Positions 1 through 60,371 of a stretch of DNA of 60,371 nucleotides are shown here, one piece after another. A model generated the notes under the pieces. That model did not search any database, was not told the DNA's origin, and was given only the letters and a program-made list of their open reading frames with translations. The stretch spans positions 1 through 60,371 of IMG/VR virus record IMGVR_UViG_3300026484_000003, one strand, 5' to 3'. The stretch is from a virus (Duplodnaviria; Caudoviricetes). Positions within the stretch are counted from its first letter, which is position 1. Each line of letters begins with the position of its first letter. Both the position numbers and the translations under genes were made by a program.

Positions 1-127
1 GCAGTCCGACCAAAGAAGGTAAGGTCAACAAAAAGCACTTCCTCTTTCTGCTCACCTGTTTGAGATTTGAATTTACGAGAGGTTGCGATGGCAGTATTAC
101 CAATAGCACTTCCGCCCTGTGTGTATC
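1..127. repeat. Terminal 127-bp direct repeat (copy 1), most likely an assembly overlap
   Basis: Identical to 60245-60371 and lies inside ssb. 127 is a common assembler k-mer length. Confidence 0.95.
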
Positions 128-179
128 TTATCTCGATATCTCTGGTAAGGTTCCCCGCTAAAATTATTTTGTTATACAT
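1..179 (-). CDS. ssb: Single-stranded DNA-binding protein, 5' part (continues at 60244..59896 across the join; 175 aa in total)
   Basis: ATG at 179 after AAGGAAG reads MYNKIILAGNLTRDIEIRYTQGGSAIGNTAIATSRKF, in frame with the ORF at 59896. Confidence 0.95.
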   Translation of the reverse strand, partial: MYNKIILAGNLTRDIEIRYTQGGSAIGNTAIATSRKFKSQTGEQKEEVLFVDLTFFGRT

Positions 180-631
180 CTTTCTTCCTTTAAAAATTTT
201 ACAATGTGTCTAAGATGAACCACTTCATCTTTTAGCACGGTGTTTTCTTTATTTTTTGCCCCCACCGAGTTTTGGGACATCACTTCAAACCAAAACCCAG
301 CCACGGTCGCCTCTCCGATAGCGTCTCTTCCGCCGTCGATAAACATTCCACCATCTTCATCGAGCATAAACAACATCGAGCAATCAATATCATTGTCTGT
401 TCCGACTATGTGTGCGAATATGCCCCCGTAGTCTTTGTCCACAGTCAACTCCACCTCTCTACCCTTGCCCCAGCAGTCGCCGTGGCGATAAACTGCCTTA
501 TATCCTCTTCTTTTCTGCTCATCTCTTCCACCTCCCGTAAACACGATAAACCAAAAACCAAAAGGCACTCTTGGGCAGTGGGCTACCCATAAACCTCTCC
601 AAGACGCTTCCAGCCCCTGCACGATTGACAT
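164..631 (-). CDS. Hypothetical protein (5' end uncertain, possibly frameshifted near 455-465)
   Basis: The C-terminal half looks coding and abuts the ssb start. The N-terminus overlaps other short frames. Confidence 0.4.
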   Translation of the reverse strand: MSIVQGLEASWRGLWVAHCPRVPFGFWFIVFTGGGRDEQKRRGYKAVYRHGDCWGKGREVELTVDKDYGGIFAHIVGTDNDIDCSMLFMLDEDGGMFIDGGRDAIGEATVAGFWFEVMSQNSVGAKNKENTVLKDEVVHLRHIVKFLKEERCITK

Positions 632-705
632 GAGAAACTCTCATATAGACTCCATTTTTTCTCCGTGCCTCGTCGACACGAGTAAGTCGGAAAACCGTGT
701 CGTTT

Positions 706-972
706 TTATGCTTTTTCAGTGACATACTCTCCCCTTAATTTAAAGGCATCCCACACGGAGACGCTTGTTTCATTTGGCTCTGTGTTCTTCCCGCATACTT
801 GATGGCATACAGAATCTTCTCCCACCAGATAACTCTGTCTGTGGTAGTTGCCCCCATCAATAATAGCAACGATTGTCCCTTCTGGAACAATCAATTTCCC
901 AACTACATAGAGCATAGCCCCGTCCCAAAAGTCACTTCGGGTCTTGTGTGTGTATACTATTTTTCTACCCAT
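706..972 (-). CDS. Hypothetical protein
   Basis: Starts directly after the stop of the HTH gene, in the same operon. Confidence 0.6.
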   Translation of the reverse strand: MGRKIVYTHKTRSDFWDGAMLYVVGKLIVPEGTIVAIIDGGNYHRQSYLVGEDSVCHQVCGKNTEPNETSVSVWDAFKLRGEYVTEKA

Positions 973-973
973 T

Positions 974-1195
974 TTATCTTACCCCCTCTAAGATTTCACC
1001 TATATCTACCCTAAGGTATCTAGCGATAGATACCACCTCATCGACCGTCAACGGGCGTCCATTGACACCCATCAACTTTTTGAATGTGCTTGTGGATAGC
1101 CCTATAGCCACGGCTATATCCTTGTATCTCAAGCCTCGTCTCTTTAGCAGGGCTTTTATGTTTCTTTGCACCACTATGAAGTCCCTTTTCCCCAT
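974..1195 (-). CDS. Cro/C1-type (XRE) helix-turn-helix protein
   Basis: NIKALLKRRGLRYKDIAVAIGLSTSTF...RPLTVDEVVSIARYLRV; AAGGAG RBS. Confidence 0.85.
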   Translation of the reverse strand: MGKRDFIVVQRNIKALLKRRGLRYKDIAVAIGLSTSTFKKLMGVNGRPLTVDEVVSIARYLRVDIGEILEGVR

Positions 1196-1244
1196 CTTTA
1201 CTCCTTTTGTTTTGATACTACAGTATAGCTACAAATAACTTAAA
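1196..1244 (-). promoter_or_regulatory. Early-type sigma70 promoter and RBS
   Basis: Minus strand reads TTTAAG...GCTATACT...TATCAAAACAAAAGGAGTAAAG-ATG. The leader tail nearly matches those ahead of the ATGs at 1604 and 23437. Confidence 0.6.
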
Positions 1245-1255
1245 GGGATATTAAA

Positions 1256-1489
1256 ATGACACAAAAGGGTATCAGGGGGTACTTATTGGATATGCTAAAG
1301 CTACATTGCTTCTGCTTGGACAAAAACGAGAACTTAGGCGAAGCAATCAATGATATAGAGCTTGACTTTGAGGAGCAGTATGACTTTGTGCTTGACGATG
1401 ACGACATCAATAAATTTGTATCGGTTGCAGTTCAAGAGCAGTATGTGGGGACAATGTGCGGGCGGAGATTGGAAGCCGTGAGGCGATGA
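1256..1489 (+). CDS. Small acidic hypothetical protein
   Basis: 77-aa ORF with an AAGGG RBS, divergent from the HTH gene. Confidence 0.55.
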   Translation: MTQKGIRGYLLDMLKLHCFCLDKNENLGEAINDIELDFEEQYDFVLDDDDINKFVSVAVQEQYVGTMCGRRLEAVRR

Positions 1490-1522
1490 AATTGGCGGAG
1501 GCGGTCAAGTTTTGAAAAAAGG

Positions 1523-1578
1523 TAGCATAACTATACCATTTAAGCCCAAATTAAGCTTAATATGTTATACTACACTTA
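1523..1578 (+). repeat. 56-bp direct repeat copy 1 containing an extended -10 promoter
   Basis: TAGCATAACTATACCATTTAAGCCCAAATTAAGCTTAATATGTTATACTACACTTA, identical to 2198-2253. Confidence 0.92.
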
Positions 1579-1603
1579 TCAAAACAAAACAAAAGGATTA
1601 AAG

Positions 1604-2041
1604 ATGACAAAAACAACAACAGAAACATTTATCAAGGTGAGAGACGGACTTTTTGCAAAAGAGAGCGACACAACAAAAATGAGTAGCCTTTTCGAGATTA
1701 CTATAGAGAAGATGGTCGACGGCGAAAAGGTAGAGGTAGGTTGTGACTACCTCGAAAATATCAAAGACGAGAAAGACGCAACAGCGTGGTTTGTTGATGG
1801 TGAAGAGTACCCAACATATGGCGAGATGATGGCAGACGCGTGGGAAGATTGCTACCTGCTCCCAAACGGTGACGCGATTGACGCAGAGTCGGAAAGTTTT
1901 GACGCAACTTTCTTCGGGACAGAGGACTCCCTAGAACTGTGGGAGACAGAAGGGGGAGAGCAAATCGCTCTCAAGCCAACCCGCAGTGAGCCAACTCTTT
2001 ATAGAGCGATGAAAGCGTCATGGGTAGCAAGATCCCACTAG
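1604..2041 (+). CDS. Strongly acidic hypothetical early protein
   Basis: ATG at 1604 after AAAGGA; D/E-rich; first gene after the repeated promoter. Confidence 0.75.
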   Translation: MTKTTTETFIKVRDGLFAKESDTTKMSSLFEITIEKMVDGEKVEVGCDYLENIKDEKDATAWFVDGEEYPTYGEMMADAWEDCYLLPNGDAIDAESESFDATFFGTEDSLELWETEGGEQIALKPTRSEPTLYRAMKASWVARSH

Positions 2042-2205
2042 GCAAACGCCCAACCCTCAAAGCCCTAGCAGATGAGTTGGGCGTGTCGGAACAGGCGGTG
2101 AAGCAATACCCGAAGCGGAAAAAGGAGCTGATGGTTCGCGGGCTATGGTTCGAGCAGTTGCTCAAGAGCGGCACTATCGGTCACCCAAAGAAAAAGATAG
2201 CATAA
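2020..2205 (+). CDS. Small helix-turn-helix protein
   Basis: PTLKALADELGVSEQAVKQY fits an HTH pattern. Confidence 0.7.
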   Translation: MGSKIPLGKRPTLKALADELGVSEQAVKQYPKRKKELMVRGLWFEQLLKSGTIGHPKKKIA

Positions 2206-2253
2206 CTATACCATTTAAGCCCAAATTAAGCTTAATATGTTATACTACACTTA
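2198..2253 (+). repeat. 56-bp direct repeat copy 2 (promoter)
   Basis: Identical to 1523-1578. Confidence 0.92.
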
Positions 2254-2434
2254 ATCTTCTTGCCTGTGATGGCACATATGAAGCGGGAATAAGAACCGCC
2301 TCAAACTATTAATAGATAAAGGATAAACATGCACCCAATTTTAGATTTCTAATTTACTAAAGGGATAGAAATGCTGTGGCTCAAAAGGGGCTAACCTAAG
2401 GAGTTCATCCTATAATACTTTAAGGAGTTAATAA

Positions 2435-2964
2435 ATGGAAGATAAAAAGAAGATTATCAGCATTGATGCTGAGACTGATGGGCTATGGGGGAAACCATTT
2501 ATGGTCTCACTAGTTGTAGATGAAGGTGGTGTTACAACCACCCATGAATCCGTCACCTCGATGTCGAGGTGACGGATTCATGGGTGAGGACTAATGTTCT
2601 CCCACAGTTGAAAGGAGTCAAAGCCACCCACACATCCTACGACGATTTCCTAAAGGCAGTTGGCGACTGCTGGATGGAAAATAAAACAGATGCTACAATG
2701 TTGGTTCACATGGGCTTCGTGGTTGAGGCTTACCTCTTCCGCGAGTTAGTTCGCGTAGGAGCTATAGGTGTATGGGATGCACCATACACCTATATCGAGC
2801 TAGCGGAACGACTAGAGGTCGCTGGCTTCTCACCAGATAGTTGCGATTGTTATATTGCAAAATATGACATAGAGAAACCAGTGTGTGAGGGGGGCACACA
2901 TAACAGCACTTATGATGCCCTCGTCGCATTAAAGGTCTATAAACACCTACAAAAGAACAAGTAG
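2435..2964 (+). pseudogene. DEDD-type 3'-5' exonuclease-like gene split by a 1-nt frameshift
   Basis: ATG at 2435 (TAAGGAG RBS) gives MEDKKKIISIDAETDGLWG (ExoI D-x-E). The -1 frame continues VTDSWVRTNVLPQL...HNSTYDA (ExoIII-like). Confidence 0.75.
2539..2586. repeat. Perfect 23-bp inverted repeat with a 2-nt spacer
   Basis: CACCCATGAATCCGTCACCTCGA-TG-TCGAGGTGACGGATTCATGGGTG. Confidence 0.97.
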
Positions 2965-2965
2965 A

Positions 2966-3010
2966 AAGGGGGTTCGCCGCCCCTTACCATTCTCTTTTCT
3001 TTTTTCGTTT
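2966..3010 (+). terminator. Possible intrinsic terminator
   Basis: AAGGGG/CCCCTT stem right after the stop, with a T-rich tract nearby, between convergent operons. Confidence 0.4.
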
Positions 3011-3118
3011 TACTTTCAAATACATATAGTAGTTATAGAAGTACCTGAGATGGTTAATTGAATAGGAATTAAACTGTGTTAATTAACAAACAAATAACGC
3101 CGTTTGTGGCTAAACGGT

Positions 3119-3310
3119 TTAAAGAGTAGTATAGATATTCGCTCTCCTTGATGCCATATCTTTCGGCATACCGCTTTCGATTATGAAGTCTTTGCTCATC
3201 CTGTATAGGTACTCATAGACTTCTCTGTATGTTTTAGGTGTTTTCCCCATAGGGTTCTCTATCCTTCTGACATAAGGGCTGATGCAATGATCTCCCTTCC
3301 TCTGCTTCAT
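3119..3310 (-). CDS. Hypothetical protein (possibly truncated)
   Basis: ATGA overlap with the methyltransferase stop. Confidence 0.5.
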   Translation of the reverse strand: MKQRKGDHCISPYVRRIENPMGKTPKTYREVYEYLYRMSKDFIIESGMPKDMASRRANIYTTL

Positions 3311-4512
3311 TCACAAAATCCTAATAGATTGTTTTTTTGCGGTTTTTTAGTTTTTTCTATCTGCTGAAATATCATCTCAACCACATTCACACTCATTGAG
3401 TTTCCTGCCTGTTTGTACGCCTGCGTATTAGAAACTACAATTTTAAAATCGTCAGGAAAATCTTGCAGTCTTAGGCATTCACGCGGTGTTAGTTTTCGTA
3501 TGCGTTCTTGGCCGCATTGTGTATCAAGTGCCTGAGGCACATTCCCACCAACTCTTCCTCTTCTTGTGTTTGAGGTAGGCATAGACGAGTTGATGTCGCC
3601 GATGCACGCTTCTTCGTGTCCGTGCCTTGTTGCTGATCTTACTTGTATCTTAGGTTCTCTGTTCCCACCTCCGCAAGTCTGCATGGCTGGTGCTATGCCA
3701 TCGGTTCCGTATACTCTTCGTATTTGATCGTTTCCTTTTGTGTCAAGAATCCCGACGACTTCAATGTAGTTATCCTGTCTCCCCATTTTGTGTACTCTCG
3801 CCGTTATCGCTGCTGCACTACTGTCAATGTTTGCGCATTTTGCAGGCTTGAATTGCAGATCTTTCCCAGATGCTGTGAAGAATAGCGTTTTTATGAGCTT
3901 GTGGCTAAGGAAATATTTCTCATCAACATCATCCTCAAGAACATCGGCAAGCTTCTTTTTGAGAGGCAACTTTTCAGGAAAATTAAACCTAAAATACCTT
4001 TCGCTACAAAGAAAACCAACAAGGAACAATCTCTCCCTGTTTTGTGGGACACCATAGTCTTTAGTGTTCACCACTCCATAGTGGCAATGGTATCCGATGT
4101 CACGAAGTGCCTGTGCGAACTCTTTTATTGTTCTACCGTTGTCGATGCTTAGAATGCCTTTTACATTCTCGTATACAATCACTTCTGGGCGACACTCATC
4201 CACCACTCTGATATACTCATAGATCAGTCCTCCGCGTTCATCTTTTGTCCCCTTTCTTAGCCCTGCAATACTGAACGACTGGCAAGGGCTTCCGCCTATC
4301 AGCATATCAACCTTTCCACGATACCGTGTCGCGTCAAGATCATTCACATCTATGTGGAAATGATCCTCGTCAATATTGTAGTTTGCCAAGTAGCTCTCCC
4401 GTGCGAATTTATCGAACTCGCACGCAAAAACGATCTCAAAGTCATCTCCGTAAACTCTTCTTGCCGCTTGTTCTGGCGCACCGATACCACTGAATAGTGT
4501 TGCTACCCTCAT
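3307..4512 (-). CDS. DNA (cytosine-5)-methyltransferase, orphan
   Basis: Motifs LFSGIG (I), GGSPCQSFS (IV), ENVKG (VI), PQNRER (VIII), RKLTPRE (IX), YKQAGNS (X). Confidence 0.97.
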   Translation of the reverse strand: MRVATLFSGIGAPEQAARRVYGDDFEIVFACEFDKFARESYLANYNIDEDHFHIDVNDLDATRYRGKVDMLIGGSPCQSFSIAGLRKGTKDERGGLIYEYIRVVDECRPEVIVYENVKGILSIDNGRTIKEFAQALRDIGYHCHYGVVNTKDYGVPQNRERLFLVGFLCSERYFRFNFPEKLPLKKKLADVLEDDVDEKYFLSHKLIKTLFFTASGKDLQFKPAKCANIDSSAAAITARVHKMGRQDNYIEVVGILDTKGNDQIRRVYGTDGIAPAMQTCGGGNREPKIQVRSATRHGHEEACIGDINSSMPTSNTRRGRVGGNVPQALDTQCGQERIRKLTPRECLRLQDFPDDFKIVVSNTQAYKQAGNSMSVNVVEMIFQQIEKTKKPQKNNLLGFCE

Positions 4513-4607
4513 TCTTGCACCTCCAAATCAACAATAACCATGTGTTCCATCGCCTGTGTTTCATATGCTTCCATTTTTACCATCCTTTAATATTAAATAT
4601 TCCGAAT

Positions 4608-4655
4608 GGTAACATTATTACCCTTAGTATAAAATATTAAGGTAATAATTTTACC
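4608..4655. promoter_or_regulatory. Two palindromic operators GGTAA-N5-TTACC overlapping the leftward promoter of the methyltransferase operon
   Basis: GGTAACATTATTACC (4608-4622) and GGTAATAATTTTACC (4641-4655). Confidence 0.8.
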
Positions 4656-4675
4656 CATTAGCATATATTTTGTTG

Positions 4676-5050
4676 CTATGCGTGCCTAAAGTAGCCGTTG
4701 ATTGTATCGCCTATCTCTTCTATTGTGAAATAGTTGAGTGCTTCCGTGACAAGTGGATTTCCATATTCAATCAAGTCTCCTGACTGCTCTTGTCCTACGA
4801 TGAAGTGTACGGCAAGTATTTTTGCTTCATCTGCCGTAAGTGATCTGCCAAACACCTGTTTTTCTGCCTGTGATGTTTCTCCGACTACAAGCTTTTCATA
4901 GAGCACTCCAAATCTCTCTTTTGGATCTCCGTACTTACTTATGTGTAGGATGAGTTGATCGTTATCGACCTCCTCATCCCTAATCTGTAGCTTCTCGTTT
5001 TTAAGAAGCCCTTCTATGTCGTGTCTCCACTCACCCGTAACAAGTATCAT
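4676..5050 (-). CDS. Hypothetical protein coupled to the darB-like gene (same position as P1 ulx)
   Basis: ATGA overlap with the darB-like stop. The identity is from position only. Confidence 0.6.
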   Translation of the reverse strand: MILVTGEWRHDIEGLLKNEKLQIRDEEVDNDQLILHISKYGDPKERFGVLYEKLVVGETSQAEKQVFGRSLTADEAKILAVHFIVGQEQSGDLIEYGNPLVTEALNYFTIEEIGDTINGYFRHA

Positions 5051-8000
5051 GCTAGCCCTTCTTTTTGTAAATTTTCTTCAATCATTGTACCAAGTTTTTT
5101 AAACTTTTCAAAATTCTCTTCACCTAGGTATTCCTTGTAGCCATCCATTGTCATTGCATCGGTTATATCGTTTTTGTATGTTGATATCTTCTTGAGCCTT
5201 GCGGAAGGACTAAAACCGTATGGGTAAATGTAGTTACTTCGGTAGATATTCTCTCCCCTACCTACAAAAACATAACTTTCATCAAGCAGATCATAGAGTT
5301 TGCCTTTAATCATAACAATCCTATCAAAGTTCTCAACAATGTCCTTTTCACTTAGACCGTTTTTGATCTCATCTGAAATTGTTTTTGAGTAGGTTACTAT
5401 CTTCTTTCTTATTGTTTCATCAATGCTGTTAATGTTTGCAAGATCATCTTTATAGTCTTGCCTACCTTTCTCAATAGCACCATGCACAATCTGTTCAACA
5501 TTTGAGTTTTCACTAATTCTTAAATCTCCTGTCAAAATGCGTCCAAGTTTTTCTGTGAAACCTACTTGATCTTTTTTGAGATTGATAATAGCATTGAGCA
5601 TTTTTTTTGCATTGGTCTTGTATGCATCAATGTCTATAGCGGTATTTCCAAATGAAACAAGATACTCTGATTGCTTAATAAGTAAGATTGAGTTAATGAC
5701 ATTCCTTACCGCCACATCTCCACTAACTACAAAATCATCACTAAGTACGGACGGAAGTGCATATCTAATCTTATGATTGACATCGTATACACTTTCTCCG
5801 TATCTTTTTATTGCCAAACGCTGAAAATAGTAAACACTATCTTTTTCGTGATCATACTTGCTTTTTATATTGTCGTTGATTGATTCTCTTAGTGTTTCAG
5901 ACATAATATCGCTTATTTCTGCCTCTTTTTTCTTCTGCTCCTCATGCTTTGCCTTAATATACATTTCTATTTTCTGCTCAACCGTAAGGTCTATTCTGTC
6001 ACCAAACATGACTTCTGCACCACGCGTAATACTTTCAATATCAGATGTATCTACTTTTGCCTCATCGTCACCTTTCTTGACTGCATCAATCCAGTCTTGC
6101 TTCCCATTGATTAGCTGATCGAGGAAGTTATCAAAAGTTCCGTTTTGAAGATACTTATAGACATGAACTTTATCAATAGTGTTTCCTTGCCTTACCGCCC
6201 TTCCCATTGCCTGATGATTTGCATCTGGTGTCTCCGGTAGTTCCATAAGGTGTACTGCTGAAACATCCTTGTTAAAGTCAACCCCCACTTCTCCTGCTTT
6301 ACCAAAGATCATTACCGTCACTTTATTGTCTTGAGAGTTAAACTTTGTTTGAAGATCAAAACCTTTGTCTCCCCCCTTAAAGTAGAACACCTTAGATACC
6401 TCTTTCACTGTGTGTTCAATAAGGTTTCCAATAATGATATGGGATATAAGTGATCTTGAGTAGATAATTTGTTTTGACGTCGGTTTACGCTTGATCTCTT
6501 TTTTCATGTTCTCGATAAGCGTTTGGTATTTTGTGAACTTTTTAATGTCAAATGCCACATCTTTTTTGCCTATAAAACCTGCTTTTTTAAGAGCTGAAAT
6601 AGCCTTAGCCAATACCTTGTCATCTTTTGTTGGAAGATATACTGTTTTGCCTCTCATTGGAGGTCTTGTTGCTTCTGGATGAAGCTTCGTGATTAGTTTA
6701 TTGAGTGGTGTCCTCCATATGTCAGAAAACTTAACTTCCGTTTTAGTATCTATCTCAAGCATACCTGTCTGGTGGTTTAATGAACCCGTTTTAACCTTAA
6801 TTTTAATATTTTCATCAAGTACCGATATTACGGCTTCCTGATCTGTTGTGTTCACCTCTATTGGAACATACCCAAGTCCAACATCAATACCTTGCCCTAA
6901 GCCTCTTGCTTTGCTGATAAATCCGAACATTTCACCAAACTCTTTGGCTAACATTAGCGATGCTACATCATCTTCATTAAGGTCTCCAAGTTCGCCTTTG
7001 TTAAGGTCTCTAACAACTGCCGAATACTTCTCATTCAGCCCACCAAGCATTTTAAAGTTTTCCTTAATGTCTGTTGTTGCTTCAAGATATGCGTTATGCT
7101 TAGAATAGTCCGGCTTTACATTGATTGTATATCCATTCTCTAATGCTCTTGCCTGTTCCTGCTCTGCTGTCCTATAGATAATCTTGTTGTGTCCTATCTT
7201 TTTGAGTAACTTGATATTTTTCAAACCAACCAGTATTTCTTTTTGTGTCATCCCCATACCGTTGGCTTTAACCACCGTCTCCTCTGAAATATCAAAGAAC
7301 ATATCTTCAAACTCTTCCGTGCTTGAAATTCCGTTGCTTTTTAATGTTGATAATGGCGTAGTAAACAGTAGTCCTGTAAGTATTTCGGATGGGCTTGAAG
7401 TCTCCGGTGTAGCTGTCATAAGGATAGTTCCTTTTGAGTCTCCACGCTTGATCGTTTTGATATATTCAGAGAAAAACATCATGCGTGATTTTGTGGATGA
7501 TTTGGCATTGTTTATTCCTTTTGCAGACGACTTTCCTGCTGTTGCGTTCTTGAAATGATGCCCCTCATCAATAATCATCGCATCTACTCCTAAATCCTCA
7601 AGGAAATATGTTGCATTTTTGCCCCAAGATGCAGATGTGATACCAAATTTGTTTAGAGGTGTCGTATTTGTTCGATAGTTTTCATCACCTCCATTCTCCT
7701 CTTTTTTATCCTTGCCTATAAGATAGTCTGTATCCTCATCTGTGAGCTTAATAAACTCTATAGCGGTGCTGTCTGCTATGAGTAGCATTTTATACTTTCT
7801 GCTACGCATAAGCTCCGAAAGATCAGTTTTGTTTTTTGTGTTTACGGTAAGTATTTTTCCCCTCATATCCTCCGTTACTGCCTTCTCAAGCTCTGCAACC
7901 CACTTTGGATATACGGCGTTAGGCACTACAAGCATTGGACGCTTTGCCTTTCCATTGTGGATCATTTGCAAACACGCCATAATGGCTGTAAACGATTTTC

Positions 8001-10506
8001 CAAGTCCGGTATCTTGAGCAATTACTCCTCCTAATTCATTTGCAAACTTGCGTGCATCTGCATTTTGATAGTGTCTCCCCTTCTTGATGATGTCTGATCT
8101 AAGCATACCTTTTAGTTCTGTCTGCTGATCTTCGTTGTACCCATCTTTTGTGTGGTATGTTATGGTTGCTTGAGACTCAAAGTGACTTAATATCTCTTCT
8201 CGATAGTTTGGATTTGACAAAATTTCATTCGTGACAATATTTGAGAACACGGTTTGGTATCTGGAAATTACCGATAAAGCAACACCCTTCAACTGTGATA
8301 CAATCATGGATATATTTTTGCTTTCGGGTAAATATCCGCTCAAACCCCATTCTAAATCTTTGTCGAAATATGTCTTGTTTGACTCTCCACCACTTTGAGA
8401 CACAACAACTCTGTACCAATTGTATTTCATAATTCTACTGTAGCCATCATCCCCGCTGATGCCGTCTATTTTAAGCTCTGAAATTCCATCAATAATGGCT
8501 TTTTCAATTTTTCCTTTCAGTAGCTTATTCTTATAGATAACATCATATAGATCAACATACATTTTAGAATTGATTTTTCTCACAAACTTCAATGAAAATT
8601 TTACATTTTCAATAGGCATTACATCCTTGTATGCCTCCACCGTTTTTTGTTGCTGTTCAATCTTTTTCTGTAGCAGGTCTTTTGGTAGAATTGAGCCATC
8701 AATCATAGATACCTCGTCAAAAACCTTATCGAACGGTTGCTTGTCAACCATTGTTAGGTATCCGTCTTTTGACATAACCTTGCTTCCGGCAATGATAACA
8801 GAATCACTCATAAGCTCATCATCTGAAAAATCATTTTTGTCATAGTGTGGGTAGTATTCATTCTCTTTTGTGATTTGCTTTTTCCCGACAAAAACCTGCT
8901 CTTCCGAGTTCTCAAGCAGTTCGCTTATGTCCTCGACAATTTCGCCGGTAGAAAGATCAATCCTGTTGATCCATCCAAGCATTTTCACAAACAAGGTGTT
9001 ATGCAGTTTGTCTTTATGTTTATCGAGTTTGCTATCTTTTTTCCTAATCAGTTCTATGTCTGATTTATACTCTAAAATCTTCTCTTTTGAGTATGGGTGC
9101 GTAAGAAGTAAATACCGTAGTGCTTCTGAAAGAGATTTATTGTCGAGTATGATTTTCTGGGCATAGAGCAACTGCTCATCATCTTGTGATAGGCGAATTG
9201 ATAATTTATGCTTGTTACTAATCATCTGCTCAAAGTCTGCTTTGCTTTTTTGCTTTTTAACAAGCCTGTCTTTGATGAATGACAATTCTGCCGTCAGTTC
9301 ACTTCTTGTTGATGTTTCAAGTTCAATATAGTTTATCGCATCGCTTGATACTTCTCCATTCCCTGCAATAACATCACGATAGTCGAATGTATTGCTGTAT
9401 TTTGCAGTATTGTGAAGTAGCTCTTTCTTGATATCATCAAGGCTTTTCCCTTCCGGCAACACAACTGTATCACGCTGTGCCATGTGGTGTAGCTTTTCTC
9501 CCTTTTCTTCTGCTTCACGGTGCATCTCTTCTTTTGATTTGAAGCTACCAAGTACCGCTTTTTTGTTCAGGTCAAAATATGTTCCATCAAGAAATTGTGA
9601 GCTGTGTTGATCTTCATGGATACGCTCATTAAATAGCTTCCAGTCTATGTTGTCATTCTTGATTGCTAATGTAACATCAAGCGGGTGTTTCTCAAACACA
9701 AGAATATCTACTACTTGCTCCGTGCCAGTATCTTTAAACATTGCACTCGGTAGCCTTACGCCACCCACAAAGCTACCCTTTTGTAGCATTTTAAGCCTTG
9801 TTGCTTTACGGTCTTTGCCTTTACGCTGTACTGTTGATGATGTGGTTAGGAATACCGCCCTTTTGTTTGGCTTGAGCAGATCAAGAGATTTGAGAATAAA
9901 GTAGTCCTCATTTCTAAGAACATCAGGCATATCTATCTTTTTATACTTTTCACCCCTTACCCCAAACGGAACATTGGTAATGACTGCATCAAAGGAGTTG
10001 TCGCTAAGCGAGTGTGAAAACTCCTCAAAGCTAACCCCCGCCTGAATTTCAGAGTTATCATTGAGTATGTCTGCTATCTTCGCAGAGGTCTTATTTAGGT
10101 CGCATCCAATGATCTGCACTCCATTTGGTGCTTGGCTTGAGAACGCTCCTGCACCGGTGCATGGATCTAAAATTTTATCGCCGTGTTTAACATCAAGAAA
10201 ATTCCAACTTGCCCTTGCAACGCTCTGTGGCGTGAAATATTCGTCATTGTCACCACCGACTGCACCACCGAAACCGGTATATTGCCTAAGTACCTCTTTC
10301 TCCTCCGATGTGTAGAATGATTTGTTTTGAGAGATTATCTGTTTTGCTTTCTGGTTAATCTCTTGTCGCTCTTTAATGTTGGTTACAATTTTGTCCGCCT
10401 CTGCAACATTGAGAAGAACACTGTATGTTGCTATCTTTCTATCAGCAACCCCATTCCCAGATGATCGTTTTTGATTTACAACTTGATCGTATAAATGTCG
10501 TATCAA
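5047..10506 (-). CDS. darB: DarB-like virion protein: N6-adenine methyltransferase fused to an SNF2-type helicase
   Basis: LRQYTGFGG...EYFTP, ILDPCTGAG, NVPF; helicase motifs AQDTGLGKS, IIDEGH, MTATP, QAMGRAVRQGN; 1819 aa. Confidence 0.88.
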   Translation of the reverse strand: MIRHLYDQVVNQKRSSGNGVADRKIATYSVLLNVAEADKIVTNIKERQEINQKAKQIISQNKSFYTSEEKEVLRQYTGFGGAVGGDNDEYFTPQSVARASWNFLDVKHGDKILDPCTGAGAFSSQAPNGVQIIGCDLNKTSAKIADILNDNSEIQAGVSFEEFSHSLSDNSFDAVITNVPFGVRGEKYKKIDMPDVLRNEDYFILKSLDLLKPNKRAVFLTTSSTVQRKGKDRKATRLKMLQKGSFVGGVRLPSAMFKDTGTEQVVDILVFEKHPLDVTLAIKNDNIDWKLFNERIHEDQHSSQFLDGTYFDLNKKAVLGSFKSKEEMHREAEEKGEKLHHMAQRDTVVLPEGKSLDDIKKELLHNTAKYSNTFDYRDVIAGNGEVSSDAINYIELETSTRSELTAELSFIKDRLVKKQKSKADFEQMISNKHKLSIRLSQDDEQLLYAQKIILDNKSLSEALRYLLLTHPYSKEKILEYKSDIELIRKKDSKLDKHKDKLHNTLFVKMLGWINRIDLSTGEIVEDISELLENSEEQVFVGKKQITKENEYYPHYDKNDFSDDELMSDSVIIAGSKVMSKDGYLTMVDKQPFDKVFDEVSMIDGSILPKDLLQKKIEQQQKTVEAYKDVMPIENVKFSLKFVRKINSKMYVDLYDVIYKNKLLKGKIEKAIIDGISELKIDGISGDDGYSRIMKYNWYRVVVSQSGGESNKTYFDKDLEWGLSGYLPESKNISMIVSQLKGVALSVISRYQTVFSNIVTNEILSNPNYREEILSHFESQATITYHTKDGYNEDQQTELKGMLRSDIIKKGRHYQNADARKFANELGGVIAQDTGLGKSFTAIMACLQMIHNGKAKRPMLVVPNAVYPKWVAELEKAVTEDMRGKILTVNTKNKTDLSELMRSRKYKMLLIADSTAIEFIKLTDEDTDYLIGKDKKEENGGDENYRTNTTPLNKFGITSASWGKNATYFLEDLGVDAMIIDEGHHFKNATAGKSSAKGINNAKSSTKSRMMFFSEYIKTIKRGDSKGTILMTATPETSSPSEILTGLLFTTPLSTLKSNGISSTEEFEDMFFDISEETVVKANGMGMTQKEILVGLKNIKLLKKIGHNKIIYRTAEQEQARALENGYTINVKPDYSKHNAYLEATTDIKENFKMLGGLNEKYSAVVRDLNKGELGDLNEDDVASLMLAKEFGEMFGFISKARGLGQGIDVGLGYVPIEVNTTDQEAVISVLDENIKIKVKTGSLNHQTGMLEIDTKTEVKFSDIWRTPLNKLITKLHPEATRPPMRGKTVYLPTKDDKVLAKAISALKKAGFIGKKDVAFDIKKFTKYQTLIENMKKEIKRKPTSKQIIYSRSLISHIIIGNLIEHTVKEVSKVFYFKGGDKGFDLQTKFNSQDNKVTVMIFGKAGEVGVDFNKDVSAVHLMELPETPDANHQAMGRAVRQGNTIDKVHVYKYLQNGTFDNFLDQLINGKQDWIDAVKKGDDEAKVDTSDIESITRGAEVMFGDRIDLTVEQKIEMYIKAKHEEQKKKEAEISDIMSETLRESINDNIKSKYDHEKDSVYYFQRLAIKRYGESVYDVNHKIRYALPSVLSDDFVVSGDVAVRNVINSILLIKQSEYLVSFGNTAIDIDAYKTNAKKMLNAIINLKKDQVGFTEKLGRILTGDLRISENSNVEQIVHGAIEKGRQDYKDDLANINSIDETIRKKIVTYSKTISDEIKNGLSEKDIVENFDRIVMIKGKLYDLLDESYVFVGRGENIYRSNYIYPYGFSPSARLKKISTYKNDITDAMTMDGYKEYLGEENFEKFKKLGTMIEENLQKEGLA

Positions 10507-10527
10507 GGAATACCCCTTTTTAGTTTT

Positions 10528-10558
10528 ATTGTAGTCTAAAAAGAGGTCTTTTTTTCAA
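10528..10558 (-). promoter_or_regulatory. Putative late promoter TTGAAA-N19-TACAAT (darB-like gene)
   Basis: Same architecture upstream of five other structural operons. Confidence 0.65.
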
Positions 10559-10562
10559 ACGC

Positions 10563-12899
10563 TTATGCTGTCTTTCCTATGTGTGCCGTACTAAGCCTGT
10601 CAAGTTTTCTGGAAAGTTGTGCAAAATCAATTTTGTACCACTCTCCATCATTTGAATACCCGTCTTGATAGTTTCTGTGATATATTTTTTCTGCTTCTTG
10701 CTTGTTTTTTGCCCCAAGAATAAATTTATCCTCATCAAAAGTTCCATTATTTCGTAACTGCTTGATATAGAAAACTGGTCTCTGCTCCATTTGCTTCACT
10801 GTTGCCTCATGCGATAAGAAAACATCTACCTCGTCACCGTCAGCACCGTGCGTTCCATCAAAATAACCATAGTCGTCTTGTAGTTCACTTTCCCATTCTG
10901 TACCGTTATCGTCAATCCCGTTCCTAAATGTTCCACGCTCTGACTCTATCGTGATAGCTATTCCTCCGATAGTGATCTTTTTGTCAGGCAATAGGACACT
11001 GTTTTCAATAGAATCAAAAACTGTTGTTCCATTCAACAGGAATTGTGCAAGTTCGGCTTCGGTCTTTGTAACCGCATAAGCATTTGATACGCTCCCCGTA
11101 CTTGCATCGTATTGAACCATTGACCACTCAGACTTATCAACATTTCTACCAAGTTTGCTATTGTATTCTTTCCACTCTGAATATTCTGGCTTGTAGCCCT
11201 CATTGCAGAGCTTCTCAATGAAGTCCTTTTTCTCCATAACTTCACCATCGTATCCAATTAGATTAGATAAGACTTTTTTAGCCCTTCCCCTTCTCATCGG
11301 CGTTAATGTATTGAGATAGTGGTGTGCTATGCCCTCTTCTTCCTTCTCCTCTTCTTTGCGTGCAAGTTCGGCTTCAATCTCTTTTGCTTTTGCCAATTCA
11401 CGCTCACGCTCACGCTCCTGTTCTCTTTTTACTTTTCTTTCCATATCATCCCTGATCTCATCTTCACTTGGCATCGTAATTGGCATAATGACTGTTTTTG
11501 TTCCATCTTCTGCCGTTATAATAAACGGGAGTGTAGGCTCATCCATTTCAAAGGTGATCTCTTTGCTATCTCCTATTGCATCTAAGACATATTTTGAAGC
11601 AAACCCGATACTCTTATTGCCCATGTTGCTTTTTGTCTCTATTTTGCCTATGTTGATCGTTTTAACGGTTGGGTGCATAGTATCTTCGCCTTCAACATGA
11701 TATGTTGAAACATTAATGTTGTTATCAGAGAATGCGAAGCGTACTTCATCGGCTTTTCTAAGTATTGCTTCTAGTTCTTTTGTATTGATTTTTACGGAGG
11801 GCTTAGGATACATAGGTACAACTCTTTGATAGTCTGGGAAACGCCCTACTATTCTATGTGCCGTGTGTTTGTAGTCTTTTGTTTCCGTATATGTTACTGA
11901 CTTACCATCTGACGCTTCCCCTATTTTGATGATCTCAATATCTTTATCAACCACATTTTTTTGAATGATATACTGCCCATCTTTACCAGTGACCTTAAAC
12001 GGTTTTGAGATAGTCAGTCGCCTTGTATTAGTTCCTACTGCTTTTGCCTCTCCGTTTTCAGCGTCAATCAATATCCCGTTCAGTTCAAATTTTGGGTTGT
12101 TTTTGTCTGATGCTTTCTGTGTCGTAAGTAACGATTTAAGCATGCTTTGAGTGATTTTAATAGTAAGGTCTGCATTGCTTAATTCAAGGGCTTTACCTGC
12201 AATGTCGTAAGTTGTTTTTATCCCTCCGTCAGTGTCTCTAAATTCACCATTATCATTAATGTAAATTTCACCCGTTACTGATTTTAGATCATAGGCTTTC
12301 ATTCCGTTAATGTCCGGTATATCAAGTTTCTCTTTTGTGATCAGCGTCCGGTCAGCATCGGTTATCTTGAGTTCTCCATTTTTGATAGATATGTATGTGG
12401 TGTCGAGTTCTCTCTCTGTAGCACCAAAAAACTTGATAAACTTCTTGATTTTACTTACCGTATCTTTGCCTATTATCTTGCTGTAAGGCAATGGCTTTGC
12501 CGTTGCTTCTTTTGATGATTTTATAATGGTCGGGATCATATTTTTTACCGCTTCCTTAAATTGATCCATTGGATTGGCATCTACTTCTGCACCAATAGCA
12601 TAAGCTCCAAGATCAGGCACAACAACATACCAATACCCTTTTTGCGGAATAATGTAAACAGTTCCGACCTCTTCGGTTTCAAGCTTTCCTTTTGCACTTG
12701 CCAATCTAAAGATAGCGATATGATCTGGGTTGAGCATATTTCGCACTCTTACATATCCTTTGGGTGTTTCTTGATTTCGTAATTTATATTCTGCTGTTTT
12801 TTTGTCTCTTTCTGCCTTTATGTCTGCAAGAATTTCTTTTTTACCGCCCATAGCGGTCATTTTAACCTTGACCGCTTTTTCAAATAGTTTTTTAATCAT
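10563..12899 (-). CDS. Polyvalent internal-head protein: beta-clamp-like domain + coiled coil + DarA_C-like domain + InPase-type pyrophosphatase domain
   Basis: Clamp motifs NNPKFELNGILID, GTNTRRL, GRFPDYQRVVP, IGFASKYVLD, TVIMPI. DarA_C-like KKDFIEKL...VTKTEAELA. InPase ITIESERGTFRNG...DYGYF.GTHGADGDEVDVF...FDEDKFILG. Confidence 0.8.
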   Translation of the reverse strand: MIKKLFEKAVKVKMTAMGGKKEILADIKAERDKKTAEYKLRNQETPKGYVRVRNMLNPDHIAIFRLASAKGKLETEEVGTVYIIPQKGYWYVVVPDLGAYAIGAEVDANPMDQFKEAVKNMIPTIIKSSKEATAKPLPYSKIIGKDTVSKIKKFIKFFGATERELDTTYISIKNGELKITDADRTLITKEKLDIPDINGMKAYDLKSVTGEIYINDNGEFRDTDGGIKTTYDIAGKALELSNADLTIKITQSMLKSLLTTQKASDKNNPKFELNGILIDAENGEAKAVGTNTRRLTISKPFKVTGKDGQYIIQKNVVDKDIEIIKIGEASDGKSVTYTETKDYKHTAHRIVGRFPDYQRVVPMYPKPSVKINTKELEAILRKADEVRFAFSDNNINVSTYHVEGEDTMHPTVKTINIGKIETKSNMGNKSIGFASKYVLDAIGDSKEITFEMDEPTLPFIITAEDGTKTVIMPITMPSEDEIRDDMERKVKREQERERERELAKAKEIEAELARKEEEKEEEGIAHHYLNTLTPMRRGRAKKVLSNLIGYDGEVMEKKDFIEKLCNEGYKPEYSEWKEYNSKLGRNVDKSEWSMVQYDASTGSVSNAYAVTKTEAELAQFLLNGTTVFDSIENSVLLPDKKITIGGIAITIESERGTFRNGIDDNGTEWESELQDDYGYFDGTHGADGDEVDVFLSHEATVKQMEQRPVFYIKQLRNNGTFDEDKFILGAKNKQEAEKIYHRNYQDGYSNDGEWYKIDFAQLSRKLDRLSTAHIGKTA

Positions 12900-12935
12900 C
12901 TTACACGTCCACCCATTCCTGAATAATAAAACACA

Positions 12936-14129
12936 TTACTTCTCCCCCTTCCGGTAAGAAAAATCACCGTTAATAGGCTTGATGATCTCTTTCCCAAGCC
13001 TGATCTCAAAGTCCGGTAACTCTTTCAGTTCCTTACCATCAACGGAGATAGTAATGTGTGGCTTGTAGCTGTCATAATCCCATGTAGCACCGAGACGTTT
13101 CGCCCTATTGTATCTGGCTGTAAGTTTTTTGGACTCAACAAAGAGGACTAAAACTTTTTCTTTTCCAAGAATACCGCTTCCAGTGATCTTGTCAATAATG
13201 ATTTCATCATCTTTAGGCTCTAAATCAACCTTCTTTTTTGAATATACGATTGTGATATGTGGATCTTCTACGGGTACAAGACCTTGAGCCTTCACCCACT
13301 CTTTCAACTGCTTTGCATTGACTACTTTCCGACTTACATAAGTTCCGGTTTCTACTGCATCAAGTTCTAGGTTTGCTTCTTTGAGTTTTTTTACCGCCCC
13401 CTTCCATGCCTGATATGTTTTAAATTCACGCTCTTTTTTCTTTACTGCGTCCATATTCGCACCAAACAAGCCTCCACCATCAATGCTGTCGTTTTTTACT
13501 TCACCCTCACCTGCAATTTCAGATAGTATATTGATTACCTCACTGTAGAGTTCGTGATCCCCAAGTTTGTCCTCATTTGCTTCGATAAGGTCAACTTGTG
13601 GCTCAATGCTCTCCCAGTCCTCAATGGTTGCATCATCGTTTGTGATAATGTCCTTTATCTCTTCCATTGCGTAGGTTAGCTTTGTGATGAGTTGATCATC
13701 TGGTTCTGTTGTTTCGAGGTCGTGGCTTTCGAGTGCTTCTAATACTTTTTTCTTTGTGAACTCTTTTGCTTTGCTTTCGAGATATTCACTAATAAGTGCA
13801 TGAGCAGTCTGAACATTGGATTGTCTTGTTACCATAGTCGGAGCTTCATCTAAGTATCTTTGCACTAACTCTTCTGCAAGTGTAAAGTCTGTAAATGTTT
13901 CAAGCTTCTCCGTATCTTTAATTCTGGTTAAATTCATAGCAAGTTGGCTTGACTGTGTTGTGATCTCACTTTTGCTTAACTTCTCTCCGTCACCGCCAAG
14001 TTTTATATATAGCCCTTTGATTGCCTTCTGGATTTCCCTCTTTGCCTTAAAGCCCTTTTCGGCTTCAAGTTCTGCGTACTTTGCTTTGATCTCTTTTTGG
14101 ATAGCTCTTTTTTCTTTAAACCCCAACAT
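12936..14129 (-). CDS. Internal-head protein with a C-terminal Acb1-like 2H phosphoesterase
   Basis: Two HxT motifs (PHITIVYS, YKPHITIS) with YVSRKVVNA and GATWDYDSY context, as recalled for T4 57B/Acb1 relatives. Confidence 0.8.
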   Translation of the reverse strand: MLGFKEKRAIQKEIKAKYAELEAEKGFKAKREIQKAIKGLYIKLGGDGEKLSKSEITTQSSQLAMNLTRIKDTEKLETFTDFTLAEELVQRYLDEAPTMVTRQSNVQTAHALISEYLESKAKEFTKKKVLEALESHDLETTEPDDQLITKLTYAMEEIKDIITNDDATIEDWESIEPQVDLIEANEDKLGDHELYSEVINILSEIAGEGEVKNDSIDGGGLFGANMDAVKKKEREFKTYQAWKGAVKKLKEANLELDAVETGTYVSRKVVNAKQLKEWVKAQGLVPVEDPHITIVYSKKKVDLEPKDDEIIIDKITGSGILGKEKVLVLFVESKKLTARYNRAKRLGATWDYDSYKPHITISVDGKELKELPDFEIRLGKEIIKPINGDFSYRKGEK

Positions 14130-16639
14130 TATTCATTCTCCGATTTCATAAGTGCTGTAAGCTGATCGGCTAATCTGTTTAGCTCATCTTCATATTTATC
14201 CATCAAGCCTTTTTCTTCAATGAGTTCTGCGACTTCATCAAGTTTTTTTTCAAATCTTTGTGAGTCGGGTTGCTCTGCCACCTGCTGCAGGAAGCCATCT
14301 ATCATGTGGTTATCATCTTCTGTTTTTGTCTGGTTCTCATGTAAGAAGCTCATAGCACCCTTGATGATGCCACTCATAGCGTCTTTGTGTTTCACCATAT
14401 CCCAAAGTGCAAGAATTTCTCTGGCATCATATTTGTCTGCATCTGCTACATTATACATAACCCCACCGTGACTATCTTTGATGATCTGCTTGTAAACTTC
14501 GTTTTCTTTTATTCTGGCTTCGAGTTCTTGATCTGTAAGATCATTGCTCTCTGGAACTTCATCCCCATTACCCCCCTTGATCTCACTAAGTGTCTGCTTG
14601 GTGTAATAGAAGTCCAACTCTACACCAAGACGGGTAAGTTCCTCAGTGTTGACATACCCAAGTTCTGCCATTTCACGATCACCGTTCAAGATAGCATAAC
14701 CATAAGCATCTGATGGGCTGTTCGCTTCTGTAATGTACCAGTCACTCCCACCACTAAAGTAGTGAAGTTGTACCTGTACGCTGTCGCCTTCACCGTCTTT
14801 TTCATATAACTTTGGTAGATTTGTAATTGTTTCGTAAAGATCATTCACAACATCGCTAAACTCATAATCTTCACTACCGATATTTTGGCTTAGGATTGAG
14901 TATTGGGCTTCGCTCATAAAGCCTTTGATTGCTTCGAGTTTGCCTTTTGTGGATAGTTGCTTATTTTCTTCCCACGCATCCTGCTTCTCAAGTATCTCCA
15001 TCGCTTTATCCACAATGAGGTTTGATACTGACAACATTTTCATATCATCAATTCTATCAACCTCTTTTTCTACCATTTTTCTAACATCCTCTTTCGAGTA
15101 TGTTTTGTCTGGATACATATCTCCAAGCACTTTGCTTGAAATTGGCAATGCGTACCGACCGATTTTCTCTGCCGGATCTCCTGCTCTTTTTTGCTCACCT
15201 TTTAGTTCCAAATGTCTAACCTCAATAGTTCCTTTCTTCACATTCCCGTAAATGCCAACCACTGATGCACGCCCATCTTCACCGTATGCAACAAATTGTT
15301 GTGCTGTGCCTACCATATCCCATCTATCTGCTTCGATAAGTGCTTTCTGCTCGCCCAGTGAAAGTTCTCCAAAGTTTCTAATAATGTCAATGTTTTTATT
15401 CAGTAGGTCTGTGCTGTTTACTGCATCTCTGTCATAATCGAACATATCATCATCTTCTCTCTGCTTATCCTTAGCCAACTCTTCATTGATCTTCTCGATA
15501 ATAACTTTTCTCGGTCTATTTGTAGATAGCCATCTCTCTTTTACGCTCCACCCCTCTTTCTCTCCAATAGGTAGATACAGAACGCTTCCTCTTCCATCTT
15601 CACCTACTGAAAATTCCTTCTCTGCTGTAATGAATGAAGCGTACTGATGATGATCTACTTCATAATCAAGTTCGGTTTTTTCTTTAATAAATTCAGCATT
15701 ACGGATAAGATCAACTGACGGCATTTCTACACCACTTTTATCTTCAATCTTGTCCGCACCTATTGTAATAAAATGGATCACTTTTTTCATGTGTGTTATG
15801 ATTGATTTTTCTACACCTTCAATGGATACTTCTTTTTTGTCGATTGCGTCCAGTGTTGTACCGCCTACAGTAAATGAGTAGTTAATGCCTCCTTTCAGCT
15901 TCTCATCTTTTGCAAATGCTTCGCGTATTGCAGTGATGTATTTTTCTGATCCAGTAGGCAGGTTGATCGTGTAGGTGTTCTCTTTGATGTCATTGATGAT
16001 CTTATTGGCTTCCGTAACAACATCACTCAAGTCAAGCTTCATGCCGTCAATCTCTTTTTCAAGTTTTTTGATCTTTAACTCATCATCATCAATATTGTTT
16101 GCAACAAACTTCCTGTGCGATGCCTCAATGATCTTTTTCAGTCTTGCTACTGTAAGCGCTGTATCAATGTCAGTGTCTCCGTTTTTGTAGATACCTTTTG
16201 TAATGTCCTTGTTGTTTAGCATGAAGTGTGTAATAATCACATCTTTGTTTGGTTTATAGTTCTTAAAATCCTTGATATTTCTTGCAAGGACTGTAAGAAT
16301 TTGCCCATCGTCAAACTCAAGTGTGAATGGTTGATATTTTGTTTTTTCACCCTTTCCTACGCCAGATACATTGAAGCCATAATGCACCGTAAATACATTA
16401 TCGTCTGCATGAACTTTGTCGTGTAGTTTTTGAGATAGCTTCTTAGCCACTTTGTTTACTTCCTTCCAAAGCAACTGTTGGTTTTCAGATGTGATCGCAT
16501 CCATAGCAACACTGCTGTCGCCAAAAGGATAGTTCATGTCAAGCTCTAAAAGCCTACTTGCTAAATTGTCTGATTTCTGGAAAATGAGTCCATCCAAAAA
16601 CAGTTCATCTCTTACTTCTTGAAATTCTCTTTGTGTCAT
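14129..16639 (-). CDS. darA: DarA-like internal head protein (DarA_N + DUF2958-like domain)
   Basis: FDDGQILTVL...FMLNNKDIT...VARLKKIIEASHRKF (DarA_N-like). LPKLYE...LHYFSGGSDWYITE...AELGYV...VELDFYY (DUF2958-like). Confidence 0.75.
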   Translation of the reverse strand: MTQREFQEVRDELFLDGLIFQKSDNLASRLLELDMNYPFGDSSVAMDAITSENQQLLWKEVNKVAKKLSQKLHDKVHADDNVFTVHYGFNVSGVGKGEKTKYQPFTLEFDDGQILTVLARNIKDFKNYKPNKDVIITHFMLNNKDITKGIYKNGDTDIDTALTVARLKKIIEASHRKFVANNIDDDELKIKKLEKEIDGMKLDLSDVVTEANKIINDIKENTYTINLPTGSEKYITAIREAFAKDEKLKGGINYSFTVGGTTLDAIDKKEVSIEGVEKSIITHMKKVIHFITIGADKIEDKSGVEMPSVDLIRNAEFIKEKTELDYEVDHHQYASFITAEKEFSVGEDGRGSVLYLPIGEKEGWSVKERWLSTNRPRKVIIEKINEELAKDKQREDDDMFDYDRDAVNSTDLLNKNIDIIRNFGELSLGEQKALIEADRWDMVGTAQQFVAYGEDGRASVVGIYGNVKKGTIEVRHLELKGEQKRAGDPAEKIGRYALPISSKVLGDMYPDKTYSKEDVRKMVEKEVDRIDDMKMLSVSNLIVDKAMEILEKQDAWEENKQLSTKGKLEAIKGFMSEAQYSILSQNIGSEDYEFSDVVNDLYETITNLPKLYEKDGEGDSVQVQLHYFSGGSDWYITEANSPSDAYGYAILNGDREMAELGYVNTEELTRLGVELDFYYTKQTLSEIKGGNGDEVPESNDLTDQELEARIKENEVYKQIIKDSHGGVMYNVADADKYDAREILALWDMVKHKDAMSGIIKGAMSFLHENQTKTEDDNHMIDGFLQQVAEQPDSQRFEKKLDEVAELIEEKGLMDKYEDELNRLADQLTALMKSENE

Positions 16640-16642
16640 TTT

Positions 16643-17266
16643 TTAAACCCTTACTGTTTTGTAGTTGTCTTTGATGTCGTCTGCCGACTCCTGATCGTCA
16701 AATGTTACGATTTCGCTTTGCTTCTTAGTCCATCCGTTTCTGCCGTAGAACTCACCCTCTTTATTGAGTACGATAAATTTACCGCTTCCTTTTTGAAGGT
16801 CTTGTTTCAATGCTGTAAGTCTGGATAGTGTCAATTCCTGATCTTCATCGTCACCCAGTTGGTCGATCACCTTATTCATATCCGCTTTGCTTACCTTGAC
16901 TTTCATTTCTGCCTTTTGTTCTCTTCGGATAGTCCTTACTACTTCTCTTCCAAGCGTTGCAGGGGAGACCTTTACTCCTGTTTCGTCTTTACTGATTGAC
17001 TCAATAATTTTGTCTTTTTCTCTTTGCGTATCAACAACAACACGTGCTACATTACCGCCTTTTTCAACAAACAGAAGAATGTCGCCAAATTCCAGTTCAA
17101 GGTCATAGATGATTGCCTGTCTTTTTGTGGTTGGTGTTCTGTAGATTCTGTGATCGTTGTCGTGGACTCCGATAATTGGAATGTTATGTAAGTTTTTTTC
17201 TATCTCTTTGTAGAGTTTTGAAGATCTCACCTCTTGAGGTGTCATTATTTGTTTAGGAAATTGCAT
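16643..17266 (-). CDS. Probable Hdf-like head protein, first gene of the dar operon
   Basis: Immediately upstream of darA, as hdf is in P1. Sequence resemblance is weak. Confidence 0.4.
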   Translation of the reverse strand: MQFPKQIMTPQEVRSSKLYKEIEKNLHNIPIIGVHDNDHRIYRTPTTKRQAIIYDLELEFGDILLFVEKGGNVARVVVDTQREKDKIIESISKDETGVKVSPATLGREVVRTIRREQKAEMKVKVSKADMNKVIDQLGDDEDQELTLSRLTALKQDLQKGSGKFIVLNKEGEFYGRNGWTKKQSEIVTFDDQESADDIKDNYKTVRV

Positions 17267-17293
17267 AAGTAGCCCTTTAAATATTTTACATCT

Positions 17294-17324
17294 ATTGTAT
17301 CAATTTAGATGGTGTAAAATTCAA
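17294..17324 (-). promoter_or_regulatory. Putative late promoter TTGAAT-N19-TACAAT (dar operon)
   Basis: Shared architecture with the other late promoters. Confidence 0.65.
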
Positions 17325-17327
17325 AAC

Positions 17328-17855
17328 CTAAAGGTAGGCTCCTATCTTTGATTTAATGTCGAGTGCATTATCTTTTTCCTTGTTTGGGCTGTCTGCACTT
17401 GACCCGCTTGAAGGCGTACTGTCTGCAACCGATTGTGCAAGATCAGCCATTAACTGAACTAAGTTTGTTGCATCATTCCTGATATTTACCTTTTTGCTCC
17501 AAATGTCAACCTGATTTGCAGATTTTTCGGATGTTCCGGCATTGTCTCCGTTCGCACCCATTATTTTTATGATGTTGTTGCCATATATTTGCACTTCACT
17601 GTTTTCAATTCTTGAAATTCCACTCTTGATAAGTGAAATTCCTTGAGATAGTGAAGAGAGTGCATAAACAACGCCATAATCATCTTCAACAAGCAATACT
17701 TCTGTTCCGATTTTTATGTTTGGCTGTTGTTCTCTCTCATCTAAGTTCAACGGGCTACATTTAACAACATGGTCTATAACTTGATCTGTGTTGTATAGCT
17801 TTACTGTCAAGAACCTATCTTGAACAGACACAACCGTTCCAACTCTAATGTTCAT
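17328..17855 (-). CDS. Probable baseplate spike (gpV/gp5-like)
   Basis: N-terminal OB-like IRVGTVVSV...IKIGTEVLL followed by beta-rich repeats; follows a hub-sized gene. Confidence 0.6.
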   Translation of the reverse strand: MNIRVGTVVSVQDRFLTVKLYNTDQVIDHVVKCSPLNLDEREQQPNIKIGTEVLLVEDDYGVVYALSSLSQGISLIKSGISRIENSEVQIYGNNIIKIMGANGDNAGTSEKSANQVDIWSKKVNIRNDATNLVQLMADLAQSVADSTPSSGSSADSPNKEKDNALDIKSKIGAYL

Positions 17856-18660
17856 CTGGTATCTCCCCAAGTGTTATAACTGTCTTTACTTTGCTTTTGA
17901 TGTAGATTGTATTTTTCTCCATTACGCAGTATTTTATTTCTTTGTGCGTTATCCCTGCCCCGATATTGATGGTTATATTTTCGTGCGTTGCCTGAATAAT
18001 ATACTTTGGATCAAGCAGGGTATTTAAACCGTTGATCTCATTCTTTGAAATTGCCGGTATATAGTATGGTCTCCCGCTTCCTCTTTTGGTGTTGGCTTTC
18101 GTACCGTCACCCTCTATTGAAGCATAGTTCTTTCTGCTTCTCATTGAATGGATTTTCTTTTCAATCTCTGGCTCTGCAATATACTTCTCGTCATCGCCTT
18201 CATATTCTTTAGAATGTCTTTGTATGATCTTGAAATTTTCGTCAATGGCTAAGGTAAGCCCTTTTTTTCTAAGCTCGAATATTGCTATCTGTAATTGATT
18301 TTTACCACCAATGATGTATTTTTTAAGGCTTATCCCCCATACATGATCTTCCGGCTTATAGAGGTTGTATTTTAAATTGTAGCTTTCTTTGTGCATGAAA
18401 ATATACGCCGTATCAATCTGATTTGTAATTGTGTTTGGGTGTGGGTTTATTTCAGACAGTGTAAGTTCTATGGTTTTACCATATGCTGTTACAATCGTGT
18501 ATGTTTCATCAATGATAAGTTTTTCGGCGTCTATTCTGTGTTCAATCGCCCCAAGTTCTACAATAAATGGGATGTCATAAATATATCCATTTACATAGGC
18601 ATAGGTAATGTCTTTCGCAGATAGTATGTCCGTACCGTCTTTTGCGACTGCAATTACCAT
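17845..18660 (-). CDS. Probable baseplate hub protein
   Basis: Size and position before the spike-like gene. Confidence 0.4.
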   Translation of the reverse strand: MVIAVAKDGTDILSAKDITYAYVNGYIYDIPFIVELGAIEHRIDAEKLIIDETYTIVTAYGKTIELTLSEINPHPNTITNQIDTAYIFMHKESYNLKYNLYKPEDHVWGISLKKYIIGGKNQLQIAIFELRKKGLTLAIDENFKIIQRHSKEYEGDDEKYIAEPEIEKKIHSMRSRKNYASIEGDGTKANTKRGSGRPYYIPAISKNEINGLNTLLDPKYIIQATHENITINIGAGITHKEIKYCVMEKNTIYIKSKVKTVITLGEIPDEH

Positions 18661-18669
18661 TTTCTACCT

Positions 18670-19374
18670 CTATTTGTGGTGGTTTTCAATATCAAATTTG
18701 ACAATGTATTTTTTCATCACATTAACGCCGTCACGCAGCATAAAGAACTGCTCCCTGATCTTAAAATCAATAGCGAGTGTAACTATTCCGCTTTCCTGTG
18801 CGCTTGACTCCGAAAATGAAGCAGATTTCACCCCTACAAGTCGAATATGTCCGTAATCATGCAATACATGGTTTTGACCTGTTTCCTTGTCCTGTAGGAG
18901 TACCTTGTAGTTTATTCTCTCATTGTTTGCCAGAATGTTCAGCGTATGCAACGCTATCTCTTTTGAAGCATACTGTGATCTTGTCAAAACAACAATCTGA
19001 ACAGGAGTTTCGTATGTGAACATTTGCCCTGAAAGTGTAAGTTTGTCTGTTTCATCTTCGACATTTACGATTGTAATAATATCCTGCATCTGAAATTTTT
19101 TTACATTTCTTCCAAATGATGATGGGTCTATCGCATTGGACTGTGCAACTATGATTTGTGGCAATAACTCCATAGGATTGTCGCTCTTATTGTTAAGTGA
19201 TGTAATCAGCCTCTCAAGATCATCGGATAGGCTTTTTCTGGTGATTGAAACAATGTCTCTTTCACATAGATCAAGCTCATCATATCCAGTAGCATTTGGT
19301 ATCTTTTTGATCTTGTCGTTTAGCAACTTAGCAAAAGTTTTGATGCTTGTGTCGTGATTATGTACCAATAGCAA
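18670..19374 (-). CDS. Probable tail completion/terminator-type structural protein
   Basis: LLPQIIVA...YETPVQIVVLTRS pattern; late operon context. Confidence 0.4.
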   Translation of the reverse strand: MLLVHNHDTSIKTFAKLLNDKIKKIPNATGYDELDLCERDIVSITRKSLSDDLERLITSLNNKSDNPMELLPQIIVAQSNAIDPSSFGRNVKKFQMQDIITIVNVEDETDKLTLSGQMFTYETPVQIVVLTRSQYASKEIALHTLNILANNERINYKVLLQDKETGQNHVLHDYGHIRLVGVKSASFSESSAQESGIVTLAIDFKIREQFFMLRDGVNVMKKYIVKFDIENHHK

Positions 19375-19378
19375 CTTA

Positions 19379-19636
19379 TTATCCTATTGGCAGAAATTCG
19401 TAGTTGAAGCGACTGTCACGCAGTATATAGATGTCACCTCTTCCAGTATCTATAATTTCATTTTGCAACACTTGTTCACCGCTTAAAACAGAGGGTGGCT
19501 CTTCGGTTGTTGTGTACCCTGCTTCTGCCTGAAAACCAACATTTTTGAATTGTGTAAAATCTTCTGTGCTGATCTTCATCCACTCCTTTGTAGTTCCATC
19601 AACTTTTGGTATTTTGATTGTTTCTTGCGTATCCAT
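19379..19636 (-). CDS. Hypothetical structural protein
   Basis: AAAGG RBS; first gene after a late-like promoter (TTGATT-N18-TAAAAT). Confidence 0.55.
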   Translation of the reverse strand: MDTQETIKIPKVDGTTKEWMKISTEDFTQFKNVGFQAEAGYTTTEEPPSVLSGEQVLQNEIIDTGRGDIYILRDSRFNYEFLPIG

Positions 19637-19685
19637 AAGTTACCTTTATGTTTTTGCCTATTTTAGCGGTTTTGTGCAAAAAAAA

Positions 19686-20246
19686 TCAAGATATGTCTTT
19701 AATTTTTTGAGTATATTTTTCAATGATCTCTTTTAGTTCGTCAATCGTCCAGTTTTTTATAACTTTCTTCTTTATTCTTGAGAGTTCTTTTTCTCCTATT
19801 TTAAGCAAAAGGTTTTTTTCATACTCTACAAGATTTCCAGATTTATGGTTGTTGCAGATACTACATTGACTGTGGCAATTTGCTTCATCAAATCTTACAT
19901 GACTGTTGCTACCAACCGGCATAAAGTGACCTGCGTGGCGTTGCCTGTTTCCTATATGCCCGCATGAGATACATGGCTGGTCTTTGTCTCGTAGCCGTAT
20001 ATATTTATTGAATACTGTTTGGGCTTTTTTTGTCAATATCGCCTTGTCCGTTTCCCTGAATTGTTTTATAGCCTTTCGTTTCTGTTTAGCCTTCTTTACT
20101 TCATTGTACGCTATCGCACAATCAGGGCAACAACATATCTGGTACTCATTGATCGGGGTAAACCATTTCTTGCACTCTTTACATTTTCGCTGTCTTAGCT
20201 TGTGGCTGTTTTTGAATAGCTGTTGTTGTTTTGGTATGGCACTCAC
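19686..20246 (-). CDS. ninG: NinG/Rap-family recombination endonuclease
   Basis: CKECKKWF...CCPDCA, FNKYIRLRD..PCISCG, HAGHF, RFDEANCHSQCSICNNHKSGN. Confidence 0.92.
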   Translation of the reverse strand: MSAIPKQQQLFKNSHKLRQRKCKECKKWFTPINEYQICCCPDCAIAYNEVKKAKQKRKAIKQFRETDKAILTKKAQTVFNKYIRLRDKDQPCISCGHIGNRQRHAGHFMPVGSNSHVRFDEANCHSQCSICNNHKSGNLVEYEKNLLLKIGEKELSRIKKKVIKNWTIDELKEIIEKYTQKIKDIS

Positions 20247-20268
20247 TGTTTTTTATCTCCAAATTAAT

Positions 20269-20562
20269 CTAATTGCTGTTTTGAACCATGACATTTTTTT
20301 TAGGCATTGTGTAGTCTATCCCCATCTCTTCAAGCTCATCAATATACGCCACCATAGCTTTGTCAAGATACTTTATTTGGTGATCTCTCCCAGACACCTC
20401 TTCATATTCACAGTCCAATGGAAGAGATTTTAACTCTTCCACTAATTTATGTTTTTTATTCCTTGCACCTTCAAGTTTACGCATCATTACAATATCGTGA
20501 TCTACTCCAACAAATTCTTTCGGGTCAATTCCAAGAAGATCAATAGTTTTTGGTCTGCTCAT
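20269..20562 (-). CDS. Hypothetical protein
   Basis: Translationally coupled ORF. Confidence 0.65.
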   Translation of the reverse strand: MSRPKTIDLLGIDPKEFVGVDHDIVMMRKLEGARNKKHKLVEELKSLPLDCEYEEVSGRDHQIKYLDKAMVAYIDELEEMGIDYTMPKKNVMVQNSN

Positions 20563-20882
20563 TATTCAACTCCTAAAGAATACTTCATGTCTGGACACTC
20601 TGCCTTCATTGCATATCTCAAGTTTGTATCGTAATCATATCCCATTCCAAGCAAGTCTCTTAGTAGTTCCTTCCATGCTTTGAATGTTTCTATCTTTTTG
20701 CTATCAAGTTCATCTTGACCTTTTTCCCTGTTTGTGTACTTTATAATATTGTAGTCACACGCTCCTATACCCATTGCAATAGTTGACATACACTCAAACT
20801 CAACAATATTATTTTGTCCGTTTGTGTCGTAGTGTTTTTGGCTTTCAGGTAGTAGAAGTGGGTGGTATATATTTTTGTTCAT
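20562..20882 (-). CDS. Hypothetical protein, weakly DUF3310-like
   Basis: KHYD...IGACDYNIIKYTNREKGQDELDSKKI; AAGGAG RBS. Confidence 0.55.
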   Translation of the reverse strand: MNKNIYHPLLLPESQKHYDTNGQNNIVEFECMSTIAMGIGACDYNIIKYTNREKGQDELDSKKIETFKAWKELLRDLLGMGYDYDTNLRYAMKAECPDMKYSLGVE

Positions 20883-20895
20883 ATTTATCTCCTTG

Positions 20896-21363
20896 TTAGT
20901 ATTCGTACATTTGTTTTATTTTTTGCTTCTGGATAGGTGTAAAGTTTTTCTCCATCCATGTTTTGTAGATTTTGATGATCTTTTTGTATTCGCAGAATGT
21001 ATCAAATGGCATAAACTTTCCATCATCATGTGTAAATGTAACATTGTGACGCAGAGATGACATAAATGAGTGTTTGTTTTTGTATCTTATGTGCTTTTTT
21101 ATATCTCTGTAGAAACGACTAATACTTCTGTTTTCAAGAAGTTCGTAATACATTCTTGTTGTGTCCTTTTTCAGCATCAACGATTCACTGCAATATTTCT
21201 TCATTCCTGTCTCAATATTTCCGCATCCAATTTCCATGAGATATGAAAACATTTCTGGCGTGTTCCTTTTCATGTGTGAAAAAAAATCACGGTGCTTCCC
21301 AAGAGATATTGCAATACTGCTTAGACTTTCAGTGTAGTGATTAACTATATATAAGTGACTCAT
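20896..21363 (-). CDS. Hypothetical, possibly DNA-binding protein
   Basis: GAGGGG RBS; SLSSIAISLGKHRDFFS is HTH-like. Confidence 0.6.
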   Translation of the reverse strand: MSHLYIVNHYTESLSSIAISLGKHRDFFSHMKRNTPEMFSYLMEIGCGNIETGMKKYCSESLMLKKDTTRMYYELLENRSISRFYRDIKKHIRYKNKHSFMSSLRHNVTFTHDDGKFMPFDTFCEYKKIIKIYKTWMEKNFTPIQKQKIKQMYEY

Positions 21364-21404
21364 GCTTCCCCTCTACCACAAAAACTATGCTTTGTAAGCC
21401 TTCC

Positions 21405-21617
21405 CTATTTTTCTTTTTGTAGCATTAGCCATCTATCACCAATTGTCTCATTTAAGTGACCCGAACACTCCCTCTCCAAAAGAAGTTCTTTTTTAAGTTT
21501 CTTTACTTCTGTGGTTGCATCGTCAAAAAAACTTTTTAAGTCCTTTTGCATCTCTTCGAGTTGAGCGTTTTCTTTTTGTAGCTTTTTGATTGCTTTTTTC
21601 ATTTTTGATTTTGTCAT
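21405..21617 (-). CDS. Small coiled-coil hypothetical protein
   Basis: AAAGGA RBS; heptad-rich sequence. Confidence 0.6.
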   Translation of the reverse strand: MTKSKMKKAIKKLQKENAQLEEMQKDLKSFFDDATTEVKKLKKELLLERECSGHLNETIGDRWLMLQKEK

Positions 21618-21630
21618 TTTTTTATTCCTT

Positions 21631-21815
21631 TTAATTTAATCCCGCAAAAAGACCATAATTTCCTTTTGCCTTTTCTATTCTTTCAAGTGATTTCTTGTAA
21701 AAGTCACTACCCGCCCACTTAGTCGCTCCTCCAAATTTGCTTGAACCCGTTGTGCAACCTCCTTGATGAGTTCCCTCATGTCGGCATTGTGAATTTTGTT
21801 GAGTAGGTGATTCAT
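21631..21815 (-). pseudogene. Possible internally deleted N6/N4 DNA methyltransferase remnant
   Basis: The start MNHLLNKIHNADMRELIKE resembles MTase N-termini. A second frame, DFYKKSLERIEKAKGNYGLF*, resembles MTase C-termini. No catalytic core. Confidence 0.45.
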
Positions 21816-21864
21816 TGTTTATCCCCTACCGATATTTCAATGTCTCCACCCCCTATCTTTTCTT

Positions 21865-22416
21865 TCAAAACTTGACCGCCTCCGCCAATTTCATCGCCTC
21901 ACGGCTTCCAGTCTCCGCCCGTTCTACCCGCTTGATGTACAAAGCGATAAAAAGCTCTTCTAGCTTCTCCTCTAGCTCTCCACGCTCCAGAGTCTCAATG
22001 ATCACACTTGGGTTCTTGGACACACCCGCCAACGCCCTGAGTTCATCATTGAAAAAAAACCGTTCCCCGTCCGCTTGGAGAGAGGAGAAAGGTGTTGGCA
22101 CCCCGTCCGCGATTGCATTTTTCAGCGTTGCCTTTGCCATTTCCACTTTGGCAACAAGCTTCCCTGCATACCCACTCGCTTTGTCGTGCGGGAGCAACTC
22201 GTCACGCTTCATTTTTTTGTATCGGCTAGCTAGTATATCTAGCTTCGCCGTCTTGCCCTCGTAGGCTATACTCCCACGATTTGCCCGAATGTACTCAATG
22301 AAGTCCTCTACATCGTTTACGGAGTACAGAGCCTCCTCTATCACTACGGAGTGCTGTATGCTTTCGATATCTAGCCCCATGATGTTCGCTAGGCGAGTTT
22401 TGGCTAGTGTCCCCAT
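21865..22416 (-). CDS. Hypothetical replication-associated protein (helicase-loader position)
   Basis: Overlaps the 3' end of the initiator gene, as in lambda O-P. No motif recognised. Confidence 0.55.
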   Translation of the reverse strand: MGTLAKTRLANIMGLDIESIQHSVVIEEALYSVNDVEDFIEYIRANRGSIAYEGKTAKLDILASRYKKMKRDELLPHDKASGYAGKLVAKVEMAKATLKNAIADGVPTPFSSLQADGERFFFNDELRALAGVSKNPSVIIETLERGELEEKLEELFIALYIKRVERAETGSREAMKLAEAVKF

Positions 22417-23216
22417 TCTACTGCCTCCACTACCTCAACCTCAACCTCGTTTTTCTTCGCGGTTGCTAGCTCCCACAAGTCGTACGCTATAGTGCCTCTC
22501 TTGTGCGGGTTTGCCCCACTTCGGCTCTCAGCCTTACCCCCCCCGTACTCGATCGCTTCTAGGTTGCCCTCTAAGTAAGCTACAAGCCACTTTTCTAGCC
22601 TAGCGGACATATTGCGGTTGCGGTCGATGTAGGCTGTGTAGTCTAGCACTATTTGTTCGTGTCTATCTTCGTCTATCTCTTTTAGTGTGTCTTCAGCCTT
22701 GCTGTTTATCTTGTTTGCGAATGTCATTAGTTTTTTCGCTTTTAGATTTTCGAGTAGGAGGGCTTTGAATTTCTCGAATTTACTTTTTTTAGTATTTTTT
22801 TGTTTATTATCTCTGTTTTTTATCTGTTGTTTTTTATCTGCTTCATTAAAAGAATGTGACTTTTCTTCCTCTCGATAGTTATTTTTCTCACCATCGAGAA
22901 TAAAGTTTCTCACTGTCGAATGTTTGCTTATTGTGTACCATTTTGTTCTATCCCAAGAGGATTCGTTCAAGTCGCTTCTTGCGACGATATGACCGTCTCT
23001 CTCAAGCTCTCTCAATACCCTCTTGATTGTGTTGATCTTCATATATGGGAATAGGCTAGCGAAAGCCTCATAAGTGTTGTAAGTCCATGCGTAGCCGTCG
23101 TGGATATGCTTTTTGTTTGCTATGTTTTTCTTTAGCCAAAAGGCTATATTTTCAAGAATAATAGCCTTTTCGATACCGACAATATTGGCAACTTCTACCG
23201 TAAAACTGTGTGTCAT
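22404..23216 (-). CDS. Phage replication initiator (winged-helix N-terminus)
   Basis: HSFTVEVANIVGIEKAIILENIAFW...WTYNTYEAFASLFPY...DRTKWYTI, then a K/N-rich linker. Alternative start at 23261. Confidence 0.85.
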   Translation of the reverse strand: MTHSFTVEVANIVGIEKAIILENIAFWLKKNIANKKHIHDGYAWTYNTYEAFASLFPYMKINTIKRVLRELERDGHIVARSDLNESSWDRTKWYTISKHSTVRNFILDGEKNNYREEEKSHSFNEADKKQQIKNRDNKQKNTKKSKFEKFKALLLENLKAKKLMTFANKINSKAEDTLKEIDEDRHEQIVLDYTAYIDRNRNMSARLEKWLVAYLEGNLEAIEYGGGKAESRSGANPHKRGTIAYDLWELATAKKNEVEVEVVEAVEWGH

Positions 23217-23437
23217 GAAATTTCTTTCGGATTTTGTAGTAAAGGAGAGAGTGGAGTCCAATCACTCTATATTTTCATATATCCTTATGGGAGGCAAAAG
23301 CCTCTTTTGGATTGGACTCCCATAAAAATATATTTAATTGTAAATTATACCCAAAAAAGTGTTAATTTTGGGCGTGGGGGGGGGTGCCTTCCTTGTCGTG
23401 TTATTTTACTCCTGTAGTCTTTGCCTACTCTTGCCAT

Positions 23438-23505
23438 CTTTAATCCTTTTGTTTTGATAAGTGTAGTATCACATATTAGGCTTAGTTTGGGCTTAAATAG
23501 TATAG
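23438..23505 (-). repeat. Third, diverged copy of the early promoter/RBS repeat
   Basis: Minus strand CTATACTATTTAAGCCCAAACTAAGCCTAATATGTGATACTACACTTATCAAAACAAAAGGATTAAAG-ATG; few mismatches to copy 1 and its leader. Confidence 0.88.
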
Positions 23506-23569
23506 CATATCTAATCTACTGTACACATAGCGCCCAAGGCTATCTCCCTATACCATCATACCACTAGAG

Positions 23570-24190
23570 CTACAGTAGATCCGAAATGGTAATCCCCTGA
23601 ATATACGCTAACGCCTCGTCAAATTTGACTGACGGTAGCTCGTTGTATCGCGGGAGGTTGTAGTGTTTTTTGAATACTGCCCAAACCTTGCGGTGTAGTT
23701 TTCGGACTAGCTCTATATCCATGCCACCTAGGGCGTATACTTTTTTGTTTTTCGCGTCGTGAAGGGCTTTCTCTTGCCACGCTTCGAGTCGTTTTGTCGC
23801 TTCAAGCTTGAGCAGTCTATCACTCACCTCGGCATGACCTTTGGCGATCAGAGATATTTGCTCTGCGATCGTGAGAGGCTTTTGTGATTGCTTTTCTACT
23901 TCAATGAAATACTTCCTGAACTCCATCGCGTTTTTTGTTCTTGCCATCATGCACAAATGTTTTGCCACATCAAGTGTGACAATATAGGACAGGACGCTGT
24001 TGCCCCCGACATCGTGTCGAACCCCCATGTAGTCTTCGTTTTCCTCAAAGAGGTCTACAAGGTTAGCCTTGATCCATCTGGGGTATTGCCCAGTAGCCAA
24101 GCCAAGTTCTTTGTACAAAACCCTGCTATCAACCGCGTTGACGCTATCTGTGCCTATCTGAGTGCGTGCTATTTCTATCAAATTTTTCAT
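23570..24190 (-). CDS. Antirepressor (AntA/AntB N-terminal + ORF6C-like C-terminal domain)
   Basis: AVDSRVLYKELG...FEENEDY...YIVTLDVAKHLCMM...RKYFIEVEK; C-terminal FKKHYNLPRYNELP.VKFDEALAYI. Confidence 0.9.
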   Translation of the reverse strand: MKNLIEIARTQIGTDSVNAVDSRVLYKELGLATGQYPRWIKANLVDLFEENEDYMGVRHDVGGNSVLSYIVTLDVAKHLCMMARTKNAMEFRKYFIEVEKQSQKPLTIAEQISLIAKGHAEVSDRLLKLEATKRLEAWQEKALHDAKNKKVYALGGMDIELVRKLHRKVWAVFKKHYNLPRYNELPSVKFDEALAYIQGITISDLL

Positions 24191-24524
24191 ACTGTTTTGG
24201 TGTGTTGAATTTTAGTGATTATTTTTGTGATATTGCAGTAGATGGGTACCAAGCACCTATTGAAACACCGTAATGCACTACGGGGTACCATCTAAAAGAT
24301 GATGCCACGGGCTTGGTACCCCGTAATACATTTTTAAATCTCGATTTCGTTACCCCCCCGTCGCTAATCAAAGGAGTATGCTAGAAAGAGTGGGGGGAGA
24401 ATATGCTAACCCTAGGCTTGGGAGATGACCCCCTAAGCCTAGATATCAATACCAAAGGAAAAGATTGTTGATAGACACACTTTGTGCTGTTGCACGAAGT
24501 AATTATAGTAGAAAAATGCTTAAT

Positions 24525-24962
24525 TTAATGTAAATTCTCTCCATTTTGCTCCCTGATTAGCGTTTCGGTACTTGGGAACTCTACACTCACCCCATATCTC
24601 TCCGAGGTTATTTTATTTAGGGTTCGGTAGATTGTCGTTACCTCGTCACTTTTTAGCTCTGTTGAGCTGTTTTTTGCTGTCATCACTTTTTGGATCTGCC
24701 TCCACAATAGCTCCTTTGCACTTGTCATCGTCCACGCTACATCGACGGATAGCGTCTTTTTGATGTCGTACCCCGCACTATTTAGGGCGGTGGCTAGTTT
24801 TGAGAGGTAGAGGTGGAGTGACGCGTTTTGGAGGGCTGAGCGGGCTTTTTGCGTCTTTTTTTGGACGGTGTAGGTTTTGTCTGCGTCTAGTTTTGTGAGG
24901 ACTATATCGTCGCTGGAGTCGTCGAGGAGGTACCACTCCCCTTTGATGTTTATGATTTTCAC
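24525..24962 (-). CDS. NinB/Orf-like recombination accessory protein
   Basis: RSALQNASLHLYL...SSTELKSDEV...VEFPS pattern. Confidence 0.55.
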   Translation of the reverse strand: MKIINIKGEWYLLDDSSDDIVLTKLDADKTYTVQKKTQKARSALQNASLHLYLSKLATALNSAGYDIKKTLSVDVAWTMTSAKELLWRQIQKVMTAKNSSTELKSDEVTTIYRTLNKITSERYGVSVEFPSTETLIREQNGENLH

Positions 24963-25564
24963 ATTCTGACTCTTATTTTTTTTTCGACTTCGTCTACGCT
25001 ATCCGCAAAGTCAAAAAGGTGCTTTTTTAGTTTTGCTATATACTCTTCCTCTCTCTTTATTTTGAGGATCAGCGGGGGTAGCCCGGGGCAATAACTCATA
25101 AAATACCAAAATTTTCGCTCCGTGATCGCCAAGCACCCCATCACTTGTGCCTTGTACTCGATAGGGAGCTTACCGCTAAGCAGATATTTTATATGTGTTT
25201 TTGGTAGCGGGCATTTTATTTCAAGCCCACAATCTTCGCCAATCAGTCCGTCTGGCGATACTCCGACACGCCCACAATCTGACAATACTATACCCACCTC
25301 TTGCACATTGAGCCCAGTGATGAATTCAAATATGGAACGGGCGATTGGCTCCAATTCGGTTCCAAGCTCCATCGCCCTGCTCTTGAATGGCTCTGAGGCT
25401 ACCCCAAATCTCTCTGCTACAAGCTCATTCCTGTACGCGTCGCAACTCTTTGACGGCTCACATCGCGACGGAGTCACGACTTCCTTGAAGCGTGAAGCTG
25501 TGATTACTCCCATTCTGGCATTTATCCATTCATCTGTTCCTTGTTCTACATCAACTAGCTTCAT
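24959..25564 (-). CDS. YqaJ/lambda exonuclease-family protein
   Basis: EQGTDEWINARMGVITAS, AMELGTELEPIAR, SPDGLI, GLEIKCP, YKAQV. Confidence 0.93.
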   Translation of the reverse strand: MKLVDVEQGTDEWINARMGVITASRFKEVVTPSRCEPSKSCDAYRNELVAERFGVASEPFKSRAMELGTELEPIARSIFEFITGLNVQEVGIVLSDCGRVGVSPDGLIGEDCGLEIKCPLPKTHIKYLLSGKLPIEYKAQVMGCLAITERKFWYFMSYCPGLPPLILKIKREEEYIAKLKKHLFDFADSVDEVEKKIRVRM

Positions 25565-25571
25565 CGTTACC

Positions 25572-25775
25572 CTACCTTATTTGCTTATGTCGTACTTGTC
25601 TGACATTCAGATATGAGACTATATCAATCCATGCAGTGAAAGGTATCTTCAACTTCTTGTTCAGGATTAGCATATTCTCATAGGATGGCTTGTTCGCACC
25701 CCTTAAATACTTCCTTGCCAAGTTGTCTGACACATTGATTGCATTTGTGATTTGCTTTACTGTTATTGTTTTCAT
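25572..25775 (-). CDS. Cro-like HTH regulator
   Basis: TVKQITNAINVSDNLARKYLRGANKPS...IPFTAW; directly downstream of an operator-overlapped promoter. Confidence 0.8.
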   Translation of the reverse strand: MKTITVKQITNAINVSDNLARKYLRGANKPSYENMLILNKKLKIPFTAWIDIVSYLNVRQVRHKQIR

Positions 25776-25783
25776 GGCATTAT

Positions 25784-25798
25784 GGTAACTTTTTTACC
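25784..25798. promoter_or_regulatory. Operator GGTAACTTTTTTACC overlapping the cro-like promoter
   Basis: Matches GGTAA-N5-TTACC; minus strand reads TTAAGGGTAAAAAAGTTACCATAAT. Confidence 0.8.
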
Positions 25799-25994
25799 CT
25801 TAAATATGCATAAAAATATGACAAACAGGGAACTTGCTGAATACATCTCCACAGGGTAAAAAAGCTATTGCCTGACGATACGATCAGTAGGGTAGATAGC
25901 AGGGAAGCCTTTTATAGGTGGTCGGTGGATTTTTTTCTGGTCTCACAAGATAAATTTGGTAAAATCACACAAAATACTATTGTTTTAACAAAAA

Positions 25995-26043
25995 GGTAAT
26001 ATATTTACCATTTTTATATTCTTTTAAGGGTAACAATGTTACC
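25995..26043. promoter_or_regulatory. Two operators overlapping the rightward recombination-operon promoter
   Basis: GGTAATATATTTACC (25995-26009) and GGTAACAATGTTACC (26029-26043). Confidence 0.8.
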
Positions 26044-26453
26044 ATTCTCTTACAAGTAAAAAAACACGATAGGAGACACGGATGCAACCATATCAACATA
26101 CACAAAATGTAAATGGTAAAAGGCTGAAAAGGATGCGAGAACTTGCAGAGAAGTATAAAAATAAAGATTTTGATCCATACAATGGACGGGCAGGAAGGGT
26201 AAGAATTAGGGGGGGCAATACAACCCCTTTCGGGAGTCCATTTGTTCACGAAGGACTTTAATAAAATGATTAGAGCAAGATACAAACTTGCTTTTATTCT
26301 GGCATTTATGAAGCAGGAGAAGAAATATGAGAGTCGATGAGGTAAGAACAGCTCAAGAACTTGCAAGAAGAAGAAAACAGAAGCAGAATGAGGTTACTTA
26401 TATTACCTTTGTCTGTGGCAAATTTATTATTGAAAAGAGATAAGGAGCAGGAA

Positions 26454-27737
26454 ATGGGTGAAATTCAAAGTGTAATATCCACGATAGGCAATATCGTTGG
26501 GTTGGAAAAAACAGAGGTGGTTGATAAGCTGATCGAGTGGAATAAATCAAAAGTTTACCCAGTTAATCCAATTGTGATAAGTTTCGAGGGTGGAGAGGTA
26601 AAGGACAATGCCGAAGAGATAGCTGATCTCATCACTAAAATCGAGAATTATAAAGACGAGGTTGTTAAAAACAGTCTTGACGCTGAAAGTGTAGCCGAAG
26701 CAAAAAAAATGGTTGCAGAATTTGGGAAGTTTCTTATTGAGACACGAAAAGCAGTTACAAACCCCCTAAAGGAAATTGCGGGGAACTATACTAAAAATGA
26801 AGCAAAGTTCAAAGAGATGAACGAAGAGCTTACACGGAAGATTGACGAGATCAATGAAAAAACTTACAAAAACAGAGAGAGGGCTATCCGTGAGTATTTC
26901 GAGAGCAGACTAAAAAGTGATGCTCTTGCCGAAGTCGTAAGCATGGACGCTTTTAAGGACTTCATTGAAGCAAAGCGAAAGACAAACATTTTCACTTCTA
27001 CTGGGAAACTTACAAAGGGTATAAGAGATGCCGTATCAGAAGCCATAAGAGTAGTTGCAGAGCCTATCCTCGAAGCAAAAGAACTGGAAGATCGTAAAGC
27101 ACTACAATCCAAGCAGTTTGACAGCTATATGGTTAACTTCACAGTTGATGGAGACACAAACGCGCTTGAAGCAAACATCAATCAACTTGCGAAGTTTAGA
27201 GAGAGTGTTCCTGACTTGTATCCAGACATTGCGGATCATTGTATCAGAAGCGTTGATAACAAGATAGCACTCATGGAAGGAAATATCAGAGCGAATAAGG
27301 CTATCAAAGAAAAGGAAGCGGTGCAAAATGCAGACGGCGAACTACTTGAAATCTACGAAGAGATCAAAGAGCAGTCAAGCAATATGATTCTTGGGGAAGA
27401 GGTTCTTATAGAAATGGCAAATAAGCTAAGAGAGATTTACCCAAAACTTACATTTTCAGAAAATCAAGAAAATGTAAAAACACTCGGTACTTCAATTAGC
27501 GCCAGAATTGCAGAACTTGATGCTAAGGAAATTGAGGCAGAGATCCAAACAGTGCCGGAAGAGGTCATACAGTCGGATAGTGAAGAGAGCATTTACCTTG
27601 TCAGTATCAACGATATTGAAGTTCTTGCGAATATGGAAATCAAAGCGGTAAGTGAGGAGAAAGCCAAAAAAGAATTGGTCAGAAGATTTGAAGCACACCT
27701 AAGCATGATAAGACTCTATAATAAAAAAGGAGAGTAA
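26454..27737 (+). CDS. Coiled-coil protein, DUF1351-like, in the recombination operon
   Basis: TAAGGAG RBS before ATG 26454; AKKMVAEF...ETRKAVTNPL pattern; precedes recT. Confidence 0.6.
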   Translation: MGEIQSVISTIGNIVGLEKTEVVDKLIEWNKSKVYPVNPIVISFEGGEVKDNAEEIADLITKIENYKDEVVKNSLDAESVAEAKKMVAEFGKFLIETRKAVTNPLKEIAGNYTKNEAKFKEMNEELTRKIDEINEKTYKNRERAIREYFESRLKSDALAEVVSMDAFKDFIEAKRKTNIFTSTGKLTKGIRDAVSEAIRVVAEPILEAKELEDRKALQSKQFDSYMVNFTVDGDTNALEANINQLAKFRESVPDLYPDIADHCIRSVDNKIALMEGNIRANKAIKEKEAVQNADGELLEIYEEIKEQSSNMILGEEVLIEMANKLREIYPKLTFSENQENVKTLGTSISARIAELDAKEIEAEIQTVPEEVIQSDSEESIYLVSINDIEVLANMEIKAVSEEKAKKELVRRFEAHLSMIRLYNKKGE

Positions 27738-27738
27738 T

Positions 27739-28686
27739 ATGAACACGGCATTAACAAAAACAGAGCAGAACAGAAAGCAACTTGCAACAGTTTTACAGCA
27801 GAATAAGAGTTATGTTTATTCTGTTATTCCGATTGAAAAAGAACAGGACTTTCAGACAAACTTCCTAGAGCTTGCACAAAACAATTATTTGATGGAGAAG
27901 ATACCTCCAAAAGAGATACTTATCACGGCGCTTAACGCTACAAAACTCGGATTAAATGTAAACCCAATCTACAAAGAGATTTATGTACTCCCTTTCAATG
28001 TAAAAGGTCGTGGAATGGTTGCATCGATCGTGATTCCAAAGCAAGGGCATATCCAAATGGCTTTTGATGCAGGTTTCTTTTTGAAAATTGATCTTGTGTT
28101 CAACTTGAACGGGACGATTGTAACTGAAAGCAATATGACGATGGAGCAAAAGATCCAGATAGATACCACAAATTCAAAGTGGGTAGATGAACACTTGGTA
28201 GGGTGGGAGATCACCTTAGATGATATTTCAAACAATGAGATCAAAGTGCCTACACAGACTAAATTCATTGAAGTAAACTATGCAAAAGAGGTCACAAAAG
28301 AACTCCAGATGCCACAATACAAGATCCAAACATGGACTCACAAGGCAGTGCGTAGAGCAATGGGAGATATGTTTATCCCAAAACATCGTAAAAACATGAT
28401 GCTTGAATATGTTGAAGCCTTCAATGTTCAAAATGAGCAGAAAAAAATTGAAGAAAATGCAACACCGAATGTCAATGAAGCACAGAAGCCCGTTGACCTT
28501 AAAGCACAAGCAGAAGTTGAAGAAAGCTTGTTTGGGGTAACGGTGAGTGACATTATGGATTTTTATATGGAAGCAGATAACGATAAAAAGGCAAGAATAT
28601 CTGAGGTTATGGTGATCAAGAATGACTGGAGAGAGTACGATAGTGTAAAACTTGGTCAACTCATGGAAGAGATTAAGGCTCTGTAA
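27739..28686 (+). CDS. recT: RecT-family single-strand annealing protein
   Basis: ALNATKLGLNVNPIYKEIYVLPF...IPKQGHIQMA...KAVRRAM. Confidence 0.8.
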   Translation: MNTALTKTEQNRKQLATVLQQNKSYVYSVIPIEKEQDFQTNFLELAQNNYLMEKIPPKEILITALNATKLGLNVNPIYKEIYVLPFNVKGRGMVASIVIPKQGHIQMAFDAGFFLKIDLVFNLNGTIVTESNMTMEQKIQIDTTNSKWVDEHLVGWEITLDDISNNEIKVPTQTKFIEVNYAKEVTKELQMPQYKIQTWTHKAVRRAMGDMFIPKHRKNMMLEYVEAFNVQNEQKKIEENATPNVNEAQKPVDLKAQAEVEESLFGVTVSDIMDFYMEADNDKKARISEVMVIKNDWREYDSVKLGQLMEEIKAL

Positions 28687-29516
28687 TGGGCTTTACGCTT
28701 AAAGATATTTCGGACAAGCTCTATTTTGGCATGGGCGATATTTCGAAGGAAATGTCACCTATTGATGCACACGACAAGTTGATTGTTTCGGCTTCATTTT
28801 TGAAAAGAGTTTACAAAGAGAACCTGCATAATGTAATCATGTTCCCTAATCATAAAGTGGATAGTGATCTGCAAAAACTTTTTGATATTGGAAGTGCGTT
28901 CCACTGTTATGTTTTGGAGCATAATGAATTTGACAAAAGGTATTTTGTTTCTGATCGGATCAGACCAGACGATGATCGGGTACGAATAAGCACTGTAGAA
29001 TTTGAGTTCATTGAAAAGTCATACGAAAACATAGCTTACAAGTACCCGCAGATGATCGATGGTTTGAATTGTGAAATGGCTCTATTTGGAGAGATTGATG
29101 GCGTAAAAGTCAAGTGCAAGATGGATAAATTGAATATAACTCAATCAGCCAATGGAAAGTTTAGCCATGTTGAGATAGTTGATTTAAAGTCGGTTTATTT
29201 TAACCCATTCAGCCTAAGGAAAGACCCTGTAAACGGCAGGACAAAGTTGCGCTATATGCTAAGTGATATTGGCTATGACTTACAAGCCTACTTTTATACG
29301 CTACTGGTAGAAAACTGGCTTGAAAGTATAGGGCAGCATTGTACCGTTAGCTTTACTCTTCTTACTGCAAGCAAGGACAACTATGAGGTTCAAAAGTTCC
29401 GTGTCGGTAGCGAAATGATGGAGAGTGGACGCTTGAAGTTTGAAAGTGTCTGGAATGATATTAGAGACTTTGTTCTCTTTGGAAAAGACAGATTGATTGA
29501 TGAGGAGGTTTTATAG
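28686..29516 (+). CDS. RecE-like PD-(D/E)XK exonuclease (DUF3799-like)
   Basis: IGSAFHCYVLE, KCKMDKL, IVDLKS, GYDLQAYFY; coupled to recT. Confidence 0.88.
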   Translation: MGFTLKDISDKLYFGMGDISKEMSPIDAHDKLIVSASFLKRVYKENLHNVIMFPNHKVDSDLQKLFDIGSAFHCYVLEHNEFDKRYFVSDRIRPDDDRVRISTVEFEFIEKSYENIAYKYPQMIDGLNCEMALFGEIDGVKVKCKMDKLNITQSANGKFSHVEIVDLKSVYFNPFSLRKDPVNGRTKLRYMLSDIGYDLQAYFYTLLVENWLESIGQHCTVSFTLLTASKDNYEVQKFRVGSEMMESGRLKFESVWNDIRDFVLFGKDRLIDEEVL

Positions 29517-29800
29517 TGTTTGATTGTAATAGTTGCGGTGGGATGTGTTGTGTAAACCCTCCACTGCTATTTGATTTTAGCGAGGGGATAAAGGCTAAAA
29601 AGCTTGGTGTTGAGATAGTGGCATCTGGTGATAATTCAGTCGGCTATCTTATTGCTATTGCAAAAAAGAAAGATGTATGCCCATTCCTTGATGTTGACAG
29701 TGGAGATTGTAAAATCTACGATAACAGGTTTACGGCTTGCAAATCATACAGTTGCAAACTCATTGGAAAGCGGAAGAGAAGAGACGCAGGAAAGCATTAA
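29516..29800 (+). CDS. YkgJ-family cysteine-cluster protein
   Basis: FDCNSCGGMCC...CPFLD...CKIYDNRFTACKSYSC. Confidence 0.85.
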   Translation: MFDCNSCGGMCCVNPPLLFDFSEGIKAKKLGVEIVASGDNSVGYLIAIAKKKDVCPFLDVDSGDCKIYDNRFTACKSYSCKLIGKRKRRDAGKH

Positions 29801-29813
29801 AAAAGGGGAATGA

Positions 29814-30392
29814 ATGTTTAAAGTATTAACAAAAGGCTGTGAGCCGACAAGAGGAAGCAAATATAGTGCGTGTGTTGATCTGTACGCATCTAAAGATGCC
29901 TTGATCGGTGCAGGAGAGACGAAACTTATCGGGCTTGGTGTTGCGATTGATGAAGAGTTGCTTCCTAAAACCATAGTGCAAGAGTGGGACAAGCTCGGTC
30001 TTGGTATGTATATTGATTATGTAAAAGATTTTAAAAAGTCACACTATCTCCAGCTCATGCTACGCTCATCTCTCGGTAAAAAAGGTCTTATTTTGCCAAA
30101 TGGTGTAGGCATCATCGACCTTGATTATAAGGACGAGATTAAGATGATTATTCATAATCCGATAAAGATGGTTGATGCTGAATATTTTGCAGACGAGGAA
30201 GTTATTGAAATGTCTCAACTAGGAAGCCCTAGCCCTTATTCAAAAGGTGAAAACATAACAGCTTCAAGTAGATACGAGATCAGAAAAGGCGACAAAATCG
30301 CACAAATCACACTGCTTGAACACAAAGGCTATCTCTTTGGTATCGACACGGACAAAGAGCGTGAAGGCGGATTTGGATCGACTGGGGAATAA
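29814..30392 (+). CDS. dut: Trimeric dUTPase
   Basis: SACVDL, RSSLGKKG, GIIDLDY, KGDKIAQ, REGGFGSTG. Confidence 0.96.
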   Translation: MFKVLTKGCEPTRGSKYSACVDLYASKDALIGAGETKLIGLGVAIDEELLPKTIVQEWDKLGLGMYIDYVKDFKKSHYLQLMLRSSLGKKGLILPNGVGIIDLDYKDEIKMIIHNPIKMVDAEYFADEEVIEMSQLGSPSPYSKGENITASSRYEIRKGDKIAQITLLEHKGYLFGIDTDKEREGGFGSTGE

Positions 30393-30395
30393 GAC

Positions 30396-30791
30396 ATGAG
30401 CCACAAAATGAACATTTCAAATTCATTTAACCGGTTTTACCATGCTTTACTTTCAGAGTTTTTTAAAAAAACAAGGAGTGTTTCTTTTGGGGAGTGGAGA
30501 GACATGAACACAGGTACATGCCTTATCTTCTGGAAAGATGAGGACTATGATTGTGTTGCACTTCCAAAAGACACACCAATTGAGCAAGATAGTTCATTGA
30601 AAACAATTTTCAAGTTTATGAATTTGAATTATCCGGTTGATGCAGATGGCAAGACATCAACAACTGAAATTAGCAATCGTGATTTATGTAATCACATTGA
30701 CTGGGTTACAAAAATCCTAAACGAAAACGGGTTTGAGTTTGAGCATGATCGCATCAAGTGGGAAAGACTAAAGAGAGAGGCAGGTTTTTAA
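30396..30791 (+). CDS. Hypothetical protein
   Basis: Operonic ORF immediately after dut. Confidence 0.65.
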   Translation: MSHKMNISNSFNRFYHALLSEFFKKTRSVSFGEWRDMNTGTCLIFWKDEDYDCVALPKDTPIEQDSSLKTIFKFMNLNYPVDADGKTSTTEISNRDLCNHIDWVTKILNENGFEFEHDRIKWERLKREAGF

Positions 30792-30945
30792 GGTATGGAA
30801 ATAAGATGCAGACATAAAAAACGCTCACACACAGCGTAAGCATGTATGAGGTAGAGGGCGTGATTATCTATGCAAAATCACATAATGAAGCGGTGCGTAA
30901 ATGGTTGCGTAAACAAAAACCAAAAACAAACAGTGGGAGAAGATA

Positions 30946-31143
30946 ATGCTAAGAGAATACAGACATAACAACAAAGGCTTTACGGTACAGGTAGATACCC
31001 AGAACGGAGAACCGGTTGTAAGCAAAAAGGGATTTGTGAAACTACACAAAATCCCATACGGAAACTACAAGGGAGTTGATACACTAAGTATTGATGCCTT
31101 CAATGAAGCATTTAGCATAATCAAAAAACAATCTGAAGAGTAG
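30946..31143 (+). CDS. Hypothetical protein
   Basis: GGAGA RBS; operonic. Confidence 0.55.
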   Translation: MLREYRHNNKGFTVQVDTQNGEPVVSKKGFVKLHKIPYGNYKGVDTLSIDAFNEAFSIIKKQSEE

Positions 31144-31287
31144 AAAATGAAAAAATTTGAGTATATTGATGCTACCGATAATATATTTGTGCATGGTATA
31201 GTGCATGATGTTGTATGCGATGTTTTAAGGGTATGGAAATGATGCACGAATATGAAATAGATTTATTAGAATTTGCAGGAGTTGAAC

Positions 31288-31692
31288 ATGAGAGAGATTA
31301 AATTTAGAGGATACAATAAAGAGAGAGAAGAGTGGGTGTATGGGTGTCTGTGTAGACACTCAAATGGGGAATCCTACATTATTACTTACTTATCAGAAAA
31401 TGTTATTTCAAGAGAAAGTGTCGTCTATCTTGTTGATAAAGAGAGTATAGGGCAGTTTACTGGGGTTCTTGATAATAATGGAAATGAGATTTATGAGGGT
31501 GATATTCTACAATACAGTGTTGCAAAAAAAAGAAAAATTGTTGTTGAATGGAGCGAGTATGCTTTTATCGGAAGAGAGTTCACGAGGAAAAATGAAAAGT
31601 ATCCAATTTTCATTTGTTCAAGCAGAATAGAAGATTTTTATCTGAAAGTTATCTGTAATAGATACGAAAATAAAGAGCTTATCAAAACATAG
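31288..31692 (+). CDS. YopX-family protein
   Basis: MREIKFRGY...WVYG...GQFTGVLDNNGNEIYEGDIL...NRYENKEL. Confidence 0.93.
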   Translation: MREIKFRGYNKEREEWVYGCLCRHSNGESYIITYLSENVISRESVVYLVDKESIGQFTGVLDNNGNEIYEGDILQYSVAKKRKIVVEWSEYAFIGREFTRKNEKYPIFICSSRIEDFYLKVICNRYENKELIKT

Positions 31693-31727
31693 CGTAAAAC
31701 CACCTCATTCATGGGGTGGAGTATCAA
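31691..31727 (+). mobile_element. Possible IS200/IS605-family end scar (single subterminal hairpin)
   Basis: AGCGTAAAA-CCACCTCA-TTCA-TGGGGTGG-AGTATCAA. Confidence 0.35.
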
Positions 31728-31734
31728 AGGAGTA

Positions 31735-31768
31735 AAAAAGTATCAGAGGGGGGACTCGAAAGCCCCCT
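31735..31768 (-). terminator. Intrinsic terminator at the end of the lysis operon
   Basis: Minus strand GGGGGCT-TTCG-AGTCCCC followed shortly by a T run, between convergent operons. Confidence 0.6.
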
Positions 31769-31786
31769 ACAAAGCCCCATATAGCT

Positions 31787-32299
31787 TCAAATTAACAAAT
31801 CTCTTATTCTATCCATATCCATCAATGGACAACTCTTTTTTACATTCGGAAATTCATTATGCCCCAAAATATCTTTTTTTTCAAGACGATACATTTTTTT
31901 AAGCAACGCAGATAGTGCAACAATACTTTTAACTTGCTCTAGTGTTGCATCATAGAGAGGGTTTTTATCTTTGTCCATTCCACCGATTCTGCAAATTCCT
32001 ATGCTGTGTGCATTGTGACCTTTCACATGAGAGCCGATAGCATCAACCCATCTTCCTTTTTGGATAGTTCCATCCTCAAGTATCACATAGTGATAACCTA
32101 CTCCTGAACGGCTACCCCATCTTTGAAGATGCCATCTGTCAATATCGTGAACATCGTCACCTCTCCCCTGTGGGCTGTCGCTACAATGAACAATGATAGA
32201 GTCAATTTTTCTTTTATTTGTCTTGTATGTGTAGCCAAGATAAACCTCTTCTGTAAGGTTTCTCCCTATGGAACTGAATTTAATTGGTCGTTTACTCAT
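31787..32299 (-). CDS. Endolysin, N-acetylmuramoyl-L-alanine amidase (T7 lysozyme-like)
   Basis: IIVHCSD, IDRWH, VGYHYVI..DGTIQKGR, GSHVKGHN..SIGIC..GG, GHNE...KSCP. Confidence 0.96.
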   Translation of the reverse strand: MSKRPIKFSSIGRNLTEEVYLGYTYKTNKRKIDSIIVHCSDSPQGRGDDVHDIDRWHLQRWGSRSGVGYHYVILEDGTIQKGRWVDAIGSHVKGHNAHSIGICRIGGMDKDKNPLYDATLEQVKSIVALSALLKKMYRLEKKDILGHNEFPNVKKSCPLMDMDRIRDLLI

Positions 32300-32477
32300 C
32301 TCTGTTGTCCTTCAATATTAGTTTTGATATTGCTTTCAGTCTATGAAAGTCTTTCTTTATTGTTTTCTTTCGATACCCACCGCACAAATCAATATGAAGT
32401 GATCTATGACACCTGTTGCATAATGTCACACCGTTTTCAGCCGTAAATCTTTTGACTGGGTGGCATCTTGCACTGCT
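32292..32477 (-). pseudogene. HNH endonuclease C-terminal remnant (no start codon)
   Basis: Frame reads HPVKRFTAENGVTLCNRCHRSLH..., with an in-frame stop just upstream and no initiation codon ahead of the motif. Confidence 0.7.
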
Positions 32478-32803
32478 TATCTTCTTGCTTTTTTAGAGAA
32501 TGAATTTAATAGCCTGATCTGATCATTTAGTGCCGTGTTTGCTATTCTCAATTTTTCACAATTTTTTCCCGACATTGAAAGTTTGTTTGTGATGCACATT
32601 GCATCATCAAGAGGGAGTGTGACATTCCCATCTGCTTGTATTGTGTATGTGATCGTACACTTCCGAAGCTTTTTTGTTTTTGGGTCTATCGTGTGTAGTT
32701 TTGGAGGCATTGAGACAATTTTTTCACTGCATCCATTAAAGACAATTACTGCAAGTAAAAAACATAAAAATTTCACGATAGTCACCATATCAATATAATC
32801 CAT
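32477..32803 (-). CDS. Lipoprotein, probable o-spanin
   Basis: Hydrophobic stretch ending in a lipobox-like VFNGC; lysis cassette. Confidence 0.6.
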   Translation of the reverse strand: MDYIDMVTIVKFLCFLLAVIVFNGCSEKIVSMPPKLHTIDPKTKKLRKCTITYTIQADGNVTLPLDDAMCITNKLSMSGKNCEKLRIANTALNDQIRLLNSFSKKARR

Positions 32804-33183
32804 ACAAAGGACAATAGTACAATATCCTGTATGAGACCGTATATGATCTCTGCACCAGAACCGCCATTGTTTGCTACAAGACCGTCAGCCATAACAACCG
32901 AAAGAGGGAAACCAGTCCCAAGTGATGCAGTCATAAGCACATAGATTTGAATATTCATGTACCCAAATGCAACAAGCGGAAGCAGTGTTAACCCAAACCA
33001 GCAAATACCACGAATAAGCAAGGCAACAATGTAATATGTATAGTAGTTGCTATTCATTGGTGCAACAAGATTTGCAAGATAGTGTGTCCCATTTTTTGCA
33101 CCTTCTTGATCTCTTAGTTGAGCCTCTGTTGGTTTTGATGTAATAGAGTAAGTGCCTCTAAGTCTATTTAATATTGTAAACAT
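32782..33183 (-). CDS. Membrane protein
   Basis: Several hydrophobic segments; GGAG RBS. Confidence 0.6.
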   Translation of the reverse strand: MFTILNRLRGTYSITSKPTEAQLRDQEGAKNGTHYLANLVAPMNSNYYTYYIVALLIRGICWFGLTLLPLVAFGYMNIQIYVLMTASLGTGFPLSVVMADGLVANNGGSGAEIIYGLIQDIVLLSFVWIILIW

Positions 33184-33193
33184 TGCGTACTCC

Positions 33194-33475
33194 TTAGAAT
33201 GTTTCCGTATGTGTTCCGACTGCCAAGTTGTATCGCTGTTGCTTTTGTAGGTCTAACTGTTGTATTTCCCCGATTGACTTAGATGCTATAGATGTCATAT
33301 TTAATTCAATGTTTTTTGTCTCATTGACTGTTTCAAGATTGGTAATTTCCTGATCTCTCTTATCAATTCCATGCCTTAGTATAAGGTTGTACGAAATAGC
33401 AAACACCAGAGATACCGACAAGGCAATAATTATCTTAATCAGCATCTTTGTTAAACAGATGATTATACCCGCCAT
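33194..33475 (-). CDS. Probable i-spanin
   Basis: N-terminal transmembrane segment plus coiled coil; lysis cassette. Confidence 0.5.
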   Translation of the reverse strand: MAGIIICLTKMLIKIIIALSVSLVFAISYNLILRHGIDKRDQEITNLETVNETKNIELNMTSIASKSIGEIQQLDLQKQQRYNLAVGTHTETF

Positions 33476-33701
33476 CTGCTCCTTTTTTAAGTGTCAAACC
33501 ATACAAAACAACACCGCCTATACTTGACACAAACAATAGTGTAGGCTGTATCAGTTTTGCTATTGTTGGATATATTGGTTCTATCGTCGGGACAACAGAC
33601 AAGCTGAATACCGTCAATGCACCCATTGTTGCATTAAACATAATTGTCCGGCTGTCCTTACCTTGTTCTGCCACATAATCAAGAGCTTCCCTGTTTTTCA
33701 A
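33435..33701 (-). CDS. Small two-TM membrane protein (holin-like)
   Basis: AGGAGG RBS with TTG start; two hydrophobic segments. Confidence 0.5.
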   Translation of the reverse strand: MKNREALDYVAEQGKDSRTIMFNATMGALTVFSLSVVPTIEPIYPTIAKLIQPTLLFVSSIGGVVLYGLTLKKGADGGYNHLFNKDAD

Positions 33702-33853
33702 GTAAACTTCCTCCTAAAAATAATTTTTTGAATTATAAAAATCCATTGAGTGCGAAATAAATCCATGTACCAAGTGCCAAAATACTTGATACGATTATTT
33801 CAATAATAATCACTCTCATAGAAAACCTTTTTGCTAAACTATGTATCATAAGC

Positions 33854-34276
33854 TTACTTCTCCCATTTGCTTGTTAGTATCTTTATAATGGTTACAATCA
33901 ACCCTCCAAGAGTATCTACAACTCTCCTGTAGTTCATGGAAGCCATGAAAGCTAAGAAGATCCAAATATAGATACCTAAATCTTTTACATGGGGATTGAA
34001 GCCATCTTTCCCGGCATAAAACACAACTCCAGTCAGTGAAATTGCCATCAATATCGAAAAGGGCATATTTAGAAGGTTTTTGATTGGGTTTTCCATAAAC
34101 TCCTCAAGAACAAACTCTTTTCCGATATATGCAAATCCACCGATCACACCGACAATTAATACCATCATAATATCCATGTCGGTACTTACGAGTGCGATAA
34201 ATGCTGTAAATGCACTAACTTTTACACCGGTTGCTATGATTGTGGAAGCTGTAGCTACACTTATTGGTTCGGGCAT
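33854..34276 (-). CDS. Multi-TM membrane protein, candidate holin
   Basis: Three to four hydrophobic segments; upstream of the lysis genes. Confidence 0.55.
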   Translation of the reverse strand: MPEPISVATASTIIATGVKVSAFTAFIALVSTDMDIMMVLIVGVIGGFAYIGKEFVLEEFMENPIKNLLNMPFSILMAISLTGVVFYAGKDGFNPHVKDLGIYIWIFLAFMASMNYRRVVDTLGGLIVTIIKILTSKWEK

Positions 34277-34339
34277 ATCGTTACGTTAACTCCCTGTTTT
34301 TTATTTTAAATGAACATCACTTAGTGAGTTAATTTTAGC

Positions 34340-34579
34340 CTATTTATTGTCTCTTTTTTCAAAGAGTTGCCCCTCTTCATTAAGCATGAATGTATTTGGA
34401 TATTTGTTTGACTGATCTCCGTCATAAGCAGATAGTACAAATTCCCCAATATCACTTACATTGAAGTTAAAATCACCATTTTCAGCAAATACAACATACT
34501 CCCAATCTTTGCTTTTTATTTTCACTTCACCAAAAAACTTTTCATTTTTTCTATGGTTTGCATATCCGTCACCCCACAC
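34340..34579 (-). CDS. Hypothetical protein or fragment
   Basis: Coding-like ORF with an uncertain start. Confidence 0.4.
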   Translation of the reverse strand: MWGDGYANHRKNEKFFGEVKIKSKDWEYVVFAENGDFNFNVSDIGEFVLSAYDGDQSNKYPNTFMLNEEGQLFEKRDNK

Positions 34580-34590
34580 AATAGTTCCGT

Positions 34591-34860
34591 TTATGCCATG
34601 TGGTTTTTTAAGGCGTTTTTTCGGTATTTAGTGTGATGGATGCACCCGTATGATATTTTTACCTCTAGTCCATTTGGGTTAACTGCCTCTATCTTTCCAT
34701 TGTATGTATGATTTTCTATTGTATGTTTCATACCCACTGTTTCATATTCCCTGATTTGTTCACATGGCAGATTTACATATATTGTTTTTGGGTAGATAAG
34801 TGAAACAGAGATTGTATATAATAAATATAGGTTACGCATTGCAATCTCCAAGCCATTCAT
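34591..34860 (-). CDS. Hypothetical protein
   Basis: Overlaps the DUF1353 gene; short TM segment. Confidence 0.45.
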   Translation of the reverse strand: MNGLEIAMRNLYLLYTISVSLIYPKTIYVNLPCEQIREYETVGMKHTIENHTYNGKIEAVNPNGLEVKISYGCIHHTKYRKNALKNHMA

Positions 34861-35209
34861 ACAGTTTTAACCATGATCTCTTTTGGTTGTTATTCCTGTA
34901 TGCTATTTTATGCCATATTCTGACACCATAAACAAGTGCCAATCGTGTGCTTTTTTTAACCCTTGTCTTGATTAGAATTTCATGGAAGTATCTATCTGCC
35001 TTATGGTACTGATCTATATTGCATAGATAATCATGTACCATAGAAGCAGTTTTGTAGTCTGGATAGAATGGGGGGAAGGCAACCCATAAAATGCGAGGCA
35101 CGGTAGCCCCGTCACTTTCAAAACCTTTCTTTAGAGTAATATCTTTATAAGAGAAGTCCTCAACAACTATTTCAGTTCCTTTCCCGGTTGGCTGCGTTTT
35201 GATGTGCAT
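34832..35209 (-). CDS. DUF1353-family protein
   Basis: KGFESDGATVPRILW...ASMVHDYLC...ADRYF...YGVR. Confidence 0.9.
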   Translation of the reverse strand: MHIKTQPTGKGTEIVVEDFSYKDITLKKGFESDGATVPRILWVAFPPFYPDYKTASMVHDYLCNIDQYHKADRYFHEILIKTRVKKSTRLALVYGVRIWHKIAYRNNNQKRSWLKLYEWLGDCNA

Positions 35210-35276
35210 TATGCAATAATAGCCTCTATTTCTGACGCATTATTTTTTGCTCCTTTTTTTATTATATTTTATTTAT

Positions 35277-35660
35277 CTACTCATATACTGGTAGTTCAGC
35301 TAACACTTCATCAATAGTTGGCATATCTCTATTGCCCCTCTGTATATCAACTTCAATCCGACCAGCTTTTACCCAACAATTAGAAGCCCAAACAGCTAGT
35401 TTTTGAGCCTCCTCTTGAAACGGATTTTCATAACCTGCATAACTTCTCGCACTCATCATATTGTCGTAACGAAACTTTTTAGCTTTAGAGTCTAAGTGTG
35501 TTTGAATTGCATTGTTAAAAGCTTTTCGCTTCTCTTTTAAACTTTCATTAGCTTCTAACTCTTCAATATTAAAACCTTTTTTTAAAAGTAAATCTTTATC
35601 CTTTACAGTATCAACATTGTAAAGAACACCCGTTTTTGTTATCAATGATTTAATCAACAT
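35277..35660 (-). CDS. Tail-fibre assembly/chaperone-like protein
   Basis: IQTHLDSKAK..RYDNMMSARSYA...EAQKLAVWASNCW...PTIDEVLAELP; follows the fibre gene. Confidence 0.75.
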   Translation of the reverse strand: MLIKSLITKTGVLYNVDTVKDKDLLLKKGFNIEELEANESLKEKRKAFNNAIQTHLDSKAKKFRYDNMMSARSYAGYENPFQEEAQKLAVWASNCWVKAGRIEVDIQRGNRDMPTIDEVLAELPVYE

Positions 35661-35670
35661 TTGCTATCTC

Positions 35671-36501
35671 CTAAAACTCTAAGTTTGATTGTAAATTTAG
35701 TGGAAGACCGTCAGCGTTTCTGTTTATTCCACTTACAAGATCAGTTAATTCTCTTGTACTATCATTGCTTTGTATTAACTCTCCGCCACTGAATGAGAAA
35801 GAACCTGCACTATTTGTCACAGATGAGATATAAAACTCCCCATTATCTTCGATATCTGCTCCATATCCAAAATGAACGCAACAGTTTTCAGGTGCGTCAC
35901 TACCAGAAGACTTAATAAAAACAGAGTGATCACGACTAAAAATGTCTTCATCATCTGCCAGTATTGGTAATACTACTCTTGAGCCATCTTTAGAATTACC
36001 GTAGAAATAAACAGTATTGGAAAATCCATTTATTGAGAATAGAAGCATTTTTTCTTCTGCATCTGCACTTCCATACTTAACAGTTTTTAAAGAAAATCCA
36101 TTTAACGAAAATTGAATAACTCTGTTATATGAATATACATTCGCTGAAAAATTACAATCGCTCAATAGAACTATTTGGATTTTTCCACCGTGAGGAACTT
36201 TGCTAACAGCAAGATGAATATCTTTGAGTGGATTGGATGAAGAGCCACTATTAGTATTGTCTCCATTCACCTCGTCTACATAAACTGTTTTGTGCATCTC
36301 TCCGCGTATAGTTGCTCTGATATCTGCTGTCATCTTCGCAATGTTTGAAAATGTCTTCACACTCTCACTACCATCTGCATTGATATAAGTGATACTTACA
36401 TTTTTTGCACCATCTACGGCAAACTCTTTTAAAAAAGAGGTGATTGCCCATATGTTCGTTAGCAAACGATTGATATTTGCATTGATACTATTTAAGTCCA
36501 T
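35671..36501 (-). CDS. Tail fibre/receptor-binding protein
   Basis: TVYVDEVNGDNTNSG...PLKDIHLAV resembles a beta-helix cap; lies between the collar and chaperone genes. Confidence 0.7.
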   Translation of the reverse strand: MDLNSINANINRLLTNIWAITSFLKEFAVDGAKNVSITYINADGSESVKTFSNIAKMTADIRATIRGEMHKTVYVDEVNGDNTNSGSSSNPLKDIHLAVSKVPHGGKIQIVLLSDCNFSANVYSYNRVIQFSLNGFSLKTVKYGSADAEEKMLLFSINGFSNTVYFYGNSKDGSRVVLPILADDEDIFSRDHSVFIKSSGSDAPENCCVHFGYGADIEDNGEFYISSVTNSAGSFSFSGGELIQSNDSTRELTDLVSGINRNADGLPLNLQSNLEF

Positions 36502-37019
36502 TAACTTACTCCTTGTAGTTTTATGCCCTCTATTTTGAGAGTGTTTTTTGTAATTTGATTGCCATGTACGGCGATTGTGTTAAGAAGAGACAAATCCTGC
36601 TCCGTCTCATCAAAAGGCAAATATACAAAATCAAGTGCTTGCGTCATATCCTCGTATGATAATTGTATTTTTGCAATTTGTCGTTGAAGTGCCTCTATCG
36701 GGTATCTCGGATTTGCAACTGCAAATAGTGTTCCGTCCTCAAGATACATTGAGACTGTTGCTACAGGGTATTCAGCATCAATAGCCTCTGTTATCATCGT
36801 GAACTCTATAGTGTCATTTGTGACGACTTGATATAGATCAATACCTTTCTCTTTCCAGTATGTTTCTATATCATCGCTTGTCATAGAGCTGTCTGCAATG
36901 TATGTTTCTTTGCTAAACCTATAAAATTTAGGCACTACCTTATCGCCACCTGCAAGTGCATTAACGAGCAGATTTTTACCAGTGCCTGTAATTACCGCCA
37001 TTCCTAATGGATTTGCCAT
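36501..37019 (-). CDS. Tail-collar/fibre-attachment protein
   Basis: AVITGTGKNLLVNA...VSMYLEDGTLFAVA (DUF3751-like). Confidence 0.7.
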   Translation of the reverse strand: MANPLGMAVITGTGKNLLVNALAGGDKVVPKFYRFSKETYIADSSMTSDDIETYWKEKGIDLYQVVTNDTIEFTMITEAIDAEYPVATVSMYLEDGTLFAVANPRYPIEALQRQIAKIQLSYEDMTQALDFVYLPFDETEQDLSLLNTIAVHGNQITKNTLKIEGIKLQGVS

Positions 37020-37029
37020 ATTGCCCCTC

Positions 37030-37649
37030 TTAGTTCGACATTGTTGCAACCGATTCAGTAACTACACCGATTGCAAATGACGCTATTTTTATTGAACTTG
37101 GATATAGATACGTGTATCTACCCTGCCTTTTGTGCAGGTCATGTAAAATGATAAACTTAAACTCTTCACTGATCTCTATGGTGTTAGAGACAATGTAATT
37201 ACATTTATTATCTGCCACAAAAGACCTTTTTATGTACTATTATAGCCGATAAAGAGAAGCCATTTTCAAGGTATTTTAAGCCATTCTTCATAGGTTATAT
37301 TTCTGTTTTCATTACCGCACTCTCCATCCATGAAGCATAATATGTTACTCGCTGTCTCACTATACTCGATATACCCAAGTGTCCTAAGATAGTAATCTAT
37401 GTTTTTTGGGTTGTAAGCTACTCTACTTCTTTGGAATGGTGCTAAATAAGATATTGTTTTGAGGTCATCGCTGTTTGTGTTATTTTTGTCAATGGTTATT
37501 CTGTTGTCTGCAAAAAATGGGCATGAAGCATCAACAATTTCTGTTGATAGATATGGTGCTATATGGTAGTACACATCAATATCAATGAAATGTTTTATTG
37601 TTTCTTCTATTGCCCCAGATATTGCGTCAAGTACAATATTATTCTTCAT
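37030..37649 (-). CDS. Baseplate protein region, present as two ORFs (37266-37649 and 37030-37218), possibly one disrupted gene
   Basis: Lies between the wedge and collar genes. Two 1-nt deletions would join the frames. Confidence 0.4.
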
Positions 37650-37650
37650 G

Positions 37651-38991
37651 CTATGTGTCTCTCTCATTAATGTCTATGTTAACATCATTTATTCCAATGT
37701 GGTAAAAAATTGCATTTTCAAAAAAGTTACTTTTGTCACTCATTCCAATATCCACATCTATATCGTTATCTTTAAGCGTTTCAACGATCACCTTGTAAAT
37801 ATTTGCTTTTGTTAGGCGTTTCTCTACATCATCGTAATGCCCGCTAATTTTCTGCTTGATTTCATTCTGCTTCACAAGTGGGATTGATTTTTTTGAGTTG
37901 TTTGTTATATTTATTTCTACCGTAATTGGGAAAATTGAGGGGTCTCTAAAAATTATGTATTTCCCATATACTGCGTTGGAGACTTTATTGTATATCTCAT
38001 CGTTTAGATCACTCCCCTCTTCAACCGGTATGTATGAGCAGAACACCTTGTTGATGTTACAGGCAAGCGATCCATTCTCTCTGTCCTCATCCTCCTGTTG
38101 CCATACCTTGATAAGATCAATGCCTCTTATGTTTGCACGGATAAAACTCTTATAATCCTCATTATAAACCAAAGAGTTGTTAATGTTTTTGTTGAACTTC
38201 AAAATTCTCTGCATCTCCTGAATAGATAGATATGTTTCGTAATTTTCAGCTTTTGTGATCTCTGTGCATATCACATCTGCGATACCAATTATTGCCATTG
38301 ATGTAGGCACTGTATCGGTAGGTTCTGTTTCCATCACATCAATAGAAATTGTATCTCCAAGCAATGCGTTTTTACCGTGAACATTGTTGGTTCTAATTAC
38401 CATGATTAAATTTCCAAAAATATCAACTTCCATTGAAACATCACTGCTTTCCGTAATGAACGCCTGTGAGTATTCGAGTTCATCATCTCCACGCTTTGCA
38501 TTGATACCATAAATTCGTCTGTATGTCGTTCCCAAATTTACCTTATGGTACATTACATCATTTTCTACTACTGTGTTTATTGTGCGTATTGTTCCTCTTG
38601 TGAGTTCGATTGCCTGCTCAATGCCATGCACAAGACTTACTGACTCATTTAATAGATAGATATTGATACCATCTGTAAATCTTTGGTTTTTCTCAATTAC
38701 AATATCGTTGTTGCTTTTTATCTTTGCGTTCACGATTAGCGGTTTTTGAAATTTCAGGTATCCTATTTCATACATGAGTTTTGCCAAAAGTGCGGTTTCA
38801 CTGTTTGGATCGTAAAATTCGGTAAAGCTGTTTGAAATTCTCTTGACTGCCTCATCTACTTTAAAGCCCAATTCATTTGAAAGTGCAATAATCCCAAGAT
38901 CATTTTGGTACTTTGTAAGTCGTGGATCACTTTTTACCAAATTCATAAAGTAATCTGTTACATCTTGCCTATTTATATCACCATTAAACAT
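37651..38991 (-). CDS. Baseplate wedge protein (P1 BplA/J-like)
   Basis: Follows the gp25-like gene; SLVYNEDY..FIR...IKVW...ED...NINKVFCS pattern. Confidence 0.7.
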   Translation of the reverse strand: MFNGDINRQDVTDYFMNLVKSDPRLTKYQNDLGIIALSNELGFKVDEAVKRISNSFTEFYDPNSETALLAKLMYEIGYLKFQKPLIVNAKIKSNNDIVIEKNQRFTDGINIYLLNESVSLVHGIEQAIELTRGTIRTINTVVENDVMYHKVNLGTTYRRIYGINAKRGDDELEYSQAFITESSDVSMEVDIFGNLIMVIRTNNVHGKNALLGDTISIDVMETEPTDTVPTSMAIIGIADVICTEITKAENYETYLSIQEMQRILKFNKNINNSLVYNEDYKSFIRANIRGIDLIKVWQQEDEDRENGSLACNINKVFCSYIPVEEGSDLNDEIYNKVSNAVYGKYIIFRDPSIFPITVEINITNNSKKSIPLVKQNEIKQKISGHYDDVEKRLTKANIYKVIVETLKDNDIDVDIGMSDKSNFFENAIFYHIGINDVNIDINERDT

Positions 38992-39277
38992 CTCTATATT
39001 CTCCTATTGATATGCTATTACTTGATACGATAACCACATAAGAAACACTGCTGTCGTCTGCATCAACATGTAAAGAAACATGCTGTATTGTTTCGGCTAC
39101 ACTATCTCCTAAATCTCTGCGTATTGAATCAACAATAACCCCAAGTTTGTGTTGTGCATGTTGATTGTTTAAGAACAGTAGTTCATGGATCGAGTTCCCA
39201 TAATTAGGATAGCCGTAATAACTTCCTTTTGGTGTATCAAGCCAATGTTGTATTGGGTTCTTGCTTACTACGCTCAT
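38984..39277 (-). CDS. gp25-like baseplate/sheath-initiator protein
   Basis: IQHWLDTPKGSYYGYPNYGN..ELLF. Confidence 0.75.
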   Translation of the reverse strand: MSVVSKNPIQHWLDTPKGSYYGYPNYGNSIHELLFLNNQHAQHKLGVIVDSIRRDLGDSVAETIQHVSLHVDADDSSVSYVVIVSSNSISIGEYRDV

Positions 39278-41571
39278 ATTAGCCCCTCAATATTCTGCTG
39301 TGTTGATTTGTTTTGGATATTCACCTGTATCACCGTTTCCGCTTTGGTTGTTTTGGTTGCATTTTTTGTTATTTTTGATACCTCTTTTGCCACCATTGCC
39401 TGACCCTCTTTTACTGCCTGTGCGATTGGTGTTATATCTATTGTGGCAGTTGCGGTTGCGGTGGTGCCATTATCTTTTCTGTTTGCTTTTGTGTCTTGTG
39501 CCTGTCTTTTTGCTTCTGTCATATATTGCGTTGGCTTTTTTGCTTTTGCCGTTGTTGCAACTTTTGATTTTTGAATAATATCTATACTTTTAGATGTTGG
39601 TTCAGCACTTGCAATTCTTATTGAGTTGTCAACAGCTCTAAGCCCAACATCTTTGGCGTATTGGCTATTAAGCATACCCTTACTTGCTTCCTTGTATTTC
39701 CCTGCCTTTATAAGAGATAGTGTTTTCTTAAATCCAGAAAGACCGCCATGCTTCCCATCCCCGACACCCATATTGTATGCCATATCTTCAAGTGCTTCTC
39801 TTACTTGCTGTGGCTGATCTTTTACCCATCCGAAAGTATTATAAAGTTTTTTATTGTGCTTTGCTTTATCCGTAGCATAAAGTTTTTTTGCATCTTCCTT
39901 GCTTATCCCGTTCTTATACTTTCCTGATTTTATTTCCTGCTTTGTAAGTTTGTGTCCGTACCCGATAGTAGAGTACCCTTTGGAGTCCTTGTAAACATGA
40001 TCTCTAAACCCCTCATACTCCATTGTTGATGTTTTCCACAATTTGTTTCCAATATCAACATATTTGCTTGATCTTTCATTACCTATTGCTGGTTCTTCTC
40101 TGGTGCTGCCTACTGTCTCATTGTCCTTGATCTCTTTGAGCTGTTTCTCTGCCTCCCTGACTATCTCTGTCGTTGTCTGCAATAGCTTTTCGTGCTGTGC
40201 GAGCAGTGCTTTTTTCTTTTTAAGCTCCTCCTCAAATGCCTTATCTGAAGAGTAAAGTGCTTTTCGTTTTATGATAGAGGAAAAATCACCATTGTCGTAG
40301 CCCTTTTTATGCTCTTCCATAGCCCTCACTTCTTCTCTCTCTTTTTGTATTCGCTGTTCGATCTCTTCTCTTTTGCGTTTCTTTTCACTAACAACTATCT
40401 CTTGGTTATACTTTTTGCTTATTGCTTTTTTTGCTACTTTTGCGTATGGAGAGTTTTTTACAAACTTCTCATCTTTAAGCAAGTCCGGTGCTAACTCCTG
40501 CATTTTTTCATAGGCTTTGTCTCTCTCCTCTTTTGTGTGGAAACTTACAACTCCATACCTGTCGTATGTGCCTACAGTGTCTTGTGCTTCGATAAACTCT
40601 TTCTCTTTGTCTGTTTTTTTACGCCCTGCATCAAGTAGAACTTTCATTGCATTTTCAAGGTATGTTGTGGCTTTGCCTAATGCTCCATCAACTGCATCAA
40701 GTGTGCCATTTAGTGCTTTTCCGAATGTAGGATAGTTGTCCTCTATGTTTGCAAGTGTATTTTTAACCCCACTTCTGGCTTCCTGCGTCCAAGCATCAAT
40801 TTTGGATGGATCAAGATCAGCACCAAGCAAATTCAGGAATTTAACTACTCCATGCCCTGCCCCGTTTATAGTGGCGTGTAGCTTATCAGAAATTCCCACC
40901 TCATCAACATCAACACCTTGACTATCTGCTATTTTTTGTATTTCTGCACCATACCCGTCAAATACGCTATAGATCATTCCGGCAATCCCAAGCCGTTTAA
41001 GTAATCCTTTGATACCACCTTTGAATAAAAAGCTACTTATTGCACCGTGACGGCTACCAACCCCCGTTAGTAGCCCACTCTTTGAAGGTGTGTCGCCCTT
41101 CTTAATCTCTTTTAGTATCTCATCGAGTGTGTCACTCTGCTTGTCTTGTACTTCCAGATCACTGAAGTATGCCTCTTCTGCTTCCTTCTGCTTCTTTTTG
41201 TCTCTATATTTGCCTATTGCACTCTTTAGCCCACCAATCATGCGTAATGGTGTTGCGATTGCCGTACCAAGTTCCGATATTGCCCTGAAAAGTTCTCCCC
41301 CTACAATAGTTCCTGTTGTCTCTATTGCATTGTATGGTATCTGGTAGTTGCTGTATTGTTTTGGACTTGCATTTTTCCCATGATTTTTTTGTAACGGTAT
41401 TGATGTTTTTGCTGATCTTCTGCTTTTGACTCCATTTTCAGGTGCTTTTATATTGTTGTTTATGACAATATTCTGCTCTTTTTTATCTGCACGGCTGTTG
41501 TCTTTTGATGTCATGCCAAGTATGACTTTTGTTATCAGAAAACCGGTTTGCCTGTCAAACTCAAACTTCAT
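39274..41571 (-). CDS. Tape-measure-like protein with a C-terminal GH24 lysozyme domain
   Basis: Helical/coiled body; YEGFRDHVYKDSKGYSTIGYGHKL...MAYNMG...EASKGMLNSQYA at about 39610-40025. Confidence 0.8.
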   Translation of the reverse strand: MKFEFDRQTGFLITKVILGMTSKDNSRADKKEQNIVINNNIKAPENGVKSRRSAKTSIPLQKNHGKNASPKQYSNYQIPYNAIETTGTIVGGELFRAISELGTAIATPLRMIGGLKSAIGKYRDKKKQKEAEEAYFSDLEVQDKQSDTLDEILKEIKKGDTPSKSGLLTGVGSRHGAISSFLFKGGIKGLLKRLGIAGMIYSVFDGYGAEIQKIADSQGVDVDEVGISDKLHATINGAGHGVVKFLNLLGADLDPSKIDAWTQEARSGVKNTLANIEDNYPTFGKALNGTLDAVDGALGKATTYLENAMKVLLDAGRKKTDKEKEFIEAQDTVGTYDRYGVVSFHTKEERDKAYEKMQELAPDLLKDEKFVKNSPYAKVAKKAISKKYNQEIVVSEKKRKREEIEQRIQKEREEVRAMEEHKKGYDNGDFSSIIKRKALYSSDKAFEEELKKKKALLAQHEKLLQTTTEIVREAEKQLKEIKDNETVGSTREEPAIGNERSSKYVDIGNKLWKTSTMEYEGFRDHVYKDSKGYSTIGYGHKLTKQEIKSGKYKNGISKEDAKKLYATDKAKHNKKLYNTFGWVKDQPQQVREALEDMAYNMGVGDGKHGGLSGFKKTLSLIKAGKYKEASKGMLNSQYAKDVGLRAVDNSIRIASAEPTSKSIDIIQKSKVATTAKAKKPTQYMTEAKRQAQDTKANRKDNGTTATATATIDITPIAQAVKEGQAMVAKEVSKITKNATKTTKAETVIQVNIQNKSTQQNIEGLI

Positions 41572-41582
41572 TACCGTATGCC

Positions 41583-42635
41583 TTAATATTTAAACTCGAA
41601 CATATCAACCGTTGGATCGTCACGGCGTGTTTTTTTAGGTTTCCTGATGCTGTCAAGCACTGCTTCATCGAAACTGTATTGATCTCTATTCCCAACCGAT
41701 AGCAAACTGCCAAATGATGCACTATCCAAAACAATTTCATCATTCTCGATTTTAAGTCCTGCTGTTTCTATTGCATCGCTTAAAACCTTTAGCCTTTCAG
41801 CCTTCTCATTAAGAATATTGATCTTGCTATTTAGAGGTTCTACGCTGTCGAGTACCGCATCTTCAACTTCCTTTTTGTTTTGCTTCTTGAGCGTTTCTAT
41901 TTTTTCTTTCTGCCCTTTGATCGTGATATTGCAGTTATCTATTGTGATCTTCTGCTCATCTATCTTCTCTTCAAGTGTTGCTATGGTGTCCTGCATTGCT
42001 TTTATTTTGCTTTTGAACTCCAATGCCTGTGATACATTGTCTTGATGTACCAAAAGGTCTTTGGCTTCATCATACAGATCATCGTGTGTTCCGATAGCGT
42101 CAACAACCGCATCGTGAATGGCTGTATCGAGCTGACATGACCCATCACTGCAAATCGAGTCCATCACTACACGGTTTCCGTTGAAGTTCGGAGAAAGGAC
42201 AAAATCACTTCCGTAAAATATACCTTTGTTCACATCCCACACAAAAGAAAAACCACCAATCCCGTTTTCAATCATCTTGATAACGCTTTTTGTTTTGTTC
42301 CCTACTGTTTCTACAAGTAGTGCTTCGTATGAAACAATCTTGTCCTTGATTGAGAGTTTCGTAACCTTTCCGATAGGCTCTTGCTCCTCCCCAGTATTAT
42401 GGTTCCGCTCATTTGCCAAATACCCCTGTTCCTTGTGTCTTGCACCGTGTCCGTAGAAAGTCATTGCATACCCGTCTCTGATAGCCTTCTGGACTTCTTT
42501 TGCCCGGATAAGTTTCTGCACTTTTGCAAGGTTGTAGTTACGCGGCATACCGAAATTGTGACCGTGTTCGGTGACATCAAAACTTATAGATACTTTATGC
42601 GTTCCATTTCCTAAATCTTCGATTGTATTCTTCAT
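41583..42635 (-). CDS. Prohead protease with a C-terminal scaffold-like coiled coil (P1 Pro-like)
   Basis: FYGHGAR, IGGFSF, FYGSDFVLSPNFNGNR; directly after the portal gene. Confidence 0.8.
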   Translation of the reverse strand: MKNTIEDLGNGTHKVSISFDVTEHGHNFGMPRNYNLAKVQKLIRAKEVQKAIRDGYAMTFYGHGARHKEQGYLANERNHNTGEEQEPIGKVTKLSIKDKIVSYEALLVETVGNKTKSVIKMIENGIGGFSFVWDVNKGIFYGSDFVLSPNFNGNRVVMDSICSDGSCQLDTAIHDAVVDAIGTHDDLYDEAKDLLVHQDNVSQALEFKSKIKAMQDTIATLEEKIDEQKITIDNCNITIKGQKEKIETLKKQNKKEVEDAVLDSVEPLNSKINILNEKAERLKVLSDAIETAGLKIENDEIVLDSASFGSLLSVGNRDQYSFDEAVLDSIRKPKKTRRDDPTVDMFEFKY

Positions 42636-42636
42636 G

Positions 42637-44277
42637 TTAAATCTCTTCTTCCTGTGGTTCTTCTTCCTGTGGTTCTTCTTCCTGTGGTTCTTCTTCCTGT
42701 GGTTCTTCTGGCTTTGTTAAAATGTGGCTTATCATTGCTTCAAGCATTTCCTCTTTGTCTTTTGATGTGTTTGAGATAGTATCTTTCAGCAGTTCCGTGA
42801 GCATTATTCTTGTTTCTGGCGTGTCTTGATACTGTGAAGCTTTCAACTGGTCTATAGTCCCGCCAATTTGCTGTACATTGCTTATTGCCTCCATTCTTTG
42901 TGTCTCTGCATCAATTTTCGCTTTATTGATCGTTGAAGTGAAGTCAATATTTAGAAAGTTTGTATCAATATCCATGTTGTATTTGGATAGAAAATGTATT
43001 TTTGCAATATGTTCGATATAACCCTTTATAGCTTTCCTGATCTGCTCTCCCTGTGTATCCATTTGAAGGGAATTTTGTACCGAACCGTCCTTCTCTCCGC
43101 CTCCAAGCATTGAGTCGCTGAATGGAGTTAATTCGATATTGAAACCAATGTCTCCAATATACCTTTTGATGTGAAACATAATATCATCTATCTGTTGGTT
43201 AAACTGCGGTGTGCTTTCTTGAATCTGAACAGAGTTTGTGTTTTCAGATGTGGTTGGTATGATGTGGTTTGCCACCATCACCGATGGATCTTTTTCATCA
43301 ACCCTCTTCTTGACAGCATCCCTCACGGCTTTAATTTTGTTTTCGAGTGCCATTCTTAGCAATTTACGCTCTGACTCACTGGTTGAATCAAGTGTGTGTG
43401 TGATGAACCTTTCGATCATTGAACTTGAAATTCTCATGTTTGAGAGGGCGTTTACCGCCCATTTGTAGTTATGGAAACTATCCAAGCACCCCTCAACAAC
43501 ACCACCATATACAAAATCCTCATACGGTGTCTCCTTATCGCTAAATGCGTTCATGTTCTCAACTGTCATTATGTGTTCTGTTTGAATATCCATGATACCG
43601 TTGGATTGTGCGTTCATTCTTGCAACTCTCATAGGCGGAACATACTGCCTTCCGGTAGATGAGAACTTTCGCTTGCTTGATAATAGGTTTGTATTTGCAC
43701 TTACTTCATAGGCTATTGTATTGTCCTGATTTGTTACAAATGGCGTAATATTGAACGGTTTGGTAGAGAAGTTATAGACAAGACCGGTTACGCCAACCCC
43801 TTCTCCATGCTGAATAGCAGTAAATCCGTCTCCATAAAACTGACTATCCATAATGACCGGAAACAGTGTTTTTGATATAACCCTCTCTATGTGTTCAAGA
43901 TCATCATTAAGTACGGCTTTCACCTTGTCGTTAACGCCGGCTTTTTTACTTATTGATAGTTGAAAAGGCATAATATCGCCATGTGTTACACCTATGGCTC
44001 TTGCGATAATCACTTTTACCATTTCACGCGTAAATGAGTCGCTATACATTTCATGTCGTTTAAGATACTCAACATCCCTTGTAACCGAATCAAAGGTTTT
44101 TTGTGATATAGCACCAAATAGAAGGTTTCTGGGGACTGATGCCTGTATGAGTTCATGTGTTAGGTCTTGAATTGCCTTCTCATCATTTACAGAACCTTCG
44201 TCTATATTGTTCTCGGTATCTGCTTTTTTACCAAAAATACCAAAATTCAACCATTTGTTTTTTGCCATATTTAGCAC
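42637..44277 (-). CDS. Portal protein (P1 Prt-like)
   Basis: 546 aa; FYGDGF motif; DSMLGGGEKDG; precedes the protease gene. Confidence 0.75.
   Translation of the reverse strand: MLNMAKNKWLNFGIFGKKADTENNIDEGSVNDEKAIQDLTHELIQASVPRNLLFGAISQKTFDSVTRDVEYLKRHEMYSDSFTREMVKVIIARAIGVTHGDIMPFQLSISKKAGVNDKVKAVLNDDLEHIERVISKTLFPVIMDSQFYGDGFTAIQHGEGVGVTGLVYNFSTKPFNITPFVTNQDNTIAYEVSANTNLLSSKRKFSSTGRQYVPPMRVARMNAQSNGIMDIQTEHIMTVENMNAFSDKETPYEDFVYGGVVEGCLDSFHNYKWAVNALSNMRISSSMIERFITHTLDSTSESERKLLRMALENKIKAVRDAVKKRVDEKDPSVMVANHIIPTTSENTNSVQIQESTPQFNQQIDDIMFHIKRYIGDIGFNIELTPFSDSMLGGGEKDGSVQNSLQMDTQGEQIRKAIKGYIEHIAKIHFLSKYNMDIDTNFLNIDFTSTINKAKIDAETQRMEAISNVQQIGGTIDQLKASQYQDTPETRIMLTELLKDTISNTSKDKEEMLEAMISHILTKPEEPQEEEPQEEEPQEEEPQEEEI
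42646..42705. repeat. 4 x 15-bp perfect tandem repeat encoding EPQEE in the portal C-terminus
   Basis: (TTCTTCCTGTGGTTC) x4. Confidence 0.97.
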
Positions 44278-44738
44278 CTTACCAATCTGTATCTATAAAT
44301 GTCGCTTAACGGTCTCTTTTTCATAATGCTCTCTACCCTCATGCTGATATTGTCGAAATTTTCAAAAGAGATGATGCTTGATTTTGGAACTATCCCGCCC
44401 TCAATAAAACAATACAATTCATTCATGTTTGAACTGTCACTATCATTGAAGTATTCCTCAACCATGATGTCAAAAGACACATTGAGAAACTGGAACTGTT
44501 CATTAGCAATAATAAGCTTTGCTTTGTACTCATTATCATACTCCATGATCGAACCATCTTCATAACCAACTGTGCCTATCTCAATGTTGAATGGATCAAG
44601 ATCATGTGCAATAATAGCCCCGTTATCCTCAACCTTGACCGGCTTCACAATAGCGTCAATGCCTTTGGTTTCAATCCACTTATCAAGTATCTCTTTCTCT
44701 CTTGATTTGTGCAAGTCTATCAATTCATTTGGAAACAT
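44271..44738 (-). CDS. Probable head-closure/neck protein
   Basis: First gene of the portal operon; beta-rich. Confidence 0.4.
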   Translation of the reverse strand: MFPNELIDLHKSREKEILDKWIETKGIDAIVKPVKVEDNGAIIAHDLDPFNIEIGTVGYEDGSIMEYDNEYKAKLIIANEQFQFLNVSFDIMVEEYFNDSDSSNMNELYCFIEGGIVPKSSIISFENFDNISMRVESIMKKRPLSDIYRYRLVRC

Positions 44739-44757
44739 CTATCAACTTTTTATTTAA

Positions 44758-44788
44758 AGTATATCAGTTTAAAAAGAGTAAAATTCAA
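44758..44788 (-). promoter_or_regulatory. Putative late promoter TTGAAT-N19-TATACT (portal operon)
   Basis: Shared architecture with the other late promoters. Confidence 0.65.
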
Positions 44789-44934
44789 GGAATATTTCTA
44801 TGCAGTCAATAATTGTTTGAGGTTTTTTAAAAGGACTGCATAAAAACATATGAAAGGGGCAGAAACGCTGTGCAACCGTTACCGGTGTATTGAAATTATA
44901 ACCTCTTTTTGTAGGTGATTTTAAAGAAGTTGAT

Positions 44935-45663
44935 CTATCTACCCGCACCAAACGACTTACCTGCAATTCTAACCTTATCTTTTGCACTAAGTCTTGTTCC
45001 CTTTTGAAGTCTTTTGTTTTCAATGTATCTTCCAAAGGTGATTTGAAAGCCACCGGACTGAATGGAGGTCATTACTTTAATCATGTGCTTACAACACATA
45101 CCTTCAAGGTTTTTGTTTCGGATAGATGGGAAGCGGTGTTCTTGTAGCCCTAAGCTTGATTTTGCAGTAGTCCATAAATACCGATACCAGTAAGTATGTC
45201 TCCCGCATGAACATTGTGCCTTGATCGGTGTATTTGTAAAAATCTCCTGTATCGGTCTGTCAAGATTTGCTTTGTCGAGTTGCCACATGATCTCTACTTG
45301 ATGATGTGTCTCTGGGTATAGCCCAGATGATTTAACGGTGAATTTGAATACATCTTTTTGCAGTGTCTTGATATAAAATGCCCTAAGTTGTGTTCTGGCA
45401 CGATTAATGTCAACCTTTAGTGATTTATCAAGTGCATTTTTAACCGTGATGCCTTTTGAGTAATATTCAAGATAGTGTTTTATGGCTCTCCCGTTCTCTC
45501 TAACCGTCAAAGCCTTTCTTTTTGTCTCTGTTTGCTTGTCAAGTTTTTTAAGTTGGGTGTTCTGTAACCTGTGCTTTAGAATTGGGTTGCTTCTTGATAC
45601 CGGTTTTGTTTTAATTGATGCTCTACCTATACGGCTGACTTGTTTTACTTTCATGCTACTCAT
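44935..45663 (-). CDS. SWIM-like zinc-finger morphogenesis protein (P1 gp7-like)
   Basis: CSCGRHTYWYRYLWT...FPSIRNKNLEGMCCKH. Confidence 0.75.
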   Translation of the reverse strand: MSSMKVKQVSRIGRASIKTKPVSRSNPILKHRLQNTQLKKLDKQTETKRKALTVRENGRAIKHYLEYYSKGITVKNALDKSLKVDINRARTQLRAFYIKTLQKDVFKFTVKSSGLYPETHHQVEIMWQLDKANLDRPIQEIFTNTPIKAQCSCGRHTYWYRYLWTTAKSSLGLQEHRFPSIRNKNLEGMCCKHMIKVMTSIQSGGFQITFGRYIENKRLQKGTRLSAKDKVRIAGKSFGAGR

Positions 45664-45668
45664 ATTGT

Positions 45669-45699
45669 ATGGTATCTAAAAGGAAGTGGTGTTTTTAAA
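45669..45699 (-). promoter_or_regulatory. Putative late promoter TTTAAA-N19-TACCAT, probably leaderless
   Basis: Only 5 nt separate the -10 box from ATG 45663, and there is no SD sequence. Confidence 0.5.
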
Positions 45700-45913
45700 C
45701 ACTAATATCATAACCGTACTCTTTTGCGTGATCTATGTTCGGTATAAGCACATTAAACATCCAAGAATATTCAGAACTTCCAAATATTTTCAATGCCCAA
45801 GCATCTTTGCGTCTTACATCGTATGGAGTGAGTATAACCTTTTGGCTTTTTTGGCTCATTTTGTCAAGATAGTTTTTTTTGAATGTCATCATCTCTTCTG
45901 TTGTCATTGTCAT
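45695..45913 (-). CDS. Small baseplate protein, gp53/LysM-like
   Basis: RKDAWALKIFGSSEYSW pattern; start uncertain. Confidence 0.5.
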   Translation of the reverse strand: MTMTTEEMMTFKKNYLDKMSQKSQKVILTPYDVRRKDAWALKIFGSSEYSWMFNVLIPNIDHAKEYGYDISV

Positions 45914-46020
45914 TAGGCAGTCCTGTTTTCTGTTCATTTTAGCAAATTTTAAAACAGTGAAATAAAGTAGGGTAAAAGTAGGGTAGCACTGCACTTAATT
46001 TCAAAACTGTATAATTAGCC

Positions 46021-46251
46021 ATGCAGGAATTAACAATCGTCAAGACAACCACAATGAGAGATAGTGAAGATACTGGACTTGTCGCCACTGTTTCATTTTT
46101 GTCTTGCCGAAATTCGCTTAGTGTCGATATTGCTATTCAGTCAAAGGAGAACTGGATCAACATCATACAGGGAGAGCGTTTTTACTTTGAGTTGAGTGAT
46201 TATTTTACCGGTATGCTCCAATCGCTTGCTGATGTTGTTTCGAGTGTGTAG
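46021..46251 (+). CDS. Hypothetical protein, lone opposite-strand gene in the late region
   Basis: TATAAT at 46010-46015, 5 nt before the ATG (leaderless). Confidence 0.5.
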   Translation: MQELTIVKTTTMRDSEDTGLVATVSFLSCRNSLSVDIAIQSKENWINIIQGERFYFELSDYFTGMLQSLADVVSSV

Positions 46252-46263
46252 AGGAGAGATGAG

Positions 46264-46788
46264 CTACTCCTCTTTTAAGCTCATTAATAATCTGCTTGTT
46301 TTGTTCCTTGAAACAAGATCAATACTGAACATGAAGGCAAATGTTGCCATTCTTAGAGAGGTATGATCGAATTTCCATTTTGATTTTTGACTGTCTCCAT
46401 CGGTCAAGAACAGCCCTTCCCCGTTGGATACTTGTTGCAGTGTTCCGCACCGATTAACAAGTACCTCGAAATTGTCAATGTAGAGCTTTGCTAATTCATG
46501 CTCATCTTTTCTGCTATACAGATCATAGAAATATGAGTCTTGCATAAAGTGTTGCTGTGTAGAAATTACATAATCCGGCTTTTTATTTGTAAAAACTGTC
46601 CGTATGTAATGTCGGAGATCATCAAAAATAATACTTTCACGGAGTAGCCCCTTTGGTATGACCGCCTTGATGATTTTGTTTGTTTCAATATGCTTTACAA
46701 TATCAACAATGCAGAATGTATATCTATCTACGCTGTTTGTATTCTGCAATGCACATAAAACTCTTTTTTTCTCTGTTTGCTGTTTCAT
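46264..46788 (-). CDS. Hypothetical protein downstream of the terminase
   Basis: AAAGG RBS; operonic. Confidence 0.65.
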   Translation of the reverse strand: MKQQTEKKRVLCALQNTNSVDRYTFCIVDIVKHIETNKIIKAVIPKGLLRESIIFDDLRHYIRTVFTNKKPDYVISTQQHFMQDSYFYDLYSRKDEHELAKLYIDNFEVLVNRCGTLQQVSNGEGLFLTDGDSQKSKWKFDHTSLRMATFAFMFSIDLVSRNKTSRLLMSLKEE

Positions 46789-46800
46789 CTTTTACCTTTT

Positions 46801-48522
46801 TTACATAATCAAACTGTTTTCGAGTGCTTCCTCTATGTCGAACTCTTCATCATCTTCATCGAGACCATTTAATCCATTCAGAATAGCATCTTCAAACTCC
46901 ATGATCTCATCAAGTTCATCTTCTACTGTTTCCTCATCCTCGTTTACTGCTTCCTTCTCATCGTAGTCCGTGTTTGTTTGGACATATGGCACTAAAAACT
47001 GCTGTGAGAAGGTATCAATAATGTCTGGTGATCTTATTCCTTTTTTAGCCATTTCCTGCTTACTTAATATCTTGTATTTGAAGTCTGCTGTGAATGTGAA
47101 TGGAATATGGGATAGCTCATTTAGAACCCTTGTTTTATACCTGTTTGTTGCAATATAAAATCTGTTTTGAGTGATCGCCTCTTTTAACATGATGTTTGCT
47201 TTGGCTCTTTGGTTTGCAAATCTCTTTTTATCGAACCCTACCAATCTCCCAGATCCCCAAACAATAGGCTGAACAAGTGCATCACCAAGACCTGCTTCGA
47301 GTACCTTTCCTTCGAGTACCGTGTATGCTTCATGCCCTCCTGCTGTGGCATCTATCGGGAGACGCTTAAACATAAAATCGCCTTCACTGTCGAGTGTTTG
47401 GAGCAATTTATCAAATGCCGTTCCTGCAAGTTCAGTAGGAAGTTTTGCATTTTTCCCTTGATACACATCAATATCATCTACTATACAGTAGAGTTGAAGT
47501 TTTCCGGTACTGTCTGAAACAACTGCTACTCTTAGTTCGCTTACAACACTGCTATCTCTTAGGCCGGTGTATGCTACATCGGTTGAAATTGTAAGCGTAT
47601 CAAAGCTTAATTTATCTATCCAGTCTTTACCCCGCTTAGAGTATGCTTGCTGTGCCTCAAGCGTATTCAAAAGGAAGCCATCCTCAAATAGTGGAGGCAA
47701 CCCTAAAACCCTGACATTGTATTCATTTTCTGTATAAGTAGATCTCCACGCCTCGATAGCACTGGCGGTTACTCTCGGACTCTGTTCGGAGTTCATTCTT
47801 ACTACCCCCCAAACACCGCCCTGCTCTTTTGAGCTTGTAGTGACAAATTCATGGAAACGCCCACTTGTTCGAGTATGCTGTGAAAATGCTACACAACTAT
47901 TGAACTTTTCCGACAATGCCCCCAAAGAGCCGTCTATGTGTGTATCTGGAATACCTGAACACTCATCAAGCAAAAGGAGATAGCTCCAATTATGCTGACC
48001 TGAAAGGTTGGTTGGATCTCCTTTCGGTGCGGTAGCCGGCTCTATGTACCAACTCTCCTTAAATCCCTTGATATAGATCAATGTTGTGTTAAACTGAATA
48101 AATTTTAGAAGAAAAGCCCATTCCGACTTAACAAGCCTATTATTTATCTTTTTTGGCTCATCAAGTGCATAAGCTGTTGACTTAATTTCCTTGAAAGAAA
48201 ACTTTGTGACCTGATCTTCCTTTGGTGCTTGTATTCTTGTTATTGACTTTTGGAACAGTAGCAGGTGTGCGATAGCAATAAATCCAATAAAAAAGGTTTT
48301 ACCGATACCGTGACCAGAAGGCACGGCAGTACGCCCACCAATCCAATCATGTGCCTCTATGATCTCTATCTGCTGATATGTTAGTTTTTTTCCGAATACT
48401 TCATATGCAAATCGGGGGAGATTATTCACATATTTTTCTACAAAGTGCTTCTGAAAATATGGTGACTCATGCACCTCCAAAAGAGTTTTTGCATTTTTGA
48501 GTGAAGCAAAATTGTCAAGCAT
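46801..48522 (-). CDS. Terminase large subunit (P1 PacB-like)
   Basis: VPSGHGIGKT (Walker A), LLLLDECSG (Walker B), RVLGLPP, STDVA...RDSSV, SKQEM..KGIRSPD. Confidence 0.93.
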   Translation of the reverse strand: MLDNFASLKNAKTLLEVHESPYFQKHFVEKYVNNLPRFAYEVFGKKLTYQQIEIIEAHDWIGGRTAVPSGHGIGKTFFIGFIAIAHLLLFQKSITRIQAPKEDQVTKFSFKEIKSTAYALDEPKKINNRLVKSEWAFLLKFIQFNTTLIYIKGFKESWYIEPATAPKGDPTNLSGQHNWSYLLLLDECSGIPDTHIDGSLGALSEKFNSCVAFSQHTRTSGRFHEFVTTSSKEQGGVWGVVRMNSEQSPRVTASAIEAWRSTYTENEYNVRVLGLPPLFEDGFLLNTLEAQQAYSKRGKDWIDKLSFDTLTISTDVAYTGLRDSSVVSELRVAVVSDSTGKLQLYCIVDDIDVYQGKNAKLPTELAGTAFDKLLQTLDSEGDFMFKRLPIDATAGGHEAYTVLEGKVLEAGLGDALVQPIVWGSGRLVGFDKKRFANQRAKANIMLKEAITQNRFYIATNRYKTRVLNELSHIPFTFTADFKYKILSKQEMAKKGIRSPDIIDTFSQQFLVPYVQTNTDYDEKEAVNEDEETVEDELDEIMEFEDAILNGLNGLDEDDEEFDIEEALENSLIM

Positions 48523-49325
48523 TATACCTCTTCCAATTCTGCATCAATATACTCTTTACCGCCGTATGCTATTCGTTCCTGTGCAACTTGCTTGAGATAT
48601 GCCTCATATCGCTCCTCTTTTTCTTCTTGTGTTAGATATTCAGAGTTTCCACCTTCAATGGACTGGATTACCTCCATAACAACCAATGCTCCTGCAAATG
48701 CCCTTTCGTCCGGTAGGTGTGATTGTGTCTCTTCCCACACCTTTTTCCCCCCTTCTGAATTTTTGGCTAACACCTTCCTTACAGTACCATCATCTTCTTC
48801 TATTATCTCATAAGATGCACTTGTCTTTTTGGTGACTGTTTCACCCCTTGCTTTAGCCATTAATAGCGTATATAAAACTTTGTATGAAGCCAAGATAGCT
48901 TCCTGACTAAAATCCTCTCCTTCTTCTATTGATTTTATTATGTCAAGTGTGTTTTTCTTGTTAATATTGAACAGATCAAGAACAGGAGCAAGTTTTGATA
49001 TTGCTTTTCCAACCTCCCCCCTTTTCGCTTTTTTAGGACGCTTTTTTTTCTCCTCAACTTCATGGTCTATTTTAGATATGTCAATTCCCATTTTTTCACA
49101 CTTCTGCATAAATCCGTTTACGCTTCTTTTGGCAGATGCTCTTGATCGACCAAGGATACTTATAATTGTTTTAACAACAACCTCTTCATTGAATTTGCAA
49201 TATGAAAAAAGCATAGCAAATGCGATTGCATCAAGATTGTTGTTTTTGAGTGATTGAATATCTGATTTACGCCATCGCTTCTGCATTGCAATTATGATAG
49301 ATTCTTTACCCGTCGGTTTTGGCAT
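48522..49325 (-). CDS. Probable terminase small subunit
   Basis: Coupled immediately upstream of the large subunit; helical, with a basic N-terminal half. Confidence 0.6.
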   Translation of the reverse strand: MPKPTGKESIIIAMQKRWRKSDIQSLKNNNLDAIAFAMLFSYCKFNEEVVVKTIISILGRSRASAKRSVNGFMQKCEKMGIDISKIDHEVEEKKKRPKKAKRGEVGKAISKLAPVLDLFNINKKNTLDIIKSIEEGEDFSQEAILASYKVLYTLLMAKARGETVTKKTSASYEIIEEDDGTVRKVLAKNSEGGKKVWEETQSHLPDERAFAGALVVMEVIQSIEGGNSEYLTQEEKEERYEAYLKQVAQERIAYGGKEYIDAELEEV

Positions 49326-49491
49326 TTTGTTCCTTCTGCTTTAACTGTTCTTTGAAAATATCGTATATCAATTTTGGATCTCTCTCCATTGCATCAAAGC
49401 CAATAATGCTTAGGATTGACACCAGTTCACTATAACCCAAAAGAGAGAAGTAATGAGCCTTGAAACGGTAGAGCAATAGGCTCACCTCCAT
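49306..49491 (-). CDS. Small protein overlapping the 3' end of the upstream gene (assembly-chaperone partner?)
   Basis: Fills the gap to the small terminase gene; GGAGG precedes an internal TTG. Confidence 0.4.
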   Translation of the reverse strand: MEVSLLLYRFKAHYFSLLGYSELVSILSIIGFDAMERDPKLIYDIFKEQLKQKEQNAKTDG

Positions 49492-50095
49492 TCTCGGAAA
49501 TAATTGATATTTTTCCGCTATCGTGTGTTAATGTTAATGTGATGTTGGATAGTTCACCAACAAGTGAGTCATACTGCTTTAGTAGCCCAATATCCTTACT
49601 GTTAGCCATAAGTGACATGATTGTATCAACGCCGTCTTTGATTGTCTTTGTGCAACCAGAACCAAGTATGTAAAAACGTAGGTTTTTGATGTCACCACTT
49701 GACTGGCAAAACAGCTCTGCTTCAATCGCTTTTTTGACTGTTATGAATGGTGTAAAACGGTAATCTCCAATCCTGATAAAAAGTTCATCTCGCTTAATCT
49801 CATCATCATAACCACCAATAAAGTCTGATGGGCATAATGCCGGCGACTCCGTGATGATCTCATCATCCCAGAAATACATACGATAATAAACAATAAGTGC
49901 TATTGCGTCCTGTATTGTCATGTTCTCTACCTGAACATTGTCAAGATTGGAGATTTTTAATAAAACAAGCTTTATAAAGCCAAAATAACTTGATCTCTCC
50001 TGCATCAAGTTAACGGATTCCACAAGCGTCAAACAGGTTAGCCTGACCTCTTCTTTAGGTAGTGACTGTATTTTTATGCTGTCTGTTTTTCTCAT
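49430..50095 (-). CDS. Probable tail/baseplate assembly chaperone
   Basis: VENMTIQDAIALIVYYR pattern; late-region context. Confidence 0.45.
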   Translation of the reverse strand: MRKTDSIKIQSLPKEEVRLTCLTLVESVNLMQERSSYFGFIKLVLLKISNLDNVQVENMTIQDAIALIVYYRMYFWDDEIITESPALCPSDFIGGYDDEIKRDELFIRIGDYRFTPFITVKKAIEAELFCQSSGDIKNLRFYILGSGCTKTIKDGVDTIMSLMANSKDIGLLKQYDSLVGELSNITLTLTHDSGKISIISENGGEPIALPFQGSLLLSFGL

Positions 50096-50354
50096 CTATA
50101 CTCTCCTCTTTGATAAGTTCCCTGATCTCCTCCAATACAATAAACTCTGCAATGGTTGGGATTTTTAAATCTTTTAACTTGCCTTGATCTACATAGTTTC
50201 TAGCAGTCATTTCGGAAACATTCAATGCCCATGATGCCATTGTCCATGTAAGAGGTTTTTTACGCCCGTATGTCGGCATCCATTTGGTAAGATATGCGAT
50301 ATGCCTATCTACCTCTTCCTTGAATAGAGAATGTAGTTGTGGGGGGGTAGACAA
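50055..50354 (-). CDS. MerR/excisionase-like HTH protein, candidate late activator
   Basis: LTWTMASWALNVSEMTARNYVDQGKLK; TTG start after AAGGA; own TTTAAG...TATACT promoter at about 50383-50405. Confidence 0.6.
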   Translation of the reverse strand: MSTPPQLHSLFKEEVDRHIAYLTKWMPTYGRKKPLTWTMASWALNVSEMTARNYVDQGKLKDLKIPTIAEFIVLEEIRELIKEESIDEKNRQHKNTVTT

Positions 50355-50416
50355 GTGATTTCCTTGAGTATTCAATAACAGAAGTATATACATTCTATGC
50401 TTAAATATTTGTTACA

Positions 50417-51304
50417 TTATTTCCAACTTTTTATAGGCTTGAAAGTAGCACTTGTCTGTAGGTATTTTTCATCTCCTGTAGTATATTCTTGAGAGGGGCT
50501 TCCTTCCAAAATGTAATCATCGTCAATCACCACATCTTCATACGCAGTTTTGGTGTTACTATCTGCAATAATGTGTGAAATTCTGATCCTGAAATAGTAT
50601 TGATATGGCAACAAAAGAGTCCCATCAGAAGGCATAATGTTTCCATTTTTTCCGCTTCCTACTCCTCCGGCAGTTCCACCGCCAAGAATAGAGCCTATGC
50701 CAAATCCGCTAAGGGCATGTCCTATACTCTTCATTCCAGATAATGCGTTAGCCATTCCACCGACCTGCTCAACAATACCGCCAACTCTGTTCACCGTTGT
50801 TTCAACGCCTCTTATTGATGCACCTATTCCAACATCGTCAAGCACACCACTTAAAGCGTTCTTGTTGGAAACCTTTGTGAGCATATCAAGTATGTCATTC
50901 TCTTTGAACTCATTGAATGTTGCTTGAATTTCACCTGCTTGTATTCCGGCTATCCAATTAAAATAACCGCTACCGTATTTCTCTTCTTTGATCTCTATAC
51001 CGTCATGCACAATGGAGATTGACGATAGCATTGTGTTGATTAGCCTTGCCTTCTCTGGGTCATAGTACGGCTCAACCCTTTCTATTGATGCAAAAAACAC
51101 ATCAGAGTGTTGGAGTTTTTCAAAGGTTATTTTGTTCTCTTTTAGCTGTTCTTGAATACCTTTTTGGGTGTAGCCGGATTGTTGATATTCGGATAGATCA
51201 CCTATTGAGTTTTTTAGCGTATCAACATCATGCCCTATACGCCGTAATGCCCTGATAACTTTTGCACCTTGATTTAGCGTTCCTATTACAGACATAAAAG
51301 ACAT
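50417..51304 (-). CDS. Probable tail-tube initiator/baseplate protein
   Basis: GEIQATFNE...DGTLLLPYQYYFRI...SATF; Gly-rich insert. Confidence 0.5.
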   Translation of the reverse strand: MSFMSVIGTLNQGAKVIRALRRIGHDVDTLKNSIGDLSEYQQSGYTQKGIQEQLKENKITFEKLQHSDVFFASIERVEPYYDPEKARLINTMLSSISIVHDGIEIKEEKYGSGYFNWIAGIQAGEIQATFNEFKENDILDMLTKVSNKNALSGVLDDVGIGASIRGVETTVNRVGGIVEQVGGMANALSGMKSIGHALSGFGIGSILGGGTAGGVGSGKNGNIMPSDGTLLLPYQYYFRIRISHIIADSNTKTAYEDVVIDDDYILEGSPSQEYTTGDEKYLQTSATFKPIKSWK

Positions 51305-51810
51305 TACTCAACCAACCTTGCTGTTTCAATGGAGAACTCTTTTCTGAGATAGTCTCTTAGTGCGTTGATGTCCTCGTTTTCAAAGCCTTCCCCATCATCA
51401 ATGCCGGCTGATTTTAACATTCTCATGTTGTCACATTCAAGCTTTTTAAGCATAAACTCCACCACTTGCTGAAATGCCCCAGTGTATCCATCTTCAAGCA
51501 TAAATATATCATAGTCCATTGGTTTTATTCTGACACCGATACAATCATTCAGTGAAGCGGTCTCAATAATCTTTATGCTCCCCATACCCAATGAAAGCAA
51601 ATTACTGTCATCCACAAAGCCACACTTTATGCTCTCTCCTTTTGCGTTTACTGCATTATTATAGGTTTCAAACTCGATAAAGTGAACCGGTGCAACATAA
51701 GAAAAAAACTCTCTGCACGATGTTCTGAAAACTGCTTCTTTTTGAGTATCTGTTGCAATAATGTTTAACATATTGAATGTATCTTCAAAAAGTTCTTTTA
51801 ATTTTGTCAT
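51304..51810 (-). CDS. Probable neck/head-tail adaptor protein
   Basis: First gene after a late promoter; size and context only. Confidence 0.4.
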   Translation of the reverse strand: MTKLKELFEDTFNMLNIIATDTQKEAVFRTSCREFFSYVAPVHFIEFETYNNAVNAKGESIKCGFVDDSNLLSLGMGSIKIIETASLNDCIGVRIKPMDYDIFMLEDGYTGAFQQVVEFMLKKLECDNMRMLKSAGIDDGEGFENEDINALRDYLRKEFSIETARLVE

Positions 51811-51837
51811 GGAATTTTCTTTGTTATAGTTTTTAAG

Positions 51838-51868
51838 ATTATAACTGTTTTGGAGGGGTATTTTTAAA
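51838..51868 (-). promoter_or_regulatory. Putative late promoter TTTAAA-N19-TATAAT
   Basis: Shared architecture with the other late promoters. Confidence 0.6.
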
Positions 51869-51898
51869 AATGCAGGTACGCCGTAGCGTAGCCATGCA
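51866..51898 (-). terminator. Intrinsic terminator of the capsid-sheath-tube operon
   Basis: TACGC-TACG-GCGTA stem (cUACGg tetraloop) closed by TGCA/TGCA, then TTTTT. Confidence 0.7.
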
Positions 51899-52035
51899 CT
51901 ATTTCAGTTCTTGTTCTTTGATCTTCTCACGATAAACAATCTGTAGACTTGGAGGTTCTAAAATCTGTACTACTTTCCCAATTTTTCCGTCACTACACTT
52001 TCCTCCGCTGTATAGATATGACATTTTATTTTTTG

Positions 52036-52602
52036 TTAGCACTCCAAATAACCGCCATCAACGCCGTTAAGGGCATTGATAGCCTTGTGTGCGATACCTT
52101 TCAGTGCCTCGTTTACTTCTGGGCATACAGGGAAGTAGTGACAGTGAAGCGTGATTGATTGAGACATAGGAGTTTCGCTCCCTTCTGCATCGGATTCAAC
52201 TCCGTCCTCAACAACGATGAACCCGAATGAAGCAGTACCCCACAATTTGGATGCGACCTGTTCGCCGTCTCCTACATAGAACTCTATTTCAAGTTCACCA
52301 TTTTTACCGCTTGTCTGAATAAGTTCAATCGCCTGTTTTACATCAAGATTTTCACGCTCATTTAGCGTAATTGGTATCTGGTTGTAGGATTGGTTTTTGC
52401 CTTTTCCAAAACTCTTATTTCCTGTTGGTGTCGAATACTCGATCACGCCGTTTTTTACCACCGGAAGGCTGTGCGTTTTCGTCATAAAGGTAAGGTGTTC
52501 AAATCCTTTGATAACCAAATATGAAGATGATGATGCCAATATGTCACCTGCCCCCTTCTCGGCTGTAATAAAATTTTTTGTAACTTCCATAGGTACACTC
52601 AT
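52036..52602 (-). CDS. Tail tube protein
   Basis: 188 aa; SSSYLVIKGFEHL.FMTKTHSLP...IPITLNE...SITLHCHYF resembles P1-type tube proteins. Confidence 0.65.
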   Translation of the reverse strand: MSVPMEVTKNFITAEKGAGDILASSSSYLVIKGFEHLTFMTKTHSLPVVKNGVIEYSTPTGNKSFGKGKNQSYNQIPITLNERENLDVKQAIELIQTSGKNGELEIEFYVGDGEQVASKLWGTASFGFIVVEDGVESDAEGSETPMSQSITLHCHYFPVCPEVNEALKGIAHKAINALNGVDGGYLEC

Positions 52603-52630
52603 TGTTTTCCCCTTTGTGTTAAATTATTTA

Positions 52631-53440
52631 TCAAAATGCTCTCATCATTGCATTGATTGCAGAACCAAGAGATTGAGAGGACTTTACATCGTCCTTCATA
52701 ATTCCTGCCGAACTTCCAAGAGATAGTGAAACAACCTGATATATTCTGTTCCCTGCACTGTCTATCTTGATCTCATCGACACTCTCTTCCATGCTCTCAA
52801 TGCGATAAGTGGCATTAAAGCGTTTTCCAAACAAGGATACCGCTATCTTAGAAGGCACTGTTCCAAAGAAGCCACCCCCCGTTTCCTTGTTGATCTCGTC
52901 TTGTGTCTTACCGCCCTCAACTGCCTTTTTCTGCTCTGTATCAAATGCCTTTTCTGCCGACTGGATTACATTATCGTTCAAAACAGGGGATTGCATCCTG
53001 ACAAGTTCTTGAATTGGAGCTTCAACCTCTGTGTATGCGTTAGTGAAAGCCATAAACTCAATTTGAAGATCAATAGATTGTGGTTGTATTCCAGTCCACA
53101 CCTGAACAGATTGTGCCTTCGTGATTGTTGTTTTGCTTCGTAGCTTCATAAAAGCATCAGAGCCTATTTCCTTTGCAAGTTCTCCTGATTGAAGTAATGC
53201 AGTTATTGTCGGGAAGCGACTATCTCCGCTTGATCCCTCGAAACGGTTAGCCCACTCTGCCTGATTTGACACTGAATAAGAAACGATACGCCCTCTTGCA
53301 GATGTACCGTTCTCGATGTCCTGTATCGTTACAAACAAATTTTCATTCAGCCCTTGCAGGCTTTGGTAGCCAAGTGCTTCGCCAAACATTGATGAAACGC
53401 TATCTGCAATACTGATCGCCTCCCCGAAAATGTCAGCCAT
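52631..53440 (-). CDS. Tail/baseplate tube-cap-like protein
   Basis: TITKAQSVQVWTG..P.SIDLQIEFMAF.NA..EVEAPIQEL..MQSP. Confidence 0.55.
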   Translation of the reverse strand: MADIFGEAISIADSVSSMFGEALGYQSLQGLNENLFVTIQDIENGTSARGRIVSYSVSNQAEWANRFEGSSGDSRFPTITALLQSGELAKEIGSDAFMKLRSKTTITKAQSVQVWTGIQPQSIDLQIEFMAFTNAYTEVEAPIQELVRMQSPVLNDNVIQSAEKAFDTEQKKAVEGGKTQDEINKETGGGFFGTVPSKIAVSLFGKRFNATYRIESMEESVDEIKIDSAGNRIYQVVSLSLGSSAGIMKDDVKSSQSLGSAINAMMRAF

Positions 53441-53442
53441 GA

Positions 53443-54027
53443 TTAGTACAGTCCTTTCCTGCGACCGATTTTAACTGATCTGTTTCGTGCAAACTTTGCA
53501 TGTGCTGTATGTGCTTTTCGTCTTGCTTTAGCTAACGCCATCTTTTGTTTTGCGGATAGCCTTACCTTGCCAAACAGTCTTACACACTTCCACGCTGGGC
53601 TACCGTTCTTGATAACCATTTTACGCTTGTAGCCTGATTTGCATCTTACTGGGCTTACGCCATCTTCTTGAATGGAGTCGAGCATAACCTCTTCTTGATC
53701 TGCAAACTCTTCTGCAAGGCTTTCAGTGTCGTCTTGAGTGTATGCTTCACTGTATGCCTGTGCGATTGCCATAATCGCACCTTCTGACACATTTTGTCTG
53801 CCTGAAACCATATCCTCTATAACAGTGTCTTTGGCACCGATAAAGGATAGATATGAGACAATGTTTGCATCAACTTCATCTACGGCACTGTCCTCTTCGA
53901 TACTGTCAAGGTCAATACCTGAAATAGCACTCTTTAAAGCGTCATAGCATACTGCTTCGCTATCTTCTGCAATAGAATCAAGCACTGTACCAATGGTAAG
54001 TGCTGTTGTAAGTGAGTGCATATTCAT
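53443..54027 (-). CDS. Prohead core protein (acidic N-terminus, very basic C-terminus; T4 gp68-like tail)
   Basis: VRLSAKQKMALAKARRKAHT..AKFARNRS.KIGRRKGL. Confidence 0.7.
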   Translation of the reverse strand: MNMHSLTTALTIGTVLDSIAEDSEAVCYDALKSAISGIDLDSIEEDSAVDEVDANIVSYLSFIGAKDTVIEDMVSGRQNVSEGAIMAIAQAYSEAYTQDDTESLAEEFADQEEVMLDSIQEDGVSPVRCKSGYKRKMVIKNGSPAWKCVRLFGKVRLSAKQKMALAKARRKAHTAHAKFARNRSVKIGRRKGLY

Positions 54028-54030
54028 CTC

Positions 54031-54876
54031 TTAGCCTTTTCTGCTTGAAGCTTTACTTGCTTTTTTGTGTCTCTTTGTAGAGCCGGCTTTAAGCTTCATT
54101 GTTTGCGATCTGCGGGCATTTGCCATTCTGTCTGTAGAAAACTTTCTTGCTTTTTTCAGTGCTTTGCGTTTTGGCTCTGCTTTTTTACCGCCACGCTTAC
54201 GATACTTCTTGCCTTCAAGCAATGTTTTTGGATACTTGCAGAAACCTTTTTTAGGTTGTTCGCCTTTCTCACTTCTCATGCAAGGTACAATTTTCATGCC
54301 TTTTGAAGCAGGTTTAACAGGTTTTGTACGGCTGAAAGACCAATCCATAGCGATACTGTCAAGTGTTGTCTCTTCACCTTCGTCCAAAATACTATCTGCA
54401 AGTACATCTGCATTGATAGACATTGCAACAAGCGTACCAAGATTCCCCTCTTCTGGGATTGCACCATTAACAAGGCTTGTGAGTGCTTGAAGTTCATCCA
54501 TAGCCACATCTAGGTCTTCATCCATAAGATCATATACAGACGATTGGCTAAGTCCAAGTTGTCCTGCAAAGTCAAGTGTTACACCAACCGCATAGTTAAG
54601 TGCTTCCTCATCATAAGATAGTGATGTTTCAGGTTCTTCACCATCAACTGCATCAAGTGTAACCTCTTCTGCTCCAATGGCATCGAGGGCAATATCAATC
54701 AGCGTCACTTCATCGGTTGGCTGTAGTTGTGCGATTGCCCCTACCATATCCATCATTACTGCAAACTTGCCATACTTTGAGATTTCGGATTGAATGATCT
54801 CGTCCAGTGTAACTCCCTCTCCTTGGGATGCAACACTATCTTGCATTACATCATCAAGGTTAAATTTGTAACTCAT
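54031..54876 (-). CDS. Second prohead core/scaffold protein (acidic N-terminus, basic C-terminus)
   Basis: Repeated xLD motifs, then KRKALKKARK...ARRSQTMK. Confidence 0.65.
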   Translation of the reverse strand: MSYKFNLDDVMQDSVASQGEGVTLDEIIQSEISKYGKFAVMMDMVGAIAQLQPTDEVTLIDIALDAIGAEEVTLDAVDGEEPETSLSYDEEALNYAVGVTLDFAGQLGLSQSSVYDLMDEDLDVAMDELQALTSLVNGAIPEEGNLGTLVAMSINADVLADSILDEGEETTLDSIAMDWSFSRTKPVKPASKGMKIVPCMRSEKGEQPKKGFCKYPKTLLEGKKYRKRGGKKAEPKRKALKKARKFSTDRMANARRSQTMKLKAGSTKRHKKASKASSRKG

Positions 54877-54893
54877 TTATTTTTCTCCCTTTT

Positions 54894-56423
54894 TTAAATT
54901 TCTCTCGTAATGGTGCTTCTTACAACACCTTTTCTCATAACGCCTTCCATGACTGCGATAAACTCGACTACAACTGTATCGTTGTTCTCATCGTAAACAT
55001 CAAATCTGAATGGTGTCTGTGCATCATCATCAAAAAACGCATTTGCCTGACAATTCTCAAAGAAAATACGGGCTTCATTGCTTACAAATGACTTTGCAAC
55101 GGAAATGTTTTTGAACATTTGACTGTCAAGATAGATACCAAGTGTTCTTTTGATGTAACCCACTGCATCTGCTACGGGGAAACTCATAAGATCAGTCTCT
55201 TTCATAAGACCACTCAACACATCTGTAATACAGATTTTCCCATCAATGTCCTCAATGGTATTGATACGCTCTTTTGTCAGAAGTGTTTTTTCATCATCTG
55301 AAAGCTTCTCAATGTCATACGGTGTGATGCGTGGGATTGAGTGATAGATACCTGCAATACCACTAATGCGATACTCTGCTCTTTTCAGTTTTCGGTAAAT
55401 GTTTCTTGCAACACTTCTACCGGCAATAAATCCACTTAGTCCGATATTTTGCGTGCCTGACTTGAACTTGTACTCTGTTCTGTTCCAAATCCAGTACACC
55501 ATTTCATCACTAAACCCCAGTGACGCTTTCTGCTGTGTTGCGATAGCAAGCGTTGGTGCCTTGATGTCAACAATGTACCCGATAGTAGCTTTGTCTGAAA
55601 CCCTCTTCATCATTTTAAGAAGTTCTGCATCTGTTTGACCGAATGAAGCCATATAGTCCGATTTGCTCGCTACTGCATTAAGTACAGCTTCATAATGTGT
55701 TACATTGATGTCTCCGCTCTCAAAAGCCAATCCGTCAAAAGTTCCTGTGACGCTAAAATCTTCCATGTAGTTATCGTGGGATCTATTGATCTTGATACCA
55801 ATAATTCTGTCGTCCGCAATGTTCCCGATATAGTTACTTTCACCATAGTCGTCAACACTGTTAACATTTGCACTTCCTGTTACCTTGTATAGCCTGTTCC
55901 CGAACTCATCTTGAATGATAATAGTCATCATCTCTTCTACATTCTTAATATCTACAGTGACTATCTTTTCTGGGCAAAGCTTAATCAGTAGCTCAATCGC
56001 TTCTGATGGCGTATCATCTCCCCAGTCTTTCATTGAATCAACTTCTCCGAAAATGTTGATAGAATCATCACTTGGTGTGATATATGGATCGCCCTCATCT
56101 GGCTTAGAAAAATAAAGTGGATACACTTTAGACCCAGAACCAAGCAACCTACCGAGATAAACTCTTCCCTGATACCCGCCAAAGTAGTCTTTGAGATGAT
56201 AAAGTGTCTCATTCTTAGGAGACCCACCGTTGATCGTTTTGATGCTTTTCGTTTTCTCTACTGCACTTGTAATATTCAAGGCATAAAGAGGGTTCCCGAT
56301 AGGCATATACCCAACACCACAAATTGCACCGGCTTCACGCGGTGCTACCCTTTCGGTAAGGTCTCTTGTGGCTTCAATGTAGATACTCGGAAAAATCTCT
56401 TCCTTGTTTGTTAACCTACCCAT
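54894..56423 (-). CDS. Tail sheath protein
   Basis: 509 aa; ERINTI...ITDVLS; C-terminal VEF..VMEGVMRK. Confidence 0.75.
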   Translation of the reverse strand: MGRLTNKEEIFPSIYIEATRDLTERVAPREAGAICGVGYMPIGNPLYALNITSAVEKTKSIKTINGGSPKNETLYHLKDYFGGYQGRVYLGRLLGSGSKVYPLYFSKPDEGDPYITPSDDSINIFGEVDSMKDWGDDTPSEAIELLIKLCPEKIVTVDIKNVEEMMTIIIQDEFGNRLYKVTGSANVNSVDDYGESNYIGNIADDRIIGIKINRSHDNYMEDFSVTGTFDGLAFESGDINVTHYEAVLNAVASKSDYMASFGQTDAELLKMMKRVSDKATIGYIVDIKAPTLAIATQQKASLGFSDEMVYWIWNRTEYKFKSGTQNIGLSGFIAGRSVARNIYRKLKRAEYRISGIAGIYHSIPRITPYDIEKLSDDEKTLLTKERINTIEDIDGKICITDVLSGLMKETDLMSFPVADAVGYIKRTLGIYLDSQMFKNISVAKSFVSNEARIFFENCQANAFFDDDAQTPFRFDVYDENNDTVVVEFIAVMEGVMRKGVVRSTITREI

Positions 56424-56424
56424 A

Positions 56425-56835
56425 CTAGCCTACCTTTACTCTGTACTCTTCGATGTCTGCATCTGGGTACTGCTCTGCAAACTCAACATCTGCCAAAAGT
56501 TTGCCTCCAAACTCTTCTTGAAGTGCTTTTACTTCCGCTTTTACCGCGTTTGAACCGTTCAAAGCACCGTCTTGCTTGATGAGTTCTGCCGGATATGCAA
56601 CATGGTCAACATCTTTTGTGTCTTTTTTGCCTTTGGTATCTTCCCGCTTTTTCTCCGGCTTAAACACCTTGATAGACTCATATCCAATTTTTACTATCAC
56701 ACCTTGTTCTGCGATTTTCGCCATTTCATCTTTTGTGATCGCCTCTTCTCTGATGAAAAGCTTGCTTCCGCTTTTTACTTCAACGCCCCCCAATGTGATT
56801 GGAGAGCCAGAAGTGTTACTTACTGCTTTACGCAT
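56425..56835 (-). CDS. Hypothetical virion protein
   Basis: Between the capsid and sheath genes; AAGGGG RBS. Confidence 0.65.
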   Translation of the reverse strand: MRKAVSNTSGSPITLGGVEVKSGSKLFIREEAITKDEMAKIAEQGVIVKIGYESIKVFKPEKKREDTKGKKDTKDVDHVAYPAELIKQDGALNGSNAVKAEVKALQEEFGGKLLADVEFAEQYPDADIEEYRVKVG

Positions 56836-56849
56836 TGTTCACCCCTTTC

Positions 56850-58502
56850 TTAGTGTGTTTTGAATAGGATTTTCTTAGCGAGTTTGCGTGCATGTGGGTC
56901 TTTGTTTGAATCAAGGACGATTTTACCCTCAAGCGCTATTTTCTGCTCACTGTTGTCATTGATTTTCAGATCAACCGGTACGATTGGAAGTCCGACGCCA
57001 TAGATAACAGCTCTTTTCGCAGGATCGGCAGGGGTACCGATAGTCAAAAGTGTGTTGTAAACATTTTTTGTTGCATCGGAGTTAACTACACCTTCCTCAT
57101 CTACCCGTGGGTATTTGTCGTCATGTCGTGGATCGTAGTATGCAGGATATTTACCATCAAGATAGCCCAAGAACTTGAATGTATTGGCTGTGTTTGTGTC
57201 TCTGATAGTAAGCCCGTCAGTGTTTTTCGACATCATTCCAAACGCATCAATAAGCCCTTTCCCCCCGATTACAATTACATTGTCTGTAAGCATCGACTCC
57301 TCAAGAATTTCAACGGATGCAGAGTCGATAGCCACTGTGAGCAGTTTGTATGCCTCGTTTGTGGTTGCAAGACCTCTGTTTACTGTCAGGTCGATTGGAG
57401 TACCTGAATGTGTAGCAAATCTTGATGCAAGATCAATTTTCTTCCCGAGAATTTCAGAGGCGATTTTCTGCCCTGCTACTTGCAGACCTGTTGGAAGCAG
57501 TGAATGTCCTACTTGTTGTTGCACCTGTCTGATGTCAAGCATATTCGCTTTTGTTCCGATAGTAACTGGGTGTGCAATGTATGTGAAGTCCTGAATATTT
57601 GAACCAACAAACCCTCTGATCTTTCCGATTTTTTCAGGGGAAAGAGAAGTAGATACATAAAGCTTTGTTCCAACTGGCAATGCACCATCGTCAACTGTAA
57701 CTTCAATCTTACCATCATCGTAGGTAAGTTTCATCGTAACTTGACCGCCATCGAGTGTTACTGTTCTGATCGGATTTGTTTCCTGTGCAGATACTTCATA
57801 GTCATTGAGGACAATACCTGTGTCACCCAAGATCAACTCTGTCACTCCTCTACCGATTGCATATGAAGAGGAAGAAGTTTTTTCAGTCGCTGTAAACACA
57901 TATTCTGTCACATCGCTTTCAACTTCCTGTACCATATCTCTGGAAGCCAGTGCCATAGCCTTAGATATGTTTTTAGGTGTGAGGATTGTTTTATCTTCAA
58001 TATCACCCATCCCATCAGTCACTTCTGGGTTAACGCTGTAGATTTTGAACTTTGTATTGTTTTTGTCTCCGCCTCTCAATGCTTCCATGTCTGCAATATT
58101 TCCATCAAGACCGGCAATGTTTGAGTTCAGGATAACATACTGGTTAAACGCTGTAGCTGTTGCAACAACCGCTGAACCATCTACTGTATTGATACCGTCC
58201 ATTGTGACAAGCTGATCTGCAAGTGCCTCTACTGTGTGGATAGAAAGATCAATCGCATCTGCTGTAACAAGTACACCGTTCTCTTTCGCCATAGCAACAC
58301 TGGATGCAAGAATACCTGCCAAGCTCTCTGCGTTCTCATCTTGTGCAAGAATAGTATCAAGTTTAACAAGCCCCTTGTTCTCATCATCGTGTGTAACCTT
58401 GTCAAATACCGCATCAAGCGTTACGGCTTCATTTGCACCACTAAGTGCTACTGCCAGACCTTTAAGTCTGGATTCCCTGTTTTGTACTGTACTCTTAGAC
58501 AT
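56850..58502 (-). CDS. Major capsid protein precursor (P1 gp23-like size)
   Basis: 550 aa; first gene of a structural operon; helical N-terminal propeptide-like region with xLD/xMD motifs. Confidence 0.75.
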   Translation of the reverse strand: MSKSTVQNRESRLKGLAVALSGANEAVTLDAVFDKVTHDDENKGLVKLDTILAQDENAESLAGILASSVAMAKENGVLVTADAIDLSIHTVEALADQLVTMDGINTVDGSAVVATATAFNQYVILNSNIAGLDGNIADMEALRGGDKNNTKFKIYSVNPEVTDGMGDIEDKTILTPKNISKAMALASRDMVQEVESDVTEYVFTATEKTSSSSYAIGRGVTELILGDTGIVLNDYEVSAQETNPIRTVTLDGGQVTMKLTYDDGKIEVTVDDGALPVGTKLYVSTSLSPEKIGKIRGFVGSNIQDFTYIAHPVTIGTKANMLDIRQVQQQVGHSLLPTGLQVAGQKIASEILGKKIDLASRFATHSGTPIDLTVNRGLATTNEAYKLLTVAIDSASVEILEESMLTDNVIVIGGKGLIDAFGMMSKNTDGLTIRDTNTANTFKFLGYLDGKYPAYYDPRHDDKYPRVDEEGVVNSDATKNVYNTLLTIGTPADPAKRAVIYGVGLPIVPVDLKINDNSEQKIALEGKIVLDSNKDPHARKLAKKILFKTH

Positions 58503-58538
58503 TTTTTATTTCCCTTTATGTTGGTTTTAGAGTCTTTA

Positions 58539-58569
58539 ATTGTAACGGATTTAAAAAGACTAAATTCAA
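58539..58569 (-). promoter_or_regulatory. Putative late promoter TTGAAT-N19-TACAAT (capsid operon)
   Basis: Shared architecture with the other late promoters. Confidence 0.7.
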
Positions 58570-58684
58570 AGGTTTTTTTATGGTATTTTTAAGAGTTTTA
58601 TTGATAGCGTATTTCAATATCAAACAAGATACAAAATTGAATACATGAATTTAATAAAGGTTAATATAATGAATTGTTATAGAT

Positions 58685-58705
58685 AGGCTTGAGTGTTTCA
58701 AGCCT
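58685..58705 (-). terminator. Hairpin, possible terminator of the ssb operon
   Basis: AGGCTTGA-N5-TCAAGCCT; weak U tail. Confidence 0.45.
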
Positions 58706-58848
58706 GTATTGTATTGTGTTTGTCCCGGCCATCTGTATTCTTGCTGTGGTTGCTGATACTGATCGTGTTCCCGATGTCGGGAGGTCGTTTCGTTTTTGTC
58801 TCCAAGCATCTGTAAGCTTTCAACCGTGATACCATGTTTGCTTCTCTT
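58706..58848 (-). pseudogene. Remnant of a second ssb gene (3' part)
   Basis: KRSKHGITVESLQMLGDK versus the intact SSB KRSKHSVTVENLQMLGSR; preceded by an in-frame TAG. Confidence 0.85.
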
Positions 58849-58864
58849 CTATGGGAAAGGTCGC

Positions 58865-59449
58865 TTATTCCCCATTTTTTACCTTTCTTTTTATATATTC
58901 TACTCTTTTCTTGAGCTTTTTGAGCCGATGAGGTGTGCCTTTTTCGTGCTTTGACACTTTCGCTTTTTTAGCTTTCGCGGGCTTCGAGATGATAGCCCCT
59001 AGCCCGTCTCTCGTTTGAGTTGCGTCTGTTCCGCATATCTCGTTCAGCTTTGCGTCTATCTCCAACGCTGATGTTAAGTATTGACTCTTTTTCTCATCAG
59101 CAATCAACTGCGATGTTCGATAAGCCGATAACCCGAAAAACTTCTTATAGTGATCTCTAGGTATAAGTGAGCCGATCATTTCAACGAATACTTCAAGCTC
59201 ATAGCTTGTGACCGTGTTTGACCCGTATGTATCACACAGTATCTCCCACGCACTCAACACATCGTCACGCACTCGAAAATAAGCCCTAGGCGAGAGATGA
59301 TGGAACACCTTCAGGGCTTTTTCGATTTGCAAAGATAGCCCTACAAGCTTGGGGTCTCCGCTCATTCCCGTGTTTAGAAGCGAACCTAGGATTATGCCCA
59401 CCGCTAGGCACTTCTCCACTTGTGGGCTTGGTTTTTTACTTTTTTTCAT
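58865..59449 (-). CDS. Hypothetical protein
   Basis: ATGA-coupled to the upstream ORF. Confidence 0.7.
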   Translation of the reverse strand: MKKSKKPSPQVEKCLAVGIILGSLLNTGMSGDPKLVGLSLQIEKALKVFHHLSPRAYFRVRDDVLSAWEILCDTYGSNTVTSYELEVFVEMIGSLIPRDHYKKFFGLSAYRTSQLIADEKKSQYLTSALEIDAKLNEICGTDATQTRDGLGAIISKPAKAKKAKVSKHEKGTPHRLKKLKKRVEYIKRKVKNGE

Positions 59450-59841
59450 CTTTGTTCCTCCAGTAATTCTTTCGCAAATTCGTAAAATTCCAACAACTGC
59501 TTATTGATCGAAACATTGCTGTGTGCCATGTTGTCGATACGCGTGAAAAGCCCGAATACTACATATCTCCTAAGAGATTTTGACCGCTCCTCTATTATCT
59601 CAAGCAGTCCGTCTTCCCCGTAAATCTCTTCAAGCTCAAAAAACATATCGTGCGAATTATTCCAAATTCGCTTCCGCTTTGCTTTAATTTTGTCGAGATA
59701 CGCGACATTCACATACTCAACACTGTCAATTTTCTTTATATATTTTTCCGCGTTTCCGTTTCGCATTGCGTAGCGAAACACTCCTTTTTGGACTTTGTAC
59801 AGTTCGCAATACTTGCGGATAGGGATCCATTTATTTAGCAT
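59446..59841 (-). CDS. Hypothetical, possibly DNA-binding protein
   Basis: AGGAGG RBS; WIPIRKYCELYKV is HTH-like. Confidence 0.7.
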   Translation of the reverse strand: MLNKWIPIRKYCELYKVQKGVFRYAMRNGNAEKYIKKIDSVEYVNVAYLDKIKAKRKRIWNNSHDMFFELEEIYGEDGLLEIIEERSKSLRRYVVFGLFTRIDNMAHSNVSINKQLLEFYEFAKELLEEQR

Positions 59842-59895
59842 TTTTTAGCTCCTATTGCGTTATCCACTCATCATTTTTTCTGTTAATACCCTCTC

Positions 59896-60371
59896 CTAAA
59901 ACGGTATTTCATCTTCGTTGATGTCAATTTCTAGGATGTGTGACGCTTGTTGATGTTGTGGTTTAGGGGCAGGTGGTTGGTTGTACGCAGGAGCAGGCTG
60001 ACTGTAGCCACCCTGTCCCCCATTGGGTTGGGCAGGTTGTGTATGGGTACCACCCGTGGTAGGCTGATTGTATCCGCCACCATTTGCTTGTGCTTCATCA
60101 CGGCTACCGAGCATCTGTAGGTTCTCTACTGTGACGGAGTGCTTACTTCTTTTTGTGCCATCCTGTGCTGTCCACTGGTCGAGCTTCAGTCGTCCATCTA
60201 CTAAAACTTTACTCCCTTTACGCAAATACTGGTTAGCCACCTCGGCAGTCCGACCAAAGAAGGTAAGGTCAACAAAAAGCACTTCCTCTTTCTGCTCACC
60301 TGTTTGAGATTTGAATTTACGAGAGGTTGCGATGGCAGTATTACCAATAGCACTTCCGCCCTGTGTGTATC
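59896..60371 (-). CDS. ssb: Single-stranded DNA-binding protein, 3' part
   Basis: FFGRTAEVANQYLRKGSKVLVDGRL...; G/Q/P linker; acidic tip DINEDEIPF. Confidence 0.96.
   Translation of the reverse strand, partial: YTQGGSAIGNTAIATSRKFKSQTGEQKEEVLFVDLTFFGRTAEVANQYLRKGSKVLVDGRLKLDQWTAQDGTKRSKHSVTVENLQMLGSRDEAQANGGGYNQPTTGGTHTQPAQPNGGQGGYSQPAPAYNQPPAPKPQHQQASHILEIDINEDEIPF
60245..60371. repeat. Terminal 127-bp direct repeat (copy 2)
   Basis: Identical to 1-127. Confidence 0.95.

What the first reader, a model, noticed from the sequence alone, without database searches (positions are those of the whole stretch)
4676..17266. Expanded Dar head-cargo cassette: a candidate co-injected, multi-pronged anti-defence kit
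Seen: about a fifth of the genome is one co-oriented block behind two late-type promoters. It holds an Hdf-position gene, DarA_N + DUF2958-like, a 2H phosphoesterase fusion, a beta-clamp/DarA_C/InPase fusion, a DarB-like methylase-helicase and a small coupled gene. Known: P1 DarA and DarB are packaged in the head and protect incoming DNA from type I restriction. Inference: this cassette extends the same delivery route to cyclic-nucleotide signalling defence and to clamp-dependent processes, acting before any phage transcription.
Basis: partly seen in the sequence, partly recalled or inferred. Interest (0 to 1): 0.85.

Follow-up and report, generated by a model that had tools for sequence, protein, structure and literature searches.

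The report
P1-type head-cargo operon carrying Acb1
A 60-kb uncultured phage distantly related to P1 carries a late operon of probable head-packaged anti-defence proteins, with a cyclic-nucleotide-degrading enzyme and a DNA-clamp fusion among them, and shared cut-site motifs suggest the capsid protease releases these modules inside the head.

Summary
The observation mostly holds. Six tightly coupled minus-strand genes (4676-17266, 21% of a complete 60,371-bp phage genome) encode:
- a gene in the Hdf position
- a DarA_N protein
- an Acb1 (2H) fusion
- a full three-domain beta-clamp/InPase fusion
- a DarB-like methylase-helicase
- a small gene in the Ulx position

DarA_C was not found. DUF2958 is sub-threshold.

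The phage is a distant P1 relative: portal, Pro, terminase, baseplate, DarA and DarB all give BLAST hits to P1.

Two results strengthen the head-cargo reading:
- Both cassette promoters match one pattern, TTGAA-N20-TAYAMT. Its only other copies precede the capsid, portal and baseplate operons.
- The motif h-D-[SAG]-[IV] lies at the cassette's domain junctions. It is enriched in the structural proteins but not elsewhere. In P1 the h-[DE]-[SAG]-[IV] form occurs once in gp23, at the Edman-mapped Pro cut E120/S121, and once in DarA, at its cryo-EM boundary.

The cassette proteins are therefore probably processed in the prohead, releasing a ~140-aa Acb1 module and a ~149-aa InPase module.

Packaged multi-domain anti-defence proteins, including 2H and InPase domains, were described by Iyer et al. 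2017. This is a new variant of that kind. The clamp cargo and the address-and-release layout are the new parts. Packaging itself is not shown.

The parts
17294..17324 (-). Promoter-like site 1 (TTGAAT-N19-TACAAT), upstream of the Hdf-slot gene
   Evidence: One of 5 matches to TTGAA-N20-TAYAMT in the window. All 5 are on the minus strand and intergenic. Expected 0.35; 0 of 100 shuffles reached 5.
16643..17266 (-). 207-aa gene in the Hdf slot, directly upstream of the DarA-like gene; no cut-site motif
   Evidence: Same position and size as P1 hdf, 203 aa. No Pfam, PHROG, NCBIfam or PADLOC hit. hhalign against P1 Hdf gives E 0.07, at the DarA_N core. The AF2 model has two helices, a beta-sheet, then helices. 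Four homologues are known.
14129..16639 (-). 836-aa DarA-like protein. DarA_N lies at 16124-16507. A predicted cut M46-D47|A48 lies at 16493-16504. A region shared with an annotated internal head protein lies at 14579-14938.
   Evidence: Pfam DarA_N E 7.2e-8. BLAST to P1 DarA aligns residues 46-178 with 67-207. Residues 568-689 are 44% identical to the 'internal head protein' of Xanthomonas phage Rb1. Motif sites at 46 and 263.
12936..14129 (-). 397-aa Acb1 fusion. The conserved N-terminal leader is at 13992-14129. Predicted cuts are at 13443-13454 and 13353-13364. The Acb1 domain is at 12957-13349.
   Evidence: Pfam Acb1 E 1.7e-30. PDB 7t26 Acb1 at E 7.5e-10, with both HxT motifs aligned. The leader is shared with P0004 and P0005, which carry other downstream modules. 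Motif sites at 226 and 256.
10563..12899 (-). 778-aa clamp/InPase fusion. The three-domain beta clamp is at about 11466-12497. A disordered linker with the predicted cut F628-D629|S630 is at 11007-11018. InPase is at 10605-10982.
   Evidence: The linker, residues 589-637, has pLDDT below 50. The [LF]DS[IV] site before InPase is conserved in P0007-P0010.
10528..10558 (-). Promoter-like site 2 (TTGAAA-N19-TACAAT), upstream of the DarB-like gene
5047..10506 (-). 1819-aa DarB-like protein. The N6-adenine methylase is at 9682-10260. The SNF2/DExH helicase is at 6184-8079. Tandem motif sites between the two are at 8458-8493.
   Evidence: Pfam. phrog_11801 1e-132. Four collinear BLAST segments to P1 DarB, best E 3.9e-29. 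NVPF, GLGKS and DEGH motifs are read from the translation. Motif sites.
4676..5050 (-). 124-aa gene coupled to the DarB-like gene by an ATGA overlap, in the position of P1 ulx
   Evidence: P1 darB-ulx order. No family hit and no BLAST hit to P1 at E<=0.01.
41583..42635 (-). Homologue of the P1 prohead protease Pro, outside the finding. It is the presumed enzyme for the motif and carries 4 motif copies itself.
   Evidence: BLAST to P1 pro: E 2.5e-8 over 305 columns. Motif sites at 158, 178, 262 and 327.
56850..58502 (-). Major capsid protein candidate, outside the finding, with a predicted cut M101-D102|G103 at 58191-58202
   Evidence: phrog_1014. It sits in the same gene order as P1 23-22-21-pmgG. 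The cut would leave 448 aa, equal to mature P1 gp23.

Best explanation
This is a P1-type Dar (internal head protein) operon in a distant, smaller relative of phage P1.

Inferred steps of how it works:
1. The operon is transcribed late, from two promoters of the same class as those of the capsid, portal and baseplate operons.
2. The DarA-like protein, probably with the Hdf-slot protein, lines the procapsid as in P1. The other proteins join through N-terminal leader sequences.
3. The Pro-type prohead protease cuts at h-D|[SAG]-[IV] sites between modules. This removes a 47-residue DarA propeptide. It frees an Acb1 phosphodiesterase of about 140 aa and an InPase module of about 149 aa. It probably also separates the methylase and helicase halves of the DarB-like protein.
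4. The products leave the head with the DNA. The DarA and DarB homologues shield the DNA from restriction, Acb1 hydrolyses CBASS-type cyclic oligonucleotides, and the InPase and clamp modules act on nucleotides or on the incoming DNA.

Shown here: the domain identities, homology to P1, gene coupling, the shared promoter pattern, and the distribution of the motif with its coincidence with P1's mapped cut.

Inferred, not shown: packaging, cleavage, ejection and every enzymatic activity.
For: 1. P1 kinship. BLAST hits link the window to P1 prt, pro, pacB, bplA, gp25, pmgG, gp21, ssb, darA and darB. The local gene order matches P1's 23-22-21-pmgG.

2. Domains are as listed in the observation check.

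3. Promoters. TTGAA-N20-TAYAMT gives 5 matches, all minus-strand and intergenic: before the Hdf-slot gene, before the DarB-like gene, before the capsid gene, before the portal operon, and at 37239-37269. Expected 0.35; 0 of 100 shuffles reached 5.

4. Cut-site motif. I defined [LMFIV]D[SAG][IV] from the module junctions of the Acb1-fusion family and the pre-InPase site. I then counted it in every chosen ORF:
- 21 structural proteins (37266-58502): 17 observed against 3.81 expected; 0 of 2000 shuffles reached it
- 6 cassette proteins: 10 against 2.31; 1 of 2000
- 33 other proteins: 4 against 2.85; 605 of 2000

5. P1 cross-check. The [DE] form occurs exactly once in gp23, as L119-E120-S121-V122. 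Edman sequencing placed that cut between E120 and S121 (PMC9024508, passages). It also occurs exactly once in DarA, at residues 67-70. The cryo-EM model starts at residue 70, and residues 1-69 are thought to be removed by Pro (PMC12810830, section 8).

6. The window DarA site at residue 46 aligns with P1 DarA residue 67. The window capsid site leaves 448 aa, equal to mature P1 gp23.

7. Site positions. The sites lie just before the Acb1 domain (256 against domain start 261). They also lie in a disordered linker before InPase (628 against 640). They are conserved in homologues.

8. Leader. The same N-terminal leader heads proteins with different downstream modules. In P1 the first 30 residues of DarB are enough to target a reporter protein to the capsid (PMC9024508 abstract).

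9. Both enzyme domains occur fused to portal proteins in solved structures: InPase in 9b41 and a 2H domain in 8hds.

10. The Hdf-slot protein has no motif copy. P1 Hdf is reported to be unprocessed.
Against: - There is no virion proteome, no expression data and no cultured phage.
- The count for the cassette itself is not independent, because the motif was derived there.
- The strict form of the motif and the [DE] extension were chosen after seeing data.
- The promoter pattern was written after reading four of its five sites, so its shuffle statistic is flattering. It is also not the P1 Lpa-type late promoter.
- Some motif copies lie inside folded domains and are probably never cut. Examples are residue 439 in the clamp and residue 172 in methylase motif IV.
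- Homology of the Hdf-slot and Ulx-slot genes to P1 is not shown.
- DarA_C and ddrB-ParB domains are absent.
- T4 Acb1 is a free enzyme of about 150 aa, so packaging is not needed for Acb1 to work.
- Stand-alone phage clamps such as phrog_947 are annotated as replication factors.
Confidence: 0.65

Rival explanations
1. The cassette is expressed late but its enzymes work in the cytoplasm. Only the DarA and DarB homologues are packaged. The Acb1 fusion and the clamp/InPase fusion act in the producing cell late in infection, quenching CBASS signals raised by structural proteins or helping late replication. On this reading the motif copies in them are not used.
For: - Acb1 homologues in 1083 GenBank phage records are short stand-alone genes. 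None of the 1083 covers 80% or more of the fusion.
- Stand-alone phage clamps are annotated as processivity factors.
- No DNA polymerase or clamp loader was found among the 36 window proteins scanned in PHROGs, so a clamp that works with the host polymerase is conceivable.
Against: - The motif sits at the Acb1 and InPase domain borders and is conserved in homologues whose flanks have diverged.
- The pre-InPase site lies in a disordered linker.
- The leader is conserved while downstream modules are swapped.
- These genes are translationally coupled or closely spaced inside the Dar operon.
- The InPase family is mostly found in virion-associated polyvalent proteins (PMC5512222 section 23 passage).
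Confidence: 0.2
2. The role is mainly structural. The block is chiefly capsid-assembly machinery. DarA and Hdf act as internal scaffold and head-size determinants, as in P1. The attached enzymes are passengers with little effect on defence.
For: In P1, DarA and Hdf bind the inner capsid surface at penton-hexon junctions and affect head morphogenesis (PMC12810830, abstract and section 4).
Against: - The catalytic motifs look intact: HxT twice in Acb1, and NVPF, GLGKS and DEGH in the DarB-like protein.
- The Pfam hits to Acb1 and InPase are strong.
- The same architectures persist in relatives that are 35-48% identical.
Confidence: 0.08
3. The cassette is a phage-borne defence or exclusion system. 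The methylase-helicase and its neighbours would form an R-M-like or DISARM-like system that acts against competing elements.
For: PADLOC gives domain-level hits of the 1819-aa protein to mad2, DrmD, ZorD and DpdE models.
Against: - These hits cover only generic methylase or SNF2 stretches, with a best E of 2.7e-16.
- None of the other 5 cassette proteins hits PADLOC.
- No nuclease domain was found.
- The protein is collinear with P1 DarB.
Confidence: 0.04

Closest known systems
Phage P1 Dar system (Hdf, DarA, DdrA, DdrB; DarB, Ulx)
   Same: - Homologous DarA_N protein and DarB-like methylase-helicase.
- The same local orders, hdf-darA-accessory genes and darB-small gene.
- P1-like portal, Pro, terminase and baseplate genes.
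- The predicted DarA propeptide cut falls at the aligned position.
   Different: - Both P1 loci are joined into one 12.6-kb block.
- The DdrA and DdrB slots hold an Acb1 fusion and a clamp/InPase fusion. No ddrB-ParB or DarA_C domain is present.
- The acidic residue at the cut site is Asp rather than Glu.
- The promoters are not of the P1 -22-box type.
- The genome is 60 kb rather than 94.8 kb.
Polyvalent proteins of phages (Iyer, Burroughs, Anand, de Souza, Aravind 2017; PMC5512222)
   Same: Virion-delivered multidomain anti-defence proteins. DarA-N, 2H, InPase, methylase and SNF2 domains are all on their list of phage-type domains. They proposed that the 2H domains counter nucleotide-activated defence.
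   Different: - Here the domains are spread over several shorter, coupled genes rather than one giant polypeptide.
- No built-in zincin peptidase domain was found in the cassette. Release is predicted to use the prohead protease.
- The word 'clamp' occurs 0 times in that paper's main text. Its supplementary architecture files could not be seen.
T4 Acb1 (gene 57B) and solved Acb1 7t26
   Same: Pfam Acb1 at E 1.7e-30. About 31% identity to T4-like gp57B. Both HxT motifs are present.
   Different: This one is fused behind a 260-residue modular N-terminal extension and sits in a late Dar operon. None of the 1083 GenBank phage records with a hit has this extended form.
T4 internal proteins: capsid targeting sequence plus gp21 cleavage (recalled, and mentioned in PMC9024508 passages)
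   Same: An N-terminal address directs packaging, the prohead protease cuts after an acidic residue, and the anti-restriction cargo is ejected with the DNA.
   Different: The sequences are unrelated. Here there are several cut sites between modules, and the cargo includes enzymes against signalling-based defence.
Portal proteins with C-terminal 2H or InPase domains (PDB 8hds Pam3 portal; 9b41 gp19 portal)
   Same: The same enzyme domains are placed inside the capsid.
   Different: There the domains are attached to the portal itself. Here they sit on separate cargo proteins with predicted release sites.

Membership tests
P1 Dar system | DarA homologue with a DarA_N domain | tested here: met
   Pfam PF18788 E 7.2e-8, 32.7 bits against cut-off 27. 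Pairwise BLAST to P1 DarA E 9e-6.
P1 Dar system | DarA_C domain | tested here: not met
   No PF18789 hit in the 6 cassette proteins at E<=0.01 or in sub-regions at E<=10. P1 DarA hits it at 5.7e-17.
P1 Dar system | Hdf: a DarA_N paralogue encoded just upstream of darA | tested here: inconclusive
   Position and size match. No Pfam hit. hhalign against P1 Hdf gives E 0.07. The Foldseek PDB search found no match at E<=0.001.
P1 Dar system | DarB: a large N6-methylase plus helicase protein | tested here: met
   Pfam N6_Mtase, SNF2 and Helicase_C. Four collinear BLAST segments to P1 DarB.
P1 Dar system | Ulx, DdrA and DdrB homologues | tested here: not met
   No BLAST hit to P1 ulx, ddrA or ddrB at E<=0.01. 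No ddrB-ParB domain. Only the positions correspond.
P1 Dar system | Presence in the virion, ejection with the DNA and protection from type I restriction | not testable with these tools
   The phage is uncultured and known only from metagenomes.
P1 Dar system | N-terminal processing of DarA by the prohead protease | tested here: inconclusive
   A motif copy at residues 46-49 aligns with P1 DarA 67-70. Cleavage itself was not observed.
Acb1 (PF23474) anti-CBASS phosphodiesterase | Family HMM above its cut-off, with two catalytic HxT/S motifs | tested here: met
   106.1 bits against cut-off 27. HITIV and HITIS align with the corresponding motifs of 7t26.
Acb1 (PF23474) anti-CBASS phosphodiesterase | Hydrolysis of cyclic di- and trinucleotides | not testable with these tools
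   Needs a biochemical assay.
Bacterial beta sliding clamp (DnaN) | Three-domain clamp fold | tested here: met
   The AF2 model aligns over ~380 columns to 366-aa clamps, E 1e-21, TMt 0.65-0.70.
Bacterial beta sliding clamp (DnaN) | DnaN equivalog score; ring dimer loaded on DNA | tested here: not met
   TIGR00663 scores 73.4 bits against cut-off 137.65. Dimerisation and loading were not tested.
InPase (PF18823) of polyvalent proteins | Family HMM above its cut-off | tested here: met
   113.7 bits against cut-off 26.8. 8818 library proteins match at E<=0.001; below rank 14 the 150 listed matched at the InPase domain, in proteins of up to 5300 aa.
Phage polyvalent proteins (Iyer 2017) | Several conflict-related domains in virion-delivered polypeptides beside packaging genes | tested here: inconclusive
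   The domain set matches. Delivery is inferred. The proteins have 1-3 recognised domains each rather than up to 15.

The most novel reading that the evidence does not exclude
The operon may be a plug-and-play delivery platform. An N-terminal address plus h-D|[SAG]-[IV] release sites would let any enzyme be loaded into the head and freed there.

One of its cargoes would be a complete sliding clamp. After ejection the clamp would thread onto the ends of the incoming linear DNA without a loader. There it could guard the ends, block translocating restriction or RecBCD-type enzymes, or tether partner cargo to the DNA.

A virion-delivered DNA clamp would be a new class of injected counter-defence protein.
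Probability: 0.2. Interest if true: 0.85.

Novelty: new variant of a known kind. Interest (0 to 1): 0.6.

Why it matters
If the cargo reading is right, three things follow.
- Counter-measures against signalling-based immunity such as CBASS could arrive ready-made with the DNA rather than waiting for early gene expression.
- The Dar route of P1 would be a general, modular delivery system, not only an anti-restriction device.
- The motif gives exact, testable predictions. It names cut sites in this phage. In P1 it predicts DarA E68|A69 and further candidate sites in Ulx, DdrB and the portal.

An address sequence plus release sites is also the kind of grammar useful for loading chosen proteins into phage heads. 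P1 work has begun this with the DarB leader (PMC9024508 abstract).

Tried and rejected
Searches for relatives that found little or nothing:
- No megablast match of the cassette in GenBank phages.
- Single-protein scans of IMG/VR with the Acb1 fusion and the DarA-like protein found nothing.
- The IMG/VR scan with the clamp fusion gave only two stand-alone clamp genes. One of them sits in an unrelated phage, between terminase and replication genes.
- Alignment-based scans of IMG/VR with A1 and A3, and of species genomes with A3, found nothing.
- The metagenome scan gave one 4.2-kb contig, L007. It is a close relative with the same order (DarA-like, Acb1 fusion, clamp fusion) and with module insertions.
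- tblastn of P0158 against phages and plasmids found nothing.

Comparisons within the cassette and of the small genes:
- All-against-all BLAST within the cassette showed no paralogy.
- The Hdf-slot protein gave hhalign E 0.07 against P1 Hdf and 0.15 against the window's own DarA_N region.
- Its model (pLDDT 68.9) had no Foldseek PDB match at E<=0.001.
- The ESM Atlas gave no usable hit for the Hdf-slot protein or for the Acb1-fusion leader.
- Complex prediction on DarA-like residues 45-400 with the Hdf-slot protein returned no verdict. It is not used as evidence either way.

Other negative checks:
- PDB sequence search with the DarA-like protein found nothing at E<=10.
- P1-type late promoters (the -22 box) were read from the P1 record and not seen in the window.
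- The generic sigma-70 scan was at chance level: 54 sites against 48.4 expected.
- No tRNA gene and no Rfam family.
- No RNA holder is listed among public sequencing runs.
- Contigs from two other runs cover much of the cassette at 80-95% identity, but they are fragments and show nothing about expression.

Literature searches:
- I found no paper describing packaged Acb1 or a clamp as head cargo. The searches were 'Acb1, virion, packaged', 'sliding clamp, internal head protein, phage', 'Acb1, polyvalent' and 'Acb1, portal, fused'. I saw listings for all four.
- I read passages of 10.1101/2025.07.12.664507 and PMC13728456 and the outline of 10.1101/2025.07.23.666291.
The architecture files of Iyer 2017 and the supplementary figures of the two P1 papers may bear on the clamp and on the cut sites.
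- Hobbs et al. 2022 on Acb1 was not read. It is known here only from the review passages and from recall.

Full report
WHAT IS THERE

The window is a complete 60,371-bp virus genome with direct terminal repeats. Coordinates 4676-17266 hold six minus-strand ORFs of 207, 836, 397, 778, 1819 and 124 aa. That is 20.9% of the genome. The junctions are tight. Three are TAA-AAA-ATG, TAATG and ATGA. The other two are gaps of 36 and 56 nt.

DOMAINS

- 836-aa protein. It has DarA_N at residues 45-172 (E 7.2e-8, above the Pfam cut-off). It aligns with P1 DarA itself, residues 46-178 against 67-207. Residues 568-689 are 44% identical to part of a 1221-aa 'internal head protein' of Xanthomonas phage Rb1. 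That protein sits in a comparable block with a DarA_N gene, a metallopeptidase and an SNF2 ATPase.
- 397-aa protein. It ends in an Acb1 domain at residues 261-391 (E 1.7e-30). It is about 31% identical to T4-like gp57B. Both HxT motifs align to solved Acb1 7t26.
- 778-aa protein. It ends in InPase at residues 640-765 (E 7.5e-33). Its middle is a clamp. The Pfam hits there are sub-threshold, but phrog_947 gives 1.6e-18 and TIGR00663 gives 1.6e-20, below the equivalog cut-off. PDB clamps match residues 242-476.
- An AF2 model of the 778-aa protein, built from a 24-row alignment, has mean pLDDT 81.9. Foldseek aligns about 380 columns to full 366-aa clamps (E 1e-21, TMt 0.65-0.70). All three clamp domains are therefore present, at about residues 135-478. 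The model also shows N-terminal helices, a small beta domain (49-131), a long helix (479-521), a small domain (525-583) and a disordered stretch (589-637).
- DarA_C was not found, although P1 DarA hits it.
- 1819-aa protein. It has N6_Mtase, SNF2 and Helicase_C domains. It gives four collinear BLAST segments to P1 DarB. NVPF, GLGKS and DEGH motifs are visible in the translation.
- The 207-aa and 124-aa proteins hit no family in any of the four libraries.

THE PHAGE IS A DISTANT RELATIVE OF P1

Window ORFs give BLAST hits to P1 portal, Pro, PacB terminase, BplA, gp25, PmgG, gp21, Ssb, DarA and DarB. The order capsid candidate, sheath, two small genes, PmgG-like mirrors P1's 23-22-21-pmgG.

In P1 the Dar genes lie at two loci: LPdar-lydA-lydB-hdf-darA-ddrA-ddrB, and darB-ulx. 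Here both are joined. The 207-aa gene takes the hdf slot and the 124-aa gene takes the ulx slot. The Acb1 fusion and the clamp/InPase fusion take the ddrA and ddrB slots.

Homology of the two small genes to Hdf and Ulx is not shown:
- hhalign of a 5-row alignment against P1 Hdf gives E 0.07, aligned at the DarA_N core.
- The model of the 207-aa protein has two helices, a beta-sheet and then helices. This resembles the published description of Hdf. It found no PDB match.

PROMOTERS

I read the intergenic regions and saw a common layout. The pattern TTGAA-N20-TAYAMT then gave 5 matches in the window. All are on the minus strand and all are intergenic:
- 17294-17324, before the Hdf-slot gene
- 10528-10558, before the DarB-like gene
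- 58539-58569, before the capsid gene
- 44758-44788, before the portal operon
- 37239-37269, before the genes at 36501-37049 and downstream

The expectation is 0.35, and 0 of 100 shuffles reached 5. I wrote the pattern after seeing four of these sites, so the statistic is generous. Even so, the two cassette promoters clearly belong with those of the structural operons. They do not resemble P1's -22-box late promoters.

A CANDIDATE PROHEAD-PROTEASE MOTIF

The few relatives of the Acb1 fusion (4 besides itself) are mosaics. Four of the five family members share a near-identical leader of about 46 residues. The modules behind it are inserted, deleted or replaced. P0004 has no Acb1 domain, and P0005 has an unrelated body of about 500 aa.

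The junctions between modules repeatedly read h-D-[SAG]-[IV]. The same motif sits just before InPase in the clamp fusion. It is conserved there in P0007-P0010, although the flanks differ.

I fixed the pattern [LMFIV]D[SAG][IV] and counted it in 60 chosen ORFs:

| Set | Observed | Expected | Shuffles reaching it |
|---|---|---|---|
| 21 structural proteins (37266-58502) | 17 | 3.81 | 0 of 2000 |
| 6 cassette proteins (the discovery set) | 10 | 2.31 | 1 of 2000 |
| 33 other proteins | 4 | 2.85 | 605 of 2000 |

A stricter form, [LM]D[SA][IV], was chosen after seeing the hits. It gives 13, 5 and 0 copies in the same three sets.

Carriers of the motif include the Pro homologue (4 copies), the portal, the capsid protein (2 copies) and two small proteins with acidic N-terminal halves and very basic tails (3 or more copies each).

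CROSS-CHECK IN P1

With D or E allowed, the motif occurs exactly once in P1 gp23, as L119-E120-S121-V122. It occurs exactly once in P1 DarA, as L67-E68-A69-I70.
- Gonzales et al. determined by Edman degradation that gp23 is cut between E120 and S121, leaving 448 residues (PMC9024508, passages).
- The cryo-EM model of DarA starts at residue 70. Residues 1-69 are thought to be removed by Pro (PMC12810830, section 8).
- The window DarA-like site M46-D47-A48-I49 is the first aligned position against P1 DarA residue 67.
- A cut at D102|G103 of the window capsid protein leaves 448 residues, the same as mature P1 gp23.
- The Hdf-slot protein has no copy of the motif, and P1 Hdf is reported not to be processed.

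I conclude that h-[DE]|[SAG]-[IV] is very probably the Pro-type cut site. It follows that the cassette proteins are substrates, which places them in the prohead.

PREDICTED PRODUCTS

- DarA-like protein without its first 47 residues
- An Acb1 module, residues 258-397
- An InPase module, residues 630-778
- A clamp module, residues 1-629
- Possibly separate methylase and helicase parts of the DarB-like protein, from the tandem sites at 672 and 680

Copies at residue 439 (inside the clamp) and residue 172 (methylase motif IV) are probably buried and not used.

ADDRESS SEQUENCES

In P1 the first 30 residues of DarB are enough to direct a reporter into the capsid (PMC9024508 abstract). By analogy, the conserved leader of the Acb1-fusion family is a candidate address. 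The same holds for the conserved first ~18 residues of the clamp fusion, which are kept in L007 ahead of an insertion of about 110 residues. This is inference.

HOW COMMON IT IS AND WHAT IS KNOWN

Iyer et al. 2017 described 'polyvalent proteins' delivered with phage DNA. They list DarA-N, 2H and InPase among the phage-type domains. They proposed that the 2H domains may degrade nucleotides of nucleotide-activated defence, and they noted fusions of 2H to MuF and portal proteins.

Solved portal proteins carry these domains at their C-termini: 8hds for the 2H domain and 9b41 for InPase. The general idea is therefore in print.

What I did not find in print (searches; 'clamp' occurs 0 times in the Iyer main text):
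- a clamp as head cargo
- an Acb1-family enzyme in a P1-type Dar operon
- a consensus cut site for Pro

The clamp/InPase architecture is rare.
- Among 1.84 billion representative proteins, only 9 match the 778-aa protein at E<=1e-30.
- Clamp plus InPase was confirmed in P0007-P0011.
- Several 445-600-aa proteins match only the clamp unit.
- Among the 50 BFVD rows shown, those that align over about 360 or more columns are mostly stand-alone clamps of about 320-470 aa. The rest align over about 130-340 columns, mostly with much longer proteins.

Related populations occur in contigs of two further hydrothermal-vent metagenome runs from other studies.

RIVAL READINGS

- The enzymes could act in the cytoplasm late in infection without being packaged. 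T4 Acb1 is a free enzyme and phage clamps are usually replication factors. No polymerase or clamp loader was found among the 36 window proteins scanned. The position and conservation of the cut sites, and the conserved leader, argue against this but do not exclude it.
- A defence-system reading has only generic domain hits in PADLOC.

VERDICT

This is a real P1-type Dar operon with new cargo.

The added value here is the link to late structural promoters and the protease motif.

Noticed in passing
window 53443-54027 and 54031-54876 (minus strand): Two small proteins of 194 and 281 aa have acidic N-terminal halves and very basic, K/R-rich C-terminal tails. The acidic halves carry 3 or more copies of the LD[SA][IV] motif. 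They look like processed internal DNA-binding or scaffold-like head proteins. The 194-aa one is homologous to the C-terminal part of P1 gp21.
   Followed up: partly
L003/L006 (phage P1): ulx, ddrB, prt: The h-[DE]-[SAG]-[IV] motif also occurs in P1 Ulx (LEAV at residue 15), in DdrB (3 copies) and near the portal C-terminus (3 copies). These may be further Pro cut sites in P1.
   Followed up: no
window 3307-4512 and 4513-4675: A C5-cytosine (type II / orphan) DNA methyltransferase lies directly downstream of the cassette. The 163-nt spacer before it holds two GGTAA...TTACC hairpin-like repeats.
   Followed up: no
window 17328-19374: Three ORFs of 180, 271 and 234 aa lie between the NinG/Rap gene and the first cassette promoter. 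They have no family hit. I do not know whether they are late genes.
   Followed up: partly
L002 (Xanthomonas phage Rb1, PQ569993, 46.5-64.6 kb): An analogous block follows a baseplate gene: a DarA_N gene, a 1221-aa 'internal head protein', an M12B-type metallopeptidase and a very large SNF2 ATPase. This suggests Dar-like cargo blocks with varied content in unrelated phages.
   Followed up: no
L007 (4.2-kb metagenome contig): A close relative has the same gene order. It carries extra modules in all three proteins seen: about 130 aa in the DarA-like C-terminal part, 102 aa in the Acb1 fusion and about 110 aa after the clamp-fusion leader.
   Followed up: partly
window 41583-42635: The Pro homologue has a protease-like N-terminal part and a long, probably coiled-coil C-terminal part with four motif copies. 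It may be a protease-scaffold fusion that cuts itself.
   Followed up: no
whole window: No tRNA gene and no Rfam family was found. The public runs that hold the sequence are labelled hydrothermal vent metagenome. The host is unknown.
   Followed up: no

Follow-up and report, generated by a model that had tools for sequence, protein, structure and literature searches.

Why should a tailed phage carry, in the middle of a larger protein, a look-alike of the beta clamp, the central hub on which the proteins of bacterial replication and repair dock? The question is raised by the gene for P0001 (10563..12899, minus strand, 778 aa; from the open reading frame list and its translation) in the window analysed here, i.e., the whole 60,371 nucleotides of the viral record IMGVR_UViG_3300026484_000003. 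A first-pass annotation, made from the letters alone, had described nucleotides 11472-12167, which correspond to aa 245-476 of this reading frame, as a host-like sliding clamp embedded in a head-cargo polyprotein. The gene is real and under purifying selection (dN/dS 0.23 over 332 codons, measured against L084, a relative 89% identical). All coordinates given below for features of this gene and for its three neighbours refer to the minus strand.

Domain layout and predicted clamp fold

The protein consists, in this order, of a leader, an N-domain, a beta-clamp fold, a coiled coil, a helical domain and an InPase domain. Neither a peptidase domain nor a cleavage site was found, and the term polyprotein has to give way to that of a multidomain protein. 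The N-domain ("PKGY", aa 46-135; 12495..12764) precedes the clamp in nine aligned relatives, is also found in P0009, P0010 and P0012 and belongs to no known family, with no match in Pfam or PHROGs; an Atlas search with aa 1-135 returned no usable match. As a candidate for a fourth clamp domain it was rejected, with hhalign probabilities below 1% against each of the three clamp domains.

All the motifs that had been quoted as hallmarks of DnaN domains II and III (aa ~245-476) are present in the translation. Domain II (aa 246-365; 11805..12164) contains NNPKFELNG, GTNTRRL and GRFPDYQRVVP, and domain III (aa 366-477; 11469..11804) ends in TVIMPITM and begins with a helix of only eight residues (aa 373-380). 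When the PDB was searched with phmmer, 33 distinct sequences appeared at E<=1, 32 of them beta clamps and the remaining one a phage portal (9b41_L) matched via the InPase domain; the best clamp was 7rzm_A (E 4.5e-12, aa 246-474 vs. 134-372). The PHROGs family phrog_947, "DNA polymerase processivity factor", was matched with E 1.6e-18 (aa 253-478 vs. 135-367 of 368). The Pfam DnaN domains remained below threshold (PF02767 at 18.8 and PF02768 at 17.6 bits, cut-off 27), and for PF00712 there was no Pfam match in P0001. Judged by these sequence comparisons, the likeness to DnaN is far above chance.

The diverged domain I that had been suspected at aa ~150-240 proved real, and slightly longer (aa ~136-245; 12165..12494). 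Its sequence is strongly diverged, with KLDIPDINGM (aa 191-200) as the only well-conserved stretch, and it is covered by the structural model and its fold matches. AF2 modelling of aa 130-480 from a 149-row alignment gave a predicted clamp fold with pLDDT 88.0 and pTM 0.83. Foldseek aligned this model with 3pwe_A over the whole clamp length (E 6.9e-22, TM 0.70, 379 columns), VIA gave a Z of 26.2 against a solved DnaN clamp over 323 residues (model 11-347 vs. chain 3-379), and hhalign related domain I to domain II with E 6.6e-4. The model thus predicts a complete three-domain beta-clamp monomer fold at aa ~136-477, more than the domains II and III originally seen.

Past the clamp the chain continues for 302 aa (aa 477-778), in agreement with the estimate of about 300. 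First comes a charged helix (aa 478-522; 11334..11468; 13 K+R and 20 D+E), a probable coiled-coil spacer, of which residues 479-521 form a single long helix in a low-confidence AF2 model of the full-length protein (4 sequences, pLDDT 56.2, used solely for this helix and for the rough secondary structure of the N-domain). It is followed by an uncatalogued helical middle domain (aa 523-639; 10983..11333), missing from P0007 in the alignment, and by the InPase (PF18823) pyrophosphatase domain (aa 640-765; 10605..10982; Pfam E 7.5e-33, 113.7 bits, cut-off 26.8). Two PHROGs families extend over this part, phrog_10089, "DarB-like antirestriction", at aa 481-749 and phrog_5143 at aa 569-768. The acidic residues D675, D687, D692, D722, E723 and D724 of the InPase domain are invariant in all six relatives (6/6), and from its intact metal-binding motifs it is a putative pyrophosphatase. 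It resembles the C-terminal domain of the solved portal 9b41_L (E 2.7e-14). InPase and NUDIX domains cut pyrophosphate bonds of nucleotides or of PPi, i.e., the substrates and the product of polymerases.

Partner-binding pocket and ring interface

A way to approach the role of this clamp is to compare its two functional surfaces, the pocket that binds partner peptides and the interface that closes the ring. For the pocket, we have used the residue lists of PMC11139829, with the alignment numbered on Salmonella DnaN. Subsite I is kept in P0001 at 12 of its 12 positions. Nine of these residues are identical to the E. coli residues listed in that source, and the exchanges R152K, G174T and H175R are also seen in three of the four aligned Campylobacterota-type DnaN, the fourth having K at 175. 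Among the six clamp+InPase proteins subsite I is near-invariant, with exchanges of L/I and V/I only. The spelling of NNPKFELNG and TxTRRL, assigned in the earlier annotation to Campylobacterota DnaN, was confirmed for that lineage, which has NNPK[FY]ELNG and TDTRRL. The alignments point to a hydrophobic partner-binding pocket whose subsite I has the spelling of the probable host phylum, and the assertion that the retained motifs line the peptide-binding cleft holds, the cleft being the best-preserved part of the module. A decoy or adaptor for clamp-binding proteins, as first proposed, would be compatible with such a pocket.

Three observations on the pocket count against such docking. Subsite II is less well preserved than subsite I: three of its eight positions match E. 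coli (Y323, M362 and P363), M364I is conservative and common to all four aligned Campylobacterota-type DnaN, and N320A, V344T and R365T differ. The pocket is also the most conserved part of every DnaN, and a replicative clamp would retain it too. In addition, the chain that runs on for 302 aa starts from the pocket rim and could hinder partners.

The sub-threshold Pfam scores, together with a domain I barely recognisable by sequence, could also indicate that the clamp fold binds nothing itself, serving as a structural spacer or being a remnant in decay, and that only the InPase domain matters. Against this, dN/dS in comparison with L084 is 0.17-0.28 across the N-domain, domain I and domain II, and the pocket is conserved among proteins just 36-44% identical overall. 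The module has moreover been retained in at least four different architectures: P0007 and P0008 are clamp+InPase proteins, P0009 is NUDIX+clamp, and P0034 has ART-PolyVal, PBECR3 and InPase followed by a C-terminal clamp. We consider a passive clamp very unlikely.

The ring interface presents another picture. In the alignment of P0001, the positions of F106, I272 and L273, which with I78 form the dimer core of E. coli beta, are gaps, and I78 is retained as I194 inside the sole conserved motif of domain I, where the alignment is uncertain. The first helix of domain III, which is the interface helix, has the eight residues mentioned above in the AF2 model, and two more channel helices have only 3-5. 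R24 is replaced by I or V in nine proteins of the cassette family and by K in four Campylobacterota-type DnaN, and the domain III helices have net charges of -1 and 0. The domain I alignment being unreliable, the loss of interface residues is read from the deletion in domain III and from the short helix of the model. A homodimer prediction (aa 130-480, two copies, 149-row alignment) scored 0.00; run without controls, it is uninformative either way. These features indicate, at the level of alignment and model, that domain I and the ring-closing interface have been remodelled. A canonical ring is doubtful in view of the deletion of the Ile272/Leu273 segment and of an interface helix of just eight residues, and the same features weaken the earlier suggestion that the clamp might be pre-loaded on injected DNA.

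A closed ring could still have a role if two copies came together on the phage DNA, assembled from monomers at a free end during or after ejection. Such a tether would keep the fused enzymes on the incoming DNA, or would shield its ends from exonucleases as ring-shaped end binders do. The complete three-domain fold, the retention of I78 and the more basic clamp region (pI 7.35 vs. 4.8-5.1 in three Campylobacterota-type DnaN) speak for it. So do the direct terminal repeats of the genome, which therefore has free ends. Beta has also been reported to bind short linear DNA without a loader (PMC11139829), and P1 Dar proteins to contact the DNA and to exit the head together with it (PMC12810830). 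The deleted segment, the halved interface helix, the shortened channel helices, the weak charge of the domain III helices and the replacement of R24 by I argue against it and make the tether unlikely in our view. A folded ring is not known to pass a tail tube and would have to form on its far side, which also counts against it. Docking of peptides in the pocket appears more likely to us than a closed ring that slides along DNA.

Gene neighbourhood, leader and host

The neighbouring genes give another line of evidence. Upstream lie a gene of 836 aa with a DarA_N domain (14129..16639; PF18788, E 7.2e-8, 32.7 bits, cut-off 27) and one of 397 aa in which an N-terminal extension precedes an Acb1/2H phosphoesterase (12936..14129; PF23474, E 1.7e-30). 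Downstream is a DarB-like gene of 1819 aa, an N6-adenine methylase with an SNF2/ResIII helicase (5047..10506; domains N6_Mtase, SNF2, ResIII and Helicase_C; phrog_10089, E 3.2e-49). The clamp gene thus sits between the DarA_N/Acb1 and the DarB-like genes. On its strand, the block comes after the genes for replication and recombination (NinG at 19686-20246); its position outside the head genes is a point against packaging and injection, and the phage is uncultured and known from its sequence only, which also weighs there. Operon boundaries were not clear from a promoter and terminator scan of 4500-22000 (50 promoter-like sites vs. 46.5 expected). The 60,371-bp genome is complete, with direct terminal repeats, and contains P1-like genes for a portal, a Pro-like protein (phrog_1801, the label of the P1 pro product), a PmgG-like protein, a sheath and a tube; by gene content, this is a complete P1-like phage. 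Since the gene sits in a Dar-type block (DarA_N, DarB-like) and has an InPase domain, a domain typical of virion-associated polyvalent proteins, it is plausible by analogy that P0001 is head cargo.

With regard to the host, 43 TerL homologues were listed, and the four that carry a name all belong to Sulfurovum, Sulfurimonas or Sulfurovaceae. The host is probably a sulfur-oxidising member of the Campylobacterota, whose phages have been little studied. A search of 401 Campylobacterota genomes at E<=1e-10 did not find the portal and so gave no prophage relatives, and the N-terminal 245 aa of P0001 were found neither in 401 sampled Campylobacterota genomes nor in three named Sulfurovaceae/Sulfurovum genomes. 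For InPase there was no match in 250 Sulfurovaceae genomes with a search that does detect the phage's own copy (E 9.1e-36 at 10605-10982).

The clamp itself appears remote from that of the host. Its nearest cellular relatives are Campylobacterota DnaN (Arcobacteraceae, Sulfurimonadaceae and Sulfurovaceae), with ~29-34% identity over domains II-III, and when 1.84 billion representatives were scanned in an unbiased way, the top stand-alone match was P0013, which shares 95% identity with a chromosomal DnaN of Arcobacteraceae. In the phylogeny the clamp+InPase proteins group in a separate clade (SH-aLRT 99) that does not fall within the clade of Campylobacterota DnaN. Such placement and identity do not support a "host-like" or "captured" clamp, and a capture, if there was any, would be old. 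A metagenome scan gave at least 593 matches, mostly DnaN genes, and yielded the close relative L084 and two InPase fragments, and a scan of IMG/VR for relatives gave 129 pattern matches, none of which was confirmed.

One could equally take P0001 for an ordinary replication clamp of the phage, cytoplasmic and unpackaged, loaded by the host and tethering the host polymerase III, with a built-in pyrophosphatase to pull synthesis. The best PHROG match of the module is a processivity factor, the pocket needed by loader and polymerase is intact, replication genes precede the gene block on its strand, and P0009, P0010 and P0012 end in a free clamp C-terminus, as DnaN does. Iyer et al. have proposed that InPase may clear PPi and so aid early replication (PMC5512222). 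However, the gene lies between the DarA_N/Acb1 and DarB-like genes, outside the replication cluster, and the partners of the module, InPase (of polyvalent type), ART-PolyVal and PBECR3, are typical of injected multi-effector proteins. The interface is truncated, a clamp is already supplied by the host, and P0001 shares with DarB-like proteins a leader that is missing from all 113 stand-alone clamps. This makes a purely replicative clamp quite unlikely.

The leader (MIKKLFEKAVKVKMTA..., aa 1-17; 12849..12899), a putative capsid-targeting or docking peptide, is kept in L084 despite an insertion of ~107 aa right behind it. A motif [ILVA][KRQLE]xL[YFH], defined post hoc after inspection of the data, occurs within the first 14 residues in 9 of the 11 N-extended clamp proteins and in 4 of 20 DarB-like homologues (TerL homologues, 0/43; stand-alone clamps, 0/113). 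The DarB-like neighbour starts with MIRHLYDQVV, resembling the leader of P0001, and the Acb1 fusion has a leader-like IKGLY at aa 37-41. The narrower motif [ILA][KR]xL[YFH] is found six times in 70 ORFs (18,013 aa), in four cases within the first 45 residues, namely in the DarB-like protein, the Acb1 fusion, a 168-aa protein and P0001; three of these four fall in three consecutive genes of the Dar block. A T4-type LxE cleavage site in the leader (LFE) was also considered and dropped, the relatives reading LYA, LYV or LHA. In P1, an N-terminal signal directs DarB into the head, its first 30 residues being reported as sufficient for capsid targeting (PMC9024508). By analogy, the leader common to P0001 and DarB-like proteins fits capsid targeting.

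The same leaders could instead be ligands of the pocket, which would then gather the phage's own cargo for the head or after injection. The N-terminal clustering of the motif in consecutive Dar-block genes would agree with this, as would its last two positions (L, then F/Y), those described as the most important for clamp binding (PMC11139829). The gene occupies the place of ddrA/ddrB in P1, where DdrB is listed as aiding DarB incorporation (PMC9024508). Clamp and DarB-like proteins also appear to share contigs (P0008 and P0226, 26,237 bp; P0009 and P0216, 15,506 bp), as judged only by equal length and source. The motif, however, has neither the Gln nor the aliphatic residue at the second position of the consensus QL[SD]LF and, continued as xLYxKLL, resembles an amphipathic helix more than an extended peptide; its presence in so few DarB-like homologues and its post hoc definition also tell against a hub, and P1 packages DarB without any clamp. 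We regard such a role as improbable, and we judge equally improbable its fuller form, in which a clamp look-alike, no longer closing into a ring but with its host-type pocket retained, would meet clamp-motif-like leaders on the phage's own cargo, gather that cargo for the head and, after injection, keep it together at the entering DNA or couple it to the replisome of the host. The cargo would in that case be the DarB-like methylase-helicase, the Acb1 anti-CBASS nuclease and the clamp protein. If true, this would be a new principle for sorting and aiming injected phage effectors.

Our preferred reading, to which we assign a probability of about 0.4, is that P0001 is a polyvalent cargo protein which is injected and offers, in its clamp look-alike, a docking site for the clamp-binding peptides of host proteins. 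The phage would replicate using the host polymerase; as had been noted before, no polymerase or clamp loader was recognised, here in 44 of the 45 ORFs of at least 150 aa, scanned with PHROGs (the remaining one overlaps another gene on the opposite strand), and the complete genome showed no second clamp. The leader would take P0001 into the head, as in P1 DarB, from where it would enter the cell with the DNA. Inside the cell the module would mimic the host clamp, its pocket gripping the short peptides by which host proteins of replication and repair (such as polymerase III alpha, clamp-loader delta and ligase) bind the clamp. As a result, the fused pyrophosphatase might be plugged into the host machinery starting on the incoming genome, or host proteins might be held away from their own clamp. 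For titrating host proteins, tens of injected copies may be too few, a point against the docking of host peptides. A soluble pocket domain with candidate peptides would provide a handle on how injected effectors find their targets, and could reveal which clients of the host clamp are important at the very start of infection, within minutes, in Campylobacterota.

Comparison with known systems

P0001 shares with DnaN the three-domain clamp fold, the complete subsite I and the NNPK[FY]ELNG and TDTRRL spelling. Unlike DnaN, it has ~135 additional aa in front of the clamp, made up of the leader and the extra domain, and the C-terminal extension behind it, lies in an anti-defence block, stays below the Pfam thresholds and has a remodelled domain I, a deleted I272/L273 segment and a short interface helix.

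The polyvalent proteins of PMC5512222 are similar in having several unrelated modules per polypeptide, in P0001 a clamp, InPase and two uncatalogued domains. InPase, DarA-N and 2H are listed there as phage-type domains, InPase being one of those likely packaged in virions; the neighbours of P0001 have DarA-N, 2H/Acb1 and methylase-helicase domains and its relatives ART-PolyVal, PBECR3 and NUDIX. With at least two distinct domains, a phage-type repertoire and similar neighbour genes, P0001 would by its sequence be counted among the polyvalent proteins, from which it differs in its small size (778 aa) and its lack of a peptidase module. The main text of that founding paper mentions neither a sliding clamp (DnaN or PCNA) nor processivity, a beta subunit or Pol III, and the clamp would be an addition to the catalogue of modules given there.

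The P1 Dar system (Hdf, DarA, DdrA, DdrB, Ulx, DarB) has counterparts here in the DarA_N protein and the DarB-like methylase-helicase, and the P0001 gene lies between the two as ddrA/ddrB follow darA in P1. In contrast, the P1 Dar genes include no clamp, InPase or Acb1, whereas here all four genes form one run; the first 50 residues of P1 DarB have no evident likeness to the P0001 leader. We have not found a description in print of a sliding clamp fused to a pyrophosphatase in a block of probably injected anti-defence genes.

Other phages are known to target the clamp hub, namely Twort with Gp168 (PMC11139829) and Mu with MuC (PMC12867686). These are small binders of the host clamp, whereas P0001 is itself a clamp homologue, and a phage that imports its own clamp homologue within a probable injected anti-defence protein would be following a strategy unlike theirs.

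Domain anatomy and fold of the clamp protein

The clamp-like stretch singled out by the first-pass annotation (11472-12167) corresponds to aa 245-476 of a 778-aa ORF, P0001 (10563-12899, minus strand). A leader (aa 1-17) is followed by a variable linker, which has an extra ~75-110 residues in P0007, P0008 and the close relative on the metagenome contig L084. In the latter (2806-4251, plus strand) the first 16 residues are almost identical to those of P0001, with ~107 residues inserted between the leader and the next domain; the insertions of P0007 and P0008 are similar and at the same site. The following domain ('PKGY', aa 46-135) is uncatalogued; P0001-4, P0007-10 and P0012 have it ahead of the clamp. 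The idea that it is a further clamp domain was rejected on alignments and hhalign. Then come the clamp (aa 136-477), a long charged helix (aa 478-522), a helical domain (aa 523-639) and an InPase (aa 640-765; PF18823, E 7.5e-33) whose acidic motifs are invariant in all six relatives (6/6). Among solved structures, the InPase part is similar to a phage portal's C-terminal domain (9b41_L, E 2.7e-14), and it hits PHROG families whose annotation is minor head or virion protein.

A phmmer search of the PDB with P0001 gave 33 sequences at E<=1, 32 of them beta clamps and the other a phage portal matched through the InPase domain; the top clamp was 7rzm_A (E 4.5e-12, aa 246-474 versus 134-372). P0001 also matched phrog_947, 'DNA polymerase processivity factor' (E 1.6e-18), while the Pfam DnaN models remained sub-threshold (18.8 and 17.6 bits versus 27). 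Against 1.84 billion cluster representatives, aa 130-480 had 534 protein matches at E<=1e-3, of which 37 reached E<=1e-10 and five E<=1e-30. The AF2 model of this region, built on an alignment of 149 sequences from the representative scan, had a pLDDT of 88.0 and a pTM of 0.83. Foldseek aligned it to the whole clamp 3pwe_A (E 6.9e-22, TM 0.70), and VIA superposed 323 residues (Z 26.2, model 11-347 versus clamp chain 3-379). Since the model matches whole clamps, the diverged domain I that had been suspected is present at ~aa 136-245, with a barely recognisable sequence, and the module has the complete fold of a clamp monomer. Domain I aligns with domain II by hhalign (E 6.6e-4). Relative to the L084 protein (89% identical), the N-domain has a dN/dS of 0.17, domain I of 0.20 and domain II of 0.28.

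Client-binding pocket and ring interface

Pocket and interface residues were taken from lists in a review (PMC11139829), with the alignment numbered on Salmonella DnaN. Subsite I comprises there R152, L155, T172, G174, H175, R176, L177, P242, R246, V247, V360 and M362; the aligned residues of P0001 are, in the same order, K, L, T, T, R, R, L, P, R, V, V and M, nine positions having the E. coli residue. The three changes recur in the aligned Campylobacterota-type DnaN, in one of four of which position 175 is K. Among the six proteins that combine clamp and InPase, subsite I shows L/I and V/I exchanges only. The cleft motifs reported as retained are kept, as judged by alignment, at subsite I. 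Subsite II is less strict (N320A, V344T, M364I, R365T). A functionless scaffold has the sub-threshold Pfam scores and the barely recognisable domain I on its side, and the low dN/dS, the conserved pocket and the recurrence of the module in at least four architectures against it; we hold it to be very unlikely.

The most likely mechanism, to which we give a probability of about 0.4, is that the clamp module mimics the host clamp by means of its pocket. It would dock host clamp clients there, and docking would direct the fused enzyme that cleaves pyrophosphate bonds (InPase here, NUDIX in P0009) or couple it to them. Both enzymes act on polymerase substrates or product. Two features of the protein count against this reading: a working clamp should conserve its pocket too, and at the pocket rim the chain does not end but runs on.

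Of the dimer core, I78 is matched by I194, within KLDIPDINGM, the sole conserved motif of domain I; F106, I272 and L273 fall in alignment gaps. The domain III helix that bears I272/L273 in E. coli has 8 residues in the model (aa 373-380), two other channel helices have 3-5 each, and R24 is replaced by I/V throughout the cassette family (nine proteins). Ring formation is, from alignment and model, doubtful; it is graded so rather than excluded because domain I could not be aligned with certainty. The clamp might still serve as a DNA-encircling tether, with the matched I194 and the predicted complete monomer on its side and the gaps and short helices on the other; we consider this a minor possibility.

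Relatives and origin

Just three full-length homologues (P0002-4, 38-43% identity) were found in a 5.8-billion-protein index; a further two, P0007 and P0008, came from the representative scan. Other architectures are NUDIX, N-domain and clamp (P0009), N-domain and clamp (P0010, P0012), and ART-PolyVal, PBECR3, InPase and a C-terminal clamp (P0034). P0034 is an NCBI protein from a Sulfurovaceae MAG, on a contig of 1,696,146 bp; P0182, a large terminase (TerL) homologue (58% identical), is listed with a contig likewise of 1,696,146 bp. A second group of clamp proteins (P0011, P0014 and P0018; 451-592 aa) has N-terminal leaders of the kind seen in P0001 (IKKLH, IQKLH and IESLH), a distinct N-domain (PPIGK...) and its own clade in the tree (SH-aLRT 100). 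All four named TerL homologues among 43 are Sulfurovum, Sulfurimonas or Sulfurovaceae. Hint/intein or homing-endonuclease Pfam domains occur in 11 of the 43 listed (P0179, P0180, P0182, P0184, P0186, P0188, P0190, P0191, P0195, P0197 and P0208; 645-916 aa); the terminase of the window (46801-48522, 573 aa) is without them.

Of the stand-alone matches in the unbiased scan, the top one (P0013) shares 95% identity with a chromosomal DnaN of Arcobacteraceae, and other high-ranking ones have 48-65% identity to Campylobacterota DnaN. A pattern-biased scan with NN[PS]K[FY]ELN (one genome per species) gave at least 542 relatives among the 600 matches listed, and the best 80 of these, subject to the same bias, were nearly all Campylobacterota by title (29-34% identity). 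Given these relatives and top stand-alone hits, the Campylobacterota spelling named in the first-pass annotation was right. Recent capture from the host was not borne out. In an IQ-TREE quick tree of 102 rows (88 of the clamp alignment plus 14 DnaN from loci, covering representatives up to P0100 and rows with at least 225 residues in query-occupied columns), the six clamp and InPase proteins group as a single clade at SH-aLRT 99, which falls outside that of the Campylobacterota DnaN (32 rows, SH-aLRT 95). Both lie within an unresolved group of 75 rows, from which 27 other clamps split off at SH-aLRT 100.

Genome setting, leader motif and comparison with P1

The whole window, 60,371 bp with direct terminal repeats, makes up one complete virus record (completeness estimate 100%), and PHROG and Pfam scans identify a P1-like myovirus. 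Portal, large terminase, sheath, tube, PmgG-like and baseplate genes were matched, together with a Pro-like protein beside the portal (phrog_1801, the label carried by the P1 pro product). Replication and recombination genes comprise a replication initiator/DnaD-like protein, RecT, two exonucleases, NinG, dUTPase and SSB. The sole plus-strand block (26361-30392), where GC skew changes sign, encodes a 458-aa protein (phrog_674, no Pfam), RecT, an exonuclease VIII-like protein and dUTPase. By PF02768, P0001 is the only clamp-like place in the genome. As the first-pass annotation had it, no DNA polymerase or clamp loader was matched, here in 44 of the 45 ORFs of >=150 aa (the 45th overlaps an opposite-strand gene). 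An ordinary cytoplasmic replication clamp is unlikely in our view. In its favor are the conserved pocket and the gene order, the Dar-like block coming after the replication genes on the same strand; against it are the place between Dar-type genes, the fusion partners, the leader shared with DarB-like proteins and the truncated interface. The gene order also counts against the host-clamp look-alike, and so does packaging, which we only infer.

Upstream of the clamp gene on the same strand are a DarA_N protein (14129-16639, 836 aa; 32.7 bits, cut-off 27) and, directly adjacent, a 397-aa protein with an Acb1/2H phosphoesterase at its C-terminal end (12936-14129, minus strand; E 1.7e-30). Its translation contains two HITI motifs, and the enzyme follows an extension of ~250 aa in which a leader-like IKGLY occurs. 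This fusion and its place inside the Dar-like block point to an anti-CBASS enzyme that would travel as cargo of the head. The L084 counterpart has 499 aa, with an insertion. In the C-terminal part of the DarA_N protein, residues 568-687 match phrog_5203 (function uncatalogued, E 4e-19), and its L084 homologue has an inserted segment containing IKGLY. Directly downstream of the clamp gene is a DarB-like protein (5047-10506, minus strand; 1819 aa) with N6-methylase and SNF2/ResIII helicase, followed on the same strand by a second, separate DNA methyltransferase (3307-4512; 401 aa, phrog_116, E 6.2e-88).

P0001 starts with MIKKLFEKAV and the DarB-like protein with MIRHLYDQVV. Across 70 ORFs that do not overlap (18,013 aa), the motif [ILA][KR]xL[YFH] occurs six times, four of them within the first 45 residues: at position 2 in both of these proteins, 37 in the Acb1 fusion and 4 in a 168-aa ORF (51304-51810, minus strand). 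This last ORF belongs to the tail/head morphogenesis block, starts with MTKLKELFEDTF, a leader motif of the Dar-block type, and had no PHROG match. A slightly wider pattern was found in the first 14 residues of 9/11 N-extended clamp proteins, 4/20 DarB-like homologues, 0/43 TerL homologues and 0/113 stand-alone clamps; the motif was defined after the data had been seen, and therefore all these counts illustrate rather than prove. The motif would suit a signal that targets proteins to the capsid. Its L-[FY] pair corresponds to the most important positions of clamp-binding motifs in PMC11139829. The clamp could be a hub that gathers cargo of the phage itself by the leader, with this pair and the N-terminal location of most motif occurrences in its favor and the few DarB-like homologues with the pattern against it; we find this improbable.

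We class P0001 as a putative cargo protein of the Dar block, of the polyvalent type, whose clamp module had not been catalogued before. In its main text, the founding polyvalent-protein paper contains none of the terms clamp, DnaN, sliding, PCNA, processivity, beta subunit, Pol III or polymerase III (its supplements may list more), the jumbo-phage survey of the same group mentions sliding clamps in the context of replication alone, and our literature search found no report of a clamp inside virion or antirestriction-type polyvalent proteins. The P1 Dar proteins sit inside the head and exit together with the DNA (PMC12810830), and the first 30 residues of P1 DarB direct the protein to the capsid (PMC9024508); no likeness of the leader motif to the P1 DarB N terminus was found. 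The gene order in P1 is hdf-darA-ddrA-ddrB, with darB elsewhere, and in this phage the clamp gene occupies the place of ddrA/ddrB.

Follow-up and report, generated by a model that had tools for sequence, protein, structure and literature searches.

A candidate head-carried Acb1-family phosphoesterase encoded in a Dar-like gene cluster of a distantly P1-like phage

Introduction

The stand-alone Acb1 enzyme of phage T4 acts from the cytoplasm. For the 2H domains that occur in phage polyvalent proteins, Iyer et al. 2017 describe fusions to MuF or portal and propose, in the passages concerned with these domains, a role in degrading nucleotides of counter-invader systems; the phage-type polyvalent domains named there include 2H, DarA-N and InPase (PMC5512222). 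In phage P1, the Dar proteins are described as lining the capsid and being ejected with the DNA, DarA and Hdf being needed for packaging of the other Dar proteins (PMC12810830). Acb1 itself has been reported in viral particles in a Vibrio phage preprint (10.1101/2024.12.24.630238).

Here we analyze a gene in which an Acb1-family domain follows a 255-aa helical part, located beside genes for DarA_N, InPase and DarB-like proteins. A first-pass annotation of this DNA had proposed an Acb1-like 2H enzyme that would be made late, packaged, released by cleavage and injected against CBASS, possibly also against type III CRISPR.

Results

The Acb1 gene lies in a Dar-like cluster of a distantly P1-like phage

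The window, that is, the whole stretch of 60,371 nucleotides that was analyzed (IMG/VR record IMGVR_UViG_3300026484_000003), is a complete 60-kb phage, a distantly P1-like myophage. Its TerL is 30% identical to P1 PacB, a PmgG-like gene is also present, and the portal gene (42637-44277; tblastn to P1 prt E 9.8e-20) lies directly upstream of a gene for a P1 Pro-like head-processing protein (41583..42635, minus strand; tblastn to P1 pro E 1.4e-8), the same portal-then-Pro order as in P1. A putative capsid protein of 550 aa, presumably similar in length to P1 gp23, was assigned by phrog_1014 and gave no tblastn match in phages. Among window ORFs of at least 50 aa, none matched P1 Hdf, DdrA, DdrB or Ulx at tblastn E ≤1e-3. 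A 34% TerL match and a G+C content of ~39% give only a hint of an Acinetobacter host. Judged by terminase, the closest cultured relative is ABMM1, which contains a DarA_N gene and lacks Acb1; a weak tblastn match of the Acb1 domain within its 'integrase' gene (E 0.004) was set aside, as the Pfam Acb1 search gave no hit in the ABMM1 record.

The Acb1 gene (12936..14129, minus strand) encodes 397 aa, with a helical N-terminal part followed by the Acb1 domain; positions 12936-13349 hold the stop codon and the codons of aa 261-397. Directly upstream lies the DarA_N gene (14129..16639, minus strand; 836 aa), whose DarA_N region at aa 45-172 is recognized by Pfam PF18788 (E 7.2e-8, 32.7 bits, cut-off 27) and by tblastn to P1 darA (E 3.3e-4). 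The two genes are translationally coupled, as the start ATG of the Acb1 gene overlaps the TAA stop of the DarA_N gene (TAATG), with a GGAG located 9 nt upstream of the start. On the downstream side, the clamp-InPase gene (10563..12899, minus strand; 778 aa) encodes a sliding-clamp-like region and a C-terminal polyvalent-type InPase (Pfam InPase E 7.5e-33), and its PHROG matches are named minor head protein, virion structural protein and DarB-like. It is followed by the gene of a DarB-like N6-methylase and SNF2 helicase (5047..10506, minus strand; 1819 aa) matching phrog_11801 (E 1e-132), Pfam N6_Mtase, SNF2-rel_dom and Helicase_C, and P1 darB by tblastn (E 2.2e-29). Two neighboring giant proteins have short conserved N-termini, MIKKLFEKAVKVK and MIRHLYDQVVNQK. 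Acb1 is the sole Pfam family above cut-off across the 397 aa, so the protein is not polyvalent in the sense of at least two effector domains within one polypeptide.

The C-terminal domain is a genuine Acb1-family enzyme

Pfam Acb1 (PF23474) matched aa 261-391 (12957..13349, minus strand), followed by a tail to aa 397, over profile positions 1-142 of 144 with an E-value of 1.7e-30 and 106.1 bits (cut-off 27), and a six-frame profile search of the record recovered the same stretch (E 1.8e-31, 104.4 bits). Judged by sequence, this match is far beyond chance. The domain is ~31% identical to gp57B of T4-like phages and matches the sequence of the PDB Acb1 entry 7t26 with an E-value of 7.5e-10. The AlphaFold2 model of the domain reached a pLDDT of ~96, and its Foldseek comparison with the PDB yielded Acb1 7t26 (E 2.7e-9, TM 0.76) as well as LigT 5ldm (E 1e-3, TM 0.49). 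The superposition on Acb1 suggested in the first-pass annotation bore out the assignment: VIA-align gave Acb1 7t27_A a Z of 16.6 with an rmsd of 1.9 Å over 129 of 140 residues at ~30% identity, and the phage BCSR5 Acb1 a Z of 13.5, whereas unrelated 2H enzymes did not exceed 9.9, with LigT-like 4qak at Z 9.9 and LigT-like chains at rmsd ≥3.6 Å. The closest structure is thus Acb1 and not a LigT-type enzyme, the outcome that had been named as speaking against the assignment.

The sequence strings on which the earlier claim had been built lie at their claimed places, with ELDAV at 255-259, YVSRKVVNA at 264-272, HITIVYS at 291-297 and GATWDYDSYKPHITIS at 347-362, and the two HxT histidines are indeed H291 and H358. 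In the 65 rows of alignment A2, the first motif (H291-I-T293; H291 codon 13257..13259, minus strand) has H in 63/65 and T in 64/65 rows, and the second (H358-I-T360; H358 codon 13056..13058, minus strand) has H in 63/65, T in 58/65 and S in 6/65 rows. Besides this intact catalytic tetrad, the domain keeps the family-conserved residues Y264, N271, S297, G347, D351, Y355, P357 and E381. By sequence, fold and conserved residues, the C-terminal domain is a genuine Acb1-family enzyme.

We then compared the substrate-contacting residues, with the Hobbs et al. numbering putatively mapped onto the protein via phage JS98 gp57B. The base-stacking aromatics given for T4-type Acb1 in that paper are Y12, W74, F107 and W147 (Hobbs et al. 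2022, PMC9117128). Y264 aligns with the first stacking tyrosine, Y352 with F107 and F390 with the lid tryptophan, while at the position corresponding to W74, within a loop of uncertain alignment, there is G or I and no aromatic residue. E141 of Acb1 is described as contacting the adenine N6, accounting for the adenosine requirement (Hobbs et al. 2022, PMC9117128), and K384 occupies the aligned position. Across the 65 rows this column contains E 28, A 11, K 9 and R 5 times; as it varies within the Acb1 family, it marks specificity and not membership. Together with the missing W74 aromatic, K384 suggests that the substrate range may differ from that of T4 Acb1.

K384 in place of the adenine-contacting glutamate would also suit an enzyme acting on RNA, either a LigT-type 2',3'-cyclic phosphodiesterase healing RNA ends or a Usb1-like RNase, possibilities that were put forward for polyvalent 2H domains by Iyer et al. 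2017 (PMC5512222) and that would replace signal degradation. The 2H fold as such, a weak Pfam LigT_PEase match (E 8.4e-5, 23.1 bits, under the cut-off of 23.3) and the name 'RNA ligase' of PHROG 755, which matches the gene, point the same way. Acb1 is nevertheless by far the closest family, with 106 against 23 bits and Z 16.6 at 1.9 Å against 9.9 at 3.6 Å, and no RNA ligase gene is found among the annotated window genes, making an RNA-directed function highly improbable. The protein is most likely a metal-independent 2H phosphodiesterase, predicted to linearize CBASS signals that are 3'-5' cyclic di- and trinucleotides. In the description by Hobbs et al. 2022 the Acb1 pocket is limited to di- and trinucleotides; an HPLC test of cA4 cleavage is mentioned in one figure legend of that paper (PMC9117128). 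With the pocket so restricted, cA4 is an improbable substrate, and the suggested action against type III CRISPR retains at most a limited reach.

The N-terminal part combines a basic leader with an acidic module

The N-terminal 255 aa are helical and match no Pfam or PHROG family, and a search of 5.8 billion proteins returned 4 relatives of this part. Its first segment, a leader spanning aa 1-47 (13989..14129, minus strand), is a basic helical hairpin (pI 9.8) made of two similar halves, FKEKRAIQKEIK and FKAKREIQKAIK, and is common to the relatives P0002, P0004, which is without Acb1, and P0005, which has other C-terminal content. A second segment, the acidic helical module at aa 141-226 (13452..13709, minus strand; pI 4.05), is the N-terminal segment alignable in 4/4 relatives; the DSI-GG-LF stretch at its end is modelled as disordered. 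Leader and acidic module thus recur together with different C-terminal content in P0004 and P0005, which are encoded on contigs of 7.2 kb and 37.6 kb, respectively.

No known head protein or capsid-targeting sequence was matched by the N-terminal part, and hhalign comparison with P1 DdrA, Ulx, DarA and DdrB gave probabilities <1%. The Atlas search with this part produced no usable feature match and structural TM values ≤0.46. Modelled alone, it reached a poor pLDDT of 55; the best matches of this model were generic helical hairpins, with a best E-value of 0.71 in the Foldseek viral library and a best VIA Z of 8.4 over 61 residues, likewise a generic helical hairpin. No fold match stood out, and hits of this kind from so poor a model speak neither for nor against a known fold. 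A paralogue was not found in the window, where the best blastp hit had E 0.008 at permissive settings. The leader (aa 1-60), used as a query against proteins of 696-2000 aa, had no match, which is weak evidence. Whole-protein relatives had no confirmed locus in viral contigs or genome contigs and one locus in metagenome contigs, on contig L002, the one related contig, where the synteny around the Acb1 gene is preserved. Megablast of window positions 10000-20000 against phages gave no match, and searches of viral contigs for P0005 and the DarA-like protein gave no locus.

The linker NLELDAVE (aa 253-260; 13350..13373, minus strand) connects the last N-terminal helix with the first Acb1 strand. 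In the model, a helix at 223-252 is followed by residues 255-257 with pLDDT <50 and by the first Acb1 strand from residue 262. This places the start of the domain straight after ELDAV, as had been proposed. In P0002 and P0003, ~68 additional aa are inserted just upstream of the linker (alignment A3), and EL(D)AVETG is kept in both.

The retained EL(D)AVETG and the disorder around 255-257 would be compatible with a protein that is packaged and then cut at or near ELDAV by the Pro-like protease, leaving an Acb1 domain of ~16 kDa to be injected in free form. We know of no cleavage motif for Pro, nor did one emerge here. Its homologue adjoins the portal gene here, and P1 Pro is reported to trim the N-terminus of DarA (PMC12810830). 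P0002 and P0003 are, however, 93-95% identical in the Acb1 domain, and the linker conservation of such close kin is hardly informative; moreover, most portal and MuF fusions of the Acb1 domain would not have to be cleaved to enter the capsid. Release by cleavage at ELDAV, as claimed in the first-pass annotation, is not upheld: a Pro-like gene is present, but the modelled linker is simply a short disordered stretch, and we rate such processing as improbable.

Most close relatives of the Acb1 domain are longer proteins

We surveyed the 148 nearest domain representatives, taken from the best 150 of 1842 matches. More than 200 aa were found in 118/148, whereas 30/148 had ≤200 aa; the stand-alone T4 form is a minority among these nearest relatives. 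Pfam analysis of the 79 representatives of 300-1300 aa identified Peptidase_S78_2 in 10, Phage_portal_3 in 9, Phage_Mu_F in 4, ART-PolyVal in 3, Phage_portal and Peptidase_S78 in 2 each, and Portal_Mu, InPase and PhiKZ_VTX in 1 each. For proteins >1300 aa, five of the nine were scanned: one contained Acb1 only, and the other four had further domains, namely SNF2 helicase, NUDIX, ART, or MuF with topoisomerase IB. An Acb1 domain (residues 451-620) also forms the C-terminal end of the Pam3 portal in the solved chain 8hds; the Acb1 profile built here detected it with E 6.4e-40, better than the FBB1 Acb1 (E 1.8e-33).

As the nearest domain relatives are mostly long and many of them are fusions with portal, prohead protease or MuF, we predict that the Acb1 protein is packaged in the virion, with the balance tilting modestly in favor. 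As the stand-alone form is in the minority, the annotation of 'Acb1' matches as cytoplasmic enzymes may often be wrong.

The cluster is located in a replication array outside the structural operon

Outside the structural operon, the Acb1 cluster makes up the distal end of a leftward array whose genes are tightly packed and include those for exonuclease, O-like replication and NinG. Gaps within this co-directional array are ≤61 nt between 21617 and 4676, the first terminator-like site on the minus strand is found at 3117-2966, and recombination genes are located just beyond the divergent region from the array. The P1 late-promoter box AAGTKAYTW occurred 11 times against 8.0 expected, with no enrichment and no copy well placed, and a sigma-70 scan of 2900-22000 gave 54 sites against 54.5 expected, which is chance level. 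The earlier statement that the protein is made late gains no support from the position of the cluster, which lies in the leftward replication/NinG array and outside the structural operon; going by location, late expression is no more likely than early or middle expression.

This arrangement, with no minus-strand terminator-like site before 3117-2966, would fit the same enzyme staying outside the virion and, like the stand-alone T4 Acb1, being produced during infection by expression of the leftward replication/nin unit. The N-terminal part, which has no detectable link to head proteins, would then serve oligomerization, localization, host-factor binding or regulation, and the phage G Acb1 homologue is missing from the proteome data in the relevant portion of the phage G report (PMC12484599). 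Against this stand the translational coupling to a DarA_N gene, the founding DarA being head-internal (PMC12810830), the flanking InPase and DarB-like proteins, types classed as packaged by Iyer et al. 2017 (PMC5512222), and the frequent fusion of the nearest domain relatives to portal, protease or MuF. We therefore regard an enzyme confined to the infected cell as possible, though rather unlikely.

Discussion

A packaged Acb1 as the favored reading

The best explanation overall, to which we assign a probability of roughly 55%, is that the Acb1 enzyme is packaged via its N-terminal part and ejected with the DNA, with packaging, ejection and any processing predicted from gene context and relatives. 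The gene is part of a Dar-like set consisting of the DarA_N protein, the Acb1 protein, the clamp-InPase protein and the DarB-like methylase-helicase. The Acb1 protein, in which a short flexible linker would tether the enzyme to a lineage-specific 255-aa helical part, would be made together with the DarA-like protein and loaded into the procapsid by that N-terminal part. Ejected with the DNA, it would provide a hydrolase in the cell ahead of phage gene expression.

More tentatively, leader and acidic module might constitute an exchangeable capsid-loading carrier that depends on the DarA-like protein, its cargo being Acb1 here and in P0002 and something else in P0004 and P0005. The N-termini MIKKLFEKAVKVK and MIRHLYDQVVNQK might then act as a second loading tag, and the injected kit would be extended to CBASS signals and, via InPase, perhaps to other nucleotides. 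We consider this extended scheme doubtful as a whole.

If the enzyme is head-carried, it would act ahead of any phage gene expression, a timing that would explain blunting of CBASS even where the signal is raised very early, and the P1 Dar concept would be widened from anti-restriction to anti-signalling. The locus offers a clean test case, with a bona fide Acb1 domain, a carrier without other recognizable function and an adjoining DarA homologue.

Comparison with known systems

With the Acb1 enzymes of T4 (gp57B) and Erwinia phage FBB1 (7t26/7t27), the domain shares family, fold and the HxT/HxT tetrad. Those enzymes are stand-alone proteins of ~150 aa, whereas here the domain is preceded by a 255-aa helical part, and the T4 gene lies beside gene 57A, whereas the present gene belongs to a Dar-like cluster.

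The P1 Dar system has, to our knowledge, no Acb1 or InPase member, and we know it only as an anti-restriction system. Shared with this uncultured phage are a DarA_N protein, a DarB-like methylase-helicase and P1-like portal, Pro, PacB and PmgG. P1 has in addition Hdf, DdrA, DdrB and Ulx, which have no counterparts here at the tblastn threshold given above. The P1 Dar proteins are reported as head-internal and ejected (PMC12810830).

The polyvalent proteins of Iyer et al. 2017 contain the same type of domain amid DarA-N, InPase and DarB-type methylase-helicase domains, and the same role was proposed for it there, namely that of a packaged and injected protein degrading nucleotides of nucleotide-activated defense (PMC5512222). 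Here, no portal, MuF, protease or further effector is joined to the Acb1 domain, whose sole partner is the uncharacterized helical part, and the 'polyvalent' set is split across four adjacent genes. That work predates Acb1, and an RNase was its first suggestion (PMC5512222). The general idea was thus already published in 2017 (Iyer et al., PMC5512222) and virion Acb1 followed in a 2024 preprint (10.1101/2024.12.24.630238), as far as the relevant parts of these sources go, so that the gain of the present analysis is incremental.

The cyanophage Pam3 portal gp3 (8hds) has its Acb1 domain on a known virion protein. The terms 'Acb1' and 'phosphoesterase' have zero occurrences in the Pam3 paper's text. 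The carrier in Pam3 is the portal itself, whereas in the phage described here it is the uncharacterized helical part.

Identity and fold of the carboxy-terminal domain

ORF 12936..14129 (minus strand) encodes a protein of 397 residues, of which residues 261–391 match the Pfam Acb1 family (PF23474) with an E-value of 1.7e-30 and 106.1 bits (cut-off 27), spanning profile positions 1–142 of 144. It is the only Acb1 match in the whole record. LigT_PEase reached 23.1 bits on the same protein, under its own cut-off, and PHROG 755 ('RNA ligase') matched it with an E-value of 6.5e-24. In tblastn searches of phage records the gp57B proteins of T4-like phages were ~31% identical to the window protein, and no record covered 80% of the query. 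The first-pass annotation had placed an Acb1-like 2H phosphoesterase at 12936–13349, corresponding to the stop codon plus residues 261–397, and every sequence string that it quoted lies at the residues it named.

An AlphaFold2 model calculated from 65 aligned sequences reached a pLDDT of ~96 across residues 260–390. The amino-terminal part consisted entirely of helices at lower confidence, with residues 209–226 and 255–257 disordered. Foldseek against the PDB returned the FBB1 Acb1 entry 7t26 (E 2.7e-9, TM 0.76), then the BCSR5 phage Acb1 (E 8.8e-6), and, for LigT-type proteins, 5ldm (E 1e-3, TM 0.49). VIA-align over 48,161 chains gave FBB1 Acb1 7t27_A with Z 16.6 and an rmsd of 1.9 Å over 129 residues, followed by the phage Acb1 9q2y_B (Z 13.5), whereas the LigT-type 4qak superposed with Z 9.9 and 3.6 Å. 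Both searches rank Acb1 first, so the closest structure is not a LigT-type protein, the outcome that the first-pass annotation had set against its own reading. Taking profile match and model together, it is close to certain that the carboxy-terminal domain is an Acb1-type enzyme, in line with the earlier assignment.

Active site and predicted substrates

The residues that are near-invariant in the 65-row family alignment are all retained: Y264, N271, H291, T293, S297, G347, D351, Y355, P357, H358, T360 and E381. Hobbs et al. 2022 (PMC9117128) describe an HxT/HxT catalytic tetrad, the stacking residues Y12, W74, F107 and W147, a glutamate (E141) contacting the adenine N6, and a pocket admitting di- and trinucleotides only. 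Transferring this numbering through JS98 gp57B, a mapping that we infer, Y12, F107 and W147 correspond to Y264, Y352 and F390, the W74 position holds no aromatic residue, and E141 is replaced by K384. This last column is variable within the family (E in 28/65 rows, A in 11/65, K in 9/65 and R in 5/65). Activity is thus very probable, and we put the prediction of an active hydrolase of cyclic oligonucleotides at about 0.9, although the enzyme may favor other bases than T4 Acb1 does. By analogy with the described pocket, cA4 would be an unlikely substrate.

Architectures of the domain family

A full HMMER pass with residues 251–397 over 1.84 billion representatives yielded 1842 proteins at E ≤ 1e-3, 321 of them at E ≤ 1e-10. 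Among the best of these 1842 matches, leaving aside the window protein and its relative P0003, 30 of 148 were at most 200 aa long and 118 of 148 were longer. A Pfam scan at E ≤ 1e-5, covering the 79 matches of 300–1300 aa (60 of ≤300 aa and 9 of >1300 aa were left out), recovered Acb1 in 79/79. Counted per family, so that a single protein can enter twice, the accompanying domains were Peptidase_S78_2 (10/79), Phage_portal_3 (9/79), Phage_Mu_F (4/79), ART-PolyVal and ChaB (3/79 each), Phage_portal and Peptidase_S78 (2/79 each), and Portal_Mu, DUF2213, InPase and PhiKZ_VTX (1/79 each). In most remaining members of the 79, as in the window protein, the scan showed no second family. Five of the nine matches above 1300 aa were scanned as well; one contained Acb1 only, and four carried additional domains, namely SNF2 helicase, NUDIX, ADP-ribosyltransferase, or MuF with topoisomerase IB.

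In the solved portal protein of cyanophage Pam3 (PDB 8hds chain A), the carboxy-terminal residues 451–620 likewise form an Acb1-family domain, which the family alignment profile prefers (E 6.4e-40) to FBB1 Acb1 (1.8e-33) and which matches the window protein as a single sequence with an E-value of 1e-5. Neither 'Acb1' nor 'phosphoesterase' occurs in the Pam3 paper (PMC9942802).

The amino-terminal carrier

The amino-terminal 255 residues matched no Pfam or PHROG family, and only four relatives were found among 5.8 billion proteins. P0002 (499 aa) is the counterpart of the window protein, enlarged by two insertions; P0003 (448 aa) agrees with it in middle part and Acb1 domain and differs in the leader; P0004 (366 aa) shares leader and middle part and lacks Acb1; P0005 (585 aa) shares the leader, the rest being other content. 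Their alignment resolves four pieces: a basic leader of two similar halves (residues 1–47, pI 9.8), a helical stretch that varies, an acidic module of helices (residues 141–226, pI 4.05), and a short helix, again basic, that leads into the linker NLELDAVE. The acidic module is the sole amino-terminal segment alignable across all four relatives. Directly before the linker P0002 and P0003 contain ~68 additional residues, indicating that the length of the enzyme tether varies. A small conserved insert, KFTGD.DID.SF.KG.YDAEWDG..G, is shared by P0002, P0003 and P0004. It lies after the basic helix and in front of the Acb1 domain or, in P0004, at the carboxy-terminus; the window protein (13365–13400 region) lacks it.

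Fold searches with the amino-terminal part gave no outstanding match, and modeled alone it was poorly defined (pLDDT 55). Profile comparison with P1 DdrA, Ulx, DarA and DdrB revealed no similarity (hhalign probability <1%), and the window holds no paralogue. A search for the leader on longer proteins came back empty, which by the nature of the search is weak evidence. The best reading of the whole protein is an active Acb1-type hydrolase, as predicted from sequence and model, on a lineage-specific carrier.

A Dar-like gene cluster in a distantly P1-like phage

The ATG of the Acb1 fusion and the TAA stop of the preceding gene share a base (TAATG), and GGAG lies 9 nt before this start codon. The upstream gene encodes 836 aa with a DarA_N domain (PF18788, E 7.2e-8, 32.7 bits, cut-off 27). 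Downstream lies a 778-aa gene (10563–12899, minus strand) combining a sliding-clamp-like region with a polyvalent-type InPase domain (E 7.5e-33), whose PHROG matches go by the names minor head protein, virion structural protein and DarB-like. Its clamp-like region (phrog_947, E 1.6e-18; DNA_pol3_beta_2/3 matches weak) is joined to the InPase domain by a charged coiled stretch. The next gene encodes an N6-methylase–SNF2 helicase of 1819 aa (phrog_11801, E 1e-132) and is followed by a cytosine-type DNA methyltransferase gene. In the only related contig found (L002) the order DarA-like, Acb1 fusion, clamp-like is the same.

The two large neighbors begin alike, with MIKKLFEKAVKVK in the 778-aa protein (12861–12899, minus strand) and MIRHLYDQVVNQK in the 1819-aa protein (TTG start; 10468–10506, minus strand); a homologue in L002 begins MIKSLFDKAVKVK. 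No further window ORF of at least 50 aa fits this pattern, which was derived from the pair itself and so carries no statistic. The shared amino-terminus could be a loading tag.

The record is complete at 60,371 bases, with a 128-base direct terminal repeat (1–128 and 60244–60371) whose junction is spanned by a gene for a P1 ssb-like SSB. Compared with P1 by tblastn, window ORFs matched prt (9.8e-20), pro (1.4e-8), darB (2.2e-29), darA (3.3e-4) and ssb. P1-like regions lie at 41583–44277, 46801–48522 and 52631–53440 (all minus strand) and comprise the portal gene beside a Pro homologue, a PacB-type terminase gene and a PmgG-like gene; sheath and tube genes are also present. The pro match is a 350-aa gene that, like its P1 counterpart, directly follows the portal gene (41583–44277 for the pair); its PHROG name, 'tail fiber protein', is the same mislabel that P1 pro bears in its RefSeq record. 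The large terminase shares 30% identity with PacB and 34% with its counterpart in Acinetobacter phage ABMM1, the cultured phage most closely related by terminase. By these matches the phage is distantly P1-like. ABMM1 carries a DarA_N gene two genes past its portal gene and no Acb1. In its record (16609–34179) a 3451-aa ORF is followed by the portal gene, a 217-aa gene, the DarA_N gene (650 aa) and a 483-aa gene; each of these bears the annotation hypothetical.

Arrangement of the gene arrays

A tightly packed leftward array starts from a divergent region near 25.8–26.4 kb, carries exonuclease, O-like replication and NinG genes, and has the Dar-like cluster at its distal end. Across the divergent region, the sole long plus-strand block (26361–31692) is a recombination/nucleotide module encoding RecT, a PDDEXK nuclease (DUF3799), a CxxCxxCC protein, dUTPase and YopX. 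The structural operon is separate from the array, running from ~58.5 kb to the amidase gene that closes it (31787–32299, minus strand). The genome contains exactly three copies of the 9-mer ATTGAAATA, each of them intergenic and on the minus strand: at 21833–21841 upstream of the array ending in the Dar-like cluster, at 33796–33804 upstream of 33435–33701, and at 58610–58618 ahead of the putative capsid gene. The 9-mer is a candidate for a shared promoter element and, having emerged from an open k-mer search, a weak lead for co-regulation.

Probable packaging and relation to known systems

We consider it slightly more probable than the opposite that the window protein belongs to a Dar-like kit and is head-internal and co-injected, on three indirect lines: its gene is coupled to a DarA_N gene, it is accompanied by InPase and DarB-like genes in a P1-like phage, and the family is frequently fused to head proteins. 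Against this count the carrier, for which no link with a head protein was found, the missing tblastn matches (E ≤ 1e-3) for Hdf, DdrA, DdrB and Ulx, four of the P1 Dar set of six, the ambiguous position of the cluster, and scans for the P1 late-promoter box and for sigma-70 promoters, neither of which gave a signal. Of the earlier proposal of a packaged, cleaved and injected anti-CBASS enzyme, the enzyme type stands and packaging is narrowly favored; for cleavage at ELDAV nothing speaks except the disordered linker and the Pro homologue.

Published work gives these readings a context. Iyer et al. 2017 (PMC5512222) reported 2H domains within phage polyvalent proteins, joined to MuF or portal, and proposed that they act as RNases or break down nucleotides from nucleotide-activated defence; the study lists 2H, DarA-N and InPase among the phage-only polyvalent domains that are likely packaged. 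In P1, according to PMC12810830, DarA and Hdf line the capsid, Pro removes the DarA amino-terminus, packaging of the remaining Dar proteins depends on DarA and Hdf, and all are ejected with the DNA. Two preprints report the detection of Acb1 in the particles of a Vibrio phage (10.1101/2024.12.24.630238) and inhibition of a CBASS effector by a virion ejection protein (10.1101/2025.07.23.666291). The Acb1 homologue of phage G is absent from the phage's proteome data (PMC12484599), which speaks against generalizing. Among the papers listed by the literature searches, which did not extend to subscription journals, we found no description of an Acb1 domain inside a Dar-like cluster. Already published are the family of the enzyme, the principle that 2H domains can be packaged in heads, and the Dar system; new are the carrier, the presence of a bona fide Acb1 among Dar-like genes, and the substitution at K384.
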